Virus record (IMG/VR): IMGVR_UViG_3300044568_006268
Coordinates: 62,001 to 126,000 of that record
From: an uncultured virus (IMG/VR IMGVR_UViG_3300044568_006268)
Taxonomy: Duplodnaviria > Heunggongvirae > Uroviricota > Caudoviricetes
Direction: 5' to 3' (one strand)
DNA length: 64,000 bases
Positions 1 through 64,000 of this stretch are shown piece by piece. The notes beneath the pieces were generated by a model that did not search any database, was not told the origin of the DNA, and saw nothing but the letters and a program-made list of their open reading frames with translations. The translations under genes were made by a program, and so were the position numbers. How positions within the stretch are numbered: the stretch's first letter is position 1; the number at the start of each line of letters is the position of its first letter.

Positions 1-269
1 TCACGGAATTCCTCATCTTTTACGTTTCTCCAAAGATCTGGTGTAACTCCGATAAGTTCACCAGCTAATCCTCTCTTTTCCCACATTGCTTGCATTTTAG
101 CAAGTCCAGCATGTCTCCATGAAGAACTCATTACAATCTTAGCTCCAGTTTCATCTACAATTCGTTTTAGATTGTCCATGAAATGTTGATGGAATATTTG
201 ACCAAACTCATCGTGACCTTGTCCTATCACGTTAAGCACTCCGTCGATATCAAGAAATATTACTTTCAT
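1..269 (-). CDS. HAD-family phosphatase (Swiss-army-knife RNA-repair HAD type), runs off the window edge
   Basis: Manual translation from ATG at 269: MKVIFLDIDGVLN (DxDGV motif), later IVMSSSW; ATGA overlap with the upstream ORF. Confidence 0.75.
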   Translation of the reverse strand, partial: MKVIFLDIDGVLNVIGQGHDEFGQIFHQHFMDNLKRIVDETGAKIVMSSSWRHAGLAKMQAMWEKRGLAGELIGVTPDLWRNVKDEEFR

Positions 270-535
270 AACTTAAAGTATTTGCCTACTTTATCTAGCA
301 TTACCATATCTCGATTATCTTTAAAGGGCAGATCATCAATATCTTCGTATAAGTTTTGAACAAATACGTCTGCTTTATTTTTTGCAATGTAATTATTAAG
401 TTCCTTACGTTTTAAAGCAATTACAATTTCTTTAAGTTCGTCGACAGATAAGCCATCCAAATCACCAGATCCATCACTATAAACTTTGATTTCTCGAGCA
501 AGTGTAATAATAAAATTTGGTGATGATTTAACCAT
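266..535 (-). CDS. hypothetical protein
   Basis: 89 aa ORF, coupled to the next gene. Confidence 0.6.
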   Translation of the reverse strand: MVKSSPNFIITLAREIKVYSDGSGDLDGLSVDELKEIVIALKRKELNNYIAKNKADVFVQNLYEDIDDLPFKDNRDMVMLDKVGKYFKL

Positions 536-703
536 TTGATTTGTTCATTACGATTCCTAATTTATTCATATCAGCAAGATTTCCTTTAACATACTTTTTA
601 TTCCATTCTCCGTATGATAGGTTATAATTAATTTCCACCCAAAGATTAAAACCGCCAAACCATCTGCGAGTCCAAAAGTATTTTCCTGTTAGTCTTTTTT
701 CGT

Positions 704-1000
704 TCATATTAATTGGCCGTTTTCAATTTCTTCGGATCTCTTCAATAAACTAACTTCCTTTCTAATTTCACGTCTCCACCATTCCTTTGTAAGCTTAGGA
801 TTATGAATGTCCTTATAAATAGTAAATGCTACTTTAGGTTTTGCAATTTCTATTTCTTCACCCCATAAAATCCATTTCTTACGTTTAGTAATTTCCATAC
901 CATCGTAAAACTCGGTATATTCATAACTGTCGCATTCATTAGCTTCGCATTGAACGGCATATTGAAATTTTCTACCGTCGATTTCTATTTCTTTTAACAT
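704..1000 (-). CDS. hypothetical protein
   Basis: 98 aa ORF, TAATG overlap. Confidence 0.65.
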   Translation of the reverse strand: MLKEIEIDGRKFQYAVQCEANECDSYEYTEFYDGMEITKRKKWILWGEEIEIAKPKVAFTIYKDIHNPKLTKEWWRREIRKEVSLLKRSEEIENGQLI

Positions 1001-1191
1001 TATTCATTAGATATTAAGGCACCTAGCCAAGTTAATTCAAGTCCAACAACAAGTATTCTTCCACCGATAGAGTCAAATAACCACCAATGCATAGGATTAA
1101 AGTCCATAGCAACGAAAGAACCTACTACATAACATGATATATGCAATAGAATATAAAGCGCGAGTTTAAATAGATTTCTCTTCATTATCAA
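1000..1191 (-). CDS. small membrane protein
   Basis: Two hydrophobic segments. Confidence 0.55.
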   Translation of the reverse strand: MIMKRNLFKLALYILLHISCYVVGSFVAMDFNPMHWWLFDSIGGRILVVGLELTWLGALISNE

Positions 1192-1411
1192 GTATTTGAT
1201 TTTGGGTAGTATTAACTGATGCCGGAAATAACATTCGAGTAAGTAACATCATTAAGAACATATCGTTATACGATACGAAAGGTCCATCAAAAATTCTTGG
1301 TACAGTAAGATTCCAAAGAATCATGGTTGGAAATGCAAATACGGCAATTACAATAGCAGCAAGAATAAAATACTGAAAAGTTGCACTTATTCCGAGTAAG
1401 ATTGTCTTCAT
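1166..1411 (-). CDS. small membrane protein
   Basis: Hydrophobic 81 aa ORF downstream of a promoter box. Confidence 0.6.
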   Translation of the reverse strand: MKTILLGISATFQYFILAAIVIAVFAFPTMILWNLTVPRIFDGPFVSYNDMFLMMLLTRMLFPASVNTTQNQILDNEEKSI

Positions 1412-1508
1412 AATAAATAGTTTATTGTTATATGTTTGAAAGAGTAAATATAATCAACATTATCTAAAAATGAAAACTTTAGAGCATTTAGTTATTAACA
1501 AATACAAC

Positions 1509-1535
1509 AAAAGCTCAATCTTACGATTAAGCTTT
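1509..1535 (-). terminator. intrinsic terminator ending the His/Ser/Arg/Gln/Thr/Leu tRNA block
   Basis: AAAGCTTAATC-loop-GATTGAGCTTTTG on the minus strand. Confidence 0.6.
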
Positions 1536-1592
1536 ATCGAAGGTATATTAGGCCATACCAATAACCAGGACCTTTTCCCTAGGGAAATGTCG

Positions 1593-1675
1593 TGACCAAA
1601 GAGGGACTCGAACCCTCACGCTCAAAGAGCACCAGCTTCTTAGACTGGCGTGTCTACCAATTCCACCACTCGGCC
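1593..1675 (-). tRNA. tRNA-Leu(AAG), A34 anticodon
   Basis: Stem CCAGT/GCTGG, loop CT-AAG-AA, long variable arm, GGTTCGAGTCC T-arm. Confidence 0.85.
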
Positions 1676-1803
1676 GTAATGAGCAATCCTATGGAATTAC
1701 TGCAGTTTATCCAAAGGTCGTATATAGCTTGCAGACTAAGATTCTGCTGGATTTTCACCTTCATAAAGCTGGATATCAACGACCCTTATCGCGATTCTCA
1801 TTG

Positions 1804-1877
1804 TACCCGAGATGGGACTCGAACCCACACTGTACAGGGTTTAAGTCTGATGCCTCTTCCAATTGGGCTACCCGGGC
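1804..1877 (-). tRNA. tRNA-Leu(TAA), short variable arm
   Basis: Cloverleaf, loop CT-TAA-AC, imperfect anticodon stem. Confidence 0.8.
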
Positions 1878-2044
1878 AAATTAAAGAAGTAAGAAAATGA
1901 ACTCCTTAACAGCTGAACGTTCAATAACTTTAAGAATCATTTTGCTTGTATCTCTAGGATTTGCAACTCCTATAAATTCACAAAATGCTTTTTGTTTATT
2001 CATTATTGTTCATTTCAATTTTGTTATTGCATTATTAGGAATAA

Positions 2045-2115
2045 CGATACTATAGGACTCGAACCTATACCTTCCAGCTCGCTCGCCGGAATTCTACCAA
2101 ATTAAACTAAATACC
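2045..2115 (-). ncRNA. tRNA-like RNA with non-canonical anticodon loop
   Basis: D-arm and T-arm present; TTCCGGC-GAGCGA-GCTGGAA replaces the 7-nt loop. Confidence 0.6.
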
Positions 2116-2153
2116 AACCTTTTTATCTCAATAACAAAAGATGTCCTTCTTTG

Positions 2154-2226
2154 TACCTAAGGAGGGATTCGAACCCACACTGTCATGCTCCTAAGGCATG
2201 TGCCTCTTCCGTTGGGCTACTTAGGC
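2154..2226 (-). tRNA. tRNA-Leu(TAG)
   Basis: CATGC-CTTAGGA-GCATG. Confidence 0.9.
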
Positions 2227-2434
2227 AAATTGGTAAGTGATGGCCTACTTGTTACCATCTGTCTCTGTTTAGTTGCAACCACTAATCCTGAATGTAGAGA
2301 ACTTACCTTTTGTTTTATGTTAGCTAATAAACATTGTTTCTAATGTTATTAACATCATCTTTTTAATTTTTGTACATTATAATATACATTAAGCCACAAT
2401 ATGACGTGTTTTGTATATTATAGTGTACATTTTG

Positions 2435-2507
2435 AGCTGACAATCAGGATCGAACTGATGACCTCTTCGATACCAACGAAGTGTTCTTCCAACTGAACTA
2501 TGTCTGC
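2435..2507 (-). tRNA. tRNA-Thr(GGT)
   Basis: CTTCG-TTGGTAT-CGAAG. Confidence 0.9.
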
Positions 2508-2513
2508 ATATTA

Positions 2514-2612
2514 CAGGGTTGTTAATTACCTCTTTCGAGGATTTCGGAGTTGAACCGATAGACAAAATTTCAAGTTTCGTGTTTAACCAATAGTTGTTTG
2601 CTGAAACAACCC
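2514..2612 (-). ncRNA. structured RNA: GGGTTGTT-TCAGCAA...AACAACCCTG helix enclosing a tRNA core
   Basis: 8-bp closing helix; internal D-like TGGTTAAAC, CGAAA-CTTGAAA-TTTTG arm, TCGG-TTCAACT-CCGA T-arm. Confidence 0.55.
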
Positions 2613-2617
2613 TTTTG

Positions 2618-2691
2618 AGCTGACAGTCAGGATCGAACTGACTCTGTTCCGGGTTACAAATCCGGTGCACCACCATTCATGCGTTGCCAGC
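2618..2691 (-). tRNA. tRNA-Thr(TGT)
   Basis: CCGGA-TTTGTAA-CCCGG. Confidence 0.85.
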
Positions 2692-2701
2692 ATATGTTTC
2701 G

Positions 2702-2772
2702 TTGGGATACTAGGTTTCGAACCTAGGCGGACTGGCTCAAAACCAGTAATGCTACCGTTACATCATATCCCA
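2702..2772 (-). tRNA. tRNA-Gln(TTG)
   Basis: ACTGG-TTTTGAG-CCAGT. Confidence 0.85.
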
Positions 2773-2778
2773 ATGTAG

Positions 2779-2849
2779 TTATCCGAGGTGGATTCGAACC
2801 ACCAATGACTGCACCAAAAACAGTAGTGTTACCGTTACACTATCGGACA
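2779..2849 (-). tRNA. tRNA-Gln(TTG)
   Basis: ACTGT-TTTTGGT-GCAGT. Confidence 0.9.
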
Positions 2850-2850
2850 G

Positions 2851-2924
2851 TGACCATAATAGGATTCGAACCTATAACCGCTGGTTTAGAAAACCAGTGC
2901 TCTATCCAATTGAGCTATATGGCC
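2851..2924 (-). tRNA. tRNA-Arg(TCT)
   Basis: CTGGT-TTTCTAA-ACCAG. Confidence 0.9.
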
Positions 2925-2995
2925 AATTAAGTTCTCCAACCCTGGAACTTATACATATCATCATTAAGCGGTCACATAGAATGTGAGATATGTTG

Positions 2996-3081
2996 AAGAG
3001 AAGATGGGACTCGAACCCACAAACCGAATTAACGGTTAACGGATTAGCAATCCGCTGCAGTACCATTATGCTTACTTCTCT
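2996..3081 (-). tRNA. tRNA-Ser(GCT)
   Basis: GCGGA-TTGCTAA-TCCGT, long variable arm. Confidence 0.9.
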
Positions 3082-3189
3082 ATAAAAAGTTAAAGGCAGA
3101 ATTCCAAATCTGCATTTTTATTCTAAAACGAGAATAACGTGAGTTTTATCGATACGTCTATCGAGGCAATTATCACTACTTTAACTTAA

Positions 3190-3279
3190 TGGAGGAGAGA
3201 GTGGGATTCGAACCCACGGAACGCTTTCACGCTCAATAGTTTTCAAGACTATCCTAATCAACCTCTCTAGCACCTCTCC
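3190..3279 (-). tRNA. tRNA-Ser(TGA), encoded CCA
   Basis: ATAGT-CTTGAAA-ACTAT, long variable arm. Confidence 0.9.
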
Positions 3280-3285
3280 ATTATT

Positions 3286-3363
3286 TGGGGTGGAAGACGG
3301 GACTCGAACCCGCGATCTCTAGAACCACAATCTAGCGCTTTAACCAACTAAGCTACAACCACC
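3286..3363 (-). tRNA. tRNA-His(GTG), encoded CCA
   Basis: CTAGA-TTGTGGT-TCTAG, G-1. Confidence 0.9.
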
Positions 3364-3374
3364 ATGTATAAAAC

Positions 3375-3409
3375 AAAAAAGCTCGATTCATTTGATAGAA
3401 CCGAGCTTT
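3375..3409 (-). terminator. attenuator terminator C
   Basis: AAAGCTCGGTTC-loop-GAATCGAGCTTTTTTG between leader C and tRNA-His. Confidence 0.85.
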
Positions 3410-3443
3410 GCAATTTAGTATTTATATTTTCACATAAGAACCA

Positions 3444-3518
3444 TCACACTTCGGTACTGTTTTCAGATCTTGTTAGATGCTGAAGCGACGTTAACGATAA
3501 TGTACTTGAAGTTCTCAT
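3444..3518 (-). CDS. leader peptide C, MRTSSTLSLTSLQHLTRSENSTEV
   Basis: Manual translation; codons 2-18 are only R/T/S/L/Q/H, the amino acids of the downstream tRNAs. Confidence 0.85.
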   Translation of the reverse strand: MRTSSTLSLTSLQHLTRSENSTEV

Positions 3519-3550
3519 TGTTTGTAATTTATTATTTTTTATATATACTG

Positions 3551-3578
3551 TTATATGTCTAAAATTGCTGAGAGTTTC
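3551..3578 (-). promoter_or_regulatory. GAAACT-N15-CATATAA promoter, block C
   Basis: Same bipartite motif and spacing at 6140, 9470, 44908 and 56118. Confidence 0.7.
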
Positions 3579-3602
3579 AAAAAACTTTCAATTTATTTTC
3601 TA

Positions 3603-3701
3603 GTGAAGACAATTGGGATCGAACCAATGGCACGCCTATGTTCCTTATCGATCATACCAATAAGTACTGAAGGTTGCTCTACCAACTGAGCTATATCTTC
3701 A
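3603..3701 (-). ncRNA. tRNA-like RNA with expanded anticodon arm
   Basis: Acceptor, D (TAGCTCAGTTGGTAGAGC) and T arms intact; extra CTTATTGGT/ATCGATAAG hairpin in place of the anticodon loop. Confidence 0.7.
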
Positions 3702-3705
3702 TTTG

Positions 3706-3776
3706 TAGCGGATTAAGGACTCGAACCTCGCCATTGGGTTATGAGCCCGATATGCTACCAATTACACTAAACCGCA
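3706..3776 (-). tRNA. tRNA-Met(CAT), initiator-like
   Basis: GGG-CTCATAA-CCC. Confidence 0.8.
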
Positions 3777-3778
3777 AG

Positions 3779-3875
3779 ATGACCTTAAGGATTCGAACCT
3801 TTAACTTGTTTCCTCTTTTAGTTTTGCAAACCTACTCAATTCTACCGTGCCCAATACACTATTGCCAATCGTCAT
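3779..3875 (-). ncRNA. degenerate/expanded tRNA-like RNA (possible GCA loop)
   Basis: AAGGTTCGAATCCTT T-arm, TGAC/GTCA ends, TTGCAAA loop; irregular D region. Confidence 0.4.
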
Positions 3876-3917
3876 TTTCGAACATGACAGCCTTAAGTTA
3901 ATTACTCTTAAGATTTG

Positions 3918-3989
3918 TAGTCCCACCGGGAATCGAACCCGACTTTTCAGGATGAAAACCTGATGACCTAACCGATAGTCGATAGGACC
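3918..3989 (-). tRNA. tRNA-Glu(TTC)
   Basis: TCAGG-TTTTCAT-CCTGA. Confidence 0.9.
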
Positions 3990-4172
3990 AATTAAGTTAT
4001 ATCAAATTCTCCCGCAGAGATACCGACCCATTGCTGAGCCAGAGAGGACTTGAACCTCTGATTCTCAATAACTAATTTAAAAGAATTAAAGAGTAGAGCT
4101 CTTCAACGATTTCGGCATTTCAGCTGGATCTTTATGCCAACTTCCTAATCCTTAGTCCGTTTAATTCTTGTA

Positions 4173-4247
4173 GTATTATGTACGGGACTCGAACCCGTGT
4201 TATCAACGTGAAAGGCTGACGTCCTAGACCAACTAGACGAACATAAC
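4173..4247 (-). tRNA. tRNA-Glu(TTC)
   Basis: TCAGC-CTTTCAC-GTTGA. Confidence 0.9.
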
Positions 4248-4251
4248 ATTT

Positions 4252-4464
4252 TTAAGCTTCTTCAGAGACAAGTCCTAAAACTTCTTCTCTGTAAATTTTA
4301 TTCAATTCACTTACTTCAATATCGATATTCGTTTGTGGATATCGGTGAAGTAAAATCTTAACTAATCTGATTCGTTTCTCAGCCAAATCTTGATTAAAGT
4401 CCATTTCAATCATTGCATCACTTAAATGAGATTGAATTGCGATTGATAATTTGATAGTTTCCAT
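4252..4464 (-). CDS. hypothetical protein
   Basis: 70 aa ORF behind a promoter box at 4488-4546. Confidence 0.65.
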   Translation of the reverse strand: METIKLSIAIQSHLSDAMIEMDFNQDLAEKRIRLVKILLHRYPQTNIDIEVSELNKIYREEVLGLVSEEA

Positions 4465-4558
4465 AATGTGATTGTTTAATTTTAATAAGTAAAACTAATC
4501 AATTTAATTGACATATGGAAATTATTTTTCAAAAAGTTATTAACAATTTTAAAATAAA

Positions 4559-4732
4559 AAGTTTGTCACCGGCACAGATTGGTGAATACCCAAGTACAAC
4601 CGAATGTACCCGATACCTTACTAACAAAATGAACGGATCTGTGTTTCCTGTATGCGGCAAGTGACCTCCTTCCTTGCTTGTGTTTCCGTATCGATGTGTG
4701 CGGCAACATACCATTTTGAGTTCAACAAACTT
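4559..4732 (-). ncRNA. candidate structured ncRNA
   Basis: Closing helix AAGTTTGTT/GACAAACTT; internal repeat TTGCCGCA...GGAAACACA twice; directly 3' of tRNA-Met. Confidence 0.45.
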
Positions 4733-4736
4733 CTTG

Positions 4737-4809
4737 TAGCGGGAGCAGGACTCGAACCTGCGACCTTTGGGTTATGAGCCCACTGAGCTACCAACTGCTC
4801 TATCCCGCA
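4737..4809 (-). tRNA. tRNA-fMet(CAT)
   Basis: GGG-CTCATAA-CCC, unpaired 1:72. Confidence 0.9.
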
Positions 4810-4835
4810 ATATACCTTTTAAGTAGAACCATCAA

Positions 4836-5027
4836 CTATATTTCTGTTGATGATTCTAATTGTCTTAATTTTAAACCTTCTTCAATTGTTTGAATGATGT
4901 CCTCAATTATTTGAGCTCGCGTAACATCAAAGTTACCATTCATTCCATTCAAATCTTTTGCATCAATTGCAATAGATCCTACTGACTTACCGTCTTTCTG
5001 TAATTCAATTACTAATGTATCAAACAT
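4836..5027 (-). CDS. hypothetical protein
   Basis: 63 aa ORF. Confidence 0.6.
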   Translation of the reverse strand: MFDTLVIELQKDGKSVGSIAIDAKDLNGMNGNFDVTRAQIIEDIIQTIEEGLKLRQLESSTEI

Positions 5028-5092
5028 AATATAGCTTTTTATTTAATTGTTTTATGCAATTTGAAATAAATTGTTTCTCTTCTTATTAACAT

Positions 5093-5551
5093 CTATCTAC
5101 AGATTCTATCAGCTACATATGAAGCCGAGCATGCATCTGGTTTACATCTAGCGTTATAACCTAATGATTCTACATAACCTAAAGCAGAACGCAGAATTGA
5201 ATTAGATTGATACTTAGGGTCTGGATTAAAATCCAAATCAATAAATGCAGGTTTTTCAATATCATTAGCTTCAAGCCATTGAGCTAATTCAACTGAATCT
5301 TCTACCTCTTTCCAAAGTCTAGTAAATCTATCTAAGATTCTAGGAATTGATTTACGAGAGTAGATAACGTGACCTCCTCGATTACCGTAATGTAAAACAA
5401 TAACCATTGCGTAAATTGTATTTCTTCCAATATTTTGCGAATCTGAACCGATATACATTTTGATGTCTTTACCAGTTGCGAGTTTGTCCTTTAAATAAGG
5501 AATTAAGTCAATTACTTGACCGTTTGTTAACGATTGAAATTTCCGGTCCAT
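5093..5551 (-). CDS. RNase H-like YkuK (DUF458) family protein
   Basis: YIGSDSQ ... EVEDS ... IDLD ... KPDA.SASYVAD pattern. Confidence 0.8.
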   Translation of the reverse strand: MDRKFQSLTNGQVIDLIPYLKDKLATGKDIKMYIGSDSQNIGRNTIYAMVIVLHYGNRGGHVIYSRKSIPRILDRFTRLWKEVEDSVELAQWLEANDIEKPAFIDLDFNPDPKYQSNSILRSALGYVESLGYNARCKPDACSASYVADRICR

Positions 5552-5571
5552 GATTATTAAATTTATGTTAG

Positions 5572-5642
5572 AGGCGAGTATAGGATTCGAACCTATGTAA
5601 CTGATTTTGCAGACCAGCGCCTAACCGCTCGGCCAACTCGCC
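5572..5642 (-). tRNA. tRNA-Cys(GCA)
   Basis: CTGGT-CTGCAAA-ATCAG. Confidence 0.9.
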
Positions 5643-5647
5643 ATTTG

Positions 5648-5719
5648 TGACTCTAGAGAGACTCGAACTCCCATCTCCTGATCCGTAGTCAAGTGTTCTA
5701 TCCATTGAACTATAGAGCC
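5648..5719 (-). tRNA. tRNA-Arg(ACG)
   Basis: CTTGA-CTACGGA-TCAGG. Confidence 0.9.
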
Positions 5720-5728
5720 ATTATTTTG

Positions 5729-5801
5729 TCGGGAAGACAGGACTCGAACCTGCGGCCTCATGCTCCCAAAGCACGCGATCTACCAACTGATCTACTTCCC
5801 G
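5729..5801 (-). tRNA. tRNA-Pro(TGG)
   Basis: CGTGC-TTTGGGA-GCATG. Confidence 0.9.
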
Positions 5802-5848
5802 TGGCAGAGAGGCTTTTGAAGTGCCCTGCTAGTTCATCTTTTAATTTG

Positions 5849-5922
5849 TCGAATAGACAGGAATCGAACCTGCTAACTGATACGTCCAAGGTACCCGTGC
5901 TTAAAACCTTAGTCACTACTCG
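5849..5922 (-). tRNA. tRNA-Pro(TGG), divergent
   Basis: GGTAC-CTTGGAC-GTATC. Confidence 0.75.
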
Positions 5923-5931
5923 TTTAAAAAC

Positions 5932-5967
5932 AAAAAAGCCTGAATCGGTTGAATGATTCAGGCTTTT
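5932..5967 (-). terminator. attenuator terminator B
   Basis: AAAAGCCTGAATC-loop-GATTCAGGCTTTTTTG between leader B and tRNA-Pro. Confidence 0.85.
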
Positions 5968-5988
5968 ATATGATGATGTTACTTTATA

Positions 5989-6084
5989 TCATTCAAAAAC
6001 CTGCATACCATTCTCACATGCCTCAGGACGAGGGCATTCTACTGTTAACTGCGATGTTGTTAGTATGTGTGAAAGTATTAACAT
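5989..6084 (-). CDS. leader peptide B, MLILSHILTTSQLTVECPRPEACENGMQVFE
   Basis: Manual translation; ECPRPEACENGM matches the downstream Pro, Arg(ACG), Cys, Met and Glu tRNAs. Confidence 0.8.
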   Translation of the reverse strand: MLILSHILTTSQLTVECPRPEACENGMQVFE

Positions 6085-6139
6085 TTTAATTTTTATTAGC
6101 AAAGACTCTTTATCTTTGTTTAGTTCTTTTATATATCTT

Positions 6140-6167
6140 TTATATGTTCCGTTATTGCGGAAGTTTC
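6140..6167 (-). promoter_or_regulatory. GAAACT-N15-CATATAA promoter, block B
   Basis: Repeated bipartite motif. Confidence 0.7.
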
Positions 6168-6328
6168 AAAATTATTTTATTCTTTTCTATTTGTGCTTTA
6201 ATCTTAGCAATCTTTTCTGGACTAGGATTTCTATCTATCGTATACGAAACACCCATCTTGTCCATGTAATCGTAAAGAAGTTGCATATCTTCATTAGTAG
6301 TTTTAGTTGTTTTCATAATAACTATTTG

Positions 6329-6402
6329 AGCGGATATTCGGATTCGAACCGAAACTTCAGACTTGGAAGGCCCACGTGCTAGCCGTTAAACACCATACCC
6401 GC
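6329..6402 (-). tRNA. tRNA-Gly(TCC)
   Basis: loop CT-TCC-AA. Confidence 0.88.
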
Positions 6403-6412
6403 ATTTTGTTTG

Positions 6413-6485
6413 AGCAATAAATCAGATTCGAACTGACGACCTCTACCTTGGCAAGGTAATGCTCTACCAACTGAGCTATTATTGC
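6413..6485 (-). tRNA. tRNA-Gly(GCC)
   Basis: TTACC-TTGCCAA-GGTAG. Confidence 0.9.
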
Positions 6486-6552
6486 ATTTGAAGGACTTGC
6501 ACCTTCTGGACATGGTTTGTTTCGCCTAAGTCGCCATGTCAACAGACCCGAG

Positions 6553-6624
6553 AGGGCAGAGTGAGATTCGAACTCACGACCAGTTGATTAACAGTCAACT
6601 GCTCTACCGCTGAGCTATCCACCC
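6553..6624 (-). tRNA. tRNA-Asn(GTT)
   Basis: GTTGA-CTGTTAA-TCAAC. Confidence 0.88.
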
Positions 6625-6630
6625 TTATTG

Positions 6631-6741
6631 CAGGAATGTAAGGAATCGAACCTTAGCATCTTCCGAGACAGGGAGTAATTTATGCAGAATACAATCTTCG
6701 CAGATTGAGTTTTAAGCGTGCTACCATTACACCACATTCCT
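6631..6741 (-). ncRNA. tRNA-Asp(GTC)-like RNA with a 40-nt insertion (6674-6713) in the anticodon stem
   Basis: Removing the insert gives CTTCC-CTGTCTC-GGAAG; G73 discriminator. Confidence 0.65.
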
Positions 6742-6749
6742 GTATTTTG

Positions 6750-6866
6750 TGGGCTCATATGGGCTCGAACCATAATCTCTTCCTAATGACATCCTACCAT
6801 ACTAAAAAGGAATCGAACCTTAGACTCATTATCGAGAAAGCGCTTTGCCAATTAAGCTAATCGCCC
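6750..6866 (-). ncRNA. tRNA-like RNA with a second, permuted T/D elbow in place of the anticodon loop
   Basis: Outer cloverleaf arms; inner TAATGA[AAGGTTCGATTCCTT...TAGTATGGTAGGATG]TCATTA. Confidence 0.65.
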
Positions 6867-6872
6867 ATGTAG

Positions 6873-7004
6873 TGAAGAATCCTAGACTCGAACTAGGAAT
6901 GTCAATTAAGACGCCGGTTTTACATCCTTTAAATTGCTGAATAAACACTTTGCACAGTGTTTGCCTTTTTGGACCGGAGCGTTTACCAATTCCGCCAATT
7001 CTTC
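6873..7004 (-). ncRNA. tRNA-Tyr(GTA)-like RNA with a 47-nt insertion (6925-6971) in the anticodon loop
   Basis: Removing the insert gives CCGGT-CTGTAAA-ACCGG; G1:C72, A73, long variable arm. Confidence 0.7.
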
Positions 7005-7011
7005 ATTATTG

Positions 7012-7083
7012 TTCTCCCGCTGGGAGTCGAACCCAGCCTCATAGATTAAAAGTCTATTGCCCACACCAGTCTGCTACGAGAGA
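7012..7083 (-). tRNA. tRNA-Lys(TTT), divergent
   Basis: ATAGA-CTTTTAA-TCTAT. Confidence 0.8.
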
Positions 7084-7169
7084 TTGTAAAGTTTTCTATT
7101 GCCAACCTCTCAACAGTGTAGAGTATTGACCTATCTATGTTTTCGCTTCATGTTCATTATATTATTTAG

Positions 7170-7243
7170 TGGCCAAGCCTGGACTCGAACCAGGGACCTT
7201 CGCATTATGAGTGCGCCGCTCTAACCAACTGAGCTACATGGCC
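7170..7243 (-). tRNA. tRNA(CAT), Ile2 or elongator Met
   Basis: CGCA-CTCATAA-TGCG. Confidence 0.85.
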
Positions 7244-7359
7244 AAAAATGTAGGGTTATCCGGTACCTACACTGATTAATGACAATCAGACCATCGTTCA
7301 CCACCTGTAAGAGCCTAACGATAGATACTGTACTTGCTTACACTCAAGTATCCGCTGGG

Positions 7360-7433
7360 TAGCGAGGACCGGGATCGAACCGGCGACCTTTGGTTTATGA
7401 ATCCAATGTTACTACCAACTGAACTACCTCGCC
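7360..7433 (-). tRNA. tRNA-Met(CAT), elongator
   Basis: loop TT-CAT-AA. Confidence 0.85.
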
Positions 7434-7472
7434 AAATTGTAAGTTTTGAATGGACTTACAACCATTGATAGA

Positions 7473-7703
7473 TTATTGGTGATGAGGAATATACTTTCCG
7501 TTCTTAACTCTAACTGCCAGTTTGGTCACGTTAAAATTCCAACAATCAAATGTACTTAATGCAGATCTTTGTTTTGCAAGACTAATGGCTTGCTTTTCTG
7601 CTTTTTCTCGACCTTCTTCCGTTGTTTCGACGAAAAAAGTGGGAGCCTGAACACCAGTCTTACTGGTAGGAACTACTCTCCAAATTCTCAAATTAGTAAT
7701 CAT
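7473..7703 (-). CDS. hypothetical protein
   Basis: 76 aa ORF. Confidence 0.6.
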   Translation of the reverse strand: MITNLRIWRVVPTSKTGVQAPTFFVETTEEGREKAEKQAISLAKQRSALSTFDCWNFNVTKLAVRVKNGKYIPHHQ

Positions 7704-7783
7704 AAGTTTTAGCTAAGCTAGACCTATGAGGAATTGTACGATTTTGTTGACATTTGATTTATATTTTTTTATTATATGTTCGA

Positions 7784-8230
7784 TTAAGCCAGAGATTCAA
7801 TAACCTCTTTTACTAATTTTGTATCGGCAAGACCTGGAAATTTCTTAACGAAAGCACCCATAGTCATACCTATTAATTTTTGTTTGTTTAATTCTAAAAC
7901 AGAACCGAGTAAAACATTAACTTCAGTTTCAATTTCAGCTCTAGTCATTTGCTTTGGCAAGTACTTTTCAATAACACCTAATTCATTAGCTTCAGATTCC
8001 ACTAAATCGAATCGACCAGCTTTTGTAAATTCTTCAATAGATTGTCTACGTTGTTTGATTGTAGAAATTACTGCATTTAGAACTAACTCATCAGTAAGTG
8101 GACCAGCATGCTTTGCCTTTTCAGCATCTTGGATTTTTGCCTTTAATCCACTTAATGCATTCTTCGCAATCGCGTTTTTCTCTTTGAATGCTACTATATA
8201 GTCAGCATTGATTGTTTCTCTTAAATTCAT
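7784..8230 (-). CDS. GatB/YqeY domain protein
   Basis: KQRRQSIEEF..AGR.DL...E..EL..IEKYLPKQM signature. Confidence 0.9.
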   Translation of the reverse strand: MNLRETINADYIVAFKEKNAIAKNALSGLKAKIQDAEKAKHAGPLTDELVLNAVISTIKQRRQSIEEFTKAGRFDLVESEANELGVIEKYLPKQMTRAEIETEVNVLLGSVLELNKQKLIGMTMGAFVKKFPGLADTKLVKEVIESLA

Positions 8231-8246
8231 CTTTACTAATTTTTAG

Positions 8247-8327
8247 TGGGCAACAGTGGACTCGAACCACTCCCGTGAGGACCAGATTTACAGTCTGGCT
8301 GCCGTATCCGAACGACTTTTGCGGCCC
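8247..8327 (-). tRNA. tRNA-Tyr(GTA)
   Basis: CCAGA-CTGTAAA-TCTGG. Confidence 0.85.
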
Positions 8328-8336
8328 ATTATATTG

Positions 8337-8410
8337 TGACTCCTCTGGGACTCGAACCCAGGACTCCCTCATTAAAAGTGAGGTGCTCTAGCCGACTGAG
8401 CTAAGAAGTC
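8337..8410 (-). tRNA. tRNA-Lys(TTT)
   Basis: CCTCA-CTTTTAA-TGAGG. Confidence 0.9.
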
Positions 8411-8420
8411 ATTGTAATAG

Positions 8421-8494
8421 CAGTCCTAACGGAATTCGAATCCGCAATCTCTTCCGTGACAGGGAAGCGTCATACGCCAATATGCTGTAGGACT
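8421..8494 (-). tRNA. tRNA-Asp(GTC)
   Basis: CTTCC-CTGTCAC-GGAAG. Confidence 0.85.
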
Positions 8495-8581
8495 ATATAA
8501 AAATTATTTAGTTTAAGCTCCTTTAAACCATGTAATTTCAGGGAGCTATTTGAGCTTATGCATGGAACTAAATAATAATTG

Positions 8582-8655
8582 CCGAGATGACGGGACTCGA
8601 ACCCGTGACCTTCGCCGTGACAGGGCGACATTGTAACCAACTCTACTACACCTCG
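8582..8655 (-). tRNA. tRNA-Asp(GTC)
   Basis: TCGCC-CTGTCAC-GGCGA. Confidence 0.9.
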
Positions 8656-8710
8656 ATTTCTAATTTCACGCTCACACTATGCAGTTCTATAAATTAGTAA
8701 CAGTCTCATC

Positions 8711-8788
8711 TGGGCTCTCCTGACTGGATTCGAACCAGTAACCCTCACCTTAACAGGGTGTCGCTCTAACCGTTGGAGCTACAGGAGA
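8711..8788 (-). tRNA. tRNA-Asn(GTT)
   Basis: CACC-CTGTTAA-GGTG. Confidence 0.9.
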
Positions 8789-8873
8789 ATATTTGATGTT
8801 TTAATTATAAGACAAATATAAACAATGTCATTGACATATGAAAATATTTAATCAAATAGTTATTAACAATTTG

Positions 8874-8945
8874 TGGAGCTACCGGGATTCGAACCCGGAA
8901 TAACAGAGTGCAAGTCTATCGTGATGCCAATTTCACTATAGCCCC
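8874..8945 (-). tRNA. tRNA-Ala(TGC)
   Basis: loop CT-TGC-AC, G3:U70. Confidence 0.9.
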
Positions 8946-8955
8946 ATTAAATTTG

Positions 8956-9030
8956 TAGGAGATGACGGAATCGAACCGACGACCTTTTGCGTGTAAAACA
9001 AACGCTCTAAACCAACTGAGCTAATCTCCT
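8956..9030 (-). tRNA. tRNA-Val(TAC)
   Basis: TTTGT-TTTACAC-GCAAA. Confidence 0.9.
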
Positions 9031-9036
9031 AAATTG

Positions 9037-9110
9037 TAGGTAATATGAGACTCGAACTCATAACCTCCTCGGTATCAGCGAGGTGCTCTAACCAATTGAG
9101 CTAACTACCT
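9037..9110 (-). tRNA. tRNA-Ile(GAT)
   Basis: CCTCG-CTGATAC-CGAGG. Confidence 0.9.
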
Positions 9111-9117
9111 GTGGCAG

Positions 9118-9188
9118 CACGAATGGAAGGATTCGAACCTTCATCGACGGTTTTGGAGACCGGCATGCTACCATTGCACCACACTCGT
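9118..9188 (-). tRNA. tRNA-Trp(CCA)
   Basis: CGGT-CTCCAAA-ACCG. Confidence 0.9.
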
Positions 9189-9195
9189 ATTTTAG

Positions 9196-9268
9196 TGGTA
9201 AGGGACGGGATCGAACCGTCATCATCGGATTTTCAGTCCGCTGCATAGACCAACTTTGCTACCTCACC
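9196..9268 (-). tRNA. tRNA-Phe(GAA)
   Basis: CGGA-CTGAAAA-TCCG. Confidence 0.9.
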
Positions 9269-9274
9269 AAAAAC

Positions 9275-9308
9275 AAAAAACCTCTGAATTTTTGAAGATT
9301 CAGAGGTT
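9275..9308 (-). terminator. attenuator terminator A
   Basis: AACCTCTGAAT-loop-ATTCAGAGGTTTTTTG between leader A and tRNA-Phe. Confidence 0.85.
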
Positions 9309-9335
9309 AAAGTATATTGTATTAAAATATCGATA

Positions 9336-9434
9336 CTACATCCGAATCACATTGCTATCCACATAATCATTCCCGGCAAACTTAATCGCCCAGTCAAAAT
9401 TCATGTTAATATTTATGTTAGTAGTAGGTATCAT
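9336..9434 (-). CDS. leader peptide A, MIPTTNININMNFDWAIKFAGNDYVDSNVIRM
   Basis: Manual translation; codons 6-26 use only, and all of, the 11 amino acids of the downstream tRNA block. Confidence 0.85.
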   Translation of the reverse strand: MIPTTNININMNFDWAIKFAGNDYVDSNVIRM

Positions 9435-9469
9435 TTTATTGATGTTTTAATATTGTTTTATATATACTG

Positions 9470-9497
9470 TTATATGTTCTAAATTTCAAAAAGTTTC
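9470..9497 (-). promoter_or_regulatory. GAAACT-N15-CATATAA promoter, block A
   Basis: Repeated bipartite motif; ACATATAACAGTATATA identical to block C. Confidence 0.7.
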
Positions 9498-9526
9498 AAC
9501 TTATTTTTATATTATTTTAATCTTAG

Positions 9527-10090
9527 TTAGTCCCACCAAGAATCATATTCTTTAGCGAAGATTTCCATTGCTAAAGCAAAGTCTTTACTTCTATTCAAAT
9601 GAGCAATTTTCATACCCATTATGTATTCTTTGTTCTTTTTTCTCAGCTGAGCAGGTGTATATCGCTCATCATTCCTATCCATCAATCTGTGGCAATCTGG
9701 ACGATCTTCGCAAGGAATAGTATAGTAATCTGACTTACCCCATTTAGCGTCATGCTTTTCTCTATATGGCTCGTCGTAGTTATCTTCATGCACTTTCGTT
9801 AATAACTCTAAACATTCAGTCATCGTTCGAATTTGCTTTTCGCGATTCTCATCGACTGTATGGCCATGGTCTTTAACGTATTTGATATGAGCTTTCAACT
9901 TAAAAAGAATTGGTTCCATAATGTAATGGTTATCCCAATCTCTATCTCGCCATACAATAGGCATCCATCGAATTATATTCTTAATTCCTCTCACAAAATC
10001 CTTGGAAGGAATCTTGACGTATTCCTTCCAATAAAATTTTGCATTGTCTACCGCTTCTTCAACGTAGAACTTAATTCGTTCGTTTATCAT
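9527..10090 (-). CDS. hypothetical phage protein
   Basis: 187 aa ORF, WRDRDWD and C-terminal WWD. Confidence 0.75.
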   Translation of the reverse strand: MINERIKFYVEEAVDNAKFYWKEYVKIPSKDFVRGIKNIIRWMPIVWRDRDWDNHYIMEPILFKLKAHIKYVKDHGHTVDENREKQIRTMTECLELLTKVHEDNYDEPYREKHDAKWGKSDYYTIPCEDRPDCHRLMDRNDERYTPAQLRKKNKEYIMGMKIAHLNRSKDFALAMEIFAKEYDSWWD

Positions 10091-10104
10091 ATTGATGTTA
10101 TTGA

Positions 10105-11421
10105 TTAACCTTCAGCTTCTTCGGTATCAATTACTCCAGAATCTTTTACGATTCCTTCAAGTACTTTGAATTCGAAAGACTTGAATTTGAATGTTTTGTT
10201 TACCAAACCACCTTCAATTCTTACACAAACTCCTTCTTTGATATGTCTAGTATCTAAGATAGATGGACCAGTTCCGAATGTTTCGACGGTGTTGCTGAAA
10301 TATTCTCGCAAATCTCTATCATCGAATTTATGAGTGATTGCTTCTAATTCGTTTAAGGTTATCGTAGCAACATGTGGTACAGTTTTTACACCTAATTCAT
10401 TACAACGTTTTACAACATCATTCCAAGCATAATCGATAGATTGACCATCTTCATTAGCAAATGTCATACGGTAAACATAAACCTCAGATTGAGTAGGTTC
10501 ACAACCATAAGAATAAGCCATAGACTTACCGTATTGTTTCGTAAACTCTTTATCACCCATTTTGGTTGTATCAACAGATGGCATAATTGCAGCTCCTGTA
10601 GATTCGTAACCTACAATTTCAAAATAAACGGTTTCACCTTTTCTTAAGTTACCTTTGAATAAGTTCATTGCTTTATCTCGGATGGTTGGGTCATGGAATT
10701 GATTTGCGGATTTTGATTCTCCTAAAACAACTCTACGAGTACCATTCAAATAAGCCCATTCTTTGTCGTTGATAGCTAATCCAAATTTAGTAACAAGTTT
10801 TTCTAACCAACCTAATTCTCTAGTCATTTGAACGTGACCAATACGACCTGAAGTACCGTGAAGTTTTTCAGTAATAATGATGTGTTGACCCTTTTCAAAT
10901 TCGTGGATACTCTTACCAAAGTGTCCGGTATCAAAATGTTCTTTGAACATTACAGAAGATCTAGAAACTCGGGTTTTCTTACCTTGATTTTCTCTAGCAA
11001 TTTTAGCCGTATTTGGATTTACATATTTGTTACAGATAGGTACACCTTTCCATTCGTCAAATTCAAATCCTTCTACATCTAAACCAGTTACCATAATGAA
11101 TCCAAAGTAATGTAATGGAACCCAGAAACCATCAGAGATTTCACCTCTAAATTTTTGAGCTCTTACTCTTCGGTTTGCATCGAACATTCCACCTTTCTCA
11201 TCTTTTCTAGCATTTAACTCGGCATCACGATAAAGGTTGTTTGCTTTACAGAACTCATCGGATAACTGACCATCAGATGGAAAGTAAACTCCTAAATGTC
11301 CTTCTAAAGAATCTAAACCAATTACTACTTGATTACCGTGACAAGTTGCTAATTGAACTTTGTCTGCGTTAGGATGTGGTCTCACGTTTGTCAACCTAGT
11401 GACGATTGCATTGTATGCCAT
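10105..11421 (-). CDS. RNA ligase, DRB0094/Rnl2-like, with N-terminal tRNA-binding OB fold
   Basis: HPNADK N-domain; TEKLHGTS motif I; EGVCVR motif IV; FKFKS motif V. Confidence 0.85.
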   Translation of the reverse strand: MAYNAIVTRLTNVRPHPNADKVQLATCHGNQVVIGLDSLEGHLGVYFPSDGQLSDEFCKANNLYRDAELNARKDEKGGMFDANRRVRAQKFRGEISDGFWVPLHYFGFIMVTGLDVEGFEFDEWKGVPICNKYVNPNTAKIARENQGKKTRVSRSSVMFKEHFDTGHFGKSIHEFEKGQHIIITEKLHGTSGRIGHVQMTRELGWLEKLVTKFGLAINDKEWAYLNGTRRVVLGESKSANQFHDPTIRDKAMNLFKGNLRKGETVYFEIVGYESTGAAIMPSVDTTKMGDKEFTKQYGKSMAYSYGCEPTQSEVYVYRMTFANEDGQSIDYAWNDVVKRCNELGVKTVPHVATITLNELEAITHKFDDRDLREYFSNTVETFGTGPSILDTRHIKEGVCVRIEGGLVNKTFKFKSFEFKVLEGIVKDSGVIDTEEAEG

Positions 11422-11507
11422 GATTTCGTATTTTTAATTTATAAGACAAATATAATCAATGTCTTCGACACTTGAAAATAATTTCTCATTAAGTTATTAA
11501 CAATTAG

Positions 11508-11618
11508 TAGTCAGAACAGGATTCGAACCTGTATGGTGTTACCTAGAGTACTCAATACAGAGCGGTAAATCGGTTACGAACCATTACTCTTAGCGTCTTC
11601 CAATTCCGCCACCTGACT
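11508..11618 (-). ncRNA. isolated tRNA-like RNA with expanded, anticodon-less arm
   Basis: AGTCAGG/TCTGACT acceptor, TGGCGGAATTGGAAGACGC D-arm, ACAGGTTCGAATCCTGT T-arm. Confidence 0.7.
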
Positions 11619-11634
11619 CGATAGAACTAGCCTA

Positions 11635-11985
11635 TCATGATTGTGTAGATTTAATGTACACAATTATTCCAATGATTGAAAGAAAGCACAATGCTAATAC
11701 TGTTATTGCAGGTAAATAATCTTCTTTCTCTCTCCAAATTTTGTAATTATATCGAGGTTCGTTCTGCTTCCACGAATGGTCTTCAGACTTCTCAGACTTA
11801 ACATATTTTTTGTTTAGTTTTTTTAGGGATTTCCTAATTTCCTTTTTACATGGTTCAGCACCACAACAATAAAAAAATGATATATCTGTTTCGCTTATCA
11901 GCTTAGTAGTAGCTTCTTCCTCGCAACAATAACAATAATTTGGTTTCATATTAATACTCTTTAATGAGTACGGTACCATCTCCAT
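11635..11985 (-). CDS. Cys-rich protein with C-terminal TM (likely start about 11949)
   Basis: CxCC...CC..xxC and a hydrophobic tail. Confidence 0.55.
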   Translation of the reverse strand: MEMVPYSLKSINMKPNYCYCCEEEATTKLISETDISFFYCCGAEPCKKEIRKSLKKLNKKYVKSEKSEDHSWKQNEPRYNYKIWREKEDYLPAITVLALCFLSIIGIIVYIKSTQS

Positions 11986-12817
11986 GCTCTAAACAGTCAA
12001 CGCAAAAGATAGTGTCTTTTACTTCTGGCCATCTACCAGCAGTCGGTTCAGTATCGTATTCAGTTACTTTGTGATGGGGTGTATGTCCGATTACTTGGTC
12101 ATAACCTTCTAATGCATCCCATCTTAATCTTCTCGGTCTAATCCAAACAGGACCTGCAAATTCTGAATATCCACCAGAATCTCCATCTACGTTAAATAAA
12201 ATATTTAAACGATATTGCCAAGCTTTATTGATAATCTCATCCGGCCTAAGATTCCAATCTCCTTCAAAATCTGCTTTGAATCGGAAACCGTCTCTTTTAA
12301 CCGTTGCATGCAATTGGCGTAACCAACCATGAGTTACTCCAGCATGAGTCCATAAAGTTCGCTTTAACCTACCATCGATTTCTCTTTCATGATAATATGC
12401 GAAAGTAAATTTGTCGATGTTTTTAGTAAACAACTCTTGAAAATCAAATTTCATTTCAGGTCGATAACCTGAACAGATTTGATCGGCTACAATATATTGA
12501 ATATCGTGATTTCCTAAAAGCAAGACTATTTTGTCTGGATATTCGGTTTTTAAATGTATGATTTCCTCTAGATTTAATTTCATCTCTAGGTTTTGTACAT
12601 CAAATGAATCTACGTAATCTCCAACGAAAACGATTTTATCCATTTCGTTAAAAATAGGATAGGTGTCTTCAAACGCTTCTTTTGCTCCGTTATCTACTTC
12701 CTGTCTCCAGCTATTATAGTCCGTTAGAGAGCCGAATAACACAGTCTTCCAGGTATTTCTTCCGTGGATATCTCCGATAGACATGATTTTCATTGTAGTT
12801 TTCATTTTATGGTTCAT
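11951..12817 (-). CDS. calcineurin-like metallophosphoesterase
   Basis: GDIHG, GDYVD, GNHD, HAG, GHT motifs. Confidence 0.9.
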   Translation of the reverse strand: MNHKMKTTMKIMSIGDIHGRNTWKTVLFGSLTDYNSWRQEVDNGAKEAFEDTYPIFNEMDKIVFVGDYVDSFDVQNLEMKLNLEEIIHLKTEYPDKIVLLLGNHDIQYIVADQICSGYRPEMKFDFQELFTKNIDKFTFAYYHEREIDGRLKRTLWTHAGVTHGWLRQLHATVKRDGFRFKADFEGDWNLRPDEIINKAWQYRLNILFNVDGDSGGYSEFAGPVWIRPRRLRWDALEGYDQVIGHTPHHKVTEYDTEPTAGRWPEVKDTIFCVDCLEHGDGTVLIKEY

Positions 12818-12890
12818 CTTATTTAGTAAACATCGTTCAAGAGATGAACTCTCGTAGATGCCATTTGTACTATGTTATATGCACCAAATA

Positions 12891-13454
12891 TTAATTAGTA
12901 TCAAAAACTGATTTCAAATTTCTCTTCTTAATTATTTCCTTTAGTCGGTCCACATAAGTATGGTCTTCTGCGTAATTTTGTCTCAGATACTCAAAATACT
13001 CTCCTTCAGTTTTAATATCATAAAGGTAAGTAGAGTAATATAGAGCATAGTCTAATAAAGAGTCTTGCCAATTATCGTAATATGCATGATTGCGATGAGT
13101 TCCTTTAGCTAAGTTTGCTCGTTGTGCAGCTTCACGCATTCCAAACATATTATTATTTTCTTTAAAGATAACTGATTTGTAATGTCCAGTTTCTAAATAT
13201 GTTTGTGCCAATACAATATGTGGATATTTAAAATTCAAAGTTTTGATTTTTGCAATCAAAGCAGTTTCCGTAAATTCGTTGTATTCTCTTATAACAATTA
13301 ACTTTTCTTCTTGTGATAGGTTTTTTACTTCTACCCTTGGTGCAGTTGCAAATCCTATCGTAAACATTATTGCTATAATTGCTAGCAAATACTTAACATA
13401 TTTTAAAATGGATATTTTCTCGAAATCTAAGGTTTCTTTGTTAAATCTATACAT
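12891..13454 (-). CDS. glucosaminidase (GH73-like) with N-terminal TM
   Basis: AQTYLETG, NNMFGM, YAED..Y motifs; start taken at MYRFNK. Confidence 0.8.
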   Translation of the reverse strand: MYRFNKETLDFEKISILKYVKYLLAIIAIMFTIGFATAPRVEVKNLSQEEKLIVIREYNEFTETALIAKIKTLNFKYPHIVLAQTYLETGHYKSVIFKENNNMFGMREAAQRANLAKGTHRNHAYYDNWQDSLLDYALYYSTYLYDIKTEGEYFEYLRQNYAEDHTYVDRLKEIIKKRNLKSVFDTN

Positions 13455-13468
13455 AATTTTTATTTTCG

Positions 13469-14071
13469 TTAATACTCTTTTCGAAGTGCTTGGATTACGT
13501 CCCAAGCATCTTCTAATGCATCATGAGTTACTGCACCAGGAATTCCACCTCGTTCTTTGCATTCGTTCAATGATGGCAATGCATAATCATTTGCCCAATC
13601 TACATAAAGAATAGATGGGTCTAAAATTCTGTTTCTAAACTTAATACATTTCTTAAATGCTGGTAATCTTTCTAGGAACAATTTATCGAAGGTTCCAAAG
13701 TTTTTACCTGCTACGTTAATAGTCAATTGTTCACCATATTCACCGAAACCATTGTCTACTAAGAATTGATGAAGTAAATTTACTGCTTCTGCAGGACTTC
13801 TGAATTCCATACCAGTTTTTTCAATCAACTCACATCTAACATCTTTCTTACTGATTAGGTATTTATTGATGTTTGCAATTAAGTCTTTGTTCATGTTAAT
13901 TGCAAAATGAGAACCTTCAATTCTTTCGTGTAGCAAAGCAACGTGGAATTTAGGAAGCTCCTGATATGGGAGCTTCGTTTTCGTATCTTCTATGATTGCA
14001 CCAATAGAAAGAATTTGGTCGCGTTTAGAATCGATTCCTGTGGTTTCGATGTCGATTGAAACGTATTTCAT
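13469..14071 (-). CDS. DEDDh 3'-5' exonuclease
   Basis: IDIETTG, N.G.FD, HDALEDA. Confidence 0.88.
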   Translation of the reverse strand: MKYVSIDIETTGIDSKRDQILSIGAIIEDTKTKLPYQELPKFHVALLHERIEGSHFAINMNKDLIANINKYLISKKDVRCELIEKTGMEFRSPAEAVNLLHQFLVDNGFGEYGEQLTINVAGKNFGTFDKLFLERLPAFKKCIKFRNRILDPSILYVDWANDYALPSLNECKERGGIPGAVTHDALEDAWDVIQALRKEY

Positions 14072-14346
14072 TATTTACTTTCTTTAAGGATTACCTCACC
14101 GTTACCGGTTAAATTTAAAACTGATCCTTTATCTTGTTTAAAGGTGTAAGTTTCAGCAGAATCTTTTGCTGTCATTTTACGAGTCAAATACCATAGGTCA
14201 GATTCACCTTTCCAAGTAACATTTACTAATTTTTCTCCAGCCGGTAAATCGACTGAATATGTTCCACCAAAAGATTTTGCTCTTTGATTGTCGGTACATG
14301 ATACCATTACTAATGCCAATGCGGCTACTACAAATAATTTTTTCAT
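14071..14346 (-). CDS. lipoprotein
   Basis: Signal peptide ending MVSC. Confidence 0.75.
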   Translation of the reverse strand: MKKLFVVAALALVMVSCTDNQRAKSFGGTYSVDLPAGEKLVNVTWKGESDLWYLTRKMTAKDSAETYTFKQDKGSVLNLTGNGEVILKESK

Positions 14347-14361
14347 AATTTTAGATTTTAG

Positions 14362-14835
14362 TTATTCAACGATTTCGATTGCTGGTTCGTAAGACTCATC
14401 GTCAAAAGTTTCCATAATAGGTTCAGTTGGAAATTCTTCCTCTTCAACTGCAGCTTTTTTACGAGAAGCTTTAAGAACTGGCAAATACATTTTTAGCGGT
14501 TCGTAATCTTTTTCGATTGGTGTAGATTTACCGCCTAAATCTTTCCATTCTACGTATTTTCTATCTAACTTCATTTGTACAAAATGAGCAGAACATTCCC
14601 AGTAGATAGTTTCACCATCTACCTGTTCGGTAACAATCATGTGTTCGTTAGCCGTCATTCCATGAATTTTGAAGGTTCGGTCATTATGAGTAAACTCAGT
14701 TCCTATGTCTTCGACACTTACTAAATATTTAGTAATTAGGTTTTGTGTGAACACATTTAGTTGTTTTTGGTAATGAGCCGCTAACACTGGTGTTACGTTA
14801 GCCTTTTGTCTCATTAATTCTCGTTCTTTAGCCAT
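14362..14835 (-). CDS. hypothetical protein
   Basis: 157 aa ORF, acidic tail. Confidence 0.7.
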   Translation of the reverse strand: MAKERELMRQKANVTPVLAAHYQKQLNVFTQNLITKYLVSVEDIGTEFTHNDRTFKIHGMTANEHMIVTEQVDGETIYWECSAHFVQMKLDRKYVEWKDLGGKSTPIEKDYEPLKMYLPVLKASRKKAAVEEEEFPTEPIMETFDDESYEPAIEIVE

Positions 14836-14864
14836 TTTTTGTTTTAGTTGTTTTTAGTTTATGA

Positions 14865-16010
14865 TTAGTCTTCAATTACTTCTTCGATAAATTGTTCAAC
14901 ATCTGAGTCGAAGTCTTCCTCATCTGGTGTTTTGTCAGTGATACCGAAGATTTTGTTAAACTTAGCTTCTTCAGAAAGTAAGATTTCCTTTTCTTTCTGA
15001 AGACGTTTCTTAATATCATCGTCTCTATCTAGACGTTTTTGGTCGTATTCAACTTCGTTTACGTTATCTAAAGAGAAGTAAATCTTTTCATGTTTAAATC
15101 CTCGACGGTTTTTAGTTACTTTTGCGTATCTATCACCAGAGAATTCAGATGAATATCGAAGTTCAATCATTCCGGTAGTATTGTGTTTTAATTTATTGGA
15201 TCCTACGAAATTACCACCTTTGGTAACTTGTTGAATCGCTAAAAATGAAGTGTATTTGTTTTCGGCATTTTTACCTTTATTGTTTTGGACCATTATATCA
15301 ATCATCCATTTTTCAGCTTGAGTACGATTCATTCCTGAAGAAGCTTGAATAGATTCTTGAACCTCGACGAAGGAGTCGATAAGTATAATATCCCATCCTT
15401 GATTGTAGGTTGATTCTAATACTTCGGCAGCATTATCATCGAGATAATCACAAAGAAATAATGTAGGGATTTTACCGAAAGCTGGATATCGTTGAACATA
15501 ACCAAACATATCGATATCGTTCATTTCGCCTGAGATAAATAAGACCTTTTTAGAAGGGTCGTTTTTCTTGATTTTTGCAAGGATATCAAGAGTTTGAGTA
15601 GATTTACCAATTCCTGGGTCACCTATAATCATGTAGTTTGTAGCAGGATAGATTCCACCTTCAGATGAAAACATATAGTCGATTGAATCGTTAGTTTTCA
15701 TTGGAATAAAGATTGAAGGGTCGTAAGATAAATCAGCAACTTGTACTAAGTTAATTTTTACTGGAGTTTTAATCATAGGATTTACGGTAGAAGTCGAAGT
15801 TTTTCCTTTGAAAGGTACGATGAAATATTCATCTTTTTTATCTGAATTGGATTTTAAAACCCAGTGTTGATTTGAACGATACATTCCTTGGAATGTAAAA
15901 TCAGTGTTTTCGAATTGTTCGCCTATCGTGTATTGATTTGCGAATTTAGAAGCCTGAAAACGTTTTTGGCATTTAATAAGGATTGCGTTTGAAGTTTCGA
16001 TTCTTTCCAT
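14865..16010 (-). CDS. RadA/Sms-like RecA-fold ATPase
   Basis: GDPGIGKST, ISGE, LIDS, QVTKGG.F.G...LKH, KNRRG. Confidence 0.85.
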   Translation of the reverse strand: MERIETSNAILIKCQKRFQASKFANQYTIGEQFENTDFTFQGMYRSNQHWVLKSNSDKKDEYFIVPFKGKTSTSTVNPMIKTPVKINLVQVADLSYDPSIFIPMKTNDSIDYMFSSEGGIYPATNYMIIGDPGIGKSTQTLDILAKIKKNDPSKKVLFISGEMNDIDMFGYVQRYPAFGKIPTLFLCDYLDDNAAEVLESTYNQGWDIILIDSFVEVQESIQASSGMNRTQAEKWMIDIMVQNNKGKNAENKYTSFLAIQQVTKGGNFVGSNKLKHNTTGMIELRYSSEFSGDRYAKVTKNRRGFKHEKIYFSLDNVNEVEYDQKRLDRDDDIKKRLQKEKEILLSEEAKFNKIFGITDKTPDEEDFDSDVEQFIEEVIED

Positions 16011-16102
16011 AAATAGTGTAATTAGATTAATTTGATATACAAATATAACACATATATTTGACAATAAAAAATGTTTTGACTAAAAGTTATTAACAATTTG
16101 AA

Positions 16103-16318
16103 TTAATAAATTTTTGCAAAAACACTATCGTTGACAAATTCCGAATTTTGATTTATCTCTTCGATCTGTTCATCGGTCATAGGCACTCCATCGTAATCAG
16201 CAGACACAATATAAGCGTCGCAGAAATCTGGATAATCTTTAAAGTCGATATTATCTACTACTACGTTACTGATTTTTTTGACGTCGATTTCTTCTTTAGG
16301 ATTTTTTGAATTTTTCAT
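16103..16318 (-). CDS. conserved small phage protein
   Basis: DYPDFCDAYI motif. Confidence 0.7.
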   Translation of the reverse strand: MKNSKNPKEEIDVKKISNVVVDNIDFKDYPDFCDAYIVSADYDGVPMTDEQIEEINQNSEFVNDSVFAKIY

Positions 16319-16425
16319 AATTGTATTGGTTTAAATTGATATACAAATATAAGCAAAAAACTCGACATATGGAAATGTCGAGTCATATAGTTATTAACAA
16401 TAAAATGTATTCAGGCGCTTGTTAA

Positions 16426-16848
16426 TTATTTAATTGTTAAAGTTTTCGGTTTAGCTTCTTCAGCAATTGGAATATCGATGGTCAGTAAACCATGTTCCAT
16501 TTCTGCTTCTGCGAGGCTCAAGTTAAATTTAGACAAAGGTATTCGATAACCTAAGTCAAACGATTTACGGGAAATACCTTTATGGTAGTAGTTTCTCTTT
16601 GTACTCTCTTCAACGTCTTTGTTGTGAGAGATTTTAAGGACATCGCCTTCAATTGAGATGTTGATGTCTTCTTTAGTTAGACCTGTTCCGGCAACTGCAA
16701 AATGTAGGCCGGCTTCATCTTCGTATATGTCTACAGGATGACCAATTCGAGTATCAATCACTGGAGCGAAGAATGAATCGTTGTTAAAGAAGTTTTTAAA
16801 TAAGACGTCAAATGCGTCCATGTCTCTAGTTATTCTAGTGTGTGTCAT
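16426..16848 (-). CDS. small heat-shock protein (Hsp20)
   Basis: PVDIYE...KEDINI...GISRKSF...A.MEHGLLTI alpha-crystallin pattern. Confidence 0.9.
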   Translation of the reverse strand: MTHTRITRDMDAFDVLFKNFFNNDSFFAPVIDTRIGHPVDIYEDEAGLHFAVAGTGLTKEDINISIEGDVLKISHNKDVEESTKRNYYHKGISRKSFDLGYRIPLSKFNLSLAEAEMEHGLLTIDIPIAEEAKPKTLTIK

Positions 16849-16939
16849 AGTTCTTAAATCTATTTTTTTTATTTTTGACTCTCGTTCGATGAGTCTTTGA
16901 ATGCGCCTGAGATACATTCATTTTATTTATCTTTGTTGA

Positions 16940-17410
16940 TTAGGCAAGCATATGAAGATTAGTTCTCAAAGCTCCAATAGCAGCATCAAAGGTTTCAAAT
17001 ACCGGTATTCCTGCTCGTGAGCAAATAATATCTACATTACCTTTTCGCCAAAATCCGGTAGGACAACAGACAATTACACGTTGATGAATTGCAGCACATA
17101 CACCTAATTCCATTAATGTGATAGGACTTTTTGTGTCTGGTAAGATATTAAAGAATGCAATATCCGATTCAGTTAATTGAGTCAATTCCCAATTTACTTG
17201 ATGATTGAATTCTGGATTACTTTCCTTTTGTTCCCATGAAGAATCCCAATCATCTCTTCGAGGATTTAAGAAAGTAACATCTTCGTCTTTAAAGATTTCA
17301 GTGATTGCAGTTTGCCAATCTTCGGCAACTCCCATTTCAATGGAACCAGCTAAAAATACGCTGGTTCCATCTATGATTTGGTCTGATGAATTTGGTTTAA
17401 TTACTTGCAT
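16940..17410 (-). CDS. nucleoside 2-deoxyribosyltransferase-like protein
   Basis: VFLAGSI, NPRR, QVNWEL, SPITLMELG. Confidence 0.85.
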   Translation of the reverse strand: MQVIKPNSSDQIIDGTSVFLAGSIEMGVAEDWQTAITEIFKDEDVTFLNPRRDDWDSSWEQKESNPEFNHQVNWELTQLTESDIAFFNILPDTKSPITLMELGVCAAIHQRVIVCCPTGFWRKGNVDIICSRAGIPVFETFDAAIGALRTNLHMLA

Positions 17411-18932
17411 TAGACAATTCCATTACTTTAGCTCGGATAGCTGTTAATGTTGTTCGATTATAGAATTTTCCATTTTCATAAATCGTTTGTAAGATACCCA
17501 TATCTTCTTCAGTGTCGTTACATTGAGTTTGAACTACATAAGTTCCATCAACTTCAACAACTGCACATTTACCCTTTAATGACTTTTTAGTACCATCATC
17601 GGTAATTGGATCTTTAAAGATATCGTAACCTACTCCATTTGCCTCAAACCAAGCACCTTTTGCAGCATAACCGAAAGTATCACGAGTTGTAAATTGATAT
17701 GTGAATGAACCTACACCTAATACAATATTCGTTGAAGCAAATCCTTTAGCTTCTAATCTTTCGTAGATTTGGATTTGTCTTTCTAGATTAATTGAGTCTC
17801 CGTAGATAGCACCAATATGTGGATCTAGAACTTTATAACCTTGTTCGTTGATTGTACCACCAAAGATATCCCAAAGTAATTCAATAACACCTTTAAATTC
17901 TGGCACATAAACATCTTCATCAATTTCTTCGGCAGTTAAAAGTTTATCACCTGATTGGTACATTCCTCTTCCGCAAATAATATCTACCGGATCACCTGAA
18001 TCAGGACGAATAACCAATTTACCGTCACGTGACATGATTTGCTCTTTGTTTGCAGGCAAATACTCAGTAATCAATTTCCATAAGTCGAATGTGTCAGCCA
18101 CAATAGAAAGTATTCCTTTATCAAATTCAGTTAACCAATCAGAAATCATTTGTTGTTCACCTACCGTAAAGATTTTAGTAGTTGATACTGAGTGCTCAGA
18201 AGCATTTACTGAATTGATACAAACTTCGTTTTCTGGTTCGTCATAAAAATAACGAGCACCTGGAATAACTATGATTGAGTCAGATCCTCGGAATGAGAAT
18301 GCATGACCTAATCCAGAAGATAAACTATCCCATGGAGAAAGTCCTCTGGCAGAAAAATCATGACATAAGAAGTCGATTAACCAAGCATTTGCAGGATCAG
18401 TTTTCATTACCCATTTAACAAGGTTTCTACGGTATTGTAATGCATAAGTTGCAGATGTAGCTGGTTTCCAAGCTAAAGAAGAGATAATAGTTTCTAAGTA
18501 CAATGTCAACCAAGCAAAACCTTTAACAGTATTGATGAATGTCATATGAGGTACATTAGGATCAGTTTCAATTCCTTCTGGAAGAGCTTTGATACGAATA
18601 GGTAAGTAACCTAAATCATGGAGTGATTCAAAGTGCGAAGCATCGTAAGGCATACCTAAATATTGAGACATATCCACTCCAAATTGAGTAGCTGTTTCTT
18701 TTGGCATGTCGAAGAAATTTTCTTGCCATTCTGCATGCAACCAACTTACCGTTAATTGATGTCCAACCGAAAGAATTTTATTAACACCTTTTGGTGCATG
18801 TTTTAAACTTCTAGGAATCCAAGTTCCATATAAGAAATCTGTACCAGGAGCAAGCATCCTTTTATGGCCGACTTTGTAACCATCAGAATAAAAAGGAGCA
18901 GGTGCTCGAAATGTTTTTTGTAGTTTTAACAT
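17397..18932 (-). CDS. nicotinamide phosphoribosyltransferase-like (NAMPT/Namat)
   Basis: DGYKVGH, HDFSARG, ASEHSV, IRPDSGDP, IYGDSI, KDP.TD.GTKKS.KG. Confidence 0.92.
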   Translation of the reverse strand: MLKLQKTFRAPAPFYSDGYKVGHKRMLAPGTDFLYGTWIPRSLKHAPKGVNKILSVGHQLTVSWLHAEWQENFFDMPKETATQFGVDMSQYLGMPYDASHFESLHDLGYLPIRIKALPEGIETDPNVPHMTFINTVKGFAWLTLYLETIISSLAWKPATSATYALQYRRNLVKWVMKTDPANAWLIDFLCHDFSARGLSPWDSLSSGLGHAFSFRGSDSIIVIPGARYFYDEPENEVCINSVNASEHSVSTTKIFTVGEQQMISDWLTEFDKGILSIVADTFDLWKLITEYLPANKEQIMSRDGKLVIRPDSGDPVDIICGRGMYQSGDKLLTAEEIDEDVYVPEFKGVIELLWDIFGGTINEQGYKVLDPHIGAIYGDSINLERQIQIYERLEAKGFASTNIVLGVGSFTYQFTTRDTFGYAAKGAWFEANGVGYDIFKDPITDDGTKKSLKGKCAVVEVDGTYVVQTQCNDTEEDMGILQTIYENGKFYNRTTLTAIRAKVMELSNASN

Positions 18933-19003
18933 AATATTGATTTTAATTATAAGACAAATATAAACAATTGCCTCGACATACTAAAATATCGAGGCTTAAG
19001 TTA

Positions 19004-19357
19004 TTAACAATTAATTCCCTTTTCTTTTAGGAATTGTCGAATCTGATATTCAACCGTAGGGATTATCATACCAGCTTTAACCAAAGACTCTAAACTTTCT
19101 AAATCAGCATTGATGTTAAATCGTTTTAGGATTTCAGCTTTGTGTGCTTCTGGATTTTGATGCTTTGCAACAAAGGCGGGCAAAGCCATTTTAGTAATCG
19201 TATTTGTTTCTAAATCGATAGTGTGAACGTCGTTAGCCGTTGACATATATTTAGCATGATACAATACCCAACGTGGACTTCTCCAAGCTATTTTATTAGA
19301 AGCTCCTTTTCTAATTACTTGACCTCTCGAATTTGTGACTGTGTAAATTTTACTCAT
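19004..19357 (-). CDS. hypothetical protein
   Basis: 117 aa ORF. Confidence 0.6.
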   Translation of the reverse strand: MSKIYTVTNSRGQVIRKGASNKIAWRSPRWVLYHAKYMSTANDVHTIDLETNTITKMALPAFVAKHQNPEAHKAEILKRFNINADLESLESLVKAGMIIPTVEYQIRQFLKEKGINC

Positions 19358-19658
19358 TTGGTTTTGTTAATTTAAGTTCTTGACTATCTGTTTCAATTTT
19401 CACTTCGGTTGCATCTGAATTTTTTGAATATTCTTTAAGAAGTTCAATAGTTCCATCAACTCCTTTTTTAATACCTTCATTGTATTTTTGGTCAGAAATT
19501 AACCCAACTCCAATTGCGATTATTAGCCAACCTATCGCAGATTTCCAAGCTGCCAAATGAATAGAAAATGGATTGAATGTTATTGTTGTTTCTGCAATAA
19601 AAAGGAAAGCTGCTATACAGATGATAGAGCTGATAATTAATGATGTGTACATTTTCAT
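19350..19658 (-). CDS. membrane protein
   Basis: Two TM segments. Confidence 0.65.
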   Translation of the reverse strand: MKMYTSLIISSIICIAAFLFIAETTITFNPFSIHLAAWKSAIGWLIIAIGVGLISDQKYNEGIKKGVDGTIELLKEYSKNSDATEVKIETDSQELKLTKPNE

Positions 19659-20218
19659 TATGGTTTATAGTTTACAATTGTTATTTTACAATCTTTTAAT
19701 TCAGTTTGAATGATTTTCTTAACGATTTCCCAATCACCACCAGCAAGTCCACAACCAATTCTAGGGAGACCGATGTGTTTGCCTTTAAATCGATAATTGA
19801 TTTTTTTCATACACATCTCGATAGCAGCATAATCAACTGGATTTTCATCTCCATCTTTATGATTTCTACCGTATTTGTATTGTGTATATGCATTGACTAC
19901 TTCTAATCTTCTGCGTTGGCCATCTTCATCAAAGACATACCAAGCATAATGTTCGATATTTCCTAATTTGGTCATATCACCTTTACGGTCTGGAAAATCC
20001 GTAGATTCTCCATGATATTTTTCAGGGTCATTACAGGAAAATGCCTTTGCCATTTGTGGTGCAATTCCAGCACCCATTTGACAGAAGCAATTGCAGCCAT
20101 GAGCAATCACATCGAAATTAGCTCGTTGAGCCAACTTTATTAAATCACCATCGATTTCTCGGTAATTTGTACCATTCCATTCATGTGGAAATTCTCGCAT
20201 AATTTGATCTGGTGACAT
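19658..20218 (-). CDS. macrodomain (ADP-ribose processing) protein
   Basis: GDL, HGCNC..MGAGIA, PRIGCGLAGGDW; start placed just after the prs-like stop. Confidence 0.88.
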   Translation of the reverse strand: MSPDQIMREFPHEWNGTNYREIDGDLIKLAQRANFDVIAHGCNCFCQMGAGIAPQMAKAFSCNDPEKYHGESTDFPDRKGDMTKLGNIEHYAWYVFDEDGQRRRLEVVNAYTQYKYGRNHKDGDENPVDYAAIEMCMKKINYRFKGKHIGLPRIGCGLAGGDWEIVKKIIQTELKDCKITIVNYKP

Positions 20219-20219
20219 A

Positions 20220-21140
20220 TTAAAAAATTGATTGAACTTTAAGTTTGTGCATTTCGTTGTCGTTTGCAAGTGAGAATCCTGCATTGTCTGTTGCATGAAT
20301 AGAATCGGTAGTATAGATTCCATCAAATGTTTCGTTTAAAGGTTTAAGTCCAGCAGAAAATAATCCATGAGTTACTACTAAGAAAATTTTATCATTGAAT
20401 TTATCTTTTGGTCTTTGTAAGCGAATAGCTTTTGCAAGTTCAGTAAAAGTTCTACCACCATCGCAAATATCATCAAGAATAAAGTAAGCTTTGCTATCAG
20501 CATCTTCACCTAGATTAGGCACTTCCGTATGAGTGATTTTACCTGTGGTTATATCTCTATGTTTAGATGCAATTAAGATGTCTTTATTAAAACCTAAAGC
20601 TTCGGCAGCATGATAAACTTTCTTTAGAGCACCTGCATCCGGAGAAACTAACTCAACGTTAGTATAATCACTTTTAGGTAATTTGATTACATTAGCAAAA
20701 TAATCTACTATTGCAAATTGAACAACACCTACATTTGTGAACTTTTCAAAGTTATCTAAACAAGCTTCTAACACATCTGAATGTGGATCTACTACGGTAA
20801 CTTTGTTAAATTTTTGTAGATTGATTATCGGACATACTACATTTTTAAGGTAGTTTACGCTATTTTCTTCGAATCGTCTATCTGACCTAGCTCCTAAAAA
20901 GTAAGGAACGTAAAGTTCAACATGTTCTGAACCTAATTGTCTTAATGTTTGATTAGCCGCAATAATAAGTTCTAAGTCTCTAAATGAATTGAATCGAGAC
21001 TTGATTACTACTCGTTGTAAGGTTTTTTTGAATGCATATCCTTTATTTTCTAAAGTAATCGATTGTTGTCCATCAGGGAATCGAGAGATTTTGAATTGGA
21101 TTTCTGATTTATCAGGGTGTGCTAAATTAAGTACTTTCAT
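20220..21140 (-). CDS. ribose-phosphate pyrophosphokinase-like (Prs/Adps)
   Basis: FPDGQ, PYF.GARSDR, DPHS, SPDAGA, DDICDGGRTF, VTHG. Confidence 0.92.
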   Translation of the reverse strand: MKVLNLAHPDKSEIQFKISRFPDGQQSITLENKGYAFKKTLQRVVIKSRFNSFRDLELIIAANQTLRQLGSEHVELYVPYFLGARSDRRFEENSVNYLKNVVCPIINLQKFNKVTVVDPHSDVLEACLDNFEKFTNVGVVQFAIVDYFANVIKLPKSDYTNVELVSPDAGALKKVYHAAEALGFNKDILIASKHRDITTGKITHTEVPNLGEDADSKAYFILDDICDGGRTFTELAKAIRLQRPKDKFNDKIFLVVTHGLFSAGLKPLNETFDGIYTTDSIHATDNAGFSLANDNEMHKLKVQSIF

Positions 21141-21186
21141 CTGTATAGATTTTATGTAAGTTATATGAACAATTGATTATTAAGTT

Positions 21187-21465
21187 TTAGAATTTGTTGA
21201 ATGCAAATGCACAATAAAAAGTTTCATCATCTAATGTAGAAGTTGAATAGTCATCAATATTATCAGAAAGTTCTTCGATTAACTCATCACTAACTGGAGG
21301 ACTTACATAGAAATTAAAAATCTGCCCATCAATAGATTGAAACATTTCAATGGTATCTATTTGATTGGTATTTTTAAATTCCATTAGCATATCAAATACT
21401 TTAGGATTTAAGTAAGTTTGTTCGTGTTTAGTATGAGCAGTAACCAACGTAATAAATGTTTCCAT
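21187..21465 (-). CDS. hypothetical protein
   Basis: 92 aa ORF. Confidence 0.6.
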   Translation of the reverse strand: METFITLVTAHTKHEQTYLNPKVFDMLMEFKNTNQIDTIEMFQSIDGQIFNFYVSPPVSDELIEELSDNIDDYSTSTLDDETFYCAFAFNKF

Positions 21466-22079
21466 TATGCAATGTATAAAATAGTTGGGTTATCTTTATG
21501 TGAGTCCATTTGAGGTAGTTTTCCCATTATCAATAGTTGATTAAGCTTACTGATATTGAATGGACGAGTAATGATATGGAATCCATTTTTAGTAGGTATT
21601 TCAATCATTAGAGGTTCTCTATTTGCTTCTGTTTGCAAATTAGAAATGATTTCCTTTATTTTTTCGATTGCACCAGGAAAGTTCTCATAATCAATCCAAT
21701 CGATATCGATTAACCAAGTTTTATCTGGATCCGAGTGGAATTCACCTGCAATAGATGCATATGAATTTTTGATTGGTCGATAGTTTTCGCTAATGATTAA
21801 ATCAGTAATTCGCTTAAGCATTTGTAAGCCAACTTTTTTAGCATCTCTACGATTTAATCGGAAATATGCTCTGGCGTTTTCATCATTACAAATCTTAATT
21901 ATCTTAGGCATTAGATTATCAAATTGCTCTAATGAATAGATGTAATAATCTCCTAAAACATTCATATCTCGTTCAAGGTCTGGATTGTCCTTTCTACGTT
22001 TAAGTATTTGAAGAAAATAGAAATCGTTAGGCGATTCAAATTTTAAAAGTGGTCTTATTAAGTGGGCATTGTTTATCAT
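21465..22079 (-). CDS. phage protein with AEP/primase-like motifs
   Basis: LIDID and TKNGFHII. Confidence 0.55.
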   Translation of the reverse strand: MINNAHLIRPLLKFESPNDFYFLQILKRRKDNPDLERDMNVLGDYYIYSLEQFDNLMPKIIKICNDENARAYFRLNRRDAKKVGLQMLKRITDLIISENYRPIKNSYASIAGEFHSDPDKTWLIDIDWIDYENFPGAIEKIKEIISNLQTEANREPLMIEIPTKNGFHIITRPFNISKLNQLLIMGKLPQMDSHKDNPTILYIA

Positions 22080-22088
22080 ATCGTGGGT

Positions 22089-22319
22089 TTAATTAACTTT
22101 AATTTCTAATTCAAATTCGCTGATTTCAATAGCAAATTCTCGTGATATATTTTCGATGTCCTCTATCGAAAGCTCAATCCATTTTTCATCAAAGTAATAT
22201 TCGAAAAATTCTTTACGTTGTCTAAATGAACCAATCAATTGAGGTAGTAATTTTTCGATGAGTTCCTTTTCGAATCCACCAATAACTCCTTCTTTTATTT
22301 GTATTAATCTCTTTATCAT
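22089..22319 (-). CDS. hypothetical protein
   Basis: 76 aa ORF. Confidence 0.55.
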   Translation of the reverse strand: MIKRLIQIKEGVIGGFEKELIEKLLPQLIGSFRQRKEFFEYYFDEKWIELSIEDIENISREFAIEISEFELEIKVN

Positions 22320-22570
22320 ATCGTTTGTTTTTATCTGTCAGCTAATCTTTTGAATACGTCAATGTTTTGCATTATTTTCTCGTTTAAGATTTTCATCTTG
22401 TCATCTAAGAATTTTTTGTACTCAGCGTCGTTCTTGAATTGTTTTTTGTCGTAGTTCAATTTCGCAGTCTGTGTCATAATTTTGAAGTATTAATTTATAA
22501 GACAAATATAATCAAAAAGCTCGATACGTGGAAATATCGAGCTTATTATTTTCAAAAAGTTATTAACAAT

Positions 22571-23005
22571 CTAGCGAAGTTCAAATGCAGTTTTTGTGAA
22601 CCTTACGGTTGCAGTTGCATCACAAGCTTCTTTGAACATCTTAAATGGTCGTCCACCTCTAACTGGCCTTCCAGTAGGAGTAGTAAGTTCGGTCCAACCT
22701 GATCTTTCATGATTGTTCGATGTACCCCATAAAATATAATATCGATAACCTTTAGTGTGAGCATTCCAACTAATATTACTACCGAAACGATAAGTGAATT
22801 CCTGAAAATGTCCTAGTTTATCAAACTTAGGTTTAACTTTCGTTTTGATTAAAGCTATATGTCGAGGATGGAATTCACCATCATCAGTTTTTTGCCAAGC
22901 AGAAAAGGTCATCAAAGCTTCTACTGGACCCATTAGCTCATGTCGTATAATTATTTTAGGTTGTTTGAACATTGTATTATTTTTTAAATTGATATAAGAT
23001 TGCAA
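22571..23005 (-). CDS. hypothetical protein (likely start about 22972)
   Basis: ORF between coupled genes. Confidence 0.6.
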   Translation of the reverse strand: MQSYINLKNNTMFKQPKIIIRHELMGPVEALMTFSAWQKTDDGEFHPRHIALIKTKVKPKFDKLGHFQEFTYRFGSNISWNAHTKGYRYYILWGTSNNHERSGWTELTTPTGRPVRGGRPFKMFKEACDATATVRFTKTAFELR

Positions 23006-23456
23006 TGAACTCGGTGAACGTTACTTGTTTGTCTATCCGTAAAAGGATATTTGCTGCATAAGTAGAATTACCGACATAAACAAAAGGAGCTTTCAGAGTG
23101 CAAATTATGTTTGATGCATATTGTGAATTACCGGAATATAAGTAAGGACCTTTCATATTTGAAATAATGCTCGACTCATAATATGAGTTTTGCTTATATA
23201 CGAATAAATCCTTAGTGGTATAAATTATTTGACCGGTGTAATCGCAATCACATAGATAGATTTTATCACCTTTAATAGTGCATAAAATATCTGAACGATA
23301 TGTAGATTTACCTTTGTACAATTTGCCATCATTTAAAGTAAATAAAATATCCGAATCATAAGTAGAATTTCCTTTGTAGACATAAGTCTGAGCGGCTGCA
23401 ATACAACTTACGAAAAGTAATAAAGCAATGAGTAATTTTTTAATTTGCATTTTCAT
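22977..23456 (-). CDS. secreted beta-repeat protein
   Basis: Signal peptide; repeats of Y.G.S.Y.S.I..T. Confidence 0.7.
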   Translation of the reverse strand: MKMQIKKLLIALLLFVSCIAAAQTYVYKGNSTYDSDILFTLNDGKLYKGKSTYRSDILCTIKGDKIYLCDCDYTGQIIYTTKDLFVYKQNSYYESSIISNMKGPYLYSGNSQYASNIICTLKAPFVYVGNSTYAANILLRIDKQVTFTEFIAILYQFKK

Positions 23457-24651
23457 AATTTAAAAGTTCGAATGTACGAGTTGAATTCATTAACATTACT
23501 TTACCGTAAGATAATCCAAGAGCAGAGCAACATTGAATATAGTTATTTGGTGATTGACCATCTAAACCAATAAGGTCGAATGTATCAATTAGAGTGTTTA
23601 GTGCATGTAAACCAGTTTTTGATTCGTAAAATACTTTACCTGCAAAATACATCCTAGCTCGATTTGGCATAATACCAGTTTTTACGAAAGGACGTAGAAT
23701 TTTATCTAATTCCTTAATACCAGTATTTGCATTTTTTATACCAGAGAAATCCAATTCGCTTTTAGGATTTGGAGTAGCAGAAATCATATTTTCATAAGCT
23801 TTAATATGCATTAGAGCTTGAGCCCATTCGATTGGTGTATTTTCTAAAGTTAAATTATGTTTACGAGCTTGCATAATAGACATTTCGCGAAAAGCAAATT
23901 GACGTAACATTGATGCATGAACACCTTCGTTTATCGATAAATCCGAACCTGCATTTTTGAAGTTGTTAGCGATTTGATAAAATACATTATGTGGATCAGC
24001 AATACCATTATGTAGCATTGTAGATAATTGGGTTTGACCATCATGTTTATCGCGAGTTTGTGCATATGTTTGTGCAATTTTATAAGCACGGGTAATAACA
24101 TCAGATTGAACGAATTTAGTTACATTTGCCGGAATTGGATATGTTTGTGAAGTTTCTGGAATGTTAACTAAAACGATATTTGAATTCCATGTTAAAGGAA
24201 CGAGAGTTTCGATTGATTTAACATGAGACATCCAACGAGATTTTGCAGTCATTTTGTGACATGTATCATCGACCAAAGCTGAATCGATTATTTCGTAAGG
24301 AATATCTAAATTAAGCAAATCGATAGAATGCCACATTGCAAAAAGAGGTTGGTCAATAACTAATTTAGTAAAACCATAGTTTTTTGCTAAATGATTAATG
24401 TGTGCAATTGGATTAGATTCCTTAAATACAAAGAGTTTACCGCTTTTAGATTGCAAAGAATTATCGAATTGATGCAATGAATGATAGAATGCATCTAAAT
24501 TAGCTTGTGAACATTTTTTGTATATTTGTTGCTCACGTTTACCTGCAAAATAGTAAGGAGAGTAATAAATAAATGTACACTCGCCGGATAATTTAGAAGT
24601 TAATCGAGAATCTTGACGAAATGAATTTGTAATCCAAACTAATGTTTTCAT
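23440..24651 (-). CDS. divergent photolyase/cryptochrome-like protein
   Basis: LVW....RQD N-terminus; TQLS..LH.G, RQFAFRE, TG.MPNRARMY FAD-domain motifs. Confidence 0.7.
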   Translation of the reverse strand: MKTLVWITNSFRQDSRLTSKLSGECTFIYYSPYYFAGKREQQIYKKCSQANLDAFYHSLHQFDNSLQSKSGKLFVFKESNPIAHINHLAKNYGFTKLVIDQPLFAMWHSIDLLNLDIPYEIIDSALVDDTCHKMTAKSRWMSHVKSIETLVPLTWNSNIVLVNIPETSQTYPIPANVTKFVQSDVITRAYKIAQTYAQTRDKHDGQTQLSTMLHNGIADPHNVFYQIANNFKNAGSDLSINEGVHASMLRQFAFREMSIMQARKHNLTLENTPIEWAQALMHIKAYENMISATPNPKSELDFSGIKNANTGIKELDKILRPFVKTGIMPNRARMYFAGKVFYESKTGLHALNTLIDTFDLIGLDGQSPNNYIQCCSALGLSYGKVMLMNSTRTFELLNYENAN

Positions 24652-24710
24652 ATATTTTGTTTAATTTTATAAGACAAATATAAAACAAATTCCCGATACT
24701 TGAAAATTTA

Positions 24711-25127
24711 TTATGTTAAATTTTCAATTTGTTTTACCTTTTCTTGATATTCTTTATATGCAATACTTTTCAAATGGTCTTTATTTTCTTTGAGTAGCTT
24801 TTTAGCTAACAAATCGGCTGCTATATTTACAGGAGCCTTAGTGATTTTATATCCTTCAACCTCGTATGTTGAATGGTCGCAATGCCAATCAATAGAAACA
24901 TGAGTACATCCGATACTCTTCATATTATTTACTAGATTAAGGATATGGTCAATGTGAATCGGTTCGCCGTCGTTATTACCATATCCATTAGTATGATTGA
25001 TTTGATAATCTTCATAGACATCCTCGTCGAAGCCGAATTCATCTCGTAATAAAGAATTAGTATCTTCAGTTTCGTCTACGGTTATTAATTCTTGATTGAT
25101 GTAAAGCAATGGTAATTTGTTATTCAT
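24711..25127 (-). CDS. hypothetical protein
   Basis: 138 aa ORF. Confidence 0.65.
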   Translation of the reverse strand: MNNKLPLLYINQELITVDETEDTNSLLRDEFGFDEDVYEDYQINHTNGYGNNDGEPIHIDHILNLVNNMKSIGCTHVSIDWHCDHSTYEVEGYKITKAPVNIAADLLAKKLLKENKDHLKSIAYKEYQEKVKQIENLT

Positions 25128-25857
25128 GTGATGGCATTATTAAGGTTCTTACTTTGTGTACTTTATATGGGTAAATAATTTTGATTAAGAAAGCTGAGAT
25201 TTTAGCAAAAGACCTATCGTCTTTATAATTGTAATGGATGCAATCAATATAACCTAAGCATTTTTTTAAATCCTCAACTTTGGGTTTGTCAGTGTTCATT
25301 AAGTTTTTATAGGCCACATTAAATTCTCGCAAATAATAACTTACCATTCGATGAGTAGGCATAATGTTAACATAACCATCACCATCCTTTTTCCACCATT
25401 CAAATCGATAAGAAAATTTCTTTGGTAGGTATTGCAATTCTAAAGGATAGTTATAACCTTTCTCTCTAGGTTCAACCTTCAATTTATATTTTCCTAGTTT
25501 GAAGGTTTTTTTTCTAGCGGCAATTGCAGATTTGCCTATATTGTAATGATGTTCCCACGAATTCAATGCATAATACATTCCAGATTGGCTTAATTGCTCT
25601 ATTGCTCTATGAGCCTCAGTCCAAGTAACGTTCATCGGTAATTTAGAAGAGTCAATATACATTCCACCATCTTCAATCCAAGAAGCATGCAATTGATGAG
25701 CCAAACACGTTGCGTCAGGACATTGATAGCCATCCTTTAACGAAGGTGTGCCATTAGGATTACATACGTGGTCAGATAAGTCTTCATATCTTTCTTGATG
25801 AGTTATCTCTAATGTTGACGAACATATTGGACACTGCAATTCTTTATTTGTTTCCAT
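25120..25857 (-). CDS. hypothetical protein with N-terminal Zn ribbon
   Basis: CPIC...CPDATC. Confidence 0.65.
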   Translation of the reverse strand: METNKELQCPICSSTLEITHQERYEDLSDHVCNPNGTPSLKDGYQCPDATCLAHQLHASWIEDGGMYIDSSKLPMNVTWTEAHRAIEQLSQSGMYYALNSWEHHYNIGKSAIAARKKTFKLGKYKLKVEPREKGYNYPLELQYLPKKFSYRFEWWKKDGDGYVNIMPTHRMVSYYLREFNVAYKNLMNTDKPKVEDLKKCLGYIDCIHYNYKDDRSFAKISAFLIKIIYPYKVHKVRTLIMPSHE

Positions 25858-26019
25858 GATTGTCTTTTTTGTTTTGTTCTCTTAATTTTTCTCCTATTGA
25901 TGTGTTGCCATAAAAGCCATCAAAAAACATTTCTCCACCTTCGTTTCCTATGCATTGAAGTGCACATACGATTAGAAAGGCTATTATAATACCAAATCCT
26001 ATGGTAAAGAAGGTTTCCA

Positions 26020-26568
26020 TTATTGAATTTCAAAAATTTCTTCTAAATAATCCCATAGTGGCTGAGTGTAATGCCCATCAGCATGTAACATTTTTTTGAA
26101 GTGTGCATGTTCTTTTTTGTATTTAGCAAACATAGAACTTCCAGTCATTTTAGAATATTGAGCATTCGCAATTCTATCACATAATTTAACATAAACCGCG
26201 TGTGGAGTTTCATAGATGTCTTTGTAAATAAAATCAGGCATTCTTTCTTCTCGGTCTCTGCCTCTGCCGTAGTTAGTACAAGCTCTTACGATTTCAGCAG
26301 TCATTTTGTTAGTTTGACGTAATACGCTGTTGTAGTTTTCTCTTGCATCTTCGATTAAGTCATGACAATAGCAGGCAGCAATAACCGAATCTACATCAGA
26401 ATCTGGCAAAACGTGCATAAATTTCATACCGTTATTAGCTACCATTCGCAAATGGAATTCATAAGGCAAATACTCGTCATACATATGGTTTGTACCGGCA
26501 TGAGTAGCAATTGCGTAGTTTTTTGCATTTGTAATAAAAATGCTCGGAAATATTCTTGAAGTTTTCAT
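26020..26568 (-). CDS. HD-domain (p)ppGpp hydrolase-like (SpoT/Mesh1 type)
   Basis: H...PY.FH, HDLIED, VKLCDRIAN. Confidence 0.85.
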   Translation of the reverse strand: MKTSRIFPSIFITNAKNYAIATHAGTNHMYDEYLPYEFHLRMVANNGMKFMHVLPDSDVDSVIAACYCHDLIEDARENYNSVLRQTNKMTAEIVRACTNYGRGRDREERMPDFIYKDIYETPHAVYVKLCDRIANAQYSKMTGSSMFAKYKKEHAHFKKMLHADGHYTQPLWDYLEEIFEIQ

Positions 26569-26572
26569 AGTC

Positions 26573-27040
26573 TTAAATTATAGTGTCAATATAAGGTTTC
26601 TTCCATTCCATCCATGGTAGGGTCTCCGAATCTAATTCTCTGAAAACTTTCCAATACTGGAAGAATTTTCTTTCGGAATTATCTTTATAGAATTTCTTTA
26701 ATCGATCATGTTCGTCCATGATTTCTTTTTGGTGCATGATTTTTGATCGTAATTCAGTAATCTTTTCAGGTAAAACTAATAGCGCTTCAACTGCTTCAGC
26801 TGTTGATAATTGTTTACATGCTAAATCAACGATAAGCTCTTTTAAACCTTCACCTCTTTGAATTAACTCATTGATTTTAGGAACCATTTCGTTATGACGT
26901 TCTTTAGCAGCTTCTCGAATTTTATCAAAGTTTTCGTATCTTTCTTGTAGTTCTTTGTCATTAAAATCTTCCATGAATAAATCATAGATTTTTTCAAATG
27001 CGGTTTTCTCTACCTTGGTTTTCTTATTCTTAGTTTCCAT
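26573..27040 (-). CDS. coiled-coil protein
   Basis: 155 aa ORF. Confidence 0.65.
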   Translation of the reverse strand: METKNKKTKVEKTAFEKIYDLFMEDFNDKELQERYENFDKIREAAKERHNEMVPKINELIQRGEGLKELIVDLACKQLSTAEAVEALLVLPEKITELRSKIMHQKEIMDEHDRLKKFYKDNSERKFFQYWKVFRELDSETLPWMEWKKPYIDTII

Positions 27041-27117
27041 ATTGATTTTATTTATAAGACAAATATAACAAAAAGCCTCGATACATGGAAATGTCGAGGC
27101 TTAAAGTTATTAACAAA

Positions 27118-27618
27118 TTATAGATTAGGGAATTCTAACTTTTTGATTCCGAGATTTTCGAGAACCTCTTTCCAATTAGCAGCATTTGGCATTCCAAAGT
27201 GAATGTGCTTGCCATCGAAATCTGCAACACCATTAGCAATTCTATCGTCAACTAAATAATCACCTTTTACTAGGCCTTTGTTATGACAGAGAATTAATTT
27301 CTTATTAGCAGATTTACCAAAATGCTCTTCAACCCATTTTCTTTTTTCTGCCCAAGCTTCTGGATTAGACCAAGGTGGAGTTGATAAAATATAGGTCTCG
27401 AATTTATCTTGGAGTAAATGCCAAGCTTCGATTGCACCTTCAATAGGCTCTAAGTTTTTATAAGCGTTTGGATGTTTAAATAAACGATGTCCTTTAATAC
27501 CTTCGTTTTCTTCGAGTTCCTTAGCTCGTTTATCAAAATCACATAACACTCCGTCCATATCAATGTACATGATAGGTTTGCTAGTTTTTAAGCTAGCTCT
27601 TAAATAATCTTTTTGCAT
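27118..27618 (-). CDS. 5'(3')-deoxyribonucleotidase, HAD family
   Basis: IDMDGVLCDF, LSTPPW, GDYLVDD. Confidence 0.88.
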   Translation of the reverse strand: MQKDYLRASLKTSKPIMYIDMDGVLCDFDKRAKELEENEGIKGHRLFKHPNAYKNLEPIEGAIEAWHLLQDKFETYILSTPPWSNPEAWAEKRKWVEEHFGKSANKKLILCHNKGLVKGDYLVDDRIANGVADFDGKHIHFGMPNAANWKEVLENLGIKKLEFPNL

Positions 27619-27685
27619 TTACGTTAACATATTAAGGATTACCACTACGACAATTCCAATTATTCCTATTATAAATTTTCTCATT

Positions 27686-28018
27686 TTATTGTGTATAAAA
27701 AGACTTGACTTTCTTTACATAACCCTGTTTGTAACCAACGATAGTTCCTTCGTCATTTTCATCATAATTCCAAGTAGGAACTGGTTCAGTATTAAGATAT
27801 GAACGTAAATCTCGATGATGCACTTTCCCATGAATTGCATTGTGTGCAGGATGAGATTCAATAAAAGCACCATCCATACGGTTCCAAAGAACTACTGCCT
27901 GATGTGGCTTTCCAGTTTCCCAAGGCAACCAAACCTCTACGGTATCTCCAGCATAAATCATATTACCGTAAGAATCTCTGCCAACCCAATATGCTTTCTT
28001 GTAGTTTCTAATTGTCAT
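27686..28018 (-). CDS. YopX-like small protein
   Basis: G.DSYG..IY.GD.V. Confidence 0.55.
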   Translation of the reverse strand: MTIRNYKKAYWVGRDSYGNMIYAGDTVEVWLPWETGKPHQAVVLWNRMDGAFIESHPAHNAIHGKVHHRDLRSYLNTEPVPTWNYDENDEGTIVGYKQGYVKKVKSFYTQ

Positions 28019-28400
28019 ACTTCCATTTTAGTCGTAAATATTCCTTTCTTTCCTTTTCCTCTTCTTTCTCTTTGGCTATTTTAGCAGTAGCTTCCTTGAT
28101 TTGTCTAGCAGTTTCATTGGCCTGTTCAATAAGAATTTTTGCATCTTCAAGAATTTCTTCATCAGACATAAACAAATAATCTGATTTAAAATTCATTGAA
28201 GTTGAATCATAACTACCTCGGAAATATTCATTAGTGTTCAATGAAACTGAATTATCGTAGAAATACAATTCACCGGTATCAGCAAACATTTCCCACATTT
28301 GAAAATTTAATTTGTTTAGAATTTTTGATATTTCGTAAGCTCGTTTCTCTAAAGTTTCTTGATAGCTAATGTGATTTAAGTAATTTTCTTTCGTTATCAT
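28008..28400 (-). CDS. hypothetical protein
   Basis: 130 aa ORF. Confidence 0.65.
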   Translation of the reverse strand: MITKENYLNHISYQETLEKRAYEISKILNKLNFQMWEMFADTGELYFYDNSVSLNTNEYFRGSYDSTSMNFKSDYLFMSDEEILEDAKILIEQANETARQIKEATAKIAKEKEEEKERKEYLRLKWKYDN

Positions 28401-28408
28401 ATTTAATA

Positions 28409-29032
28409 TTAGTTAGCTAAACTTCTAAGTTTAGATATTAATTCATCTCTTTCTTTTATATAGTCTCTGGTATCAAAAGTTTCATCGTCGATTAAACGAA
28501 AATCTTCCCAAATATAATTACATTCTTCAAAATCTACAATCTTTTGATTTTCGATTAATTGAATTCCAAAATGTAAAATTCTGAGTGCGTGAAATATTCC
28601 TTTTTTGGCCGAATGTTTCCAATCATCTTTAGCTTGCAAATCGGCAATATGCCAAGAGTTAGAAGCCTTTGTAATGATTTTCTTTATCATTTCTTTATTG
28701 TTCCATTTAGAGACTTTGAATGGCCAGTTAGCTTGAATAACATTTTCTTCAGGAAGTGACAAACATTCTAATGCTGAAATATCATAGTTGTTAATGGCAT
28801 CGATAAATCCACTTCTCGAATAAAGAACTCCTTGAATGGTTCGAGTTTTATTTGATATTGCATTTTGTTTGAATGCTCCACTTTTTAACATCGAACCTTT
28901 CGTGACAATGATGTAATCATGGTCAGAGTCTTCATTTGCCGTACCATAAATTCGGCTACCATATTCATAAATGTTTAGCACATCTTCATCGATACGAAGT
29001 TCGGCTAAAATTCTTTCTGCTTCGGTTACCAT
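28409..29032 (-). CDS. pol-beta-type nucleotidyltransferase
   Basis: YGSRIYGT...SDHD. Confidence 0.8.
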   Translation of the reverse strand: MVTEAERILAELRIDEDVLNIYEYGSRIYGTANEDSDHDYIIVTKGSMLKSGAFKQNAISNKTRTIQGVLYSRSGFIDAINNYDISALECLSLPEENVIQANWPFKVSKWNNKEMIKKIITKASNSWHIADLQAKDDWKHSAKKGIFHALRILHFGIQLIENQKIVDFEECNYIWEDFRLIDDETFDTRDYIKERDELISKLRSLAN

Positions 29033-29283
29033 GATATTGTATGATAGTCTTGTTCTCTCGGATCTCTAAAATCTCCTTGATTTAGCTTAACAACAAATCC
29101 TCTAGATTCTAATTCTCTCTTCGTCAAGTTATCTAATGAAATAAAAACATTAGCCGACATTTTATTTTCTCTAACTGCAGCTTCAATAAGAGTTTGACAT
29201 TTTTGCAATTGAAGTTTTACCTTTTCTCCTAATACTGCGGTTGCTTTTGTTCTGCACATTTGTGCTGTAAAATTACTGTCCAT
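29026..29283 (-). CDS. hypothetical protein
   Basis: 85 aa ORF. Confidence 0.6.
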   Translation of the reverse strand: MDSNFTAQMCRTKATAVLGEKVKLQLQKCQTLIEAAVRENKMSANVFISLDNLTKRELESRGFVVKLNQGDFRDPREQDYHTISW

Positions 29284-30026
29284 TATTTTGCGTGTTTAAA
29301 TGTTGGGTTTAACCAAAGTCCATTAGCAAATATTAATGCTAATAAACCCGGAATTTGATTTTGGTCGATAGAAGTTAACAACTTAATAGTTGCAACGGTA
29401 TCGTGTTTCATCATTTTGAAAAGTTCTTCTCGGATTCTTTCTCCACTAACAGTAGTTCTTAATTTCTCAAGAATTTCTTCTTGTTCCATAGCTTGAAAAA
29501 TTGTGTGATGAATAAGAAATCCTTTAGTGATAGAAAATCTAATAGCTCTTAAGATTCTTAATGGATCGTCCATCATAGTTATCTTAGCATCTAGTGGAGT
29601 TCTTAAGATTTTCATTTCTAAATCTTCTTGACCGTTGAATAAATCGATAATGTTACCATCTACATCTTCAGCCATTGCATTTAGTGTAAAATCTCTTCGC
29701 ATAAGGTCATCTTCAAGAGTACCTAATTCTAGAATAGGTCTTCTAGTTCCTTCCATGTAACCAATTTCTTTTCTGGCCATTACAAAATCAGCATCTAACT
29801 TAGCGAACTTATGATCGGTTGGAAATTTAGCTCGGATAGTAAACATTTCCGGAACAGAAAGAAAGATAGTAAATCCTTGATCAGTCATCCATTTTTCCAT
29901 TTCAGCAAATCCACTTTCTACTGTTTGGTCTAAATTATCGAGTACAAAAGTAAAATCGATATCCTTAGAATTGATTCCTAGGAATGCGTCTCTTACGCAA
30001 CCTCCTACTTTGAATATCTTTGGCAT
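29283..30026 (-). CDS. cca: CCA-adding enzyme / tRNA nucleotidyltransferase
   Basis: VGGCVRD, DID, RRDFTLNAMA, DDPLRILRAIRF, ERI.EEL. Confidence 0.9.
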   Translation of the reverse strand: MPKIFKVGGCVRDAFLGINSKDIDFTFVLDNLDQTVESGFAEMEKWMTDQGFTIFLSVPEMFTIRAKFPTDHKFAKLDADFVMARKEIGYMEGTRRPILELGTLEDDLMRRDFTLNAMAEDVDGNIIDLFNGQEDLEMKILRTPLDAKITMMDDPLRILRAIRFSITKGFLIHHTIFQAMEQEEILEKLRTTVSGERIREELFKMMKHDTVATIKLLTSIDQNQIPGLLALIFANGLWLNPTFKHAK

Positions 30027-30043
30027 AATTATGTAGTTTTAAT

Positions 30044-30107
30044 TTATAAGACAAATATAACAAAAAAACTCGATACTTGGAAATATCGAGTCGAAAGTTA
30101 TTAACAA
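30044..30107 (-). promoter_or_regulatory. representative of a repeated element: TTGTTAATAAC box + hairpin + TATATTTG (-7) promoter
   Basis: Related copies near 1447, 4488, 8805, 11436, 16036, 16336, 18945, 22495, 27052, 43755, 46542, 58803 and 60340. Confidence 0.8.
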
Positions 30108-30114
30108 TTTAACG

Positions 30115-32889
30115 TTAACCTACTCCTCCTGCACCAAGTTTTCTAGGTGGCATGTTGGTAAATATCCATCCTGAGCCAGCAGTCGAAATTGCTTGATTAT
30201 TGACACTATTAAGTCCAGCATACCACGTATTAGTAGAAGGTGTTGCAATGCAATGTTGAATATTTAAGTAGTCACAATTTACTACGCCTAAAGGTGATTT
30301 TACGAGGTTAAACCCATTTACAGTATTTCCACTATTTAAAGTTATTAAATTACCAGGTGAGCCATTAACTACGAAATTACCTACGGTGAAAGTACCACCT
30401 TGTGAAAATAATAAAGAATGAGCGGCAGTTCCTATATCAATAAAATTAACACATGATAAAGTCGTGTTTATACCACAAGATCCAGTACTTCCGGCTCTGT
30501 TCCATTGTAATGTATAATATAAAGCGTTAGTTCCTCCTGAGAAATTAACAGAATTTGATGATGAATTCGTTATATTAATTGTTGCAGTTCCTCCATTAAA
30601 AGTTAAATTTGTGGAGTTTACATTCCAAACAGTACCAGTTCCAGTAATTGTCCAAGTACCACTGCCCATTGATATGTATCTCACACCAGTACCAGCGGCG
30701 GCAAAAGTTCCTAAATTATAATTACGAGATCCTTCAGTTATTATGCTTCCTATAGCAAGAGTTAATGTACCACTAACATTCAATGTACCATATGATTGTA
30801 AATTGCCATTTGATATGTTAAGAGTTGGTGTTGTTAGTGTACTATAATAAAGTAAAGAACTCGGAGATGTAGCGTTAGATAATGTTATAGACGATGTTAC
30901 GTTAGCGTTTCCTGTAAATAATACAGCTCCTTGGGCAGAATGAGTTAGAGTTGCAATCGATGCAATTCCAGTAACTTCAACCGAATTACCAAATCCTAAT
31001 ACGCTATTATTTAAAAGCATAGTACCGCTTAGAGTTAAAGAAGAATAAAAATATGTAGTATTACATGCGGTTGAAGTAAATGCCGTACCAGTAAAAGGTC
31101 CGTTAAAATAAACATATGCCGCTGAAGTAACCAGAAATGCAGCATTAGAAGAAAATCCGTCAAAATCTATCATTAACGTATTAGGTCCAGTTACGGAATC
31201 AGTTATTGTAACTGGACCCGTTACGAGAGATTTACCATTTAATGTTACGTATGCTTGATTGGAGCCAGAACCTAATACTGCAAATCCATTAAATATCATA
31301 GTAGGTGTTAATGTTGGAGTTCCTGCCGAAGCTGCAATAGTTAAATTACTACCTATGGTTAAAGTTTGACCTGCCGCATTCGACCAGATTGCGTTTGTAC
31401 CAGAAGAGAATTCTAAAGATTTAATTGTAGCAGTCGAAAATGAAACTGCAGCTCCTCCAGTATTTGTAACATAAATATCAAAGAGACCAGTAGTAGAAGC
31501 TGCTAAAGTTATAGTCGAGCCACCAGAACCACCTAAATAAACTCCGATTTGAGGATAAAAAACTGTATTAAATGATAATGTTCGAGCGACTGATAAAGAA
31601 CTAATAAGATAAACATTATTGATACCTACCGTTAGATTAGCGTTTGTAGCAGAACTAATTAAGGTTCCAGAACCTGATAGATATAAATCATTCGTTAATA
31701 TTGATCGTGGATTTGAGTTAGAACTGGATATAGCACCACAATAAATATCTCCGCCGCTTCCTGTTGTATCTATGGTGCCATTTGTAAGTATAATGCTAGC
31801 AGTTGTAATAAGACTTCCTACAGTTACGATTATTCCGGTAGCATCTGAACCACTAACGGTTATTGCGGAAGTGAAAGATTTATTATATTGATTAGATAAA
31901 TAAAAGGCCTGCACTGCCGTTGGGTTATTAATAGCAATTGGCGGTGATGCGGTGATGGTCATGGCAGAATTAAAAGAAATCGCACCATAATCGCTATTAA
32001 ATGTCATAGTGGATGTACCATTATTCCAATTCATATTTGGCGTTACTCCAGGAGAAGCATATACACCCCAATCAAAATTTTGATACATTGTGGTAGTACC
32101 AAAGTTAATTGATGCGCCACCGGTATTATGACAATAAAAATCATAGAAGTTACCGTTTGCAGTATATGAACCAGTTCCGTTTCCGGTTATATGAAAACTT
32201 ACTTTAAAAGTTCCTCCATATGAGACACTCGCAGTTGTTACCGTATTTGTTATAGTTTTAGTATCCGATGATGTATTTGTAACTTTTACGACAGATCCAT
32301 CGTTCCAACTAAAATTAGTTCCCGACACGTTCCAAACCGTTCCAGAACCGGTCACTGACATTTCATTAAGTTGAATAGTTCTTTCGACCGATCCAGCCGA
32401 AGCAAAACGACCAACGGATACATTGATACCAGGAGAATTTAGTACGATAGCTCCACCACTTAATGTTAGAGTTGCCGTTGGGGACATTGTAAAATTATCG
32501 TAAAAATTCAATACTCCGTTTATTGTGCTAACTGTAATATTAAATGTTACTATTTTTCCGTTAGATATAAAAGCAGAAAATCCGGTAGTTGTTGCAGTTC
32601 CTGTCCACGTAAGTCCCATTGAGGAACCTAAAACTATTGCATTATTACATGATACGTTTGCAGTGCCTGCTAATGTACCAGTAAATCCTGTACAATCAAG
32701 AGTTTGAAATGAGGAAGCAAGTGCGATAGTTAATGTACCTGAGCCTGATTCAGCGGTTAAATAAACATCGTCTGCTATAGTTGGTACAGTAGTAGTCCCT
32801 AGAGTACCACCTGGTCCATTATACCAGTTTGCTGCAGTTGACCACAATCCACTCCCGTTACCCGCTACATACCAATACTTAGCTGCCAT
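30115..32889 (-). CDS. large beta-rich fibre/adhesin-like protein
   Basis: 924 aa, G/S/T/N-rich beta-helix-like repeats. Confidence 0.75.
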   Translation of the reverse strand: MAAKYWYVAGNGSGLWSTAANWYNGPGGTLGTTTVPTIADDVYLTAESGSGTLTIALASSFQTLDCTGFTGTLAGTANVSCNNAIVLGSSMGLTWTGTATTTGFSAFISNGKIVTFNITVSTINGVLNFYDNFTMSPTATLTLSGGAIVLNSPGINVSVGRFASAGSVERTIQLNEMSVTGSGTVWNVSGTNFSWNDGSVVKVTNTSSDTKTITNTVTTASVSYGGTFKVSFHITGNGTGSYTANGNFYDFYCHNTGGASINFGTTTMYQNFDWGVYASPGVTPNMNWNNGTSTMTFNSDYGAISFNSAMTITASPPIAINNPTAVQAFYLSNQYNKSFTSAITVSGSDATGIIVTVGSLITTASIILTNGTIDTTGSGGDIYCGAISSSNSNPRSILTNDLYLSGSGTLISSATNANLTVGINNVYLISSLSVARTLSFNTVFYPQIGVYLGGSGGSTITLAASTTGLFDIYVTNTGGAAVSFSTATIKSLEFSSGTNAIWSNAAGQTLTIGSNLTIAASAGTPTLTPTMIFNGFAVLGSGSNQAYVTLNGKSLVTGPVTITDSVTGPNTLMIDFDGFSSNAAFLVTSAAYVYFNGPFTGTAFTSTACNTTYFYSSLTLSGTMLLNNSVLGFGNSVEVTGIASIATLTHSAQGAVLFTGNANVTSSITLSNATSPSSLLYYSTLTTPTLNISNGNLQSYGTLNVSGTLTLAIGSIITEGSRNYNLGTFAAAGTGVRYISMGSGTWTITGTGTVWNVNSTNLTFNGGTATINITNSSSNSVNFSGGTNALYYTLQWNRAGSTGSCGINTTLSCVNFIDIGTAAHSLLFSQGGTFTVGNFVVNGSPGNLITLNSGNTVNGFNLVKSPLGVVNCDYLNIQHCIATPSTNTWYAGLNSVNNQAISTAGSGWIFTNMPPRKLGAGGVG

Positions 32890-32896
32890 ATTAAAA

Positions 32897-33259
32897 TTAT
32901 GTTATAGGATCTTCAGAAGGAGGAGTTTCTTCGATAGGAGTTTCTTCGATAGGAGTTTCTTCGATAGGAGTTTCTTCGATAGGAGTTTCTTCGATAGGAG
33001 TTTCTTCTATGATTGCTCGAGTTAAATTCAATTGAGCTATCACATAATCTTCGAGTACTGAATCATCCGTACCCCATTGCAAAACTATTTCATGAGGAAT
33101 TATCATAGATCCTTCGAAGGTTTTATCATCACCTATTAATTTCCAAAATACTTCAACAGTATCTGGAAAAAGAGGAAATGAATTAACTGTTACCTCTAGT
33201 GAATCTATATTCCACCCTAAAGGATATGTGAAAGTAGAAATTGGTTGAATATTTGCCAT
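32897..33259 (-). CDS. fibre-associated protein with EETPI repeats
   Basis: ORF; WG.DD motif; repeat tail. Confidence 0.7.
   Translation of the reverse strand: MANIQPISTFTYPLGWNIDSLEVTVNSFPLFPDTVEVFWKLIGDDKTFEGSMIIPHEIVLQWGTDDSVLEDYVIAQLNLTRAIIEETPIEETPIEETPIEETPIEETPIEETPPSEDPIT
32920..33008. repeat. 15-bp tandem repeat GGAGTTTCTTCGATA, about 6 copies
   Basis: Direct reading. Confidence 0.9.
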
Positions 33260-33261
33260 CG

Positions 33262-33708
33262 TTATTTATAGAATATGTTTATGTTTAAATCGTTTAATGC
33301 TACTGCAACTGTATCGGTGTCAGCTATTCCAGTAGTTGTAGATATTGCAATTCCAGTAGAAAAATTAATACCTGCTGGATATGATACGTTTGCTCCTGAT
33401 AAAGGTGGAATAACTACCGAAAAATAAACCGATGCTCCGGCTGTAGGTGTACCCGCATTATTATGAAAGGCAACTTTTCTAGCAGAACCATTGTTATTAT
33501 AGATGTACCATCCAGTTACTTTCCCGGCACTAGATTTTATATTTGTTAGATTAGTTGAGGCAGCAGAAACTAGGTGAAATGCCGTAGCTCCACCAGTAGC
33601 AACCTCTTGTAAGGAAACATTTACCGTTGATTGATCTGGAGCTATAACAACCGGAGAAGAATTCGCTGAAGCCGTTGGTCCATTTGGATTATTAGGATTG
33701 TATGCCAT
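33262..33708 (-). CDS. putative structural protein
   Basis: Beta-rich, within the fibre cluster. Confidence 0.65.
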   Translation of the reverse strand: MAYNPNNPNGPTASANSSPVVIAPDQSTVNVSLQEVATGGATAFHLVSAASTNLTNIKSSAGKVTGWYIYNNNGSARKVAFHNNAGTPTAGASVYFSVVIPPLSGANVSYPAGINFSTGIAISTTTGIADTDTVAVALNDLNINIFYK

Positions 33709-33721
33709 TTTATTTTTTATT

Positions 33722-34879
33722 TTATATTACCCACCAGTTTGCGTTATCTGAAACTAAAGTAATTGATTCATATATTTTGTTTATTACTGCAGTAAGTCCA
33801 TCATCTATCGTTTGAGTAGAAAATGCATCAACAGTAATTGGTGGAGTACCATCTATTTTTTTAATTACTAATGTTGAAGTATTATCAATTGCAGTAGGTA
33901 GATTAACTTGAAAAGCTCCTCCAGAAGTATTACATTTTAAAATAAAGGTTCCTGCAGTTGCACTTATATTATATGTAGTAGATGCAGAATCAATTACATA
34001 ACCGCTAACACCTCCTGTTCCAGCAGGACCGGTAGCACCTTGAGGACCAGTAGCACCAACTGGACCGGTTATACCAATTCCGGTAGCTCCATTAAGACCA
34101 TCGTTTCCAGTAGGTCCAGTAGGTCCATTAAGGCCAGTAGGTCCAGTTTGACCTACTCCAGTAGCACCAGTAATTCCGATAAGACCAGTAGCACCGATAG
34201 GACCTTGAAGTCCAGTAGCACCAGTTTGTCCATTATTACCAGTAGGACCTTGAAGTCCAGTAGCACCAGTAGGACCTTGAAGTCCAGTAGCACCAGTAGG
34301 ACCTTGAAGTCCAGTAGCACCAGTTTGTCCATTATTACCGGTAGAACCTTGAATTCCAGTAGAACCAGTTTGTCCATCGTTTCCAGTAGGACCTATTCCA
34401 CCAGTCATTCCAATAGCTCCAGTTTGTCCATCATTTCCGGTAGCACCTTGAAGGCCATTGTTTCCGGTAGGACCAGTAGCTCCGGCTACACCAGGATTTC
34501 CTGTAGCACCAGTAGCTCCAATTTGACCATCATTTCCTGTAGCACCAGTAAGACCGATTTGACCATCATTTCCAGTAGGACCGGTAGGTCCAGTTACACC
34601 TGCACCGGTTGGACCGATTTGTCCATTATTTCCAGTAGGACCGGTAGGTCCTTGAATTCCAGTAGCTCCGGTTTCACCAGCACCAGTAGAACCAGTAGCA
34701 CCTTTATTTCCGTCTACCCCTGTAGGACCGGTAGCTCCTGTTTGACCTCTACTTGCTTGTAAAGTTATAGGATTACCGAGTCCATCATAATAATTTCCGT
34801 TTCCGTCTGTTTGTAAAAGATTACCAAAAGAGTTTGATACGAACTGATTGGTTAAATCAAAATCTTGATTTTGTGGCAT
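33722..34879 (-). CDS. collagen-like fibre protein
   Basis: Long G-X-T/G-X-Y tract; C-terminal LP.A...IKK.D domain. Confidence 0.9.
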
Positions 34880-34881
34880 TG

Positions 34882-35418
34882 TTATCTAATATTAGAAATT
34901 CTAACTCCAACTTTTGGTGCGGTCTCAACCGATTCCGTAACCTTAACCGTTACTTTCTTAGAGCTAGTAGCTACAAAAGTATCTTCCCAAGGATTAAATA
35001 CCATGTCATCAGCTATAACTTCAAGTTTTATTTTTCCTATCTCATTTTCTAACAGAAAATTCATTTTACGTAAAGGTATTTCACAATGTCCTTTATCGTC
35101 AATAGTACCTTCAAACATATAAGTCATATCCTTACTTTCAATAATAACTCTAGCCTTACTATTTGCTGGATTAGCTCCTGATATTTCCATATCACAAATA
35201 AACGTTTCAGTTTTATCTCTAAATACTTTATATCCGGTAACAGGTTCTTCAACTATAGGTGTGATAGATTCCTGTATTTTTTGAGGTTCTCTGATTGGTG
35301 GAGTATTGATTTCCGGCTTTTCATCGATAACAACCGTTTCTAATACAGGTTCGTTTTCAATGGATTCGGTAGATCTTTCTTTAGCTAATTTAGCCATGAA
35401 TGTTTCGAAACTTTCCAT
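34882..35418 (-). CDS. putative virion protein
   Basis: 178 aa ORF. Confidence 0.65.
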
Positions 35419-35436
35419 TTAGTGTGTTGCTTTTTG

Positions 35437-35805
35437 TTATATATCCTTCCTACTAATGTGAGTAAGTTTTACTTGCGGTTTAAGGACTTCTTCAATAGTT
35501 CGATCTATTTCAGTCAAAGTCATTACGCATTCAGGATTTCTTTCTTTTAATTGATGAGATGTAATACCATTAACTCTACATATAAGATTGACGAATTTCT
35601 TATATTCTTTACCGGTTAAGGCTTGCTTTACTATTTCCTGTGGCGGCAAATAAACATGCTTAGCTGCCGGATTTGTTAAATTTGCATTTACTCCTCCTAA
35701 TGCATCACGAACTTTTATCGTAATTGCTACATCATCCCATGTATAATATGCACCTATCCATTCCTCATTCAAATTAGACCATTTGAAATATATCTTTTCG
35801 TCCAT
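35437..35805 (-). CDS. hypothetical protein
   Basis: 122 aa ORF. Confidence 0.65.
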   Translation of the reverse strand: MDEKIYFKWSNLNEEWIGAYYTWDDVAITIKVRDALGGVNANLTNPAAKHVYLPPQEIVKQALTGKEYKKFVNLICRVNGITSHQLKERNPECVMTLTEIDRTIEEVLKPQVKLTHISRKDI

Positions 35806-35835
35806 TTCTATTATATGTTAATAACTTCAAAAAGA

Positions 35836-36309
35836 TTATTTAGGAGTATCGTATTTTTCGAGAATAGATGTCATCTTTTTTAGTATAGGCTTTTGATTTA
35901 CAGGCACTATAGTTTTCTTAATTTGTACAATAGGTTCAGGTTCTCGAACGCTTCTCAAAACTCGAATAGTATCGTAAGGATTGTCTCTTTCTATTTCGTT
36001 AACTTCGGGTCTTCGTACTAAAGTTCTTTCGACTAGAGTTTGAGGTTTAAGTGAGAGCATACTATCTAAAAGGCGTTTTACTTCTAAAATATCTTTTGTC
36101 TTTTTATTGCTATCATCCATTATTTGATTATTCAATTTTAGTTGATTAGCATAAGTAACCATCATTGAATCATATTGAGTAGATATTGATAAACAATCGT
36201 CAGTTTTAAAATACGAAGTACCTATAGCAGTCATCGAACTAAAGATAACTGCTATGATAAATGCCCATATTCTTTGTTTTGGTGTTAGTGATTTTATAAC
36301 TTCAAACAT
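35836..36309 (-). CDS. membrane-anchored coiled-coil protein (spanin-like candidate)
   Basis: N-terminal TM, next to an endolysin. Confidence 0.5.
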   Translation of the reverse strand: MFEVIKSLTPKQRIWAFIIAVIFSSMTAIGTSYFKTDDCLSISTQYDSMMVTYANQLKLNNQIMDDSNKKTKDILEVKRLLDSMLSLKPQTLVERTLVRRPEVNEIERDNPYDTIRVLRSVREPEPIVQIKKTIVPVNQKPILKKMTSILEKYDTPK

Positions 36310-36317
36310 AATTAAAA

Positions 36318-36935
36318 TTATTTGTATGGCGCATATTTAGGTAGGCCCTTAACTCTAACGCAACGTAGAATTTGTTTTCTTTGTTTGCCAGTGGATTCGT
36401 AACTCACATGAACCCAATTTGGATTTATATCATTACCATATTCCCATATAAGCTGGTCAAATTCTAAATTATCTTTAATAAAATCAAAGACCATTTTATT
36501 AGTAATTCCTGTACCTGCAGAATCTTGGTCTAAATCTAAAGCTTCACCAGTACTGTGTTGTGAAGTTAAAGATGCTCCTGGTGTAGCAGCATTTAGGGCT
36601 TTGCTTCTATATCCCGAAGATATTAAAATAGGTTTACCAAAATGTAAACGAATAGGTTCAAAAACCTTTTCGGCTATTAATTTCAAATTAGCCAAATGTT
36701 CAGGAGATGGGGTATTGTCTATTCCAAGGCGTTTTGCTTCACCGGAATTAGTTACTTCGCTAAGCGAAAGGTGTGCACTTAATTTCATAGGATATATTAT
36801 TTTTCTGTCTTCTAATTCTTCCGTTATGATTCGATTCATCATAATTTGAGCATCATCAGGTTTAACACCGGCACGAATTAACATCGATAGTATCTTCATG
36901 CCAAATTCCATTTGGTCATCTGATAATCTTGACAT
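36318..36935 (-). CDS. peptidase M15A endolysin
   Basis: SSGYR, SQH..G.A.D, WVHVS. Confidence 0.88.
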   Translation of the reverse strand: MSRLSDDQMEFGMKILSMLIRAGVKPDDAQIMMNRIITEELEDRKIIYPMKLSAHLSLSEVTNSGEAKRLGIDNTPSPEHLANLKLIAEKVFEPIRLHFGKPILISSGYRSKALNAATPGASLTSQHSTGEALDLDQDSAGTGITNKMVFDFIKDNLEFDQLIWEYGNDINPNWVHVSYESTGKQRKQILRCVRVKGLPKYAPYK

Positions 36936-36941
36936 CGCTAT

Positions 36942-37517
36942 TTAGCTATTTTTATTCTCGGATGCATATTTTACACCCATAATCGTACCTACGATAGAGA
37001 ATGCGTTTGTGAGTAGAATACCAAACATATTAGACCAAGTCGAACCTATGATTTGAGTGTCTTTACCAGTAAACATTGCAACACTGTACATAATCGTTGT
37101 TATTATTCCAACGCTCATAATTACAACTAAAGCTACTTTGACGATTGTTCCAATTAATTCAGTTTGTGATTTTTTCTGAATAATATCTAAGTCGTTTAAA
37201 GCTGCGTCTTTTGCTACTAATGCCTCAGTTTTAGAATTCTCTGCTTCTTGAAGAGCAATCTTAAGGTCTTCGTTTATACGTATGTTTTCTTCCTCGGATG
37301 CTAATAATTCTCGATTTCTTTCTTGTACTTGTTTAGTAACTTCTAATCGTTTCCTTCTAGCATCTTTGTCCTTTTCTAAAGCCGTTGAAAGATAATCTGA
37401 AAATTCTTTATCACCTTCTTCGGGCTCTATAACTTTAAGTAAGTTACCTTCAATAGCAACTCGTTTAGTCTTTTGAATTTCAAGTAAAAAATCTCGGATT
37501 ACTTTATTTACTTTCAT
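36942..37517 (-). CDS. coiled-coil plus 2-TM membrane protein (holin-like candidate)
   Basis: Coiled coil, then two TM helices; overlaps the receiver gene stop. Confidence 0.65.
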   Translation of the reverse strand: MKVNKVIRDFLLEIQKTKRVAIEGNLLKVIEPEEGDKEFSDYLSTALEKDKDARRKRLEVTKQVQERNRELLASEEENIRINEDLKIALQEAENSKTEALVAKDAALNDLDIIQKKSQTELIGTIVKVALVVIMSVGIITTIMYSVAMFTGKDTQIIGSTWSNMFGILLTNAFSIVGTIMGVKYASENKNS

Positions 37518-37948
37518 TATTTATAAACTTTGAACGGCGCAGTTCTATTTTTATAACCTTCAAAATCTTTTTTAAATTCCTCTAGTCTAGGTTCGATGTC
37601 GTCAGATTTGATTATCCAGAATTGAGCTCCAGATTTAACGGCTTTTGCTTGTTCTTCTGGCTCATTAGATGATGAGATGATTCCAATAACCACGTTATTA
37701 CCATACTCAAAGTTTATCTTACGAATAAGCTCGATACCATCATACGAAGAACCTATGATATTAAGATCTACGAAAACACATTCAGGTTTTCCTTCAGGAT
37801 CTTTTTGCCAACCTGAAAATAGTTTAGCAGCTTCGTCTGAGCTATCTATAGACTCAAGAGAAAGTGAAATATCTAAAAGACTGCAAGCGTCTTCGAAAAC
37901 TAAGTGAAAAAGACTTTCGTCATCTACTAGTAAAATTGAATCAATCAT
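37517..37948 (-). CDS. single-domain response regulator (receiver)
   Basis: ILLVDDE, VFVDLN (phospho-Asp), DGIEL, ISSS, IIK. Confidence 0.92.
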   Translation of the reverse strand: MIDSILLVDDESLFHLVFEDACSLLDISLSLESIDSSDEAAKLFSGWQKDPEGKPECVFVDLNIIGSSYDGIELIRKINFEYGNNVVIGIISSSNEPEEQAKAVKSGAQFWIIKSDDIEPRLEEFKKDFEGYKNRTAPFKVYK

Positions 37949-37960
37949 TTTTGTTTTATG

Positions 37961-39886
37961 TTATTTTAATTTGATTTTCATTTGTGTGCCTATCTCTGGC
38001 AGTTTATTACATTTAATGGTAAAGCCATGTTCACTTAAAATTGCAATACATATATTAAGGCCTAATCCGGTTCCTGATTCTGCTTGTCCTTCTTTCCTTA
38101 CATACGGTTTAGATAGATAATCGAAATCTGCTTGACTTAATCCTCTACCGTTATCTTCAATAAAGAGAGTATCTTCAACTCGATAAATTTTAACAAATTT
38201 ACTATTACTGTCATTGTATTTCAATCCATTACGAATAAGATTATCAATTGATGTACAAAATAAGGCTTCATTAACATCCAATTCTCCTAAGTCTTCTAAA
38301 ATTACTTGAGGTCGATATGCAGTTGCAGAAAGATAATCCTCTAATATAAGCTTAAGATTGCAATTAACTCGATCAAGTACAACATCCTTCTTTACCAAAT
38401 TTGTAAATTCATAAACTCCTTTATAAACTTTTTGAGTGTGTCGCAGACCTTCTTTAATCATCTTAAGAGGTGCTTCAATCTTCAACTCTTTTATTTGTTC
38501 TTCCGTGAGTCTACGTTCTAACGAAGATAAACCTCGAGGCATATATGTGTTAATTCCACTATGCATATCATGTCGAAGAATTTTAGCAGCATGTTCAAGA
38601 TAAGTGTTTTTCTTTTCAATCTCTATCTGCTGATTATAGCTTTGAGTAACATCAGTAGCAATTTTCATTATTCGATAAGGTTTACCATCAATACCAATAA
38701 CCGGATTATAAGTTGCTTGTAGATAAATTAAATTTCCATCTTTTTTCTTTCTGATAATTTCTCCACTAAAGAATTTTCCTGTTCGTAGAGTTTCCCAAAA
38801 TTTTTGATATTCATTTGATTCGACAAATTCATCCTCTACGAATATGCTATGATGTTTACCTACGATTTCTTCGAATTTATCGTATCCCATAGTATTTAAG
38901 AAAAGTGAATTAGCAAATATTATATTACCTCCTAAGTCGAATTCAATAACCGCATTAGATTGATTAATTGCAGTCATTCTATTATGTATTTCGTTCTCTT
39001 TGTTTTTTAATTGAGTAACATCTTGTCGGATAGACATAAATCCTAATATGGTTCCGTCATCGTCGAAATTGCACTTTATAAAAGTATCTACATAATACAA
39101 TGAGCCATTTTTTGCTCGGTTTGTACAGATAGCATTCCAAATTTTCTTTTCTTTGACTACTGTCCTATACATATCAGACCAAAATTCCTTAGGATGTTCA
39201 CCTGAATTTACAACATTATGGTCAAGGCCTATCACTTCATCTATCGTATATCCAGAAATATCACAAAACTTTTGATTTACATATGTTATCTTTCCTTTAG
39301 AATCAGCCATTGAAATGATTGCTGATGTATCGAGAAATTTTTCTAGTTCTATCATTTGACTCGATAACTTTTTAGATTCTTTAACAGAATAAGCAAATGA
39401 ATACAGAGACGAAAGTATTTGAGCAAAATGAATTTCCTCAGTTTTCCATATTCTAGGGGATAGACTTTCAATACAAATAACCCCAATCAACGATCCACTA
39501 TACCAAATTGGTACATCTAACATCGATTTAACACCCAGAGGTTTTAGATAACCTTCAAGAAAACACGATGTGGCAGGATGATTTTCTGCATCATTAGCAA
39601 CAATGATTGGATTTTCTTCCAGTGATAAAAAATATGATTCGAAATCTTTTTTATGTAAAATAATATCTTGATAAAAGGCATCTTCTAATTTTATATAAAG
39701 TTGTTGAAGGATGATAGAATCTCGGTCCTCGTTAAACAACCATATAGATGTTCGATCAGCTGAAACACTATCTACAACTTCCTTAACCACCAATTTAGCT
39801 CCTTCCATAATATTACCTTTATAAAATAATTCATTTGAAGATTGATGTACTAATACCTCAGTTAAAATTTCTGAGTATGATTTCAT
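37961..39886 (-). CDS. GAF-PAS-PAS sensor histidine kinase
   Basis: GAF (LDVPI..G..IGVICIE), two PAS/PAC, H-box LRHDM, N-box NLIRNGLKY, DNGRG, GTGLGL. Confidence 0.93.
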   Translation of the reverse strand: MKSYSEILTEVLVHQSSNELFYKGNIMEGAKLVVKEVVDSVSADRTSIWLFNEDRDSIILQQLYIKLEDAFYQDIILHKKDFESYFLSLEENPIIVANDAENHPATSCFLEGYLKPLGVKSMLDVPIWYSGSLIGVICIESLSPRIWKTEEIHFAQILSSLYSFAYSVKESKKLSSQMIELEKFLDTSAIISMADSKGKITYVNQKFCDISGYTIDEVIGLDHNVVNSGEHPKEFWSDMYRTVVKEKKIWNAICTNRAKNGSLYYVDTFIKCNFDDDGTILGFMSIRQDVTQLKNKENEIHNRMTAINQSNAVIEFDLGGNIIFANSLFLNTMGYDKFEEIVGKHHSIFVEDEFVESNEYQKFWETLRTGKFFSGEIIRKKKDGNLIYLQATYNPVIGIDGKPYRIMKIATDVTQSYNQQIEIEKKNTYLEHAAKILRHDMHSGINTYMPRGLSSLERRLTEEQIKELKIEAPLKMIKEGLRHTQKVYKGVYEFTNLVKKDVVLDRVNCNLKLILEDYLSATAYRPQVILEDLGELDVNEALFCTSIDNLIRNGLKYNDSNSKFVKIYRVEDTLFIEDNGRGLSQADFDYLSKPYVRKEGQAESGTGLGLNICIAILSEHGFTIKCNKLPEIGTQMKIKLK

Positions 39887-39898
39887 ATTTTGATATTT

Positions 39899-40711
39899 TT
39901 ATTTTAGTAGGGAGTAATATTCCTTGAAATGTTTTAGCCTATCAGCTAATCCTATGGTACCACCGTTTACTCTTTTAGTTACTGCAGTAACTGTTGCATC
40001 GTCCGCTCCTTTGTCGCATATGGACCATAGTTTATTTGAATCAAAAAAGAATGCTGCAGAAGCTAATGGATATTTAGTCGCAACTAAATCTGGAGTAGCA
40101 ATACAATCTTCACCGATAAATTTAGTAAAGTTAGTGTAGTTAGATTTTCCTGTTAATTGAATGAAACCTCTTCCTCTGAATTTGAATCCTTCACGAGAAG
40201 CCTCATCACCATTACCCATTCTAGATGCATAAACTCTAGAAGCAATTTTCTCTGGTTGTCTTGCATATAAATCAGACATATTTCCAGGAAAGTACTTTCC
40301 AAATATTTTCTTCAAACCATCTGCCGAGTAATTTACATTTTCAGTAACTGCCTTAAATCCACCTGACTCATGGCCACATTGAGCTAAGAAATGAGCTAAT
40401 CTTAATGGAGTAGTGATGTTGAATTTTTTGGCAGTATCAGGAATTTGAGCAATAACTGAATCTGGTACGTGACCTTTTAATTTGTCTAATTTAAAAGGAG
40501 ATGTAGGAATTGGTGTAGACGATGTAGTAATTGCTTGGATTTTACTCCAAGTAGCATCACCAACAAATCCATCTGCAGTTAATCCATTCTTAGATTGAAA
40601 GTCTTTAACCGCCTTTTCTGTGCCTGGACCGAAGTCACCATCAGCACTCAAACCCAAAGCTTTTTGTAAAGCTATTACGTCTGGACTAGTAGAACCTATT
40701 TTAAGTAGCAT
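39899..40711 (-). CDS. PG-binding plus GH19 (chitinase-like) endolysin
   Basis: ADGDFG..T..AV..FQ; HFLAQ..HESG; RGRG.IQLTG..NY; VNGG..GL.DR. Confidence 0.92.
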   Translation of the reverse strand: MLLKIGSTSPDVIALQKALGLSADGDFGPGTEKAVKDFQSKNGLTADGFVGDATWSKIQAITTSSTPIPTSPFKLDKLKGHVPDSVIAQIPDTAKKFNITTPLRLAHFLAQCGHESGGFKAVTENVNYSADGLKKIFGKYFPGNMSDLYARQPEKIASRVYASRMGNGDEASREGFKFRGRGFIQLTGKSNYTNFTKFIGEDCIATPDLVATKYPLASAAFFFDSNKLWSICDKGADDATVTAVTKRVNGGTIGLADRLKHFKEYYSLLK

Positions 40712-40896
40712 AGATAAATTTATTTTAAATATCTATCTCTTATAGGCAATAAAATCTATTTATACATTAGATTAAATGTCTTTGGTTGGGTCCTTGGCTC
40801 GGCTGGGCTTTGCCTCGGAATAAACTTCTTCAATTTCCTCGAATCCAAGTAATCGTTATATGCATCTTGGATACGGAGAGTTTCGAAATTGAAAAT

Positions 40897-41244
40897 TTAT
40901 TTTAGAAAAATTTGTATTGCCAGAATGACAAACGAAAGAAAAACGCAAAGACCATTTTTGAAGTCTAGGCCTTGTTTGAGGATGAGGAGAGTAAGAATAA
41001 AGAAGATGATTGTTCCAGTGATTGTAGGAATAATTCTCGAAGGCCATATCTGCGAATCAAATCCTTCGTATAAATGACCTACTCCTAGAATGAATAAGTA
41101 AGAAACCGTAGTTCCAAAAACTATTGATATGAGAAGACGATAATCGTTGACTTCAGGCCAGATGAATTGTGAATTAGTTTGAAACCAAATTAAGACTTGG
41201 CCTATTGCACAATATAAAATTCCTATAAGGATATGTTTATTCAT
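40897..41244 (-). CDS. 4-TM membrane protein (SMR/DMT-like)
   Basis: Four hydrophobic helices in 115 aa. Confidence 0.65.
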   Translation of the reverse strand: MNKHILIGILYCAIGQVLIWFQTNSQFIWPEVNDYRLLISIVFGTTVSYLFILGVGHLYEGFDSQIWPSRIIPTITGTIIFFILTLLILKQGLDFKNGLCVFLSFVILAIQIFLK

Positions 41245-41359
41245 CGTTTTCTAAAAGTTTCAATTATAGAGACGATTTCTCCCAATACCACGATTATAAA
41301 TATTGCTATGCAAATAGATACTCCTTGATGATTTTCTATTGAGGTTAATATTTCTTCCA

Positions 41360-41584
41360 TTATTCAGGATTTATGATTTCTACTATTTTCCATCTATCAG
41401 TTTTCTGACAGATTACAATTTGTTTTTGTGCTAAAATTTTACCTAACCAAATTGATTTTTCTTCGTTAGCTAGATAAGTCTTAACTTCTTCTAGAGTTTT
41501 GAATGTCTTATGGGTTTTTAATAACACGGTAAGACCTGAACTATAAGAATCATAAGCGTATAATTTGAATTTAGTTTCTTCCAT
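41360..41584 (-). CDS. hypothetical protein
   Basis: 74 aa ORF. Confidence 0.55.
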   Translation of the reverse strand: MEETKFKLYAYDSYSSGLTVLLKTHKTFKTLEEVKTYLANEEKSIWLGKILAQKQIVICQKTDRWKIVEIINPE

Positions 41585-42285
41585 TACAATTGTTGAGCTT
41601 TACGTTTGATTTCATCTTTTGTTGCTTCTAATTTCTTCAACGATTTTTTGATTTTTTCTAATGCAAAATCATTTGAAATTTCTTTCATCCAAAGTTTATG
41701 AGTTTCTTTGGCCTCTTTCGTGGATTCTTCTAGGAATGAATAAACATTAAGACCCCAATGAGGCGTGAACTTAACGAATTCCATTTTAAACATTGCCGTT
41801 TTGTAAAGACCAAATCTATTTGCATAACGAGGATTTCTTCGAGAATTATAATTTTTATATCGTTGTATTATGATTGATGGTGATTTATTTTCGTAATTTT
41901 CGAGTTCATTTACATATCGTTCTATGAGCTCGTGGGCTAATGAAAAATCTACATACACATCTTTTATTTGTGCATAGATAGGAGATTGTTTATCTTCTGG
42001 TGCTATATAACCAAGCAACATATTAGGTCCACCATCCCAACCATTGTTAGGCTCGAAATTAGAAGAGTATTTATTAAGAATGGTTCGGTCACCCTTTTTG
42101 ATGTGACATTCCTCATTTTCCATTTCTTTACCAACACTAATAATAAATTCTTTAAGCGTACTTTCGTAGAAATTTACATTTTCTTTATGAAGACGATATC
42201 TTTCAGTTTCAATTTCTTGAGCTTTCTTAATTGCCTCAAGTTTTTTGATTCGTCGTTTATCTCGGATGAATTGAAATATACCCAT
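41584..42285 (-). CDS. hypothetical protein
   Basis: 233 aa ORF. Confidence 0.7.
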   Translation of the reverse strand: MGIFQFIRDKRRIKKLEAIKKAQEIETERYRLHKENVNFYESTLKEFIISVGKEMENEECHIKKGDRTILNKYSSNFEPNNGWDGGPNMLLGYIAPEDKQSPIYAQIKDVYVDFSLAHELIERYVNELENYENKSPSIIIQRYKNYNSRRNPRYANRFGLYKTAMFKMEFVKFTPHWGLNVYSFLEESTKEAKETHKLWMKEISNDFALEKIKKSLKKLEATKDEIKRKAQQL

Positions 42286-42578
42286 TATTTTAAAGATTTA
42301 ACTTGTGATTCGATTTCGTTGTACATTGCTTCAACTAATTTGTTTGAACGTTTGTCGTAGTGAATACAAGTAGATGCATGAATTACTGTGGCATGATTAT
42401 CTCTTCCGTGTTGTTTAGCAATGGCAAGTAAATTAAGGCCGGTATTAAATCTTGAAAAGTACATTGACAAATGTCGTGCTTGAACTACGTTAGCTTTCCT
42501 TGAAGGAGAATTGATTTGACTGATTGAGATTCCAGTTACTTGCGAAACGATAGTTTGAATTTGTGGTACTGTTGACAT
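42285..42578 (-). CDS. stand-alone DnaA C-terminal (domain IV) HTH protein
   Basis: I...V.......I.SPSRK..VV.AR...MY.......L..IA...GRDNHATVIHA. Confidence 0.85.
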   Translation of the reverse strand: MSTVPQIQTIVSQVTGISISQINSPSRKANVVQARHLSMYFSRFNTGLNLLAIAKQHGRDNHATVIHASTCIHYDKRSNKLVEAMYNEIESQVKSLK

Positions 42579-42655
42579 AATGTATTTGTTTAAGAATTAT
42601 AAGTAAAACTAATCATTTTTTGCGACATAAAGAAATAAAAACTGTTAAATTAATG

Positions 42656-43030
42656 TTAAAGTTTTTCATAATGATGTTGAGCCCAATATGCAGGACCTCC
42701 ATAATAAGTACAGATTTCTTCACCAATTTCTATATCTCGAATAGCAAAAAAGGTTACGGCTTTATGGTCTCTAGGAAATTTCCAAGATGCATTATTTTTA
42801 TCTGCATGATTGTAGATGCAACCATATCCGAAAGGAATAATGTACTCAAAATCTCGACCGTTCGTAGGTAATATGAACCGATAATCTAAGAGCAAATCAC
42901 CATCCTTAGGAATAATCACATAATGGCATTCCTCAATAATTTCATCTTTAAGGATTTTTTCAGTAGCGAATACACCTAATCCTTTACCTTCGGTATGGTC
43001 GATTTTTATTTTTGTAGGAACTTTAAACAT
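42656..43030 (-). CDS. SET-domain protein
   Basis: GKGLGVFA, YNHA...NA, A.RDI..GEEI...YG. Confidence 0.9.
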   Translation of the reverse strand: MFKVPTKIKIDHTEGKGLGVFATEKILKDEIIEECHYVIIPKDGDLLLDYRFILPTNGRDFEYIIPFGYGCIYNHADKNNASWKFPRDHKAVTFFAIRDIEIGEEICTYYGGPAYWAQHHYEKL

Positions 43031-43198
43031 GTCTTAATTTTATTTGATATTTGTAGGCGAACGTAACGGTTTGACCACGTTCTAAGGCCTTAATAAAATT
43101 TGAATATCTCCATGGTAAAAAAATCATATTGAAATAAACAAAGCAATATTCTAAATTACTTAGTTCTTTATATTTACGGCAACATACACATCTACTCA

Positions 43199-43498
43199 TT
43201 ATATCATCGATTTAATTTGTTCTAAAGCATTTTCTCCTTTAATAGCCGCAATACCATCTCGGATAAATATTGCTCGGTCATAATATTCTCTTTCGGCAAA
43301 CCAAGTTTCCATGTTTTTTAGGATTCTTAATTTTTTTTCTTCGGAGAATTCTACTTGTTTGTTCCAATTTTCTACTCCTGCTTTATATACAATATCATAA
43401 GCAGCAATAACAGAAAGTTCCATGTCAATTTCAAATTGTTCTTTTGCTTTAACAATGTCTAGTGGATCTAGTTCGTCGTTCATAAAATCGTTTTCCAT
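43199..43498 (-). CDS. hypothetical protein with UVR-like motif
   Basis: EYYDRAIFIRD. Confidence 0.6.
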   Translation of the reverse strand: MENDFMNDELDPLDIVKAKEQFEIDMELSVIAAYDIVYKAGVENWNKQVEFSEEKKLRILKNMETWFAEREYYDRAIFIRDGIAAIKGENALEQIKSMI

Positions 43499-43500
43499 AA

Positions 43501-43737
43501 TTATATTTTAGTTTGATTATCTACTAATTGAGCTTTAAAGATTGCTCTTACCATATAGATGGCAGAGAATAAAAATGCAAAGAAACATGCAGATTCGATA
43601 GGATTAAGATATGCAAGATATAAAATTCCAATTGCAAAAATTACAGCTTTTGAAAATGCAAGTCCGCATATGATTGAAATGGATAATATAGCTATCCATG
43701 ATAGAGAATTAATCCAATTCGATATTTTGATTTTCAT
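43501..43737 (-). CDS. membrane protein
   Basis: Hydrophobic 78 aa ORF. Confidence 0.55.
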   Translation of the reverse strand: MKIKISNWINSLSWIAILSISIICGLAFSKAVIFAIGILYLAYLNPIESACFFAFLFSAIYMVRAIFKAQLVDNQTKI

Positions 43738-43809
43738 AATTTGAAGTTTTAATTATAGTGTAAATATAACAAAAAAACTCGATACTAAAAAATATCGAGT
43801 CGAAAGTTA

Positions 43810-44889
43810 TTAACAATTGTACTTAAAGAATTCTGAGAACTTTTCTTTATAGAATTCGATATCCTTAGATAATTTGACATAATCCGAACATTTGTAAATT
43901 TCCTTGATTGCTGATTCATAATCGATAGTTTCTATCAAAGATTTAATTCCATCCATACTCACTACATATTTATCGAACAATTTCGATAATTCCGGATAGT
44001 GTTGAAGTCCTATCTTATATTGAGTTTCTTCATGAATTAAAGGTATCGTTTTCATTGCCAATGCCTCGTAAAAACGAACTGAACTAAAATGATTTTTATC
44101 GTATGATGGAACGATTAAAGTAAACTTAGACTTACATAAGAATTCGTTATAAATTCTATTGTTTACCATGTTGTCTCGCTTTTTAAATTTGTCTTTTACA
44201 AAAACGTTAAATCCTTTGATTGATTGTAGTTCAATAAGCGAATCTGATAAATGAGCTCTATCTTTACTTAATACCGTACAACCAAAGGTAAAATCTTCGG
44301 TCTTTCTTTCAATCGGTAAGTCCTTCTTAAAAATAAATCCATATTCCACGTATGGAAGATATTTTAAGTTAGTTTCTGGCGAATCATAAAAGTAAAAACG
44401 ATTTTTTATTGCATCATATTCATGAGGATCCGATACTATATGCAAAGCCTCAATTCCTTTAATTTCGGTAATGTAATAGTTTGTTAGTATTCCTCTAGTC
44501 GAATGAAAGACAATATTAAATTTGTTTAAGTACTCATCGTCTTCTAAAGAATTTTTGTAATGTAATTCTGATTTTGTATCTCCACCTAATCGATGGTCAC
44601 CCATTATATTTAAGTAAAAAACTAAATATCTATCGATTGAATATTTTTCAATAATAGAATCTATAGAAGCCCAATAGGCTTTCCATGATTTACCCTTTTC
44701 GGTTTTAACAATTGTAATATTTTTAACGTTTGCCACATTAGGAAAACTACGTAAAAATGTACTATCGCTATATCGATTAATAATGTAGTAGTGATTAACT
44801 TCGTCAAGCTCAATAAATTTAATATATGAGTTGAATTTGTTTGCCTCAAATCGAGACAGTGCTTTATCAAAGTTTAGTAATATGTTCAT
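43810..44889 (-). CDS. GT-B glycosyltransferase-like protein
   Basis: Y...L.KSKFTLI.P......S.RFYEAL. Confidence 0.65.
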   Translation of the reverse strand: MNILLNFDKALSRFEANKFNSYIKFIELDEVNHYYIINRYSDSTFLRSFPNVANVKNITIVKTEKGKSWKAYWASIDSIIEKYSIDRYLVFYLNIMGDHRLGGDTKSELHYKNSLEDDEYLNKFNIVFHSTRGILTNYYITEIKGIEALHIVSDPHEYDAIKNRFYFYDSPETNLKYLPYVEYGFIFKKDLPIERKTEDFTFGCTVLSKDRAHLSDSLIELQSIKGFNVFVKDKFKKRDNMVNNRIYNEFLCKSKFTLIVPSYDKNHFSSVRFYEALAMKTIPLIHEETQYKIGLQHYPELSKLFDKYVVSMDGIKSLIETIDYESAIKEIYKCSDYVKLSKDIEFYKEKFSEFFKYNC

Positions 44890-44913
44890 TTACTCTTCTT
44901 TTTTGTTTATATG

Positions 44914-46527
44914 CTAGGATTTAGCAAGAGTTTCTTTCTTTGCTAATGCAATTCCTATTTTCTTTCCTTCTTCAACATCTGAAGGATAATGAACTCCTGA
45001 TAGGATTCTTGAGTTACCTATTTTATCAGCCAATTCACTCAATGAATTAGCTAAATGAGGATATTTGTTTGCTAACATACAAGCCATATAATGAGCACCA
45101 CATGAATGCCCAGAAGGAAACGAATATGTGTTTGATGTAGTTCCACTTAAAGGAACTATGTTATGAGACATATATGGTCTAAGTCTTTGCCAAGCAACTT
45201 TCATGTTATTCACTAATTCAATATTGCCGTCATGCTTCCATAAGTCTTTTAATTCTTTCATTGAAGGTTTTTCTCCTCTGATGGTTAACCATTGATAGAA
45301 AAGTTCAGGTGGCGAATCATTTGCAGCAAGTGCAAATTTTTTATCTTCTTCGGTAGCTCTCTTCATTTCACTCTTAACTAATCCAATTTCATGATTATCT
45401 TCGATTGTAAGATTTCCAGCTGGTGGCATTTTACCTAAGAAGTTATGATGTAAGGTGTTTGAAATTTCTTCTGGCAAAAATGAATAATCAGCACCAACAC
45501 CCGGTGCATCAGTAGCCCATTCTTCGTTTATGCTTTCAAATAGAGGAGTTTCTTCTAATGCAATAAGTAAACCTATTCCATCTTTAGCCATCTTCCAATG
45601 AAATCCCGGTTTTATGTTATCTTTTATCAATTCAACATAAACTCTACCTCTCTTATTTAATTTACCTTCTTCGGTTTCTTCTCCAGGAGAATCAGCACCT
45701 ACAAAATAAACTGTAACTGAAGGATGGAGATTTAGATACTCTTCGATGATAGCTTGGATAGTAGAAAAAACTTTACTAACCTCAGTCATAGAAGATAATC
45801 CATTACCAGCAGATTTTAATTTATCAGATTCAAAGAAACATAAAGTAGATTTTAAAGCTAACGCATTAAACTTAACGATGTAATGGTCGCTTGAACCTGA
45901 AAATTGAACTCTGGAATTACCATGATTACTAGCTATAATAGTCCATGGATATTTAAAATCAGTAAGCTTTCTTTCGTTTAAAGAATTTTTAGTATTTGCC
46001 ATGTAATTCAATCTCATTCCTTTAGGAATGCCTTGATAAACTCCTTCGTTCTTTTTAAGGAATTTATTTTCACAATAATTTACCCATTTAGAGAATATGT
46101 CAATAGGAGTTCGATGGCCATTATTTTCGTAGTTTTGATAGAATGTACCTATTCCGTGTTTTAGGAAATATATGTTACTTTCTTTAGGGACTATGTCATC
46201 GTCGTTTCTACCAAATACTATGGTATTGACTGCACGTTTAGTTCCCATTCTAACTATTGGGTCGAATGATCGACTATGGACTGCCGGATTAAAAAGTAAT
46301 GTAGGTATTCCGGTTAATGTGCCTATGCAATAAGCAAACCAACCACCCATAGAAGAACCTATTAGGAGATCGATTTTATTTTTCTTAACTTCGGCTAAGG
46401 TTTTTTCGAAAAGTCCGTTGTCGTGATAGTCCATTGGTGGATCGTAAACATAATCAAACTTTTCTAAGAATTCGTTTTTGTCAGTTTTAGGTGAGGACTC
46501 AAGTCCATGGAAGAATGCAACTCGCAT
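44914..46527 (-). CDS. YqiA-type esterase fused to PAP2 acid phosphatase
   Basis: FHG..S, GSSMGG, NPA; K...R.RP, SFPSGH, SR..SGVHYPSDV. Confidence 0.85.
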   Translation of the reverse strand: MRVAFFHGLESSPKTDKNEFLEKFDYVYDPPMDYHDNGLFEKTLAEVKKNKIDLLIGSSMGGWFAYCIGTLTGIPTLLFNPAVHSRSFDPIVRMGTKRAVNTIVFGRNDDDIVPKESNIYFLKHGIGTFYQNYENNGHRTPIDIFSKWVNYCENKFLKKNEGVYQGIPKGMRLNYMANTKNSLNERKLTDFKYPWTIIASNHGNSRVQFSGSSDHYIVKFNALALKSTLCFFESDKLKSAGNGLSSMTEVSKVFSTIQAIIEEYLNLHPSVTVYFVGADSPGEETEEGKLNKRGRVYVELIKDNIKPGFHWKMAKDGIGLLIALEETPLFESINEEWATDAPGVGADYSFLPEEISNTLHHNFLGKMPPAGNLTIEDNHEIGLVKSEMKRATEEDKKFALAANDSPPELFYQWLTIRGEKPSMKELKDLWKHDGNIELVNNMKVAWQRLRPYMSHNIVPLSGTTSNTYSFPSGHSCGAHYMACMLANKYPHLANSLSELADKIGNSRILSGVHYPSDVEEGKKIGIALAKKETLAKS

Positions 46528-46603
46528 AAGTGGTATTTATTTATAGTACAAATATAATCATTTTCCTATTCAATAGGAAATTAAATTGAATTAATTATTA
46601 ACA

Positions 46604-47197
46604 TTATGCTCTTGGTCGTCCTAACATAATTTTGTCGTGAGCTCCACCAGCAATATTTCTAGTGTACCAACCATCACCAGAAGCATCTGGCATAGTACCA
46701 ATCCATTGAACTTGTTTACCTAAAACTTTAGTAACTACATCAATATCAGTTACTACTGGCACATCATATTTGTTGATTAAGATTTCCGCGATTTTACCAG
46801 AAACTTCGATATAGAATCCCATCTTTTTAAGGTCGACTCCTCTAGCTTCAATGTAAGCACGTTTAGCATCTTTGGTTCCGTCATGTCCTACTCCTGAGAA
46901 TTTAACTCCAAATTTAGTTCTTTGACCAAACATTACCATATCAAAATCTCTGGTTCCGTGAATATCTTCACCTTCCCAATAATTCCAATCTGGATCTGCA
47001 AACACATCTTCAGGAGATTTTATTTTAATGTGACCTCCAATTTCGGCATATGCCGTTTGTATCAAATCGAAAAATTCTCCAGCTAATTCTGGATATTTCT
47101 TATGATTGAATAGTAAAGCCTTTCCTCTTGGTGGTTTTAAATCACCAGAAGAAGTTATTTCGTTTACGTACTCTTCGTATTTTTTAAATGTTGTCAT
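46604..47197 (-). CDS. tagged protein, MTTFKKYEEYVNE
   Basis: Shared N-terminal tag; distant paralogue of 47194..47751. Confidence 0.75.
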   Translation of the reverse strand: MTTFKKYEEYVNEITSSGDLKPPRGKALLFNHKKYPELAGEFFDLIQTAYAEIGGHIKIKSPEDVFADPDWNYWEGEDIHGTRDFDMVMFGQRTKFGVKFSGVGHDGTKDAKRAYIEARGVDLKKMGFYIEVSGKIAEILINKYDVPVVTDIDVVTKVLGKQVQWIGTMPDASGDGWYTRNIAGGAHDKIMLGRPRA

Positions 47198-47751
47198 TTT
47201 AATTTACCGTATATTCGTTTTGTAATTCGTTTTCCTGCTTTTGAAAGAAATCTAGAGTAATATCCGTCTTCTTCCATTTGTGGTTGTTTATGCTTACCTA
47301 CAATATTTTGAATTACTTCAAAATCATCTACTACTGGAACTTTAGAATCCACTAAGATTTCTTCCATTCTTTTCGATGCTTCGATAAACCAACCTTTAGT
47401 ATTTACTAAGTCAATAACTTTCGTTATCAATTCTCGTTTAGCACCTTTCTTTTCGTTAGTACCTAATAGAGCAATCTTGTTTCCATAAGCAGTTTCCTTA
47501 TAAATAATGAATGCATCTGGTTTGTGATCGGAATCTACGTCTTTTAGATAAGTAGCTTTATATTTCGTCTTTAATTCATGAGCATCATCAGCAGAAAAAT
47601 CTAGACCTTCTTTAGAATATGTATCGGTGTACATTTTCCAAATTAAGTCTTCTGCCTCTTTATCTAATTTAGACATATCAATATTAACCCACTTACCAGT
47701 AGGAATCGACATTTCACTTACAAATTCGTTATATTTTTTAAATTGTGTCAT
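47194..47751 (-). CDS. tagged protein, MTQFKKYNEFVSE
   Basis: Shared N-terminal tag. Confidence 0.75.
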   Translation of the reverse strand: MTQFKKYNEFVSEMSIPTGKWVNIDMSKLDKEAEDLIWKMYTDTYSKEGLDFSADDAHELKTKYKATYLKDVDSDHKPDAFIIYKETAYGNKIALLGTNEKKGAKRELITKVIDLVNTKGWFIEASKRMEEILVDSKVPVVDDFEVIQNIVGKHKQPQMEEDGYYSRFLSKAGKRITKRIYGKLK

Positions 47752-48218
47752 TTTATTAGTTTTACCGATTTTTTAGGTTCAATTACAACTACATTAGTTG
47801 TACGTATATATTTGTTTCCTTTTACTGGATGACTTCCGGCATCCATAATATTTTGAAAGACTATTCCATCAAAACCTTTATCTATAGCTGCTCTAACAAA
47901 ATGGTCAGTCTTTATAGATTTAATTTCAGGATTTGGTTTGTATCTATCGAAATCTTCGGGTTTCATTCCTAATTTTTTAGCTTCGGCTTTTGCAGCTATC
48001 TCAGGTAACCACCAACCTTCAGCTGAACTAAAATCTAAAGTAACAAATTTCTTAAGGATGATTTGATATGGTCCAGTAACCTTTCCGTAAGATTGTGCTA
48101 TTAATAAACTATCAGTAAAATATATTGGTTTGTTAAAATCTACATCTCCACCATGATACATCAAATCAAATTTTTCTGATTCGTTTAAGAACTCGTCATA
48201 TTTTTTAAATGTCGTCAT
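47748..48218 (-). CDS. tagged protein, ADP-ribosyltransferase-like
   Basis: MYHGG, IYFTD....A.SYG, GFDGIVF. Confidence 0.6.
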   Translation of the reverse strand: MTTFKKYDEFLNESEKFDLMYHGGDVDFNKPIYFTDSLLIAQSYGKVTGPYQIILKKFVTLDFSSAEGWWLPEIAAKAEAKKLGMKPEDFDRYKPNPEIKSIKTDHFVRAAIDKGFDGIVFQNIMDAGSHPVKGNKYIRTTNVVVIEPKKSVKLIK

Positions 48219-48610
48219 TAATCTCCAGTTCCTTTGTATATTATTTTAATTGCCTTAGCAGGAATATTTTCAAATGTAATTATACGTTTGTCTTTCAAAT
48301 CAAAATTTGGATCTACGTACCATATATTCTTAAGATTAGTTGTATCTATTTGATAGATGTCATCATCATAAGTTGAATCCCACCAATCTTTCTTATTATC
48401 ACTATTAACTGCAAATATAACTTTGCCATCAATATTGGTGTCAGATAACCAAGTCTCACTTTTACCTTTAGTAATCAATCCTTCTTTAGAAATAATATTT
48501 CTATAATGAGGATTTGATGTATGATATAAGTATCTGTTTGGTTTTACTTCAATTAAGCGAGAATTAGCACTTTCATTTATCCATTTTTCGTATAGAGGCA
48601 AATTTCTCAT
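48218..48610 (-). CDS. tagged protein, ART/Tpt1-like
   Basis: LYH.S......I..EGL, IF, IP..AI. Confidence 0.55.
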   Translation of the reverse strand: MRNLPLYEKWINESANSRLIEVKPNRYLYHTSNPHYRNIISKEGLITKGKSETWLSDTNIDGKVIFAVNSDNKKDWWDSTYDDDIYQIDTTNLKNIWYVDPNFDLKDKRIITFENIPAKAIKIIYKGTGD

Positions 48611-49008
48611 ATCTTTGCTTTAAGTATTTTCATATTAATAGCCTTGTCTCCTTTTATGATTTGTGATGCTATTCGATGATGTCCATCAAAAACGATTACT
48701 GTTCCATTTTTAAATTGTACACCAGTAGGCATTTCGGTCTTTTTACTTTTTGAATATAAATTAACCGTAGTTGAATTCAAATAATCTTGATTTGGAACTA
48801 TTTTGTTTATGTCTATAGATAAAGTTTTAGCTTTATCGAATGCCTTAATTTTTAAATTTGCGTTATCCTCTTCATCGTATCCTAATTCAGATCTCCAAAA
48901 ATCCTTCATATCTAAATATGAATCCGTAGTCATCTTTTGTTTGAATACGTTTAACAATTTCGTATTATCCTCATTAAGCCAGTCTTCATATATAGGCAAA
49001 TTTCTCAT
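48607..49008 (-). CDS. tagged protein, ParB/Srx-like domain
   Basis: I.PNQ, VFDGHHR. Confidence 0.7.
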   Translation of the reverse strand: MRNLPIYEDWLNEDNTKLLNVFKQKMTTDSYLDMKDFWRSELGYDEEDNANLKIKAFDKAKTLSIDINKIVPNQDYLNSTTVNLYSKSKKTEMPTGVQFKNGTVIVFDGHHRIASQIIKGDKAINMKILKAKI

Positions 49009-50090
49009 TACAGAAGATTCTTTTTAGCTCTTTTTATATATTCGGTAACTAAACCTCGGATTTTGTTCATTGCCGCTATTGCAGCCGGAGTTTCAGCCTT
49101 ATTGAATTTAGGAGAGTTATAAGCTTCCATCATTCCTTTCTCATATTGTTTTACTACTGCCTGCATAAATTCTTTTGCCGACTTATATTTTAAAACAGTA
49201 CCAAATTCTCCTATTTGTTCAAGAGTATCAGCCACCGCTAATATTCCATCACACAAATCATCAAATGTAGGAGAATCAGGATTAACACCTTTCCATTGTT
49301 GTAATGATTCAGAAGGCACAAAAGGCTTTCCAGGATTAGATTGGTCCCAAAAGAATCTAGCAATATCCATCATAAAAGTAGACGAACTTAAAGTAATTAA
49401 TCGATCTTCAACATTTGAACGTTTAGAATAAGGCACCATTAAATCACCTTGAAATCTTGCTCTAATTCCTCTTGGTTGTATTGAAATTTCTAAAGCCTCA
49501 CCGAATGACGAGTATAACTTACCAATTACAAATCCTTTAACGTTTTTCTCTGGAGTAAAACGGAAAACTGCCCATGATGAATATTCTTTATGAGTTACCA
49601 CTAAGTCCACTTGCACATAACCTATTTCACCAGTTCTTAAAGGAACTGTTACTAATAATTTTAGAGATGCATCAGTAGAAATAGATTTTGTTTCTTCTAC
49701 GTCTATACCTTCAGGTGTTTCAGCTTCTAGCCACATTAGCAGCTCTTGATTATACAATTTAACAGTAGCAATCTCATCAGCTCGTGGATCTTTACTTGTA
49801 AGTTTAAGTACCGGATATGCGATCATGTAATCTACATCTCCGTATAATTTTTCAGGTTGATTTTTTAAATCATCTTCCCACCAAGTACCAGATCCTATAG
49901 GCTTCAAAAAGTCTAAAGATGGTAATTCCAATTCTCGTAAATGTCCATTGAAATCTTCGGAAATCCTAGCTACGACCTTCGTTACTTTTTGGATAACGTC
50001 TGGAGTTAAAGGAGTTTCCTGAGTTTTAGTAGTTGACCAACCGCCTTCGTTGATAGTCAACCATTCGTTATATAGTTGTAAGTTTCTCAT
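49008..50090 (-). CDS. tagged protein, nucleotidyltransferase-like
   Basis: IGS...YGDVD...VQVD pol-beta pattern. Confidence 0.7.
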   Translation of the reverse strand: MRNLQLYNEWLTINEGGWSTTKTQETPLTPDVIQKVTKVVARISEDFNGHLRELELPSLDFLKPIGSGTWWEDDLKNQPEKLYGDVDYMIAYPVLKLTSKDPRADEIATVKLYNQELLMWLEAETPEGIDVEETKSISTDASLKLLVTVPLRTGEIGYVQVDLVVTHKEYSSWAVFRFTPEKNVKGFVIGKLYSSFGEALEISIQPRGIRARFQGDLMVPYSKRSNVEDRLITLSSSTFMMDIARFFWDQSNPGKPFVPSESLQQWKGVNPDSPTFDDLCDGILAVADTLEQIGEFGTVLKYKSAKEFMQAVVKQYEKGMMEAYNSPKFNKAETPAAIAAMNKIRGLVTEYIKRAKKNLL

Positions 50091-50097
50091 AATTTTG

Positions 50098-50463
50098 TTA
50101 TTCTATTAACTTTTCTACATAAGTGCAGGTTTCTCCTGCATCAAATCCCTTTTCGATAAGTAGTGATAGTGAGGCCGGTTTACACCAAGCATATACAAGC
50201 CAACCTGAATATTTACTTTGTACGTATTCCCATCGAGTATTCCAAAGTTTTCTAAAGATTCCTTTTCTTCTATGCTCTTCTTGTACCCAGGCATCTAAGA
50301 ATTTAATCTTCTGATCCTTTTCTCTTTCCATATAGATATGGCCTACAATATCACCATTTATCATTGCAATCCAAGTTTCTAATTGCTGGGCATTGCTCTT
50401 TAGGTGAATTATTTTTATATCTTCTATAAAAGAATTCGATACTTCATTCAAAACATTACTCAT
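50098..50463 (-). CDS. GNAT acetyltransferase
   Basis: WV.EEHRRKGI...L, KGF. Confidence 0.8.
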   Translation of the reverse strand: MSNVLNEVSNSFIEDIKIIHLKSNAQQLETWIAMINGDIVGHIYMEREKDQKIKFLDAWVQEEHRRKGIFRKLWNTRWEYVQSKYSGWLVYAWCKPASLSLLIEKGFDAGETCTYVEKLIE

Positions 50464-50479
50464 TATATTTATAAGTTTC

Positions 50480-50776
50480 TCATATTGCAGGTAAAGACAA
50501 ATCTAATGTTTCTGGTATGTGTTTATATTTGTTGTAAACGTTATTAGACACTATGTAGGATTTGATAAATCTTTCCATTTCTGCAATACTACCAAAGGTA
50601 TGACCTCCGAAATCGATATCAATTCCTTTATAAAATGGAGTATAATTTGCAACAGTACGACCAGCTTGTTTTTGCTCTCTTTGTTTTTTCCAAATAATTC
50701 CGTCATTACCTTTTACTTCATCTGGCCATTTAGTAGATTCGTTAAGAAACTCGTCGTATTTTTTAAATTGTGTCAT
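50480..50776 (-). CDS. tagged protein, MTQFKKYDEFLNE
   Basis: Shared N-terminal tag. Confidence 0.7.
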   Translation of the reverse strand: MTQFKKYDEFLNESTKWPDEVKGNDGIIWKKQREQKQAGRTVANYTPFYKGIDIDFGGHTFGSIAEMERFIKSYIVSNNVYNKYKHIPETLDLSLPAI

Positions 50777-50777
50777 A

Positions 50778-51521
50778 TTATTTAGTATTTCTTTTTAACC
50801 ACTGATTAAATGATTCGGTTATTTTAGTTAGGGTTGCTTTATACGTAGCCTTAAAATCTTTTGGTTCTTGAATATAACCTTCGGCAGTTTCGTCATGTAA
50901 ATCAGAAGTCCATTGCCAATGAAAACATAATTCATTAGGCACATCAAATCCATAAAATTTAAGGACTTGCTTTTGTTTTTCTAATTCCGTACCGCCATTC
51001 CAATTGTGACCAGTTAAAACAATACCAGCTAATTTACCTTCTAAAATATTATTTTCTTCTAGGGTAGTCCATCGATTTTCTAACCAATTTAAGCGTTCGA
51101 TTAGTTTTTGATAGACTGCGTTAACTGAACCCCATCGAATCGAACCTAAAAATATAACGGCATCAGCTTCTAATAAAGGTTTGCTCACTTTCCAAAGTTC
51201 ATCGTCTTTGTGATTAATAGAAGCCCAACAACGATGACATCCACTCGGATTTTTAGTTGCATCTTTTAGTATGGAATCTTTTACTCCACATGAATTTCCT
51301 TTTGAAGTAGAAACATTACCTTCGCATTGATAGATGTGCAATTTAGTAACGTCGACAATTTCGCAAGTAGATGAACCTAATTCATCTTGAATCATTTGTG
51401 CCAATTGAGAGGACTTAGGAATATCATCACTACCTTCCCATCGAGTCGATGTGGTAAGTAGGAGTACCTTCTTTCCTCTGAGATGAGTGGTCAATCTTTG
51501 TAAATCGTGGTTGCTATTCAT
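50778..51521 (-). CDS. flavodoxin-like NADPH-dependent FMN reductase / iron-sulfur flavoprotein
   Basis: TS.R, Cys cluster, DD.......EADA.IF.....WG, K.IERL. Confidence 0.75.
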   Translation of the reverse strand: MNSNHDLQRLTTHLRGKKVLLLTTSTRWEGSDDIPKSSQLAQMIQDELGSSTCEIVDVTKLHIYQCEGNVSTSKGNSCGVKDSILKDATKNPSGCHRCWASINHKDDELWKVSKPLLEADAVIFLGSIRWGSVNAVYQKLIERLNWLENRWTTLEENNILEGKLAGIVLTGHNWNGGTELEKQKQVLKFYGFDVPNELCFHWQWTSDLHDETAEGYIQEPKDFKATYKATLTKITESFNQWLKRNTK

Positions 51522-51522
51522 A

Positions 51523-52173
51523 TTATTTAGATGTCCAAACTACTCCACCACCACCATCTTCGATATGGAATTTAGCTTTTGGATATTTTCTTTTCATGTC
51601 TTCGTATTTAGCCGGAATCAAGTCTCGGATTTTAATGTCATTTGATTGACCAACTACCTTTCCATATTCTAAAGCAACAATAGACCAAGGTCCGTTATCA
51701 CCAGTTTTTACGCCTTTCATCATCACTGCCCAAACTCCTTCGTTAACAACAGATTCGTTACGCATATCTGCTAGATATGCATCGGTTAAATCGGTTATTA
51801 GGTCTAGCAATTCGTTTTTCTTATTAATATTTAACCCGGCCATATCGATAATATCATCGATTTCCTTTGCAACCTCTTTTACCTCTTTATCAGAGTTTCT
51901 ATAATAATCGGTTAGAGACATTGCCTCATTAATAGAAGATTCATTATAAGGAATTACTCCTAATTTTTGATCGGCTTTAGCGATCATATCCTCTACCTTT
52001 TTACAAGCAGATTGAATGCCTTTTAAAGCAACAATCCATTTAGGAGCTGATATGTCCTTCTTTAATAGCTCATCGATTTTATCTTGAAGGTTAGTTATGT
52101 CACTCCCAATTTCATCAAAAATAAAATATTGACCTTCGTTTAAGAATTCTTCGTATGTTTGTAAGTTTTTCAT
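51523..52173 (-). CDS. tagged protein, MKNLQTYEEFLNE, with internal xNE sites
   Basis: Tag plus YNE/INE/VNE. Confidence 0.75.
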   Translation of the reverse strand: MKNLQTYEEFLNEGQYFIFDEIGSDITNLQDKIDELLKKDISAPKWIVALKGIQSACKKVEDMIAKADQKLGVIPYNESSINEAMSLTDYYRNSDKEVKEVAKEIDDIIDMAGLNINKKNELLDLITDLTDAYLADMRNESVVNEGVWAVMMKGVKTGDNGPWSIVALEYGKVVGQSNDIKIRDLIPAKYEDMKRKYPKAKFHIEDGGGGVVWTSK

Positions 52174-52571
52174 TATTTGTAATTTTTATTTAAGTACCAA
52201 TTAATATCCTCTTTAGCATAACCTAAAAGCTCGCCAATTCTTTTGCTCTCCTGTTTAGTAGCCTCATATGATAAATATCCGCCATATTTATTAGCAATCT
52301 TTGCTAATTCTTTAGCTTTTTTCTCGGCACCTTTATTAAAATAAATATAAGCGTCGAATGGATTTCCTGGTAATTTGATTGTTCCTAAGTTGTGAGTCTT
52401 AACCAAATCCCAAAATTCATCTATACTTAAATCAACTGTGGTTTTTAAAGTAATAAATCCTAAATCTCTCTTTCCGTCTATAACAGTTTGTACCGCACTT
52501 TTATCTCGGTGGGCTTCTTCTGCCTTAATAGTTTCGTTTACGAATTCGTCGTATGTAGGAATGTGTTTCAT
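52173..52571 (-). CDS. tagged protein, MKHIPTYDEFVNE
   Basis: Tag; IGELLGY motif. Confidence 0.75.
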   Translation of the reverse strand: MKHIPTYDEFVNETIKAEEAHRDKSAVQTVIDGKRDLGFITLKTTVDLSIDEFWDLVKTHNLGTIKLPGNPFDAYIYFNKGAEKKAKELAKIANKYGGYLSYEATKQESKRIGELLGYAKEDINWYLNKNYK

Positions 52572-53110
52572 TATATTTTTCCGGCTTTTACTCTATCTCT
52601 AGAAACGCTGTTGATGTATTTTAATTCATCTGCATTTAGTTTAGGAGCAATTAGTTTTTTCCATTGACCTTCTTGTTTAGCTCTTGGTAATTGCAAAAAT
52701 TCAATAACGTCTTGGTCATCTTTTAACTTGCTAATTATCGATTGGACTGCTTTATCTCGCCAATGTTCTTTCCACCACATTTTCAAATCATCAACTGGGT
52801 GAAAATCTACTCTATTAGCTAACAGTGCAATTTGTCCTCCAATTGCAGCAGCCTGTAACATAAGGATTGCAGTCATTGCATCTTCATTTAAGAATTCTTC
52901 GGATTCTTTTAAATATCCTTCGTCACTCCAACCAGCTATAAAAGAGATATCTCCTTTTGCTCGGCCTTCTAAAAATTTCACCTTTGTATTTTGATTTTTA
53001 CCTAAATCAATAACTTCAAATTTACCTAATTTAGGGTGAGTGTAAATTTTGCCAACGATAAAATTAGATTTCTCGTTTAAGAATTCCTCGTATGTTTGTA
53101 AGTTTCTCAT
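52571..53110 (-). CDS. tagged protein, MRNLQTYEEFLNE
   Basis: Tag plus a second internal EEFLNE. Confidence 0.75.
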   Translation of the reverse strand: MRNLQTYEEFLNEKSNFIVGKIYTHPKLGKFEVIDLGKNQNTKVKFLEGRAKGDISFIAGWSDEGYLKESEEFLNEDAMTAILMLQAAAIGGQIALLANRVDFHPVDDLKMWWKEHWRDKAVQSIISKLKDDQDVIEFLQLPRAKQEGQWKKLIAPKLNADELKYINSVSRDRVKAGKI

Positions 53111-53244
53111 TATCTTCCTTGTCCTTTGTATTTTTTAGGCTTTTCTTCTTTAGGCCCAAAGTGTTTTTTGGCTTTGCCAGTACTCTTCGTTTTAGTTATC
53201 TTAACCGAAGTAGTTGTAGTTGATTTGCTTTTAGTAGCGGCCAT
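53110..53244 (-). CDS. 44 aa basic protein ending KKYKGQGR
   Basis: Manual translation MAATKSK...KKYKGQGR; TAATG overlap. Confidence 0.65.
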   Translation of the reverse strand: MAATKSKSTTTTSVKITKTKSTGKAKKHFGPKEEKPKKYKGQGR

Positions 53245-53385
53245 GGTGTTACATGATATTTTTATTTTTGCGTTTTATTCATTTAGAGTTCACCAGATAA
53301 ACGATTTACTGGTGTTATAATACCTACTAACCAGAGAACAATTTTTAAACGTGGATTACACGATTTCTCTTACTAATCAGTGGTT

Positions 53386-53802
53386 TTATTGTATGTCTTC
53401 TTTTCTGTATTCTGGTGCAATTGTTGCAGCCGGTAATTGAGTAGCTAAATCAGTCGTACCTTCATTAACCGTAGCCTTATAACCAAATTTTGATCGTAAA
53501 GCTTTAATTGCGGCAATAGCCTTTGCTTCATCTTCGAAGGAGTCGTCCATAAAAATAGAAATTTGTTCAGGTGCTAAATCTTCAGCACCGTTTTTCATTT
53601 TTAAAGGCGATATAGTAACATTAACAATAGCGGCAAAGTTATTTCTCATTGTTCCCGCAACTCCACCCTCAACAACTACACATTGATTTTCATCGAAGTG
53701 TAGTGCGTCTTTCCAACATGATTTCCATGTCTTATTAGCCGGAGTAGCTGATTGAAATTTAGCACCATCAGCTAAAAATTCGTTTAGAGATTCATGTAAC
53801 AT
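53386..53802 (-). CDS. tagged protein, MLHESLNEFL
   Basis: Second tag variant. Confidence 0.7.
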   Translation of the reverse strand: MLHESLNEFLADGAKFQSATPANKTWKSCWKDALHFDENQCVVVEGGVAGTMRNNFAAIVNVTISPLKMKNGAEDLAPEQISIFMDDSFEDEAKAIAAIKALRSKFGYKATVNEGTTDLATQLPAATIAPEYRKEDIQ

Positions 53803-53805
53803 AAT

Positions 53806-54141
53806 CTATTTAGGTGACCATTCTTTTTTGTCAAAATCTTCGATGTTTAACATGGCTTGTATCGACTTTTCAAAATGAATATTTACTCGACCCCAAAAAA
53901 ATCCAGTAGTAGGAGCAAATTCCGTATTCCAAAATTTACGATCTCTCAATCTATCCAAACAATCTTTTGTAACTCCTTTTGGATCGTCATAGACGATATT
54001 AAGATAGCCATTTACATCCTCAGTTCTAAACTTAATTTTACTAGAAAATCCATGTAAAGCTTGTAAGATGTCAATTAAATCATTTGCAGTTCCTCTACCT
54101 TCATTTAAGAAAGTTTCTAGTGATTCGTGTAATGAGCTCAT
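53806..54141 (-). CDS. tagged protein, MSSLHESLETFLNE
   Basis: Second tag variant. Confidence 0.7.
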   Translation of the reverse strand: MSSLHESLETFLNEGRGTANDLIDILQALHGFSSKIKFRTEDVNGYLNIVYDDPKGVTKDCLDRLRDRKFWNTEFAPTTGFFWGRVNIHFEKSIQAMLNIEDFDKKEWSPK

Positions 54142-54578
54142 TATTTGATGTATTTTTTTCTAATAATTTCCTCAGCCTTTTCAATCTCTTTCGGAGACCA
54201 ACCATAGAGCTTACCTATCTCGGTGGCAACCTCTAATGGGTCGTCTGAAGTCTTAAATTGATTGATGTGCATTTTAATGGTTGCATCATTTACCGGTTGT
54301 TTGCTCTCATTTAAGAAGGCTTCAAAGCTTTCCATAAGATTACTTGATTCGCTCACTTCTGCTTCATATACAGTTCCTATTACATCACTAGCATTACTAA
54401 ATTTCTTAATGTGACTACTCACATCCTTTAGCTTTTTGATAATAGCATCTAATTCTTTAGGGTCAACATCATTACCGGAAGTAACTCGATCGGTAAATAC
54501 ATTTAACTTTATGCGAGCTACGAATAGTTCGGTTTTGACTACATCTTTCGGTAATCGATAGAAAGTTCCTTCGTTCAT
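54141..54578 (-). CDS. protein with internal tag LMESFEAFLNE
   Basis: Start placed at MNEG. Confidence 0.65.
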   Translation of the reverse strand: MNEGTFYRLPKDVVKTELFVARIKLNVFTDRVTSGNDVDPKELDAIIKKLKDVSSHIKKFSNASDVIGTVYEAEVSESSNLMESFEAFLNESKQPVNDATIKMHINQFKTSDDPLEVATEIGKLYGWSPKEIEKAEEIIRKKYIK

Positions 54579-54582
54579 AATA

Positions 54583-54963
54583 TTATTTCTTGCTCCAAAG
54601 TAAATCTGAAAAATCCGAGTACATGTACTTGTCAATTAGAGAATTCTCTAGTTTTTTAAATTTTTGTTGTTGGTCAGCTTTACCTAAATAAGGATTTCCT
54701 TCGGTTTGAAGTTTTATCTGATGAGTTAATTCATGTAAGATAGCTTGTTCCGGATCAACCATTCTCGACAAATCAAATGAGATATAAAGAGCTTGATTTG
54801 TCTTAGCATTGTAAGAAGTACATGCACCACCATGAGCAACCTTTTCAAATTTCAAAGGTAATTCCTTAACTCTCTCAGCTTTACATACCGCAGAATAGTA
54901 AGCCTTAACATTAGCTTGACTAACGGCTTCATTAAGAAACTCTTCTAATGATTCGTGTAACAT
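54583..54963 (-). CDS. tagged protein, HExxH metallopeptidase-like
   Basis: MLHESLEEFLNE; ILHELTH. Confidence 0.7.
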   Translation of the reverse strand: MLHESLEEFLNEAVSQANVKAYYSAVCKAERVKELPLKFEKVAHGGACTSYNAKTNQALYISFDLSRMVDPEQAILHELTHQIKLQTEGNPYLGKADQQQKFKKLENSLIDKYMYSDFSDLLWSKK

Positions 54964-54965
54964 AA

Positions 54966-55169
54966 TTATTTCTTTTGTTCTAAGCCATCACTATAAGCCC
55001 AACGAATAGCTGAAAATACATCAGCAGCTAAAGGAGAATTAAATGTCGAACCTTTCATTGACAACCCGAATTTCTTAAATTGTTTAAATGCCTGAATAGC
55101 ATATTCTCTCGCTTCATCATCACCGGAAGATTCAATTAAATACTCGTCGTATGTTGGTAAGTTTTTCAT
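54966..55169 (-). CDS. tagged protein, MKNLPTYDEYLIE
   Basis: First gene of the tagged array. Confidence 0.7.
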   Translation of the reverse strand: MKNLPTYDEYLIESSGDDEAREYAIQAFKQFKKFGLSMKGSTFNSPLAADVFSAIRWAYSDGLEQKK

Positions 55170-55188
55170 TGTAGCAACTTCTTTTTTA

Positions 55189-55197
55189 TTATGTATC
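55189..55197 (-). promoter_or_regulatory. candidate late promoter GATAnATA
   Basis: Similar octamers precede the endolysin (40730-40737) and Hsp20 (16924-16931). Confidence 0.4.
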
Positions 55198-55223
55198 TCA
55201 GACTCCCTCGATTAGCTATCGAA

Positions 55224-55592
55224 CTATTTCCCAGTTTTCTTCAAGTCCTGAGGCCCCGAGGAGGCTTTTTCCGCAGCCAACACCTCAACGGCACTAATCA
55301 AATCGACGACCTCTTGACAGTCCTCGTATTCCTCCTCTTCTACTCGATGGTCTAAAATCTTACCTAAAGCCGTAATAGCATCAGTCAATCGGATAGACAC
55401 CCATACTGACGAATAAGTTTCAATACACCAGATTTCCAAACACATATCGGTCGTACTCCGGAATTCTAACATCCGCTTACACCCGAGTACAATTTGACTA
55501 TGAATAAATGATTTATCTTTAATAGCATTCTCCACTTCATCCAATGTCTTACAATAGAGACGAGTCCACTTTTGTTCCTTAGTTATAACCAT
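55224..55592 (-). CDS. hypothetical protein with UVR-like motif
   Basis: EEEYEDC..V.DLI. Confidence 0.65.
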   Translation of the reverse strand: MVITKEQKWTRLYCKTLDEVENAIKDKSFIHSQIVLGCKRMLEFRSTTDMCLEIWCIETYSSVWVSIRLTDAITALGKILDHRVEEEEYEDCQEVVDLISAVEVLAAEKASSGPQDLKKTGK

Positions 55593-55715
55593 GTTCTACC
55601 GATGATTAAACCTGTCAGCAACCCTGCTAGATAGGTAATTAACATGAGCCTAATCCAGAAAGAAGGCGTTTTTACTTTTATGTGTATCATATTATATGTA
55701 TCGCATTACAACTGA

Positions 55716-56096
55716 TTAAGATGAGCAAGCGGTGTAGTACATGATACAAATAACAACCGCATGTAAGAATTGGTCGAATCCAAATAAAATCCAATGCCAT
55801 TTAGAGGCTGGAGATTGTACAATTGGAAACCATACATTCATCCGACCTTTCCATAAGTCAATCAGAAAATGCGATAACAATTGAAACATAACCAAATTAA
55901 ACCAAAGGGCGAAGGTCATCTGACCAAATGCTAATACAATAGCCATGAGGGTAGCATGAACGGCAGCATGGGCAAAGATAGGGAGTAGAGGCTTACCGAC
56001 AGCTTTAGCATTAAGCATCCAAGAGGTCGATAACCAAGTAAAGTCAGCTAAAAAGTGACAGAAGAAGAGGGCAATAAGTAAGTAGCAATTATCCAT
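55716..56096 (-). CDS. DUF3307 membrane protein
   Basis: HFLADF, HAAVH, HFLID..K, DQFLH. Confidence 0.85.
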   Translation of the reverse strand: MDNCYLLIALFFCHFLADFTWLSTSWMLNAKAVGKPLLPIFAHAAVHATLMAIVLAFGQMTFALWFNLVMFQLLSHFLIDLWKGRMNVWFPIVQSPASKWHWILFGFDQFLHAVVICIMYYTACSS

Positions 56097-56099
56097 AGA

Positions 56100-57079
56100 G
56101 TATTAATTTATAGTAATTATATGAAGGCGCCGCGGATGAGTTTCGAGGGCCACTCGAATTCCCTGAAAAAAATTTTATGACAGTGATTTTAGGCCGAAAG
56201 TTTAACCAGTGTTAGGGTTGGGCTTTAGCCGGCCACAGATCTATTTCCAGAGCGAAAAGTGCCTGGAATTGCATGCCCACAGGGCCCGGCACAAATCCTC
56301 CGCGTCATTAACGCAACTCAGGGATCCTATGACCTGAGGCCTTTCTAGCTTCTCAAAAAGTCACCTCGGGAAAAGTTGATAGCTAGGTCACTTTCTCCAC
56401 TCTCTTCGACCTCGAGCTCTCTTAGGCTACTCGCCACCTTCTCTACCCTAATCCTCCCTTCTACTCCCTCAAGGTGTAGCACCTCTACTCTCCTACCCTA
56501 CTTCTACTCTTAAGGCTACCTACCTCTCTACCCCTCTACTCTCTTAGACCTTCCTCTACTAGCTACTACACTCTTATTGCCTATTTGCCTTTCTACTACG
56601 CTACGCTTACTCTATAAAGAGAGCCTACCTATACGTATGTAATGCACTCTATACGAGAGCCTCTATCTAGTGTGTAGTGTTAGGTAGTTATAACAGGTGA
56701 AGGTGGCAAGGGTAGGGAGTGATGTAGGAGTACGTACACTAGGGTGGTGGTAGAGCCTCGCTACCCTACGAGTGTTGTGGACTGGTAAGGTTAGAAGGCT
56801 GCTGACTGGTACGTACCTGAGTGGCTACCTGTCTGGTACGTGTCTGAGGTGACTGCCAGGGTCAACCTGGGTGGTCCTAGACAGTCCCTGGGATGACCTA
56901 GGAGTGGTCCTGGAGGTACGTACCTGGAGTACGTGTCTAGAAGTGGTCCTAGAGTGGTCCCTGGAGAAAGTTAATATATGGCCGTCTCGGAATGAACCTG
57001 GAGAAAGCCACTAAACCCCTCAAAGGCCATATATATTTGACTATATATGGCCTAAGATTCGATCAAATTAAAAAATCAC
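56100..57079. other. about 1 kb non-coding region with a C/T-rich to G-rich skew switch and short repeats
   Basis: CTCTACT/CTACT repeats 56400-56610; GTGGTCC and GTACGT repeats 56700-56960; palindrome 57026-57052. Confidence 0.75.
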
Positions 57080-58168
57080 TTAGAATGGTTGATTTAGGAC
57101 CAAATTAGCGGTATCAAAGTTTTTGGCAAGTATATCACCTGCAACCATTTGTAAGTGTGTATCAGAATTGGCTTTTTTCTCAAAGCCATAATTATGTGAT
57201 GCGAAATCAGTTACTCCATTAATGACATCCCATACTGAAACTCCTGTTCTTAGATTAGCCTTTTGTTTGGCATTTAACTTAGTAGTATCTAAATTAGCAC
57301 CATGTATTCTATTATATGTGTTTTTATGGCCTTTGAAAAACATCTCTAACTCATTTTGTTGGATATTAGAGTTATTAAGGAGTAAATTAGCACCTTGCTC
57401 TAGCTCTAATAGTGAGGCAGGAGTATTAATAGCTTCAATAACCTTTTGGTTAAATGCGGTAGGTACGAAATTCATTTTTTCGATACGTTCCATATGCTCA
57501 TAAAATTCTTGCCATGTTCTTGCATCCATACTACGAAGATTGAAGGACTCATCGAATGCTCTTAAGACATTACCATTTGTACATACTAGACGGTCCATAT
57601 AAGGGTCAGCCTGGAGTCCATTTGCCGTTCTGGCCAAAGATATACCAGTTTGAAATACCTCATTGGATAGGTTTTCCACTTGGTGTTGATTACCTTGACC
57701 ATTAATTGCTCTTATATAGATATTACCATTTCCTTTATTGAAATCGGTTGAGGTAATTTCCAAATTATGAGTATTGGCTAGACGTTCGAAAGTATCAAAG
57801 TATGTTTCAGCAGAGATAATGGCTGAAGCACCTTCTTTTTGTATACGTGAGATAATACGATCGGGTGTAACTGCTATAGTTACTTGCATAGACTTGTTTT
57901 GGCCAATTGCATTTTTTAGGGAATTTAAAAACATTTGAGCTCCATCTTCACCTACTGATGAGGTAAGATTTTTTAATCCAGTTGAGGAGAATCCTACTAT
58001 CTGAAGTAAGTCTTTAATAGCTTGTCGGTCGACTCCTAATTTTAGACCATTGAATTCTACTAGGTCCATAGTAATAAATCTTAAATCCGTAAGAGCAATA
58101 GTTTTTCTTAGGGGTTGATTGCGTAGGCTGGTTTCTTTGAAATTAGCGTACTGTGCTTGTGATATCAT
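57080..58168 (-). CDS. DUF932-like protein
   Basis: RLVCTNG; SVWD..NGVT.FASH. Confidence 0.65.
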   Translation of the reverse strand: MISQAQYANFKETSLRNQPLRKTIALTDLRFITMDLVEFNGLKLGVDRQAIKDLLQIVGFSSTGLKNLTSSVGEDGAQMFLNSLKNAIGQNKSMQVTIAVTPDRIISRIQKEGASAIISAETYFDTFERLANTHNLEITSTDFNKGNGNIYIRAINGQGNQHQVENLSNEVFQTGISLARTANGLQADPYMDRLVCTNGNVLRAFDESFNLRSMDARTWQEFYEHMERIEKMNFVPTAFNQKVIEAINTPASLLELEQGANLLLNNSNIQQNELEMFFKGHKNTYNRIHGANLDTTKLNAKQKANLRTGVSVWDVINGVTDFASHNYGFEKKANSDTHLQMVAGDILAKNFDTANLVLNQPF

Positions 58169-58209
58169 ATTGAATGAATTTTTTTGTGTCCTGATGGACT
58201 AGTTATGTA

Positions 58210-58485
58210 TTACAGTTTCGGTGCTTCAACTTTGGTACTTGGTTTTAACTTAATAAAGTAGGATGTTTCCATCGTAGATACTCTAATAGATTTCTGACCA
58301 TTTGTTTCGTCAAATACAACTGCTTTTACCGCTTCATATCCTTTGCATAAGTCTCTTACAAGGCCGATTGCAATGATAGGTTCTTTCGCATTGTTTTGAA
58401 CCAATTGTTTGATTTTGAAATACTGATCTTTTCTTAAACGGTTAGTTACTGGAACCTCATCGTTAACACTTTCTGGTCTTGCCAT
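58210..58485 (-). CDS. hypothetical protein
   Basis: 91 aa ORF behind a CATATAA promoter. Confidence 0.65.
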   Translation of the reverse strand: MARPESVNDEVPVTNRLRKDQYFKIKQLVQNNAKEPIIAIGLVRDLCKGYEAVKAVVFDETNGQKSIRVSTMETSYFIKLKPSTKVEAPKL

Positions 58486-58524
58486 AGTTTTCTTATTTTA
58501 TATGATTAATTTGATAATTAGTTT

Positions 58525-58788
58525 TTAGTAAAAGTAGCCATTGTGAACAATTTGTATAGCTTGTTCGTATTGTTGACCGACTTTTTCTTGTCCTTCTGAA
58601 CCTAAGTAAGAAGGAGTAATTTCTAAGATGCATGTTCCTTTAACAGTATCGATACTCACTAACTTTGACCTTAAGGTAGCAGAATGATTATCTGGACCGA
58701 TTTTTCCTATTACGGATTGAAGGTCGTAAGCCATTCTGTTAATAGTTTGTTGTTGGTACTCAGCGAATTTTGAATCGGACATAAACAT
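58525..58788 (-). CDS. hypothetical early protein
   Basis: Own promoter box. Confidence 0.65.
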   Translation of the reverse strand: MFMSDSKFAEYQQQTINRMAYDLQSVIGKIGPDNHSATLRSKLVSIDTVKGTCILEITPSYLGSEGQEKVGQQYEQAIQIVHNGYFY

Positions 58789-58981
58789 AATATGTGTTTT
58801 TAATTATAAGTAAATCTAATCATTTTAGGCGAAACTAGGAAATGATTTGTGCATTATTTTCAAAAAGTTATTAACAATTGAGAGGTGTAGCATATCGATT
58901 TAATGCTCTTAATATTTACTCGGTGAGCACCTCTCAATGTTAATTATCAGTTTACATATTGTAAGTGTTGAGGTTTACAAA

Positions 58982-59272
58982 TTATTTCACTAAGAACCTT
59001 GAAGCTCCAGTTCTTCTTGACTCAACGATTTCAGATAAAATGTTTTTGGTATTTACCACTTGTACGTAGTTTTTTCTAGCGTATAATTGAACAAATACTT
59101 TTCTAGACATATTAATGGTTTTCTCAACGATTGCGTTGGTAGTAGTCATTTGGATTGCATTTTCGTTTAAGGCAGTAATCTCGAAAATGTTGTTAGCACC
59201 ATTACGGATAATTTGACCTTTTGCAATTGTAGCGTTGATTGTTGTTTCTGAGGTAGTGTTGATTGTTGTCAT
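58982..59272 (-). CDS. hypothetical early protein
   Basis: Own promoter box. Confidence 0.65.
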   Translation of the reverse strand: MTTINTTSETTINATIAKGQIIRNGANNIFEITALNENAIQMTTTNAIVEKTINMSRKVFVQLYARKNYVQVVNTKNILSEIVESRRTGASRFLVK

Positions 59273-59470
59273 AATGAATAAGTTGTTGTTTTTAATTATA
59301 AGTAAATCTAATCATTATTGGCGATACTTGAAAATAAAAACTGTTAAATTTTTGTTAAAGTTTTGAAACTTTTTTGGTCAGCCAGATTATCAAAAGGCAG
59401 GTAATAACACTAGCTATTACAAAGCCTAAGAATAAGCCCATGACCTGGATGGCTATAGTAAATGGATCCA

Positions 59471-59845
59471 TTAGTAGAAAAGAGATAAAAGGTTATTGTA
59501 ATCCGCAGGAGTAGACACTCTAAATGTCTTCATATCTGGTACACAAGTTCCTTTATAATCATCAGTACTGTACTTAGCTTTTGCAAGTTCCATTGCCTCT
59601 TCTTTAGTGTGAGCATATTCACTGTTCCAACCTCCACCTTCAAAGTTAAATAAGAATTCGTATTTAGCTGAGGTAGCCTTTTCTAATTGGTTGATGACGT
59701 CTTGATTTTCAGCCATTTGCTCGAGAATTTCGTTTTCCATTACATCAGATAATTCCATTACATTACACATAGCGTGCATATTAATGTTACGATTCTTAAG
59801 GATAATAATTCTTTCTAAAGCTGATTGTCTCTGTGCTTGTGTCAT
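59471..59845 (-). CDS. hypothetical protein
   Basis: 124 aa ORF. Confidence 0.65.
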   Translation of the reverse strand: MTQAQRQSALERIIILKNRNINMHAMCNVMELSDVMENEILEQMAENQDVINQLEKATSAKYEFLFNFEGGGWNSEYAHTKEEAMELAKAKYSTDDYKGTCVPDMKTFRVSTPADYNNLLSLFY

Positions 59846-59969
59846 GATTATTTTATTTTGTTAAAGGTTTTATATAGTCGAAAAAAACTCGTTTTTAAGG
59901 AAATTCTTTGATTGATATTCAAATTACCGTGAATGGTATAAAAATGCTTTAATGCCATAATGTATATTA

Positions 59970-60320
59970 TTAGTTAATGAATGATCCGTTTTCGTCGATT
60001 AGGTTTAGGTTATCTAGAGTCTCATAACCAAGAGGAGTAATGTGCATGGTTCCATAAGCATCGGGAGACCAATAAGGATTACGGGTTTTGTTTCCGTCCT
60101 TGTCGATGTTAAATTTTTTCTCACCTTCTTGGATATTGACAAGACCTTTAGTAGATAGTGAAGCGAAAACTCCACCTCTTTTACTTTTAGGTATTGAACA
60201 GGCATCGTACACTGAGAAATCCCATAAGATAGATTCTCGTCCATTTTCATAGAAATCCGAGTAAGTAATAGATTTCAGAGCAAGTAGCTCGAGGTCGGTA
60301 AGGGTGATTGGAGTTGTCAT
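59970..60320 (-). CDS. winged-helix-like early protein
   Basis: GGVFASLSTKGLV...ITPLG. Confidence 0.6.
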   Translation of the reverse strand: MTTPITLTDLELLALKSITYSDFYENGRESILWDFSVYDACSIPKSKRGGVFASLSTKGLVNIQEGEKKFNIDKDGNKTRNPYWSPDAYGTMHITPLGYETLDNLNLIDENGSFIN

Positions 60321-60744
60321 AACGTATTGTTTTAATTTGATAAGTAAAACTAATCATTTTAGGCGACAAATGGAAATGTTTCGGCAACTATTTTTAGAAA
60401 GTTATTAACAATTTAGAGTGGCCGAAGTTGTGAAAAACCAGGTAGTAGACTAGCTGATGTTGTACTAGGGTTGATAAAAGCCACAAAAAGCCAGACGGGA
60501 GTCTAGCTGGGTGTATAAAGGTGAATCGGATTTCGCTTCGCCGGTATTGTGGGTGAGCCATTAGGCCTTTCTGGTATTGGAGTACTTTGCATTTTATTGA
60601 CGACGGCGAGTATCGAACGAGCTCATCTATTACATTTTTGTCTGCTCGGTGGACTAGGAGTAATAATCTTTCATTGAAATGCTCCTCCTCGCACGGGTGC
60701 ACGATAGGCACACATGTGCTGGAGTGGCTTACTTACTCGCTACC

Positions 60745-60969
60745 CTACTGCATGTTTCTAAAATCATCATCATTAGGTCCTTCTATTAGGATTCTTATTA
60801 CATGATATACGAATAGGCAGATAGCTATAGGCCATAATAAGATGAGATTGATACGTTCACTATTAGACTTGATTTGATATTCTTGTATAGCTGTAGACTT
60901 TAATATAAGTTCTGCTATGATAGAGACTATTGAGCCTATTACTAGATAGATGGAGATGTTGTATAACAT
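60745..60969 (-). CDS. small membrane protein
   Basis: Two TM segments, LLWP. Confidence 0.6.
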   Translation of the reverse strand: MLYNISIYLVIGSIVSIIAELILKSTAIQEYQIKSNSERINLILLWPIAICLFVYHVIRILIEGPNDDDFRNMQ

Positions 60970-61018
60970 TTTTATTATTTAGTGGTGGTAGGAATTTTTA
61001 TTTTGTGGCGAACGGTCG

Positions 61019-61480
61019 CTAGGATGACTTGGTAGCCGCGTTCCTGGAGAGCATTTCGTTGATAATTTTAACTTCGACTTGATGGTGGATGCTCTTCTTG
61101 TATTTAGTCGTTGACCATTTATGAGAACGGTCAACAAAGATGATTGGATTTGGTAGCTCCTTACCGGTAAATGGTTGATCGATATAATCGTCACCTAAAA
61201 ACCGGACTGATGTTGGATTGTCCTTCATCCAATTGAGAAATCCTTCTTCGGTATGATAAACTCCTATCTGGTCAACGGATCTCAATTCTAATAAGATAAC
61301 AGCTCTCTCTTCGACTGAGAGTACAGGTGCTAATTTATGAGGTCTTTCTGCGGATGGGTCGACATGTATTAAGACAACGAGTTTTTCGCAATGTGCTTTC
61401 GCATCGCCAAATAACTTAATGTAACCAGGATGTATCACATCAAAGGCACCGGCTACAAAGCCTACTTCGTATTTTTTCAT
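61019..61480 (-). CDS. cytidylyltransferase-like (glycerol-3-phosphate CTase family)
   Basis: GAFD.IHPGY, ER...L, GDDY, R....STT. Confidence 0.85.
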   Translation of the reverse strand: MKKYEVGFVAGAFDVIHPGYIKLFGDAKAHCEKLVVLIHVDPSAERPHKLAPVLSVEERAVILLELRSVDQIGVYHTEEGFLNWMKDNPTSVRFLGDDYIDQPFTGKELPNPIIFVDRSHKWSTTKYKKSIHHQVEVKIINEMLSRNAATKSS

Positions 61481-61683
61481 AGATTTCTAGCTTTTAACAT
61501 GGCATCGGCTATCTTATAGCTTTCTGCGGCTCGGCTATCGTAGTTTGTTAACACTGAGCCATATTTTGCAGTAAATCCTTGCATTGCGGCTGCCGCAAAA
61601 TAATCTCTTAAGGACATGCCAGAATATTCTTCTTGTACAGTATCAGCTGGAAATGCGTTAGGGTTAGGTGGTTTTGTTTCCAT
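61477..61683 (-). CDS. small phage protein with GMSLRDYFAA motif
   Basis: GMSLRDYFAA..MQG...Y.IADAML.AR. Confidence 0.8.
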   Translation of the reverse strand: METKPPNPNAFPADTVQEEYSGMSLRDYFAAAAMQGFTAKYGSVLTNYDSRAAESYKIADAMLKARNL

Positions 61684-61970
61684 TAAAATTTAATTTGATT
61701 GTTAGTAAATAGCTTTTCAGTTTGTCGAACGATGGCTTCTTCATAAGTTTCTTCTCGGTCCTTCTTCCACCATTTCGTATGTTTAACCATTTCTCGTTTA
61801 ACGATGTTTTCGTCACCTCGTTGTTCGGTTTCTAATGCGCCAAAGTTGACAAGTCCAGCTTCTAAATAGCCTAAATGTGCATATAGAGCAGGAGTGCCCA
61901 TATGGTCTCTTTTGGTTTTGAGTGTATTATAGCAATATTGCAAGTGGCTGAGAGTAAGTTTATTCTCCAT
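61683..61970 (-). CDS. hypothetical protein
   Basis: 95 aa ORF. Confidence 0.6.
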   Translation of the reverse strand: MENKLTLSHLQYCYNTLKTKRDHMGTPALYAHLGYLEAGLVNFGALETEQRGDENIVKREMVKHTKWWKKDREETYEEAIVRQTEKLFTNNQIKF

Positions 61971-61973
61971 AAT

Positions 61974-62183
61974 TTATTTCTTGTTAGCGGGTTCGAATGT
62001 TGACGTATACCAATTTTTGTCGTATAAACCTTTTGGCCATTCTTTTGATTCGATTACAACACCTTGAAATTCTTTACTCGAGTAGTTGCAGGTAGTTTCA
62101 GTACACATAATTATAGTGTTACCTGATTTGTTTGTGTATAATTCTCCTTTTAGGAAAACTTTTCTTTCTATAAAATCTTCCAT
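61974..62183 (-). CDS. hypothetical protein
   Basis: 69 aa ORF. Confidence 0.6.
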   Translation of the reverse strand: MEDFIERKVFLKGELYTNKSGNTIIMCTETTCNYSSKEFQGVVIESKEWPKGLYDKNWYTSTFEPANKK

Positions 62184-62186
62184 ATC

Positions 62187-62762
62187 TTATTGGTTTTCGT
62201 CATAATATCCGTAATCTACTCCTGTGCAATCGACGCATCTATCGCATTGTTCTAAACATTGTTCGTCATAATCTACCTTATCGCCGCAATAGAAGTTTCT
62301 TTTGCGTTTGCTGTTTTCTAGCTTTTCAGTTTCATATTTAGTTAAAATCCATCTAACATTCGTTTCCGTATCTTTGCCTTCTAGGCCAGCTTCAACGATA
62401 TTGTATTGGTTGTAGCCGGCATTATAAGCTCTTCGCATTAACTCTAAAATATCTACATTGGTTAGGCTGAAAGTTTTTTGTGCTAATTTATAACCATCAA
62501 TAAATGATAGTTCATCTCCATATTGATTTCTTTCAACCGATGATAGTAAATAATTTTCAGCAAGTTTATCAAGTGTTTCTTGTTTAGGTTCTTCTAATGT
62601 AATTTCCTTCAATGATTGTAATTCTATAATACTTCGATTTCCAAAACCTATTTGTTTTAATTTTCGAGGTTCTATGTTAATAGCCTCTTCGAAAGTTATA
62701 TTAAATTGTTTAAAGGAATTTTCTAACCTTGCCGATATTTCTTGTTCGTTGTTATTTGTCAT
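62187..62762 (-). CDS. hypothetical protein
   Basis: 191 aa ORF, Cys-rich tail. Confidence 0.65.
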   Translation of the reverse strand: MTNNNEQEISARLENSFKQFNITFEEAINIEPRKLKQIGFGNRSIIELQSLKEITLEEPKQETLDKLAENYLLSSVERNQYGDELSFIDGYKLAQKTFSLTNVDILELMRRAYNAGYNQYNIVEAGLEGKDTETNVRWILTKYETEKLENSKRKRNFYCGDKVDYDEQCLEQCDRCVDCTGVDYGYYDENQ

Positions 62763-63174
62763 CTTCTATATCTTTAGGTCCACATTCACATGTTGTAGTG
62801 TGTCCACAATAGCATTTTATTTCGATTGTATCTTCGATGCAAGTACATGACTCTAATGCTGTATTGCAATCATTACATACTTTTGGCAGCCATTTGATGT
62901 TGGCAAGTATTTCTCTAGCTCTATCATTACTCTTTTTGAATAGCTCTTGACCTTTAAATTTGTCGATGAATTCTTTAAGTTTAGCCTTCTTGTCGTCGTT
63001 AAAGACTTCTTCGTGAGTAATTTCCCTTTTAGAAACTTTCGATTCTTCTTCATCTACTTCCGTGATAGATGAGATTTTGAAATTGTATCTTTTTATCCAA
63101 CTAGCTAATTCACTAGATTCCATTGTTGATACTGAACTACCAAATTCGGTAAAATATCTGACTGCTACTTTCAT
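62752..63174 (-). CDS. hypothetical protein
   Basis: 140 aa ORF, CYCGHT..C.C. Confidence 0.65.
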   Translation of the reverse strand: MKVAVRYFTEFGSSVSTMESSELASWIKRYNFKISSITEVDEEESKVSKREITHEEVFNDDKKAKLKEFIDKFKGQELFKKSNDRAREILANIKWLPKVCNDCNTALESCTCIEDTIEIKCYCGHTTTCECGPKDIEDDK

Positions 63175-63262
63175 ATTAATTTATTATGACATTATGACAT
63201 ACATTACTATTTCTACAAATATTATAAATAAGGCAAACATACAGATTGCAAATTTATCGTCA

Positions 63263-63802
63263 CTACTCAACCGTTTCACTTGTTCTGCGTTTTGGTTGAT
63301 GCTTAGCTAAACGCATTTCAATTTTGTTGACTAACTTTAGATTTTTGTACATTTCTATATTGTCAAGGTATTTTTGATGTCCGGCTTTTGCCACTTTAAT
63401 TAAATCCGATTCTTCAGCATCGGTAAGTTCATAAACTAAATCACCACATTGAATTTTTGTTACAAAATTCCATTCTCGTTCACATAATACAATATTCGGA
63501 CGAAGAAACCTTTTCTTAAAGATTGTTTCCTTTTCGTTAATATTTGTGCTAGTGTATACTCGAATGTCAGGTTCACCATCAGGAAATTTCAAACTAAAAG
63601 AAAGAATGTCTCGTTCAAAATATTCTCTTTTAGGGTAAGCACCATTATCTACTGCAATGTCAGTTAACCATTTAGTGCAATAATTACCTTTCCATGTCGG
63701 ATCACATCCACCAACAATACTATTGATGGTGTCTTTAAATACTGACTTGTCGGTCATACCCTCAATTTCGAGATGAATTAGTCTTAGTAGTTTTTCTTTC
63801 AT
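63263..63802 (-). CDS. hypothetical protein
   Basis: 179 aa ORF. Confidence 0.65.
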   Translation of the reverse strand: MKEKLLRLIHLEIEGMTDKSVFKDTINSIVGGCDPTWKGNYCTKWLTDIAVDNGAYPKREYFERDILSFSLKFPDGEPDIRVYTSTNINEKETIFKKRFLRPNIVLCEREWNFVTKIQCGDLVYELTDAEESDLIKVAKAGHQKYLDNIEMYKNLKLVNKIEMRLAKHQPKRRTSETVE

Positions 63803-64000
63803 GATTACTTGTTTCTTGATTTTAATAATTCAACTGCTATTTCGATACCATCTAACTTAGCTTCGTAATAACCTATGGCATTGTCGTCTGTAGTTTCCTC
63901 TTCTCCTTCTTGTAAATAAGAATATACATCGGCAATAAAGGTAGGTTGACCTTCTAATGTGTGACCTTCATATGTTACTTGAACAATAATATCATGTTCA

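Follow-up and report, generated by a model that had tools for sequence, protein, structure and literature searches.

The window analysed here, a stretch of 64,000 nucleotides, derives from a lake-water jumbo phage and carries an array of 35 minus-strand tRNA genes (1592-9268; ARAGORN). The array is organized in three units, each with the order promoter-like box, short open reading frame (ORF), strong intrinsic terminator and tRNA block. A previous sequence-only reading had described 35 tRNA genes in three blocks jointly covering all 20 amino acids, and the tRNA types assigned by ARAGORN gave the same contents. Block A (6328-9268) holds 16 tRNA genes (Phe, Trp, Ile, Val, Ala, Asn, Asp, Asp, Lys, Tyr, Met, Met, Lys, Asn, Gly and Gly), two ORFs (7784-8230, YqeY-like, and 7473-7703) and two tRNA-like stretches (6631-6741 and 6872-7004), the first of which, possibly Gln-like, is not represented in the short ORF of its unit (leader A). 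Block B (3603-5922) consists of 8 tRNA genes (Pro, Pro, Arg-acg, Cys, Met, Glu, Glu and Met), a tRNA-like gene with an insertion (3603-3700) and ORFs at 5093-5551 (YkuK/RNase H-like), 4836-5027 and 4252-4464. Block C (1592-3362) has 11 genes (His, Ser, Ser, Arg-tct, Gln, Gln, Thr, Leu, an odd tRNA listed as ???, Leu and Leu), and an extra Thr(tgt) at 2618-2691 was found with Rfam and a relaxed ARAGORN run; this gene and the tRNA-like genes at 3603-3700, 6631-6741 and 6872-7004 were absent from the earlier reading. A terminator closes the array (1510-1535, minus strand). Just upstream of the array, the region 10105-12817 contains genes for an RNA ligase (10105-11421) and a metallophosphoesterase (11951-12817), with a tRNA-like gene of anticodon tta between them (11507-11618), all on the minus strand.

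Each leader ORF is preceded by an exact match to GAAACT-N15-CATATAA (9470-9497, 6140-6167 and 3551-3578), as had been proposed for the promoters of the three blocks. With up to two mismatches, this box has 18 matches, all on the minus strand, versus 5.0 +/- 2.4 in shuffled sequences, and exact matches also lie directly before genes at 44907-44934 and 56117-56144. A longer box, CATATAACAGTATATATAAAA, is common to units A (9456-9497, where CAGTATATATAAAA follows GAAACT-N15-CATATAA) and C (3537-3578), and the unit B box (6127-6167) equals it minus one base; the three lie on the minus strand. Two further minus-strand promoter-like boxes occur inside the array, at the positions suggested earlier: one at 8805-8870, between tRNA-Ala and tRNA-Asn, with ATGACA-16-TATAAT, and a second copy at 4488-4546, before the ORF 4464-4252. 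The only exact copies of their common motif CATATGTCAAT are those at 8830-8840 and 4507-4517, and both boxes may drive the distal tRNAs independently. The gap between terminator and tRNA in the window units is too small for a promoter; one clade of relatives does have a promoter-like motif between terminator and array.

Considering minus-strand ORFs of at least 20 amino acids between box and terminator, every unit has one and no other. Leader A (9336-9434; 32 codons) reads MIPTTNININMNFDWAIKFAGNDYVDSNVIRM, leader B (5989-6084; 31 codons from ATG, with an alternative TTG start at 6102) reads MLILSHILTTSQLTVECPRPEACENGMQVFE, and leader C (3444-3518; 24 codons) reads MRTSSTLSLTSLQHLTRSENSTEV, so that the coordinates and peptides first quoted for them were recovered unchanged. 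Their start context, A-rich and without a Shine-Dalgarno sequence, is of the kind this phage uses, since the region upstream of its genes is likewise A-rich and an SD-like 4-mer precedes 3 of 71 genes. The terminators, with 11-13 pairs and a T tract, are separated by 22-35 nt from the preceding leader stop codon and by 10-15 nt from the first tRNA, which is tRNA-Phe, tRNA-Pro and tRNA-His in units A, B and C, respectively; the succession of leader ORF, intrinsic terminator and first tRNA thus holds in all three, as originally read. Terminator A (9279-9308) has 11 pairs (-13.7 kcal/mol) and a T tract extending to 9269, terminator B (5934-5967) 13 pairs (-18.0 kcal/mol), and terminator C (3378-3409) 12 pairs (-16.5 kcal/mol), all on the minus strand. 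The leader transcripts are highly structured (z = -3.1, -2.7 and -5.2). An Rfam E-value scan of positions 1-12000 returned no T-box or other riboswitch at E<=1, the T-box class being recognizable to its model by specifier loop, T-box sequence and Stem I; the sole leader-type matches were Thr_leader (E=0.34) and trpB (E=0.82), both below their gathering scores. Contigs from RNA libraries bridge terminators A and B, a pattern that does not bear on regulation and may reflect DNA carry-over.

The amino-acid composition of the leaders matches that of the tRNA blocks behind them beyond chance, and the match depends on the reading frame and on the correct pairing of leader and block. All amino-acid types of each block are present in its own leader (A 11/11, B 5/5, C 6/6), and none of the 6 possible pairings does better than the true one, which gives 52 in-block residues and 0 missing types versus 41 and 2 for the next best. 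When the dinucleotides of each ORF were shuffled and in-block residues recounted, leader A contained 24/31 versus 17.3 expected (P=0.007), leader B 9/30 versus 5.1 (P=0.036), and leader C 19/23 versus 11.6, a count as high being reached in 0/3000 shuffles; over 16 units, the same procedure left 4 block types missing versus 30.0 +/- 4.2. For leader B the match is modest, the first half of this leader being made of block-C-type residues. At the level of anticodons, leader C covers 9/9 species of its block; no cognate codon was found in leader A for Gly(gcc) of block A, nor in leader B, under strict wobble, for Pro(tgg) of block B.

This design recurs in related uncultured phages and is a family trait that extends beyond the window. 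Co-variation of leader codons with block tRNAs in relatives, the check suggested together with the original proposal, was positive under permutation. Among all 22 units found automatically and de-duplicated, 11 block types were missing from leaders versus 49.3 +/- 5.4 or 56.5 +/- 5.7 expected, and in-block residues amounted to 503 versus about 431; 0/50,000 pairing permutations reached the observed values. The result was replicated in a hold-out of 11 units newly drawn from metagenome contigs, with 1/64 types missing (17.5 +/- 3.2 expected) and 155/344 in-block residues versus 99 to 105 (pairing permutation, P=6e-5 and 4e-4). The fit reaches the codon level, as 227/247 anticodon species of the blocks have a cognate codon in their own leader versus 206.4 +/- 4.2 under synonymous resampling (0/5000).

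Individual relatives, designated by L numbers, illustrate how closely omissions agree: the 52-aa leader of L025 lacks only Leu, as does its block, the Leu tRNAs being placed upstream of that leader; and the leader of L014, read from a GTG start, covers 15/15 types, its omissions (C, H and L) being those of its block. Homologues of leader B keep Cys, Pro, Arg and Met in 5/5 cases and Glu in 4/5. Conversely, Cys codons are absent from the leaders of L034, L040, L041, L045 and L047 despite the presence of a Cys tRNA, and the odd tRNA of block C is read as Ala in L092, leader C having no Ala. L013, the closest relative, has an identical leader A, yet its block contains only Phe, Trp, Ile, Met and Glu; over short times, leader and block therefore do not change in step. 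Conservation of the promoter and 5' region of the units is extreme: leader modules are 98.5-100% identical in a relative in which the flanking gene reaches 93.8% and the tRNA genes 75-93%, and the unit A box is 100% identical in a relative contig whose neighbouring gene is 93.8% identical. Homologous leader peptides diverge strongly while amino-acid coverage and terminator pairing are kept, and some share peptide motifs such as MK..(L/F)RH.

The last codons of each leader had also been described as complementary to the 5' arm of the terminator. Pairing was found in all three units, exceeding that of shuffled sequences only in B. The candidate antiterminator strand A (9337-9348, minus strand; GATTCGGATGTA) pairs with the 5' arm TCTGAATC in an 8-bp duplex with one G-U (P=0.18-0.21 versus shuffles) and is kept in the homologues L093 (AATTCAGATGTA, P=0.10) and L101 (AGTTCAGAGA, P=0.010). 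Strand B (5994-6013, minus strand; GAATGGTATGCAGGTTTTTG) pairs with AAAAGCCTG..ATCATTC over 9 bp, extendable to 16 (P=0.007-0.023), its local energy being -20.3 versus -18.0 kcal/mol for terminator B, and it co-varies with the terminator in L101, L102, L104 and L094. Strand C (3447-3456, minus strand; TACCGAAGTG) is a weak candidate with a 5-7 bp duplex (P=0.31-0.38), and the leader C homologues L094 (P=0.047) and L102 (P=0.13), whose terminators differ, each carry a separate complement to their terminator. Leaders A, B and C thus all have homologues in which peptide and terminator have diverged but the ORF still complements the terminator arm behind it. Across the family, the upstream antiterminator strand lies inside the ORF in 17/17 units, with P<0.05 in 11/17.

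Of the window leaders, B switched in both of the folding models applied. When ribosome positions were masked in equilibrium folds, B was the only one to do so, the terminator prevailing wherever the ribosome stood on A and C. The 5' arm of terminator A is paired at 0.77, and at 0.1-0.16 with a ribosome over the last 7 codons; for unit C, folding snapshots revealed no ribosome-dependent change in pairing. In 14/17 units, the snapshot with the 3' arm still unmade showed higher pairing of the 5' arm for a mid-ORF ribosome than for one at the stop codon (Wilcoxon over the 17 units, P=0.0056).

Taken together, the dependence on frame and pairing, the hold-out replication, the codon-level fit and the covariation of ORF tail and terminator support the central claim of the sequence-only reading, namely codon-matched leader-peptide attenuators, and we consider it likely that each unit is a ribosome-mediated transcription attenuator gating a phage tRNA block. 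Under this model, a ribosome moving smoothly to the end of the ORF would cover the antiterminator stretch while the polymerase makes the terminator, so that the hairpin would form and transcription would stop. If the ribosome stalled early on a scarce aminoacyl-tRNA among those sampled, or if no ribosome were loaded, the stretch would pair with the 5' arm, no terminator would form, and the polymerase would run on into the tRNA genes. Through such negative feedback, phage tRNA supply would be adjusted to demand separately for each block. With single codons per amino acid, the stall signal is weaker than that of classical attenuators with their codon runs. Since the leaders sample most amino acids only one to three times, the strongest response would be expected to severe loss of a tRNA species, e.g., through cleavage by host anticodon nucleases, rather than to mild starvation. 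Starvation and the nucleases PrrC, RloC, VapC and AriB are putative triggers proposed by the sequence-only reading.

Factor-dependent or timed antitermination, for which λ N/Q and put RNA serve as models, would instead have a phage-encoded antiterminator or a modified polymerase read through the terminators, with the ORFs playing no sensing role. The thermodynamic dominance of terminators A and C at any ribosome position, the conservation of promoter and 5' region, and the occurrence of the same promoter-like box before ordinary genes favour this explanation, but it does not account for the frame-specific and pairing-specific match of ORF and block, the codon-level fit, or the constant position of the terminator-arm complement inside the 3' end of the ORF, and we regard it as unlikely. 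The ORFs could also be translated and tuned to their blocks with an output other than termination control, which might be a trans-acting short RNA or micro-peptide, or tRNA precursor processing or stability; trans functions of attenuator RNAs and leader peptides are known (rnTrpL and peTrpL, in the available portions of the literature), and the structured leader transcripts and the shared peptide motifs agree with such a role. Against it, the peptides diverge strongly with amino-acid coverage and terminator pairing kept, and the terminator is always located between ORF and tRNAs, which makes this option quite improbable.

A T-box-type RNA sensing tRNA directly, the ORFs being incidental, would resemble the phage element in standing before translation-related genes and ending in a terminator; one specifier, however, cannot account for 5 to 20 amino-acid specificities, and the signal depends on the reading frame, so that we find this explanation highly improbable. 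Least probable of all is chance, that is, spurious ORFs in AT-rich spacers before ordinary terminators: short ORFs are frequent, and leader B alone is statistically weak in the window (P=0.04-0.18), but no simulation reaches the observed totals and the hold-out set replicates them, which renders a chance origin of the match very unlikely.

Leader-peptide attenuation, the reading that we favour, is well established in enterobacteria, where it operates in trp, his, leu and pheA, and in the multivalent thr and ilvGMEDA systems. The phage units share with these a promoter-proximal short ORF rich in regulatory codons followed by an intrinsic terminator, and a candidate alternative pairing between ORF-proximal RNA and the terminator 5' arm that would be set by ribosome position. 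In contrast, they would regulate tRNA genes instead of biosynthetic enzymes; their leaders sample 5 to 20 amino acids, mostly 1-3 times each, whereas the enterobacterial leaders carry runs of 1-3 amino acids; in most units, RNA free of ribosomes seems to adopt the antiterminator by default, in contrast to trp with its 1:2 pairing; and they are phage-borne and arranged three in series. The pheST attenuator of E. coli (pheM leader) precedes an aminoacyl-tRNA synthetase operon and is alike in placing a component of the tRNA-charging machinery under leader-peptide attenuation, differing in its single amino-acid specificity, its protein-coding target and its cellular origin.

According to the available portion of PMC2879506, T-box riboswitches sense tRNA status and switch between terminator and antiterminator before translation-related genes, each binding one uncharged tRNA directly and without translation, in contrast to the reading-frame-dependent signal of the phage leaders. 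Translation of the mgtL and mgtP ORFs in the Salmonella mgtA and mgtCBR leaders decides between stem-loops, as described in the accessible text of PMC3641672; short leader ORFs and tandem attenuators, there within one leader, are common to both systems, but mgtL and mgtP respond to proline and to Mg2+-related signals, and the genes concerned encode transporter and virulence functions instead of tRNAs. We found no description in the literature of leader-ORF attenuators on phage tRNA operons. Phage tRNA genes have been presented as substitutes for those host tRNAs that defence nucleases cut (PMC10264068, PMC11555353 and PMC12409363, in part), and the large tRNA set adjoining RNA-repair genes in the window fits this functional context. 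These accounts do not mention leader-ORF regulation in their available portions, and in PMC10264068 the terms 'attenuat', 'leader', 'terminator' and 'promoter' have 0 occurrences. If the attenuator reading is true, this phage probably boosts a group of tRNAs when ribosomes stall for want of it.

Thirty-five tRNA genes were recognized by ARAGORN in the window, all of them on the minus strand (1592-9268), and they are divided into three blocks, each preceded by a unit of identical layout on the same strand: a promoter-like box, a short ORF, a strong intrinsic terminator and then a tRNA gene. This organization, proposed in the sequence-only reading, was recovered in units A, B and C by ARAGORN, ORF and terminator searches. 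The ORFs, hereafter leaders, span 9434-9336 (unit A, 32 aa), 6084-5989 (unit B, 31 aa) and 3518-3444 (unit C, 24 aa) on the minus strand, and are the sole minus-strand ORFs of at least 20 aa lying between box and terminator in these units. The corresponding terminators (9308-9279, 5967-5934 and 3409-3378, minus strand) carry the tail TTTTTTGTTTT, with the tRNA gene starting 10-15 nt further on; as this space is too small for a promoter, the first tRNAs of each block would be transcribable only by terminator read-through. A fourth terminator closes the array (1535-1510, minus strand), and since none lies between the end of a block and the next unit, the three units would act as checkpoints in series.

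The promoter-like box of the units reads TTGAAACT-N15-CATATAA, followed by (C/A)AG(T)ATATATAAAA. Exact copies of GAAACT-N15-CATATAA occur five times in the window, three in units A-C and two directly ahead of ordinary genes, and allowing up to two mismatches gave 18 matches in the window, 18/18 on the minus strand, compared to 5.0 ± 2.4 in shuffled sequences. Two internal promoter-like boxes (8805-8870 and 4488-4546) have CATATGTCAAT in common, with no other exact copy in the window, and judging from their sequence they may feed the distal tRNAs independently. A Bacteroidota-type promoter consensus (TTTG-N17-23-TAnnTTTG) was discarded, its count in the window being equal to the chance rate, with none in the tRNA array, and in an Rfam scan nothing above threshold corresponded to a known leader, riboswitch or T-box.

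The central observation is the correspondence between each leader and the tRNA block behind it. All block amino-acid types are present in the own leader (11/11 in A, 5/5 in B and 6/6 in C), and every amino acid absent from a leader is also absent from its block. Among the six possible pairings of leaders with blocks, the true one was the best, with 52 in-block residues (i.e., leader residues whose tRNA type occurs in the block) and no missing types, the runner-up reaching 41 and 2. Under a strict null in which each ORF's own dinucleotides were shuffled stop-free, in-block residues amounted to 24/31 in leader A versus 17.3 (P=0.007), to 9/30 in leader B versus 5.1 (P=0.036), and to 19/23 in leader C versus 11.6, with 0/3000 shuffles as high; thus, the signal resides in the reading frame rather than in composition. 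At the codon level, a cognate codon is present for 10/11 anticodon species in A (Gly gcc being uncovered), 3/4 in B under strict wobble and 9/9 in C, and the Arg codons fit as well, CGT in leader B with Arg(acg) in block B and AGA in leader C with Arg(tct) in block C. The earlier claim that leader codons match the tRNAs of their own block is therefore borne out in a frame- and pairing-specific manner, the match of leader B being modest.

In order to examine relatives, 80 IMG/VR loci, many of them with tRNA arrays, were collected by alignment of the YkuK-like protein; when the 187-aa upstream protein served as query in a locus search, nothing beyond the two near-identical contigs came back. Units were called by an automatic rule demanding a terminator of -9 kcal/mol or better outside tRNAs, a same-strand tRNA no more than 220 nt downstream, and the longest ATG ORF of 14-65 aa ending no more than 75 nt ahead of the stem. 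The rule gave 37 units, which were reduced to 22 after removal of three lipoprotein-like ORFs starting MKR and de-duplication. Missing block types in these 22 units numbered 11, compared to 49.3 ± 5.4 for real-protein segments or 56.5 ± 5.7 for spurious short ORFs, in-block residues were 503 versus about 431 expected, and 0/50,000 random re-pairings were as good as observed; 17 hand-picked units displayed the same picture. The leaders also contained a cognate codon for 227/247 block anticodon species, versus 206.4 ± 4.2 when synonymous codons were redrawn according to phage codon usage (0/5000). Individual relatives illustrate the match: the 52-aa leader of locus L025 and its block both lack Leu only, the Leu tRNAs lying upstream of the leader; the leader of locus L014, read from a GTG start, covers 15/15 block types, with C, H and L absent from leader and block alike; and the leaders of four further loci (L031, L076, L069 and L070) include all 20 amino acids within 38-45 residues. 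Coverage misses were also present, as several clades have a Cys tRNA but no Cys codons in the leader.

A hold-out set of 80 new loci from metagenome contigs, collected after the pattern was known, was analyzed with the same automatic rule. It includes closer relatives (69-91% YkuK identity) with the same three-unit architecture and diverged leaders. Two A-type leaders, MIPTTKMNINVNFDWAIKFAGNDYAHNNIIQM and MKTLNPIMNVFNFAWAIDFAYGNKDAIRTEFREFKS, cover 11/11 block types each, two further C-type variants cover 7/7 each, and five further B-type variants cover all their block types (4/4 to 6/6), with Cys, Pro, Arg and Met kept in 5/5 and Glu in 4/5. In the 11 new non-redundant units, 1/64 block types was missing versus 17.5 ± 3.2, in-block residues were 155/344 versus 99 to 105, and the pairing permutation gave P=6e-5 and 4e-4. 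The match between leader codon content and block tRNA content, for which a permutation check in relatives had been suggested, thus exceeds chance in the 22 units and again in the hold-out.

Other arrangements were observed among the relatives. In three loci (L057, L059 and L060, about 10545-10725), Arg and Leu tRNAs are immediately preceded by a terminator and, ahead of it, by a small lipoprotein-like ORF (MKR.., hydrophobic stretch, Cys, repeated VDTT); being probably a genuine protein, this ORF was not counted in the leader statistics. In one clade (L027, L040, L041, L043, L045 and L047; e.g., L041 3934-4364), a promoter-like GTTTGG-N~16-GATGTTATATT is followed by tRNA-Met, then by the leader ORF, which has no separate box, and by the terminator; past the leader terminator a second copy of the GTTTGG-type motif precedes the array, and a conserved TTTGACATATTGG then lies some 20 nt upstream of the main array's first tRNA.

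Regarding short evolutionary distances, a 17-kb relative (L001 / L013) has A and C modules 98.5-100% identical to those of the window, with a neighbouring protein gene at 93.8% and the tRNA genes right behind at 75-93%. Identity falls from 100% to 75-88% exactly where terminator A ends, which suggests, at the sequence level, that break points of recombination coincide with the leader modules. This relative has lost unit B together with the greater part of block A, yet leader A is unchanged despite the lost tRNAs, indicating that leader and cargo are not co-adapted on short time scales. A protein gene, by eye a putative homing endonuclease, is inserted right after its tRNA-His. Among L057, L059 and L060, leader substitutions are sparse, reading as four synonymous and three non-synonymous.

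The second component of the proposal is a switch between terminator and antiterminator, the latter being a strand within the 3' end of the leader ORF. When the 3' arm was withheld, folding paired the terminator 5' arm with the last ORF codons in units A, B and C. The complementarity that had been described from the sequence is thus present in all three units, but in the window it exceeded dinucleotide shuffles only for B (P=0.007-0.023), the values for A and C being about 0.2 and about 0.3-0.4. Across the family, the partner strand lies inside the ORF in 17/17 units, its end falling 1-33 nt short of the last base of the stop codon, with P<0.05 in 11/17; values for 12 units were 0.21, 0.10 and 0.010 (A-type), 0.007, 0.027, 0.053, 0.043, 0.050 and 0.010 (B-type), and 0.38, 0.047 and 0.13 (C-type). 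In B-type homologues the terminator arm AAAAGCCTG... occurs with the ORF strand CAGG(T/C)T..., and an altered arm AAAAGCCCAG... with TGGGCT, while A-type and C-type homologues carry complements to their own, differing terminators. An RNA-library variant of leader A reads CAG for CGG, making the G-U of the pairing an A-U.

Ribosome positions were modelled with a 28-nt footprint mask, both at equilibrium and in a snapshot ending ahead of 3' arm synthesis. At equilibrium the terminator wins at every ribosome position in A and C, and a switch is seen only in B; this is not decisive, since the trp terminator is likewise more stable than its antiterminator. In the snapshot, which proved the more informative model, pairing of the 5' arm falls from 0.77 to 0.1-0.16 in unit A with the ribosome on the last seven codons and from 0.9 to about 0.35 in unit B, and stays flat at 0.55 in unit C; the predicted behaviour was found in 14/17 units of the family (P=0.0056). 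The suggested folding of alternative structures thus supports a switch for B in both models and for A in the snapshot, but not for A at equilibrium, nor for C in either model. As the 5' arm is still paired in the snapshot with the ribosome absent (mean 0.71), the model points to read-through as the likely default state, with termination requiring an unhindered ribosome. Leader transcripts are also more structured than shuffles (z = -3.1, -2.7 and -5.2). Two metatranscriptome runs contain small shares of the window, with contigs of depth 2-4 over 9205-9428 and 5848-5995 that run from leader through terminator to first tRNA in A and B, and others over promoter boxes; these possibly represent DNA carry-over and give neither ends nor levels.

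The array includes unusual members. A Thr(tgt) gene in block C (2618-2691), added by Rfam and a relaxed ARAGORN run, would decode the ACA and ACG codons present in leader C. Three tRNA-like genes with 8-47 nt insertions in or near the anticodon arm (3603-3700, 6631-6741 and 6872-7004, minus strand) are invisible to default ARAGORN, the first two being detected by Rfam (44-46 bits) and the third by ARAGORN with introns, so that the array probably exceeds 35 tRNA genes, some of them interrupted. The tRNA at 2044-2116 (minus strand) has an anticodon loop of eight bases, and its anticodon is called with four letters, agcg (Ala or Arg); its counterpart in block C of the near-identical contig L092 is called tRNA-Ala, and Ala is absent from leader C. 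Further upstream lies a tRNA-like gene (11507-11618, minus strand; detected with the Rfam tRNA model at 31 bits and by ARAGORN with introns) whose anticodon loop carries a 15-nt insertion and whose anticodon, tta, would read stop UAA; by its sequence it may represent a suppressor tRNA or stop-codon recoding. ARAGORN also called Stop(tta) tRNAs in two relatives (L014 about 8615 and L057 about 18204), and SeC- and Pyl-type tRNAs in L015 and L081/L082.

The source is a 129-kb IMG/VR record, and the same region is found on a 294-kb contig; genes for tail fibre, endolysin, NAMPT and PRPP synthetase indicate a large phage. Cultured phage records, searched at near identity with DNA and protein, gave only tRNA-sized matches or none, and window DNA was found in 22 DNA runs labelled mostly as lake-water, freshwater or estuary metagenomes. 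A Shine-Dalgarno-like 4-mer precedes 3/71 window genes and upstream regions are A-rich, those before leader ATGs being alike, which we take to be consistent with a Bacteroidota host. Directly upstream of the array, on the minus strand, lie genes for an RNA ligase (PF09414 and PHA02142 OB fold; 10105-11421) and a metallophosphoesterase (calcineurin-like phosphoesterase; 11951-12817), plausibly a tRNA-repair pair, which would fit a phage pressed by host defences that cleave tRNAs. The array itself contains YqeY-like and YkuK / RNase H-like genes, and PHROGs identified nicotinamide phosphoribosyltransferase (17397-18932) and ribose-phosphate pyrophosphokinase (20220-21140) genes on the minus strand, a NAD-salvage pair as in other large phages.

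Phage tRNA genes were long viewed as codon compensation, and lately as substitutes for those tRNAs that host defence nucleases cleave; to our knowledge, their regulation is almost unexplored. We lean, without firm conviction, towards the view that uncultured freshwater phages forming a widespread group use leader ORFs as general tRNA-supply sensors, akin to a test strip and in some cases comprising all 20 amino acids in 38-45 codons, in which a stalled codon opens the terminator and induces the matching block as an inducible counter-measure to tRNA-cleaving defences, beside repair genes. A ribosome stalled at any leader codon would open the terminator and thereby induce the phage tRNA block holding the matching tRNA. 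The proposed mechanism works like that of classical leader-peptide attenuators; however, the regulated product here is tRNA genes, the specificities number 5-20, each sampled one to few times, instead of one to three, and the units are phage-borne, three of them arranged in series with amino-acid sets that do not overlap. The sequence-only reading knew of no precedent, and a search of full-text literature likewise found no description of multi-amino-acid leader attenuators on phage tRNA genes.

If true, this attenuator would be without known precedent both in governing tRNA genes and in having as many as 20 specificities; leader-peptide attenuation would be broadened beyond amino-acid biosynthesis to include tRNA genes, and its specificities, one to three at present, would rise to as many as twenty. 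With their disjoint amino-acid sets, the three serial units serve as naturally occurring controls for one another, so that the idea can be tested directly, and the leaders would offer a compact, portable sensor for individual tRNA availability and a reporter of tRNA-targeting immunity. For the phages themselves, the units would be an inducible means of countering host defences that cleave tRNAs, working beside the neighbouring repair genes for RNA ligase and phosphoesterase, and a leader sampling the amino acids of its block, and largely its codons too, would show that phages gauge translation quality and adjust their tRNA supply by feedback.

Follow-up and report, generated by a model that had tools for sequence, protein, structure and literature searches.

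Putative leader-peptide attenuators in front of the tRNA gene blocks of an uncultured lake phage

The multivalent leader-peptide attenuators of enterobacteria include thrL, which senses Thr and Ile, and the ilvL leader of ilvGMEDA, which senses Ile, Val, and Leu. Components of the decoding apparatus can be controlled in a similar manner: the pheM leader of pheST (encoding phenylalanyl-tRNA synthetase) forms an attenuator that responds to the cognate tRNA. In the T-box, the choice between terminator and antiterminator is also set by the tRNA supply, with the tRNA being bound directly and no open reading frame (ORF) involved. To our knowledge, the described leader-peptide attenuators all regulate enzymes of amino acid biosynthesis or aminoacyl-tRNA synthetases. 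The tRNA genes themselves are usually regarded as constitutive or growth-rate controlled.

The phage locus analyzed here departs from that class feature, as the genes apparently regulated by its cassette C are 12 tRNA genes (counted with ARAGORN and Rfam). Cassette C is likely to be a ribosome-mediated (leader-peptide) transcription attenuator that gates this tRNA block, and one of three such attenuators in the phage. The sequence features that point to this reading are the architecture of the cassette, the match between leader codons and tRNA anticodons, the statistics of this match, and the covariation of leaders and blocks in related phages.

The source of the DNA is an uncultured lake phage. 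The window, i.e., the whole stretch of 64,000 nucleotides that was analyzed and to which the coordinates refer unless another locus is named, lies inside a single contig of 129,487 bp with 33.6% G+C. The tRNA cluster of the phage takes up the first 9.3 kb of the window, all of it on the minus strand. It contains 35 tRNA genes recognized by ARAGORN, an extra Thr-TGT tRNA at 2691..2617 (detected by Rfam and by ARAGORN at a relaxed threshold), and three further tRNA-like elements with insertions (Rfam and relaxed ARAGORN). These tRNAs cover all 20 amino acids and are divided among blocks A, B, and C. The minus strand of the cluster carries four strong terminator-like hairpins, three of which sit 10 to 16 nt ahead of tRNA genes. 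In the order of the minus strand, the blocks and the end of the cluster are as follows.

6328..9268, minus strand: tRNA block A (Phe, Trp, Ile, Val, Ala, Asn, two Asp, Lys, Tyr, two Met-CAT, Lys, Asn, and two Gly), with an embedded YqeY-like gene
3603..5922, minus strand: tRNA block B (two Pro, Arg-ACG, Cys, Met-CAT, two Glu, Met-CAT, and one tRNA-like element), with an embedded RNaseH_like gene at 5551..5093
1592..3362, minus strand: tRNA block C (His-GTG, Ser-TGA, Ser-GCT, Arg-TCT, two Gln-TTG, Thr-TGT, Thr-GGT, Leu-TAG, an odd tRNA, Leu-TAA, and Leu-AAG)
1510..1535, minus strand: predicted hairpin of the cluster-ending terminator

Several elements of the cluster are unusual in their own right. 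The tRNA at 2044..2116 (minus strand) has an eight-base anticodon loop; ARAGORN reports it as “???” with the anticodon agcg, and Rfam scores it as a tRNA at 36.3 bits. A longer form of it is typed as Ile-AAT by relaxed ARAGORN, and its counterpart in the related locus L131 is typed as Ala-TGC. This tRNA could be frameshift-suppressor-like. The tRNA-like elements at 3603..3700, 6630..6741, and 6872..7004 (minus strand) carry insertions of about 8 to 47 nt within the anticodon arm or close to it; Rfam scores the first two at 44.4 and 45.8 bits, respectively, and the ARAGORN calls need introns to be allowed. Given the uncertain anticodons of these elements, the number of tRNA species counted here for blocks A and B may be too low. 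The YqeY-like gene inside block A spans 7784..8230. The RNaseH_like gene (5093..5551, minus strand; 152 aa, PF04308, DUF458) is found beside tRNA genes in many of the lake-phage contigs examined (L001-L007 and L131-L210, for which it served as the search anchor), an arrangement suggesting that it takes part in processing or repairing tRNAs.

The genes of the genome include those for collagen-like tail fibers, NAD-dependent DNA ligase, RNA ligase, NAPRTase, YqeY, and the RNaseH_like protein, and scans against PHROGs and Pfam gave few matches. A 641-aa ORF at 37961..39886 (minus strand) combines GAF, two PAS, and HATPase_c domains, a sensor histidine kinase-like architecture that is unusual in a phage. 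A megablast search of positions 1500..9500 against phage records for close relatives among deposited phages returned only tRNA-sized matches of ~50 nt, and a tblastn search with the RNaseH_like protein returned identities of no more than 35%, which leaves no cultured relative to work with. One IMG/VR contig, L001, has an RNaseH_like gene that is 100% identical and the same tRNA order. It comprises 294,034 bases, compared to 129 kb here, which could reflect concatemerization, an assembly error, or a true genome of larger size.

Cassette C lies immediately upstream of tRNA block C and consists of the following elements.

3537..3580, minus strand: promoter-like motif with a putative promoter activity (TTGAAA, spacer, CATATAA, then ATATATAAAA)
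3444..3518, minus strand: leader ORF C, predicted to be translated, 24 codons plus TGA, peptide MRTSSTLSLTSLQHLTRSENSTEV
3465..3515, minus strand: sensor stretch, codons 2 to 18 of the leader, encoding only R, T, S, L, Q, and H, with all 17 codons readable by block C tRNAs
3447..3456, minus strand: candidate antiterminator strand UACCGAAGUG in the last codons of the ORF, forming the best duplex with the 5' arm of the terminator
3367..3409, minus strand: predicted intrinsic terminator, a hairpin of 12 pairs (3409..3378) followed by a T tract

The promoter-like motif occurs in only three copies in the 129,487-bp genome, each of them upstream of a leader ORF. In all three places, the short ORF gives way to a strong terminator and then, after 10 to 16 nt, to a tRNA gene. 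In cassette C, the stop codon of the leader is 34 nt ahead of the terminator stem, and tRNA-His starts at 3362, 16 nt past the terminator hairpin.

The codons of leader C (3518..3444) read ATG AGA ACT TCA AGT ACA TTA TCG TTA ACG TCG CTT CAG CAT CTA ACA AGA TCT GAA AAC AGT ACC GAA GTG TGA. A preliminary description of this locus had claimed that codons 2 to 18 are restricted to six amino acids, R, T, S, L, Q, and H, and that they mirror the tRNAs downstream, and the ORF at 3518..3444 bears this out in all 17 positions. The particulars hold as well: the Leu codons TTA, TTA, CTT, and CTA face Leu-TAA, Leu-AAG, and Leu-TAG in block C, both Arg codons are AGA and the block carries Arg-TCT, and the Ser codons include AGT along with TCN, for which the block provides Ser-GCT and Ser-TGA. 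The ACA and ACG codons, left unexplained in that description, are served by the Thr-TGT tRNA at 2691..2617. When standard wobble is applied, block C can read 19 of the 23 codons that follow the ATG, compared to an expectation of 6.5 based on the codon usage in 85 long phage ORFs (binomial P = 9e-8). An unbroken run of 17 readable codons appeared in none of 200,000 simulated ORFs, and leader C is the only one with such a run among the 279 ATG-initiated ORFs of 20 to 45 aa in the window. Each of the 10 typed anticodons of block C has at least one cognate codon in the leader.

The start region of leader C is A-rich and lacks a Shine-Dalgarno sequence, as is the case for the phage's own gene starts. 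Among the 85 long phage ORFs, only 6 have a Shine-Dalgarno-like tetramer upstream, compared to a background of 13%, and the upstream regions are 50 to 60% A, which hints at a host with Shine-Dalgarno-independent initiation. The start codons assigned to the leaders, including the ATG of leader C, are predictions made without Shine-Dalgarno support.

The two sister cassettes of the same phage precede blocks A and B.

9279..9499, minus strand: sister cassette A, with a promoter-like motif from 9499, leader ORF 9434..9336 (MIPTTNININMNFDWAIKFAGNDYVDSNVIRM), and terminator 9308..9279
5934..6169, minus strand: sister cassette B, with a promoter-like motif from 6169, leader ORF 6084..5989 (MLILSHILTTSQLTVECPRPEACENGMQVFE), and terminator 5967..5934

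Block A can decode 25 of the 31 codons of leader A (P = 0.007), and 11 of the 12 block A anticodons have a cognate codon there. For leader B, with the ATG at 6084 as its start, block B can decode 12 of 30 codons (P = 0.002), and all 5 anticodons are sampled. Leader B is a weak case: at the amino acid level, only 10 of its 30 residues belong to the block B set (P = 0.28). Its ECPRPEACE stretch faces the Pro, Arg-ACG, Cys, and Glu tRNAs of block B. The first 14 codons of leader B (6084..6043, minus strand; LILSHILTTSQLT plus V) encode block C amino acids, together with ATA, and resemble leader C. This first half could be a remnant of a duplication or a sensor looking ahead to the next block. The division of the tRNAs into three blocks provides an internal control, in which every leader favors its own block (25/31 for A, 12/30 for B, and 19/23 for C). 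The Arg codons follow the same division, with two AGA codons in leader C (Arg-TCT) and CGT in leader B (Arg-ACG).

Transcripts that run from leader into tRNA may be represented in metatranscriptome data. One contig (9205-9428) spans leader A, its terminator, and tRNA-Phe, and another (5848-5995) runs from the end of leader B through the terminator to tRNA-Pro; both could stem from DNA carry-over and neither defines RNA ends. In the small shares of two metatranscriptome runs that were covered (contigs only), there was no contig on leader C.

Related loci were collected by using the RNaseH_like gene as an anchor, which gave 7 viral loci, by a pattern of terminator plus tRNA-Phe, which gave 5 loci (2 of them on new contigs), and by a metagenome scan, from which 80 of 423 confirmed relatives were kept, for a total of 89 loci. 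A terminator followed by a tRNA within 45 nt was found in 28 cases, distributed over 22 of the 89 loci, and in 27 of these an ORF of at least 12 codons ends no more than 90 nt upstream of the terminator. The exception is L147, with a terminator and no ORF; among the 27, the ORF of L190 is simply the end of the RNaseH_like gene. Cassettes of the C type were also found, by hand, in L139 and L138. The cassettes are related and are not independent samples, so the composition statistics overstate independence: in 12 representative cassettes, 332 of 429 leader residues belong to the amino acid set of the adjoining block, compared to a permutation mean of 269 (standard deviation, 15), and 2 of 100,000 permutations reach this value. 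In the same 12 cassettes, which leave out near-identical copies, B-type cassettes truncated by contig ends, and two non-leaders, the leader contains 137 of the 142 block amino acids; 56 occur in the leader only and 42 in neither (Fisher P = 2e-14). All 27 leader-like cassettes, a set that takes in duplicates and truncated cassettes, give 646 of 969 residues in the block set, a value reached in none of 50,000 permutations, and 263 of 271 block amino acids present in the leader.

Individual families illustrate how closely the leaders list the tRNAs of their blocks. In the L003-type cassettes, the block comprises tRNAs for F, K, M, W, Q, D, E, A, T, G, V, P, I, N, and Y, and the leader contains all 15 of these amino acids and, beyond them, only S and R. 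These leaders start with GTG, and T, Q, E, and P have been gained together with the respective tRNAs. The 52-codon leader of L162 and L163 (MYHKNMTTFNRHTANNYPCFSGKGITMQPSFVWERNIADTNKMDYVRQIFID) contains 19 amino acids and no Leu, and the tRNAs of its block are for the same 19; the two Leu tRNAs of these phages are located upstream of this leader and have a plain promoter in front. In L174, Leu tRNAs are part of the block and five Leu residues are part of the leader. The leader of L204 has only E, E, and D outside the block set. The match is retained in the homologous C-type leaders of L139 and L138, as the preliminary description would predict. For L139, nine tRNAs of the block precede the end of the contig; they can read 24 of the 28 codons of the leader (MRTSLHISQQSQTTSIQHLILRSLHLDLR), and all 9 anticodons are sampled, whereas block B of the same phage can read only 3 of the 28. 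This leader contains ATA codons and its block contains a CAT tRNA, which could be the Ile2 species. Divergent homologs preserve the reading frame, length class, and position of the leader.

There are also counterexamples. In L126, the L003-type leader has been kept while the block has lost its Asp, Ala, Gly, Val, and Asn tRNAs, leaving 23 of 42 residues in the block set, and in L002:4343 leader A has been kept over a truncated block (10 of 31 in the set). The leaders thus do not follow recent tRNA loss. Positions 6930..7030 of L127 (reverse strand) show a promoter-like sequence, a terminator, and a degenerate tRNA-Phe-like sequence with no leader ORF in between; this is apparently a decayed or differently working cassette. 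In seven control loci (L176, L184, L196, L197, L198, L202, and L208), the terminators ahead of tRNAs were seen by eye to follow ordinary ORFs of 47 to 73 aa, some with signal peptide-like N termini, and none of these is a short leader.

Some candidates were discarded. Terminators located 46 to 110 nt ahead of tRNAs turned out to be ordinary gene terminators, with the exception of L139. A scan with the AT-rich promoter motif returned 116 unrelated stretches, and loci L008-L087 were set aside as unspecific. The 187-aa ORF upstream of leader A was considered as a synteny anchor and rejected, as it shares 23 to 24% identity with L003 and L004 ORFs of equal length and is not homologous to them. Separately, ARAGORN predicts stop-reading tRNAs in L003 (4615..4692), L004 (9980..10052), and L137 (TTA for UAA and TCA, i.e., SeC, for UGA), which are possible suppressor tRNAs.

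The match had been placed at the level of isoacceptors in the preliminary description. As a description this is accurate; selection at that level is no more than suggestive, with P of about 0.02 for leader C. When the peptide of leader C was kept fixed and its codons were resampled among synonyms, all 17 codons were readable in 20% of the trials, and 17 readable codons together with all 10 anticodons sampled were obtained in 2.3%. Across 12 cassettes, the signal hinges on the wobble rules: under strict wobble, 268 of 303 codons are readable compared to 251.2 expected (94 of 200,000 resamplings), whereas liberal wobble yields 287 of 303 compared to 286.1 expected, with no isoacceptor signal.

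The full-length leader C RNA has a predicted folding energy of -39.4 kcal/mol (z = -4.59), and its predicted fold consists of a hairpin closing the ORF and the terminator. In this untranslated fold, the antiterminator strand is sequestered in the ORF-closing hairpin. An alternative pairing, ACCGA with UCGGU, between codons near the end of the ORF and the terminator had been proposed in the preliminary description. It does appear in predicted folds, and it is weak in leader C: the duplex amounts to -7.0 kcal/mol and is matched by 36% of shuffled upstream segments (compared to 23% for leader A and 3% for leader B). The same description offered covariation of this pairing across homologs as a check. 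The helix sequence itself is not conserved; L139 and L138 pair at the same place, with the last codons CCUGAGG facing CUUAGGG or CUCAGGG of a different terminator (-10.7 and -12.2 kcal/mol), so that the pairing has been kept even though both strands have changed. In all 14 cassettes compared, the best duplex of the terminator 5' arm falls between positions -28 and +3 of the stop codon, i.e., in the last 9 codons or the stop, and in 9 of the 14 no more than 5% of shuffled partners equal it. The distance from the end of the ORF to the terminator stem is 18 to 34 nt in 14 of 14 cassettes. Where the leader ends carry residues outside the block set (ENSTEV in C and the RGSS region in L003), the antiterminator strand occupies the same position.

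The effect of a ribosome was modeled by folding the RNA only up to the terminator 5' arm with the ribosome footprint masked. In the folds of A, B, C, and L003, the 5' arm pairs with the segment over the last codons, and this pairing is lost when the footprint is placed at the stop codon. In the predicted folds of A, B, and L003, the antiterminator also forms without a ribosome.

Under the attenuation reading, a dedicated promoter would give rise to an RNA that begins with the 24-codon leader, in which codons 2 to 18 would sample every tRNA species of the block. With fast decoding, the ribosome would reach the stop codon and cover the last codons, the 12-bp terminator would form, and RNA polymerase would halt 16 nt ahead of tRNA-His. 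If any tRNA of the block were scarce, the ribosome would stall in the sensor stretch and, as the folding suggests, leave the last codons free; these could then pair with the terminator 5' arm, letting the polymerase enter the tRNA genes. The phage would probably make the tRNAs of a block mainly when the leader codons are read slowly, and the tRNA set would repress its own synthesis in a negative feedback, block by block. The picture implied by the preliminary description, in which a leader mirroring its own tRNA block is linked to a terminator and to an alternative pairing, gains support from the sister cassettes and from the covariation in relatives.

The main rival reading also takes the leader to be translated and to control the tRNA block, and differs in assuming another read-out or the opposite sign; pyrBI-like coupling, access of Rho or RNase to untranslated RNA, and stalling that stabilizes the precursor are among the options. 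We consider it unlikely. The codon match would suit any translation-dependent sensor, and this rival could also draw on the antiterminator helices of leaders C and A, which are no better than shuffles, on the ribosome-independent antiterminators of A, B, and L003, and on the leaderless L127, with its terminator directly behind the promoter-like sequence. Coupling of the pyrBI kind is hard to reconcile with ORFs that in every one of the 14 cassettes end short of the stem, as a gap of 18 to 34 nt would leave a terminating ribosome unable to cover the hairpin as it does in pyrBI. A further point against this rival is that in 14 of 14 cassettes the 5' arm finds its best partner among the last codons, with 9 of the 14 beating shuffles, and the opposite sign would amount to a positive feedback of tRNA on tRNA synthesis, which has no obvious use. 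A further reading retains the attenuator and changes what it reports, namely, amino acid starvation (tRNA charging) instead of the amount of tRNA, which would place the tRNA genes under a general translation-stress signal. Classical attenuators do respond to charged tRNA, sequence is unable to separate tRNA charge from tRNA amount, and the L162 leader, sampling 19 amino acids, looks like a general decoding probe. However, the leaders match their own blocks and not translation in general, Leu is omitted exactly where the Leu tRNAs lie outside the regulated unit (L162 and L163), and extra uncharged tRNA would not relieve starvation, all of which makes this reading quite unlikely.

It is very improbable that there is no leader at all and that leader C is a chance ORF in an AT-rich spacer, followed by a hairpin that is an ordinary terminator or a structure for processing of the tRNA precursor. 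Short ORFs are indeed common in AT-rich DNA, and the contigs of the two metatranscriptome runs include none on leader C. Chance would nevertheless have to produce the codon match of leader C (P = 9e-8, 0 of 200,000 simulations), three matched cassettes sharing a private promoter-like motif, and the covariation in relatives (0 of 50,000 permutations), and would have to keep frame, length class, and position of the ORF conserved in divergent homologs.

If the attenuation reading is true, these cassettes would provide the first example of genes controlled by their own decoded product via the speed of translation. It would bear on the large tRNA sets of phages, i.e., on why they are carried and how they are deployed against codon mismatch or tRNA-cleaving defenses. 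The leader would then be a list of the tRNAs that belong to one regulatory unit, an idea that can be tested from sequence, and the cassettes could offer compact natural multi-codon sensors of decoding capacity for engineering. A more far-reaching and distinctly tentative proposal is that the phage exerts product feedback over its tRNA supply as a counter-defense circuit: each block would have its own probe of decoding speed that samples every isoacceptor, would be induced exactly on depletion, and the three independent sensors would together cover the 20 amino acids. Depletion might be caused by host anticodon nucleases, other tRNA-targeting defenses, phage-driven decay of host tRNAs, or the codon demand of the AT-rich phage. 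We know of no described cellular or viral equivalent of such a circuit for tRNA genes.

The cassettes are not recognized as members of known Rfam families. None of the Rfam leader families (Thr_leader, His_leader, Trp_leader, Leu_leader, and others) matched at the gathering score; the best match was that of leader B to Thr_leader (25.2 bits compared to the threshold of 55, E = 0.3), and leader C had no match. An Rfam scan of positions 1..10500 gave no T-box match at E values up to 1. Leader-peptide control of tRNA genes is not mentioned in the accessible portions of the full-text literature, which takes in little from subscription journals or the older work on phage T5 and includes parts of PMC4810235, PMC10644984, PMC3326045, PMC3082878, and PMC10221431. 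The E. coli tRNA-Phe genes pheU and pheV were considered as possible precedents with a Phe-rich leader and dismissed, as in K-12 the promoters lie directly before both genes, with no leader or terminator between.

Among described systems, the T-box resembles the phage cassettes in that the choice between terminator and antiterminator is made by tRNA supply, and differs from them in that the phage cassettes have a leader ORF. In leaders of the pyrBI type the ORF enters the hairpin, whereas the phage ORFs stop 18 to 34 nt before the stem. The pheM leader is a leader-peptide attenuator controlling a component of the decoding apparatus; it senses a single amino acid and has a protein as its output. 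The closest likeness is to thrL and ilvL, with which the phage cassettes would share the succession of promoter and short translated leader rich in the sensed codons and the use of one leader for several amino acids. A choice between the terminator and an antiterminator masked by a ribosome at the end of the ORF, as in thrL and ilvL, is predicted for the phage cassettes, with a candidate helix that is weak in leader C. The sequences are unrelated. The enterobacterial leaders contain runs of the sensed codons, whereas in the phage leaders each of the 6 to 19 sampled amino acids occurs just once or a few times. The output of thrL and ilvL consists of enzymes, whereas that of the phage cassettes would be tRNA genes, so that the molecule sensed would be the product itself.

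What the first reader, a model, noticed from the sequence alone, without database searches (positions are those of the whole stretch)
6631..7004. tRNA-Tyr and tRNA-Asp genes interrupted by related 40-47 nt inserts
Deleting 6925-6971 restores a perfect Tyr(GTA) arm (G1:C72, A73, long variable arm). Deleting 6674-6713 restores CTTCC-CTGTCTC-GGAAG, Asp-like with G73. Both inserts share a module: a hairpin NNNNCTG-loop-AGNNNN followed by ATTC(A/T)GCA (AAACACTG..AGTGTTT-ATTCAGCA; CAATCTG..AGATTG-TATTCTGCA). They are too short for group I introns and show no clear bulge-helix-bulge. They could be protein-spliced introns (an RNA ligase is at 10105), or protein-docking modules on tRNA scaffolds or decoys.
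Basis: partly seen in the sequence, partly recalled or inferred. Interest (0 to 1): 0.75.

Follow-up and report, generated by a model that had tools for sequence, protein, structure and literature searches.

The report
Hairpin mini-inserts splitting phage tRNA genes
Two tRNA genes of a large lake phage are each interrupted, just before the anticodon, by a related 40-47-base hairpin element that recurs in tRNA genes of other big phages, and it is either a new kind of tRNA intron or a built-in RNA tag.

Summary
Gene A (6873-7004, minus) is a tRNA-Tyr(GUA) body with a 47-nt insert at 6925-6971. Gene B (6631-6741, minus) is a tRNA-Asp(GUC) body with a 40-nt insert at 6674-6713.

Both inserts carry one module: a 6-7-bp hairpin closed by U-A with a G...A loop, followed by UUC(A/U)GCA.

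I found the same module in 12 more tRNA-like genes from other phage and metagenome contigs. They include Ile, Lys, Gln, Pro and UCA bodies, and the insert always lies between nucleotides 28 and 33. One 363-kb phage has four copies with an identical stem.

One contiguous deletion restores a perfect anticodon arm in 12 of 15 genes tested (shuffles: 0.5-5%). Gene A keeps its insert in strain variants and in a 71%-identity relative, with compensatory stem changes. Gene B lies in a strain-specific block and would have U37.

The inserts fit no known intron class: no bulge-helix-bulge, no group I core, no Rfam family, no splicing endonuclease in the phage. No RNA data were obtained.

Best reading (about 45%): mobile mini-introns cut by an unknown nuclease and sealed by the phage RNA ligase. 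Rivals: unspliced tRNA-scaffold RNAs, or selfish inserts. The scan found other hairpin mini-introns in lake phages before, with different sequences.

The parts
6873..7004 (-). Gene A: class II tRNA-Tyr(GUA)-like gene carrying the insert. 5' exon 6972-7004, 3' exon 6873-6924.
   Evidence: Rfam tRNA 39.1 bits. ARAGORN with introns allowed: Tyr(gta) i(34,47). Strict deletion test gives CCGGU-CUGUAAA-ACCGG.
6925..6971 (-). Insert A, 47 nt, between tRNA nucleotides 32 and 33.
   Evidence: The uninterrupted relative L155 reads CCGGU-CUCGAAA-ACCGG at the same place.
6943..6962 (-). Hairpin of insert A: AAACACU-GUGCAA-AGUGUUU.
   Evidence: Strain variants change only the loop.
6934..6941 (-). Motif UUCAGCAA of insert A.
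   Evidence: Identical in L004 and L177.
6631..6741 (-). Gene B: class I tRNA-Asp(GUC)-like gene carrying the insert.
   Evidence: Rfam tRNA 45.8 bits. The restored arm equals that of the intact Asp gene at 8421-8494 except for position 37.
6674..6713 (-). Insert B, 40 nt, in the 5' strand of the anticodon stem (after nucleotide 29, or 28 by sliding).
   Evidence: Uninterrupted relatives L178 and L181 read GCACGCUUCC...GGAAG.
6692..6707 (-). Hairpin of insert B: CAAUCU-GCGA-AGAUUG.
6682..6689 (-). Motif UUCUGCAU of insert B.
6742..6872 (-). Region E: degenerate tRNA-like pieces between A and B (a D arm and two T arms, but no good acceptor stem). Together with B it is part of a strain-specific block.
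   Evidence: Partial Rfam tRNA match at 6806-6859, 20.7 bits. ARAGORN finds nothing. The block is absent in L159. No homolog among fetched loci.
10105..11421 (-). RNA ligase (OB domain plus nucleotidyltransferase domain), the candidate sealing enzyme.
   Evidence: PF21189 + PF09414. PHROG 968. PF09414 is present in 5 of 5 module-bearing phage records searched.
11951..12817 (-). Metallophosphoesterase, a possible RNA end-healing enzyme.
   Evidence: PF00149. A homolog lies near the ligase in the 363-kb phage G006.
8421..8494 (-). Intact tRNA-Asp(GUC), used as the reference for B's anticodon arm.
   Evidence: Rfam 41.9 bits, arm CUUCC-CUGUCAC-GGAAG.

Best explanation
The inserts belong to a family of small (40-50 nt), probably mobile intervening sequences that live in the tRNA genes of large freshwater phages.

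Each insert sits on the 5' side of the anticodon (nucleotides 28/29 to 32/33). Each carries a recognition module: a short hairpin closed by U-A with a GNNA-like loop, then C(A/U)GC(A/G)A, then an A/U-rich tail.

Inferred mechanism, not shown here:
- The array is transcribed, and RNase P and RNase Z release a roughly 130-nt precursor.
- A protein that reads the module cuts at both exon borders. Its identity is unknown; it is neither an EndA-type enzyme nor a known ribozyme.
- The phage RNA ligase (10105-11421), perhaps after end healing by the neighbouring phosphoesterase, joins the exons.
- For inserts inside the stem (gene B and the Ile, Lys, Gln and Pro cases), the joined ends would form a nick in a duplex. 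For gene A the join is in the loop, between C32 and U33.

Shown here: the insert borders, the module and its recurrence, the intact exons, and the presence of the ligase. Inferred: transcription, cutting and sealing.
For: 1. Recurrence. I found the module in 14 tRNA-like genes. Two are in the window. The rest are L159, L004, L177, four in the 363-kb phage G006, and L198, L199, L203, L204 and L205. The bodies read Tyr, Asp, UCA, Ile, Lys, Gln and Pro.

2. Multiple copies in one genome. In G006 the hairpin GAUUCUU-GNNA-AAGAAUC occurs 4 times exactly, all in the tRNA array; the reversed-pattern control gave 0. The flanks differ and only the two middle loop bases vary.

3. Intact exons. My strict test asked whether one contiguous deletion yields a 5-bp stem and a 7-nt loop with U33 and R37. 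It was met in 12 of 15 genes. One of the 12 (G006 12203-12319) carries another type of insert. One (G006 13499-13626) passes only in a register without nucleotide 26. Shuffled controls reach this in 14-30 of 3000 runs for class I bodies and 114-143 of 3000 for class II bodies. The restored loops fit their isoacceptors, for example UUUGGGU for Pro and CUGAUAA for Ile.

4. Long-term maintenance of A. Between the window and L004 (ligase 71% identical), all 7 acceptor pairs differ yet all still pair. The 27-43 pair, one T-stem pair and the variable-arm stem also change in a compensatory way. The 27-43 pair reads C-G, U-A, G-C and A-U across four lineages.

5. Hairpin covariation. There are four unrelated stem sequences, all paired and all closed by U-A with a G...A loop. 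Strain variants of A differ only in the loop.

6. The other Tyr gene in the window (8246-8327) is not recognised by Rfam's tRNA model. Gene A may therefore be the better tRNA-Tyr.

7. A PF09414 RNA ligase is present in 5 of 5 module-bearing phage records searched. A ligase plus phosphoesterase pair lies near the arrays in both G001 and G006.
Against: - I have no RNA evidence at all. The one RNA run laid did not cover the region.
- No endonuclease candidate emerged. PF01974 is absent from the 294-kb record. The PF04308 protein sits in the arrays of G001 and G008, but I found none in the 96%-complete G006. A blastp comparison of neighbourhoods found no shared array protein.
- There is no bulge-helix-bulge and no consistent splice-site consensus. 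Distances from the module to the borders vary (7-10 nt and 9-14 nt).
- Three of the 15 tested genes do not restore a canonical loop: L004 has A33 or C33, gene B has U37, and L177 fails.
- One G006 copy (L195 11725-11853) simply caps a stem with the module and has no anticodon at all (1 of 1302 deletions gives an ARAGORN call).
- Interrupted genes are mostly extra copies. G006 also has intact Ile(GAU) x2 and Lys(UUU), and the window has two intact Asp genes.
- L004's copy has U1-A72 and G73, which is not Tyr identity (the identity rules are recalled).
- RNA ligases are common in phages without introns, and I ran no module-free control set.
- ARAGORN alone is lax: 290 of 1426 arbitrary deletions of A still give some tRNA call.
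Confidence: 0.45

Rival explanations
1. The RNAs are not spliced. The tRNA body serves as a stable, RNase P/Z-processed scaffold, and the hairpin-CAGCRA module is the working part. It could be a docking site for a phage or host protein, or a decoy that presents an anticodon arm to a host anticodon nuclease while being useless for translation.
For: - The module's sequence, not only its structure, is conserved. The stem is identical in four otherwise different G006 inserts, and UUCAGCAA is identical in A, L004 and L177.
- One G006 copy has the module in place of the anticodon loop.
- Other tRNA-like genes in these arrays have no anticodon at all yet keep covarying stems. Examples are window 3603-3700 against its L002 homolog and L176.
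- Interrupted genes are usually duplicates of intact isoacceptors, which would suit a decoder-plus-decoy arrangement.
- With inserts at 28/29 or 29/30, the top of the anticodon stem and the loop remain contiguous, so an anticodon arm can form without splicing.
- The 'anticodon' and the discriminator base are not conserved among homologs of A.
Against: - In A-type genes the insert splits C32 from U33, so no normal loop exists unless the insert is removed. Yet the split loop is canonical in A, L159, G006 13499-13626 and L156.
- The distal two or three exon bases stay perfectly complementary to the 3' strand across 45-50 nt.
- I identified no binding partner.
Confidence: 0.3
2. The module is a selfish DNA element that inserts into redundant tRNA gene copies and is not removed. 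The hit copies are dead or dying, and the exons look intact only because the insertions are recent or because of recombination with intact copies.
For: - Gene B and the degenerate pieces beside it are absent from a close strain (L159).
- B has U37, L004 lacks U33 and L177 is non-canonical.
- The interrupted genes are extra copies.
- Region E next to B is clearly degenerate.
- The module sits in different tRNA bodies at slightly different positions, as a mobile element would.
Against: - Gene A has kept a perfect cloverleaf, with about 10 compensatory pair changes, since its split from L004.
- Ortholog pairs L198/L203 and L199/L204 keep the same perfect anticodon arm despite indels in the insert.
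- The four G006 copies have diverged flanks but an identical stem, which indicates selection rather than recent copying.
- I saw no insert-free allele of A in three DNA runs.
Confidence: 0.2

Closest known systems
'Enigmatic' introns in tRNA genes of Lak megaphages (Devoto et al. 2019, PMC6784885; preprint 10.1101/356790)
   Same: These are also insertions in phage tRNA genes, including Tyr(GTA). Their sequence is conserved across cohorts, they have no known splicing route, and they occur in very large phages with big tRNA arrays. I read passages of the preprint and Table S6.
   Different: The Lak Tyr intron shown in Table S6 is 93 nt long, is placed after position 37 by a eukaryotic tRNA finder, and contains a tRNA-like T arm. 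I saw no hairpin-CAGCRA module in the one sequence I viewed. The inserts here are 40-50 nt and lie 5' of the anticodon.
Archaeal protein-spliced tRNA introns and their 'intron transposition' in Thermoproteales (Fujishima et al. 2010, as summarised in PMC4090602, passage read)
   Same: [quoted passage not shown] No self-splicing. Exons are rejoined by a ligase.
   Different: The archaeal introns are defined by a bulge-helix-bulge at the borders and by the EndA endonuclease. Here I found no BHB and no PF01974 in the phage, and a conserved internal module instead. The host is most likely a bacterium.
Group I self-splicing introns in bacterial tRNA anticodon loops (Reinhold-Hurek and Shub 1992, seen only in the reference list of PMC4090602; PMC3984707 seen as a search listing)
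   Same: An intervening sequence in the anticodon region of bacterial or phage tRNA genes, and mobile.
   Different: Group I introns are several-fold longer, about 200 nt or more (recalled), with a P1-P9 catalytic core. The inserts here are 40-50 nt with one hairpin, and there is no Rfam group I hit.
Phage T4-type tRNA repair (PrrC anticodon nuclease countered by Pnkp and Rnl1; recalled, and mentioned in PMC4090602)
   Same: A phage-encoded RNA ligase and an end-healing enzyme beside a tRNA cluster, acting on breaks in the anticodon region.
   Different: That system repairs damage and removes nothing. The ligase here belongs to a different family (PF09414 with an N-terminal OB domain).

Membership tests
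tRNA (Rfam RF00005) | Cloverleaf body scoring at or above the 29-bit gathering score. | tested here: met
   A scores 39.1 bits and B 45.8 bits, each with a large insertion in the anticodon region. These matches appeared only in the sensitive E-value search, not in the gathering-mode run.
tRNA (functional decoder as encoded) | A contiguous 7-nt anticodon loop on a 5-bp stem. | tested here: not met
   As encoded, the loop of A and the stem of B are interrupted. Standard ARAGORN misses both genes.
Archaeal/eukaryal protein-spliced tRNA intron | Bulge-helix-bulge motif at the exon-intron borders. | tested here: not met
   I checked both BHB arrangements by hand on A, L156, G006 14891-15013 and L198, and found no 4-bp central helix flanked by 3-nt bulges.
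Archaeal/eukaryal protein-spliced tRNA intron | EndA/Sen-type splicing endonuclease available. | tested here: not met
   PF01974 gave 0 matches in 3 records, including the 294-kb, 91%-complete phage record. The host genome is unknown and was not tested.
Archaeal/eukaryal protein-spliced tRNA intron | Excision demonstrated at the RNA level. | not testable with these tools
   The only RNA run laid (X21) had no cover on 6628-7160.
Group I intron | A catalytic core (P3-P9) and a length of about 200 nt or more. | tested here: not met
   The inserts are 40-50 nt. No Intron_gpI or other ribozyme match at E<=10 in the region around A and B. In the G006 array at E<=1 the only ribozyme row is a sub-threshold Hairpin-meta2 match (15 bits against a gathering score of 210, E 0.7) that does not overlap any module-bearing gene.
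Lak-megaphage 'enigmatic' tRNA introns | Sequence or architecture shared with the published Lak introns. | tested here: inconclusive
   I saw only one Lak Tyr intron sequence (Table S6). It differs in length, position and content. I did not compare the other Lak introns.
YrlA / bacterial Y RNA (tRNA mimic) | Match to RF02553, and a permuted topology with a Ro-binding helix. | tested here: not met
   Only 14.2 bits at 6601-6656, against a gathering score of 69. Here the 5' and 3' ends lie at the acceptor stem, as in ordinary tRNA.

The most novel reading that the evidence does not exclude
Large freshwater phages have a tRNA splicing system of their own. It would consist of a mobile 40-50-nt mini-intron, marked by a sequence-specific hairpin and a CAGCRA box, that is cut out by an undescribed nuclease and sealed by the phage RNA ligase. 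This would be a third route of tRNA splicing, beside group I self-splicing and EndA/BHB splicing, and the first protein-dependent one in a bacterial setting.
Probability: 0.4. Interest if true: 0.9.

Novelty: new variant of a known kind. Interest (0 to 1): 0.75.

Why it matters
Bacteria and their phages are thought to have only self-splicing tRNA introns. The 'enigmatic' introns reported in Lak megaphages have remained unexplained.

This finding gives a defined, recurring sequence module, exact borders, multiple isoacceptors and several phage lineages. That turns a curiosity into a testable system.

- If the inserts are spliced, there is an unknown nuclease-ligase pathway to find. A short portable RNA tag that directs precise excision could also be useful as a tool.
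- If they are not spliced, phages make a class of tRNA-scaffolded RNAs that may act in the conflict over tRNAs between phage and host.

Either way, standard annotation misses these genes. ARAGORN at default settings and Rfam at its gathering-mode filters both skipped A and B.

Tried and rejected
- **Loose insert pattern in viral contigs.** It returned 117 or more stretches. By BLAST only the window's own contig and L004 were true matches, so the rest are chance. Two stricter patterns found only those two contigs.
- **The 8-mer ATTCWGCA as a genome-wide signal.** It occurs at chance frequency. The pattern 'hairpin plus TTCWGCA' in the 294-kb record gave 4 hits. Two of them are A and B; the other two are unrelated (a terminator-like hairpin and a coding region).
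- **RNA evidence.** Run X21 had no cover over 6628-7160, so it says nothing either way. I saw no insert-free DNA joint in X3, X4 or X6.
- **Splicing endonuclease PF01974.** No match.
- **PF04308 RNase H-like protein (5093-5551) as a candidate nuclease.** It is present in G001 and G008. I found none in G006 (96% complete) or in the fragments G007 and G009, so it is not universal.
- **Shared neighbours by blastp.** Only the ligase, phosphoesterases and a few unrelated proteins are shared.
- **PDB sequence searches with the ligase and the phosphoesterase.** No hits.
- **Known RNA families for the module.** None.
- **Stop-codon recoding,** as an explanation for the 'Stop(tta)' tRNA-like gene. The standard code already gives 77% ORF cover.
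- **Phage isolate database.** Only generic tRNA matches and a Flavobacterium-phage endolysin match.
- **Restoration by ARAGORN as proof of an intron.** Rejected, because the program is too lax. I replaced it with the strict test.
- **Covariation counting on the alignments.** MAFFT put the hairpins and one anticodon strand out of register, so I did not run the count of structure pairs. The covariation statements are read directly from the sequences.
- **Covariance model R1.** It found all tRNAs, but it usefully flagged the long insert-bearing ones.
- **Possible guide pairings.** Pairing between the intron tail and the 5' border is strong in L198 and L203 (7 bp) but weak or absent in B, L177 and L199. 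I did not adopt it.
- **Earlier-finding look-ups** by sequence and by place: nothing.

Full report
**Setting.** The window is part of a 294-kb uncultured phage contig (91% complete by the record's estimate). DNA runs that hold it are lake-water metagenomes. An endolysin resembles those of Flavobacterium phages.

Positions 1592-9268 hold a tRNA array, all on the minus strand. ARAGORN finds 35 genes at default settings and 38 with introns allowed. Just upstream of the array, in the direction of transcription, lie an RNA ligase (10105-11421; PF21189 OB domain plus PF09414; PHROG 968) and a metallophosphoesterase (11951-12817). The standard genetic code fits the window.

**The observation.** Default ARAGORN and Rfam's gathering-mode run leave 6625-7010 empty. 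The sensitive Rfam search finds two tRNA matches there:
- 6873-7004 at 39.1 bits
- 6631-6741 at 45.8 bits

Each has about 50 unaligned bases in the anticodon region.

It has G1-C72, A73 and a long variable arm.

Gene B. Removing 6674-6713 gives stem CUUCC/GGAAG and loop CUGUCUC. The window's intact tRNA-Asp at 8421-8494 reads CUUCC-CUGUCAC-GGAAG. B is therefore an Asp gene with its 5' stem strand split, plus an A37-to-U change.

Uninterrupted relatives confirm the insertion points:
- L178 and L181 read GCACGCUUCC...GGAAG.
- L155 reads CCGGU-CUCGAAA-ACCGG where A has C32, the insert, then U33.

The two inserts share a hairpin closed by U-A with a G...A loop, followed after one or two bases by UUC(A/U)GCA. 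The cores are 18/25 identical, and 34 of 5000 shuffles reach that score. The 8-mer by itself is at chance frequency.

The sequence is real. Contigs from runs X3 and X4 match it with no differences, and a variant contig in X6 keeps insert A.

**Relatives of gene A.**
- L004 (ligase 71% identical) has the homolog with a 46-nt insert. Compared with the window, all seven acceptor pairs differ yet all still pair. The 27-43 pair, one T-stem pair and the variable-arm stem change in a compensatory way. The insert keeps AAACACUGU, UUCAGCAAUUU and GUAAAACCG. One hairpin pair is broken, the discriminator is G73, and the restored loop would have A33 or C33.
- L159 is a strain variant. It keeps the insert, with changes only in the hairpin loop, as does the X6 contig. 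In L159, gene A is followed directly by tRNA-Asn. The window's block of about 245 nt that holds region E (6742-6872) and gene B is missing there. B is therefore not conserved even among close strains.
- Region E has a D arm and two T arms but no proper acceptor stem, and it has no homolog among the fetched loci.

**The module is widespread.** Searching with the D-arm-to-anticodon-stem sequence, rather than with the insert, found further cases.
- The 363-kb phage G006 has a class II gene (L148 306-433, the same as L195 13499-13626). Its anticodon stem covaries, and its 47-48-nt insert lies in the same place. The hairpin there is different (AGAUUCUU-GAUA-AAGAAUU) and is followed by GGACAGCAA.
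- L177 and L179 have gene B's D arm, with the hairpin GAUCCU-GUAA-AGGAUA followed by CGUUCAGCAA.

Covariance model R1 then flagged other long tRNA-like genes in G006. Three more of them carry the same hairpin stem. The exact pattern occurs 4 times in G006, all in the array, and the reversed-pattern control gave 0.

The same hairpin type occurs in three more large phage contigs, in Gln(UUG) and Pro(UGG) genes.

In total I aligned 14 module-bearing genes. Their common features are:
- four unrelated stem sequences, all paired
- loops GNNA, or G...A
- a box reading C(A/U/G)GC(A/G)(A/U)
- a 5' linker of 7-10 nt and an A/U-rich tail of 9-14 nt
- the insert always between nucleotides 28 and 33

A weaker relative (L156, L162, L167) shares the box and the insertion place but not the hairpin form.

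**Are the exons intact?** ARAGORN is too permissive to answer this: 290 of 1426 arbitrary deletions in A still give some tRNA call.

I therefore asked a stricter question. Does one contiguous deletion, anchored at nucleotide 27, give a 5-bp stem (at most one G-U pair), a 7-nt loop with U33 and a purine at 37, and a normal variable region?
- Twelve of 15 genes pass.
- One pass (G006 12203-12319) has a different kind of insert.
- One pass (G006 13499-13626) holds only in a register without nucleotide 26.
- Shuffled segments pass in 14-30 of 3000 trials for class I bodies and 114-143 of 3000 for class II bodies.
- The failures are L004, L177 and gene B. B fails only because of U37.
- The fourth G006 copy (L195 11725-11853) was not in this test. 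By eye, the module simply caps a stem and no anticodon arm exists.

The exons are thus mostly intact, with loops that fit their isoacceptors. But the interrupted genes are usually extra copies of intact ones.

**What it is not.**
- No Rfam family other than tRNA reaches its gathering score over A, B or any module-bearing gene; the rest are weak sub-threshold rows.
- The inserts are about a quarter of the length I recall for a group I intron.
- I found no bulge-helix-bulge in either arrangement.
- PF01974 is absent from the phage record.
- The PF04308 RNase H-like protein inside the array is not universal.
- No array protein is shared between G001 and G006.
- PF09414 ligases are present in 5 of 5 module-bearing records searched. 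Such ligases are common, and I ran no control set.

**Reading.** Three things argue against simple decay for gene A and for most other copies:
- the tRNA bodies are maintained
- the exon halves stay complementary across 45-50 nt
- A-type loops are canonical even though they are physically split

The sequence-level conservation of the module points to a reader that recognises sequence. The clearest case is the identical stem in four otherwise diverged G006 inserts.

The simplest account is a mobile mini-intron whose module recruits a cutting and sealing machinery. For stem-located inserts, the product of cutting would be a nicked duplex, a natural ligase substrate.

The main rival is that the RNAs stay whole and the module is the payload on a tRNA scaffold. 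The anticodon-less G006 copy favours this, as do other anticodon-less tRNA look-alikes in these arrays.

A selfish, unspliced insertion fits gene B and region E best.

My odds are 45% spliced intron, 30% unspliced scaffold and 20% selfish insertion, with the rest unassigned. No step of expression or processing is shown here.

**Literature.**
- Devoto et al. reported 'enigmatic' introns in Lak megaphage tRNAs, including Tyr. I read passages of the preprint and saw one sequence from Table S6. That intron is 93 nt long and unlike the ones here.
- A review describes related introns at many positions in archaeal tRNAs as 'intron transposition' dependent on the BHB motif (passage read).
- Five full-text searches for phage tRNA introns, plus one on viral tRNA introns, listed no paper whose title or abstract start describes this module or a protein-dependent tRNA splicing route in phages or bacteria.

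**Earlier notes of this scan.** They describe other hairpin mini-introns and insert-bearing tRNA look-alikes in lake phages, with different sequences.

Noticed in passing
window 3603-3700 (-), and L002:7270-7382: A tRNA-like gene (Rfam tRNA 44.4 bits) with a long 'anticodon arm': a 3-bp outer stem, a 6x6 internal loop and a 5-7-bp inner stem. Against the L002 homolog, the acceptor and outer stem change in a compensatory way while the apical 11-12-nt loop is completely different. There is no conserved anticodon.
   Followed up: partly
window 11507-11618 (-), and L002:1845-1972: A tRNA-like gene just upstream of the RNA ligase (Rfam 31.1 bits). ARAGORN reads it as 'Stop(tta)' with a 15-nt hairpin insert at about the same 32/33 place. 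The 99%-identical L002 copy lacks the first 16 nt. The standard code fits the window, so a working suppressor is doubtful.
   Followed up: partly
window 8246-8327 (-): The 'intact' tRNA-Tyr(gta) called by ARAGORN is not found by Rfam's tRNA model. Only tRNA-Sec matches, at 26 bits and below threshold. It has an acceptor mismatch and an odd D arm.
   Followed up: partly
window 2044-2116 (-): A tRNA with a four-base anticodon call (agcg) and an 8-nt loop (ARAGORN; Rfam 36.3 bits).
   Followed up: no
window about 6626-6871: A block of about 245 nt (region E plus gene B) that is present here and in runs X3 and X4 but absent in strain variant L159, where gene A abuts tRNA-Asn. It is an indel of tRNA-like genes between close strains.
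   Followed up: yes
window 5093-5551 (-) and 7784-8230 (-): Two protein genes sit inside the tRNA array. One is PF04308 RNase H-like (YkuK family). The other is a YqeY/GatB-like protein (PHROG annotation 'tRNA amidotransferase').
   Followed up: partly
L195:12203-12319 (-), L176, and L151/L154/L157/L165/L166/L174: Other kinds of rebuilt anticodon arms in phage and metagenome tRNA-like genes. These are a 46-nt insert of another type in G006, a 7-bp stem with a tetraloop in place of the anticodon arm (L176), and a group with the acceptor stem of window 11507-11618 and an elaborate arm.
   Followed up: no
L173 (791-kb metagenome contig): An uninterrupted class II tRNA with CCA encoded and the loop CUUUAAA. 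Its anticodon is UUA, which would read the UAA stop codon.
   Followed up: no
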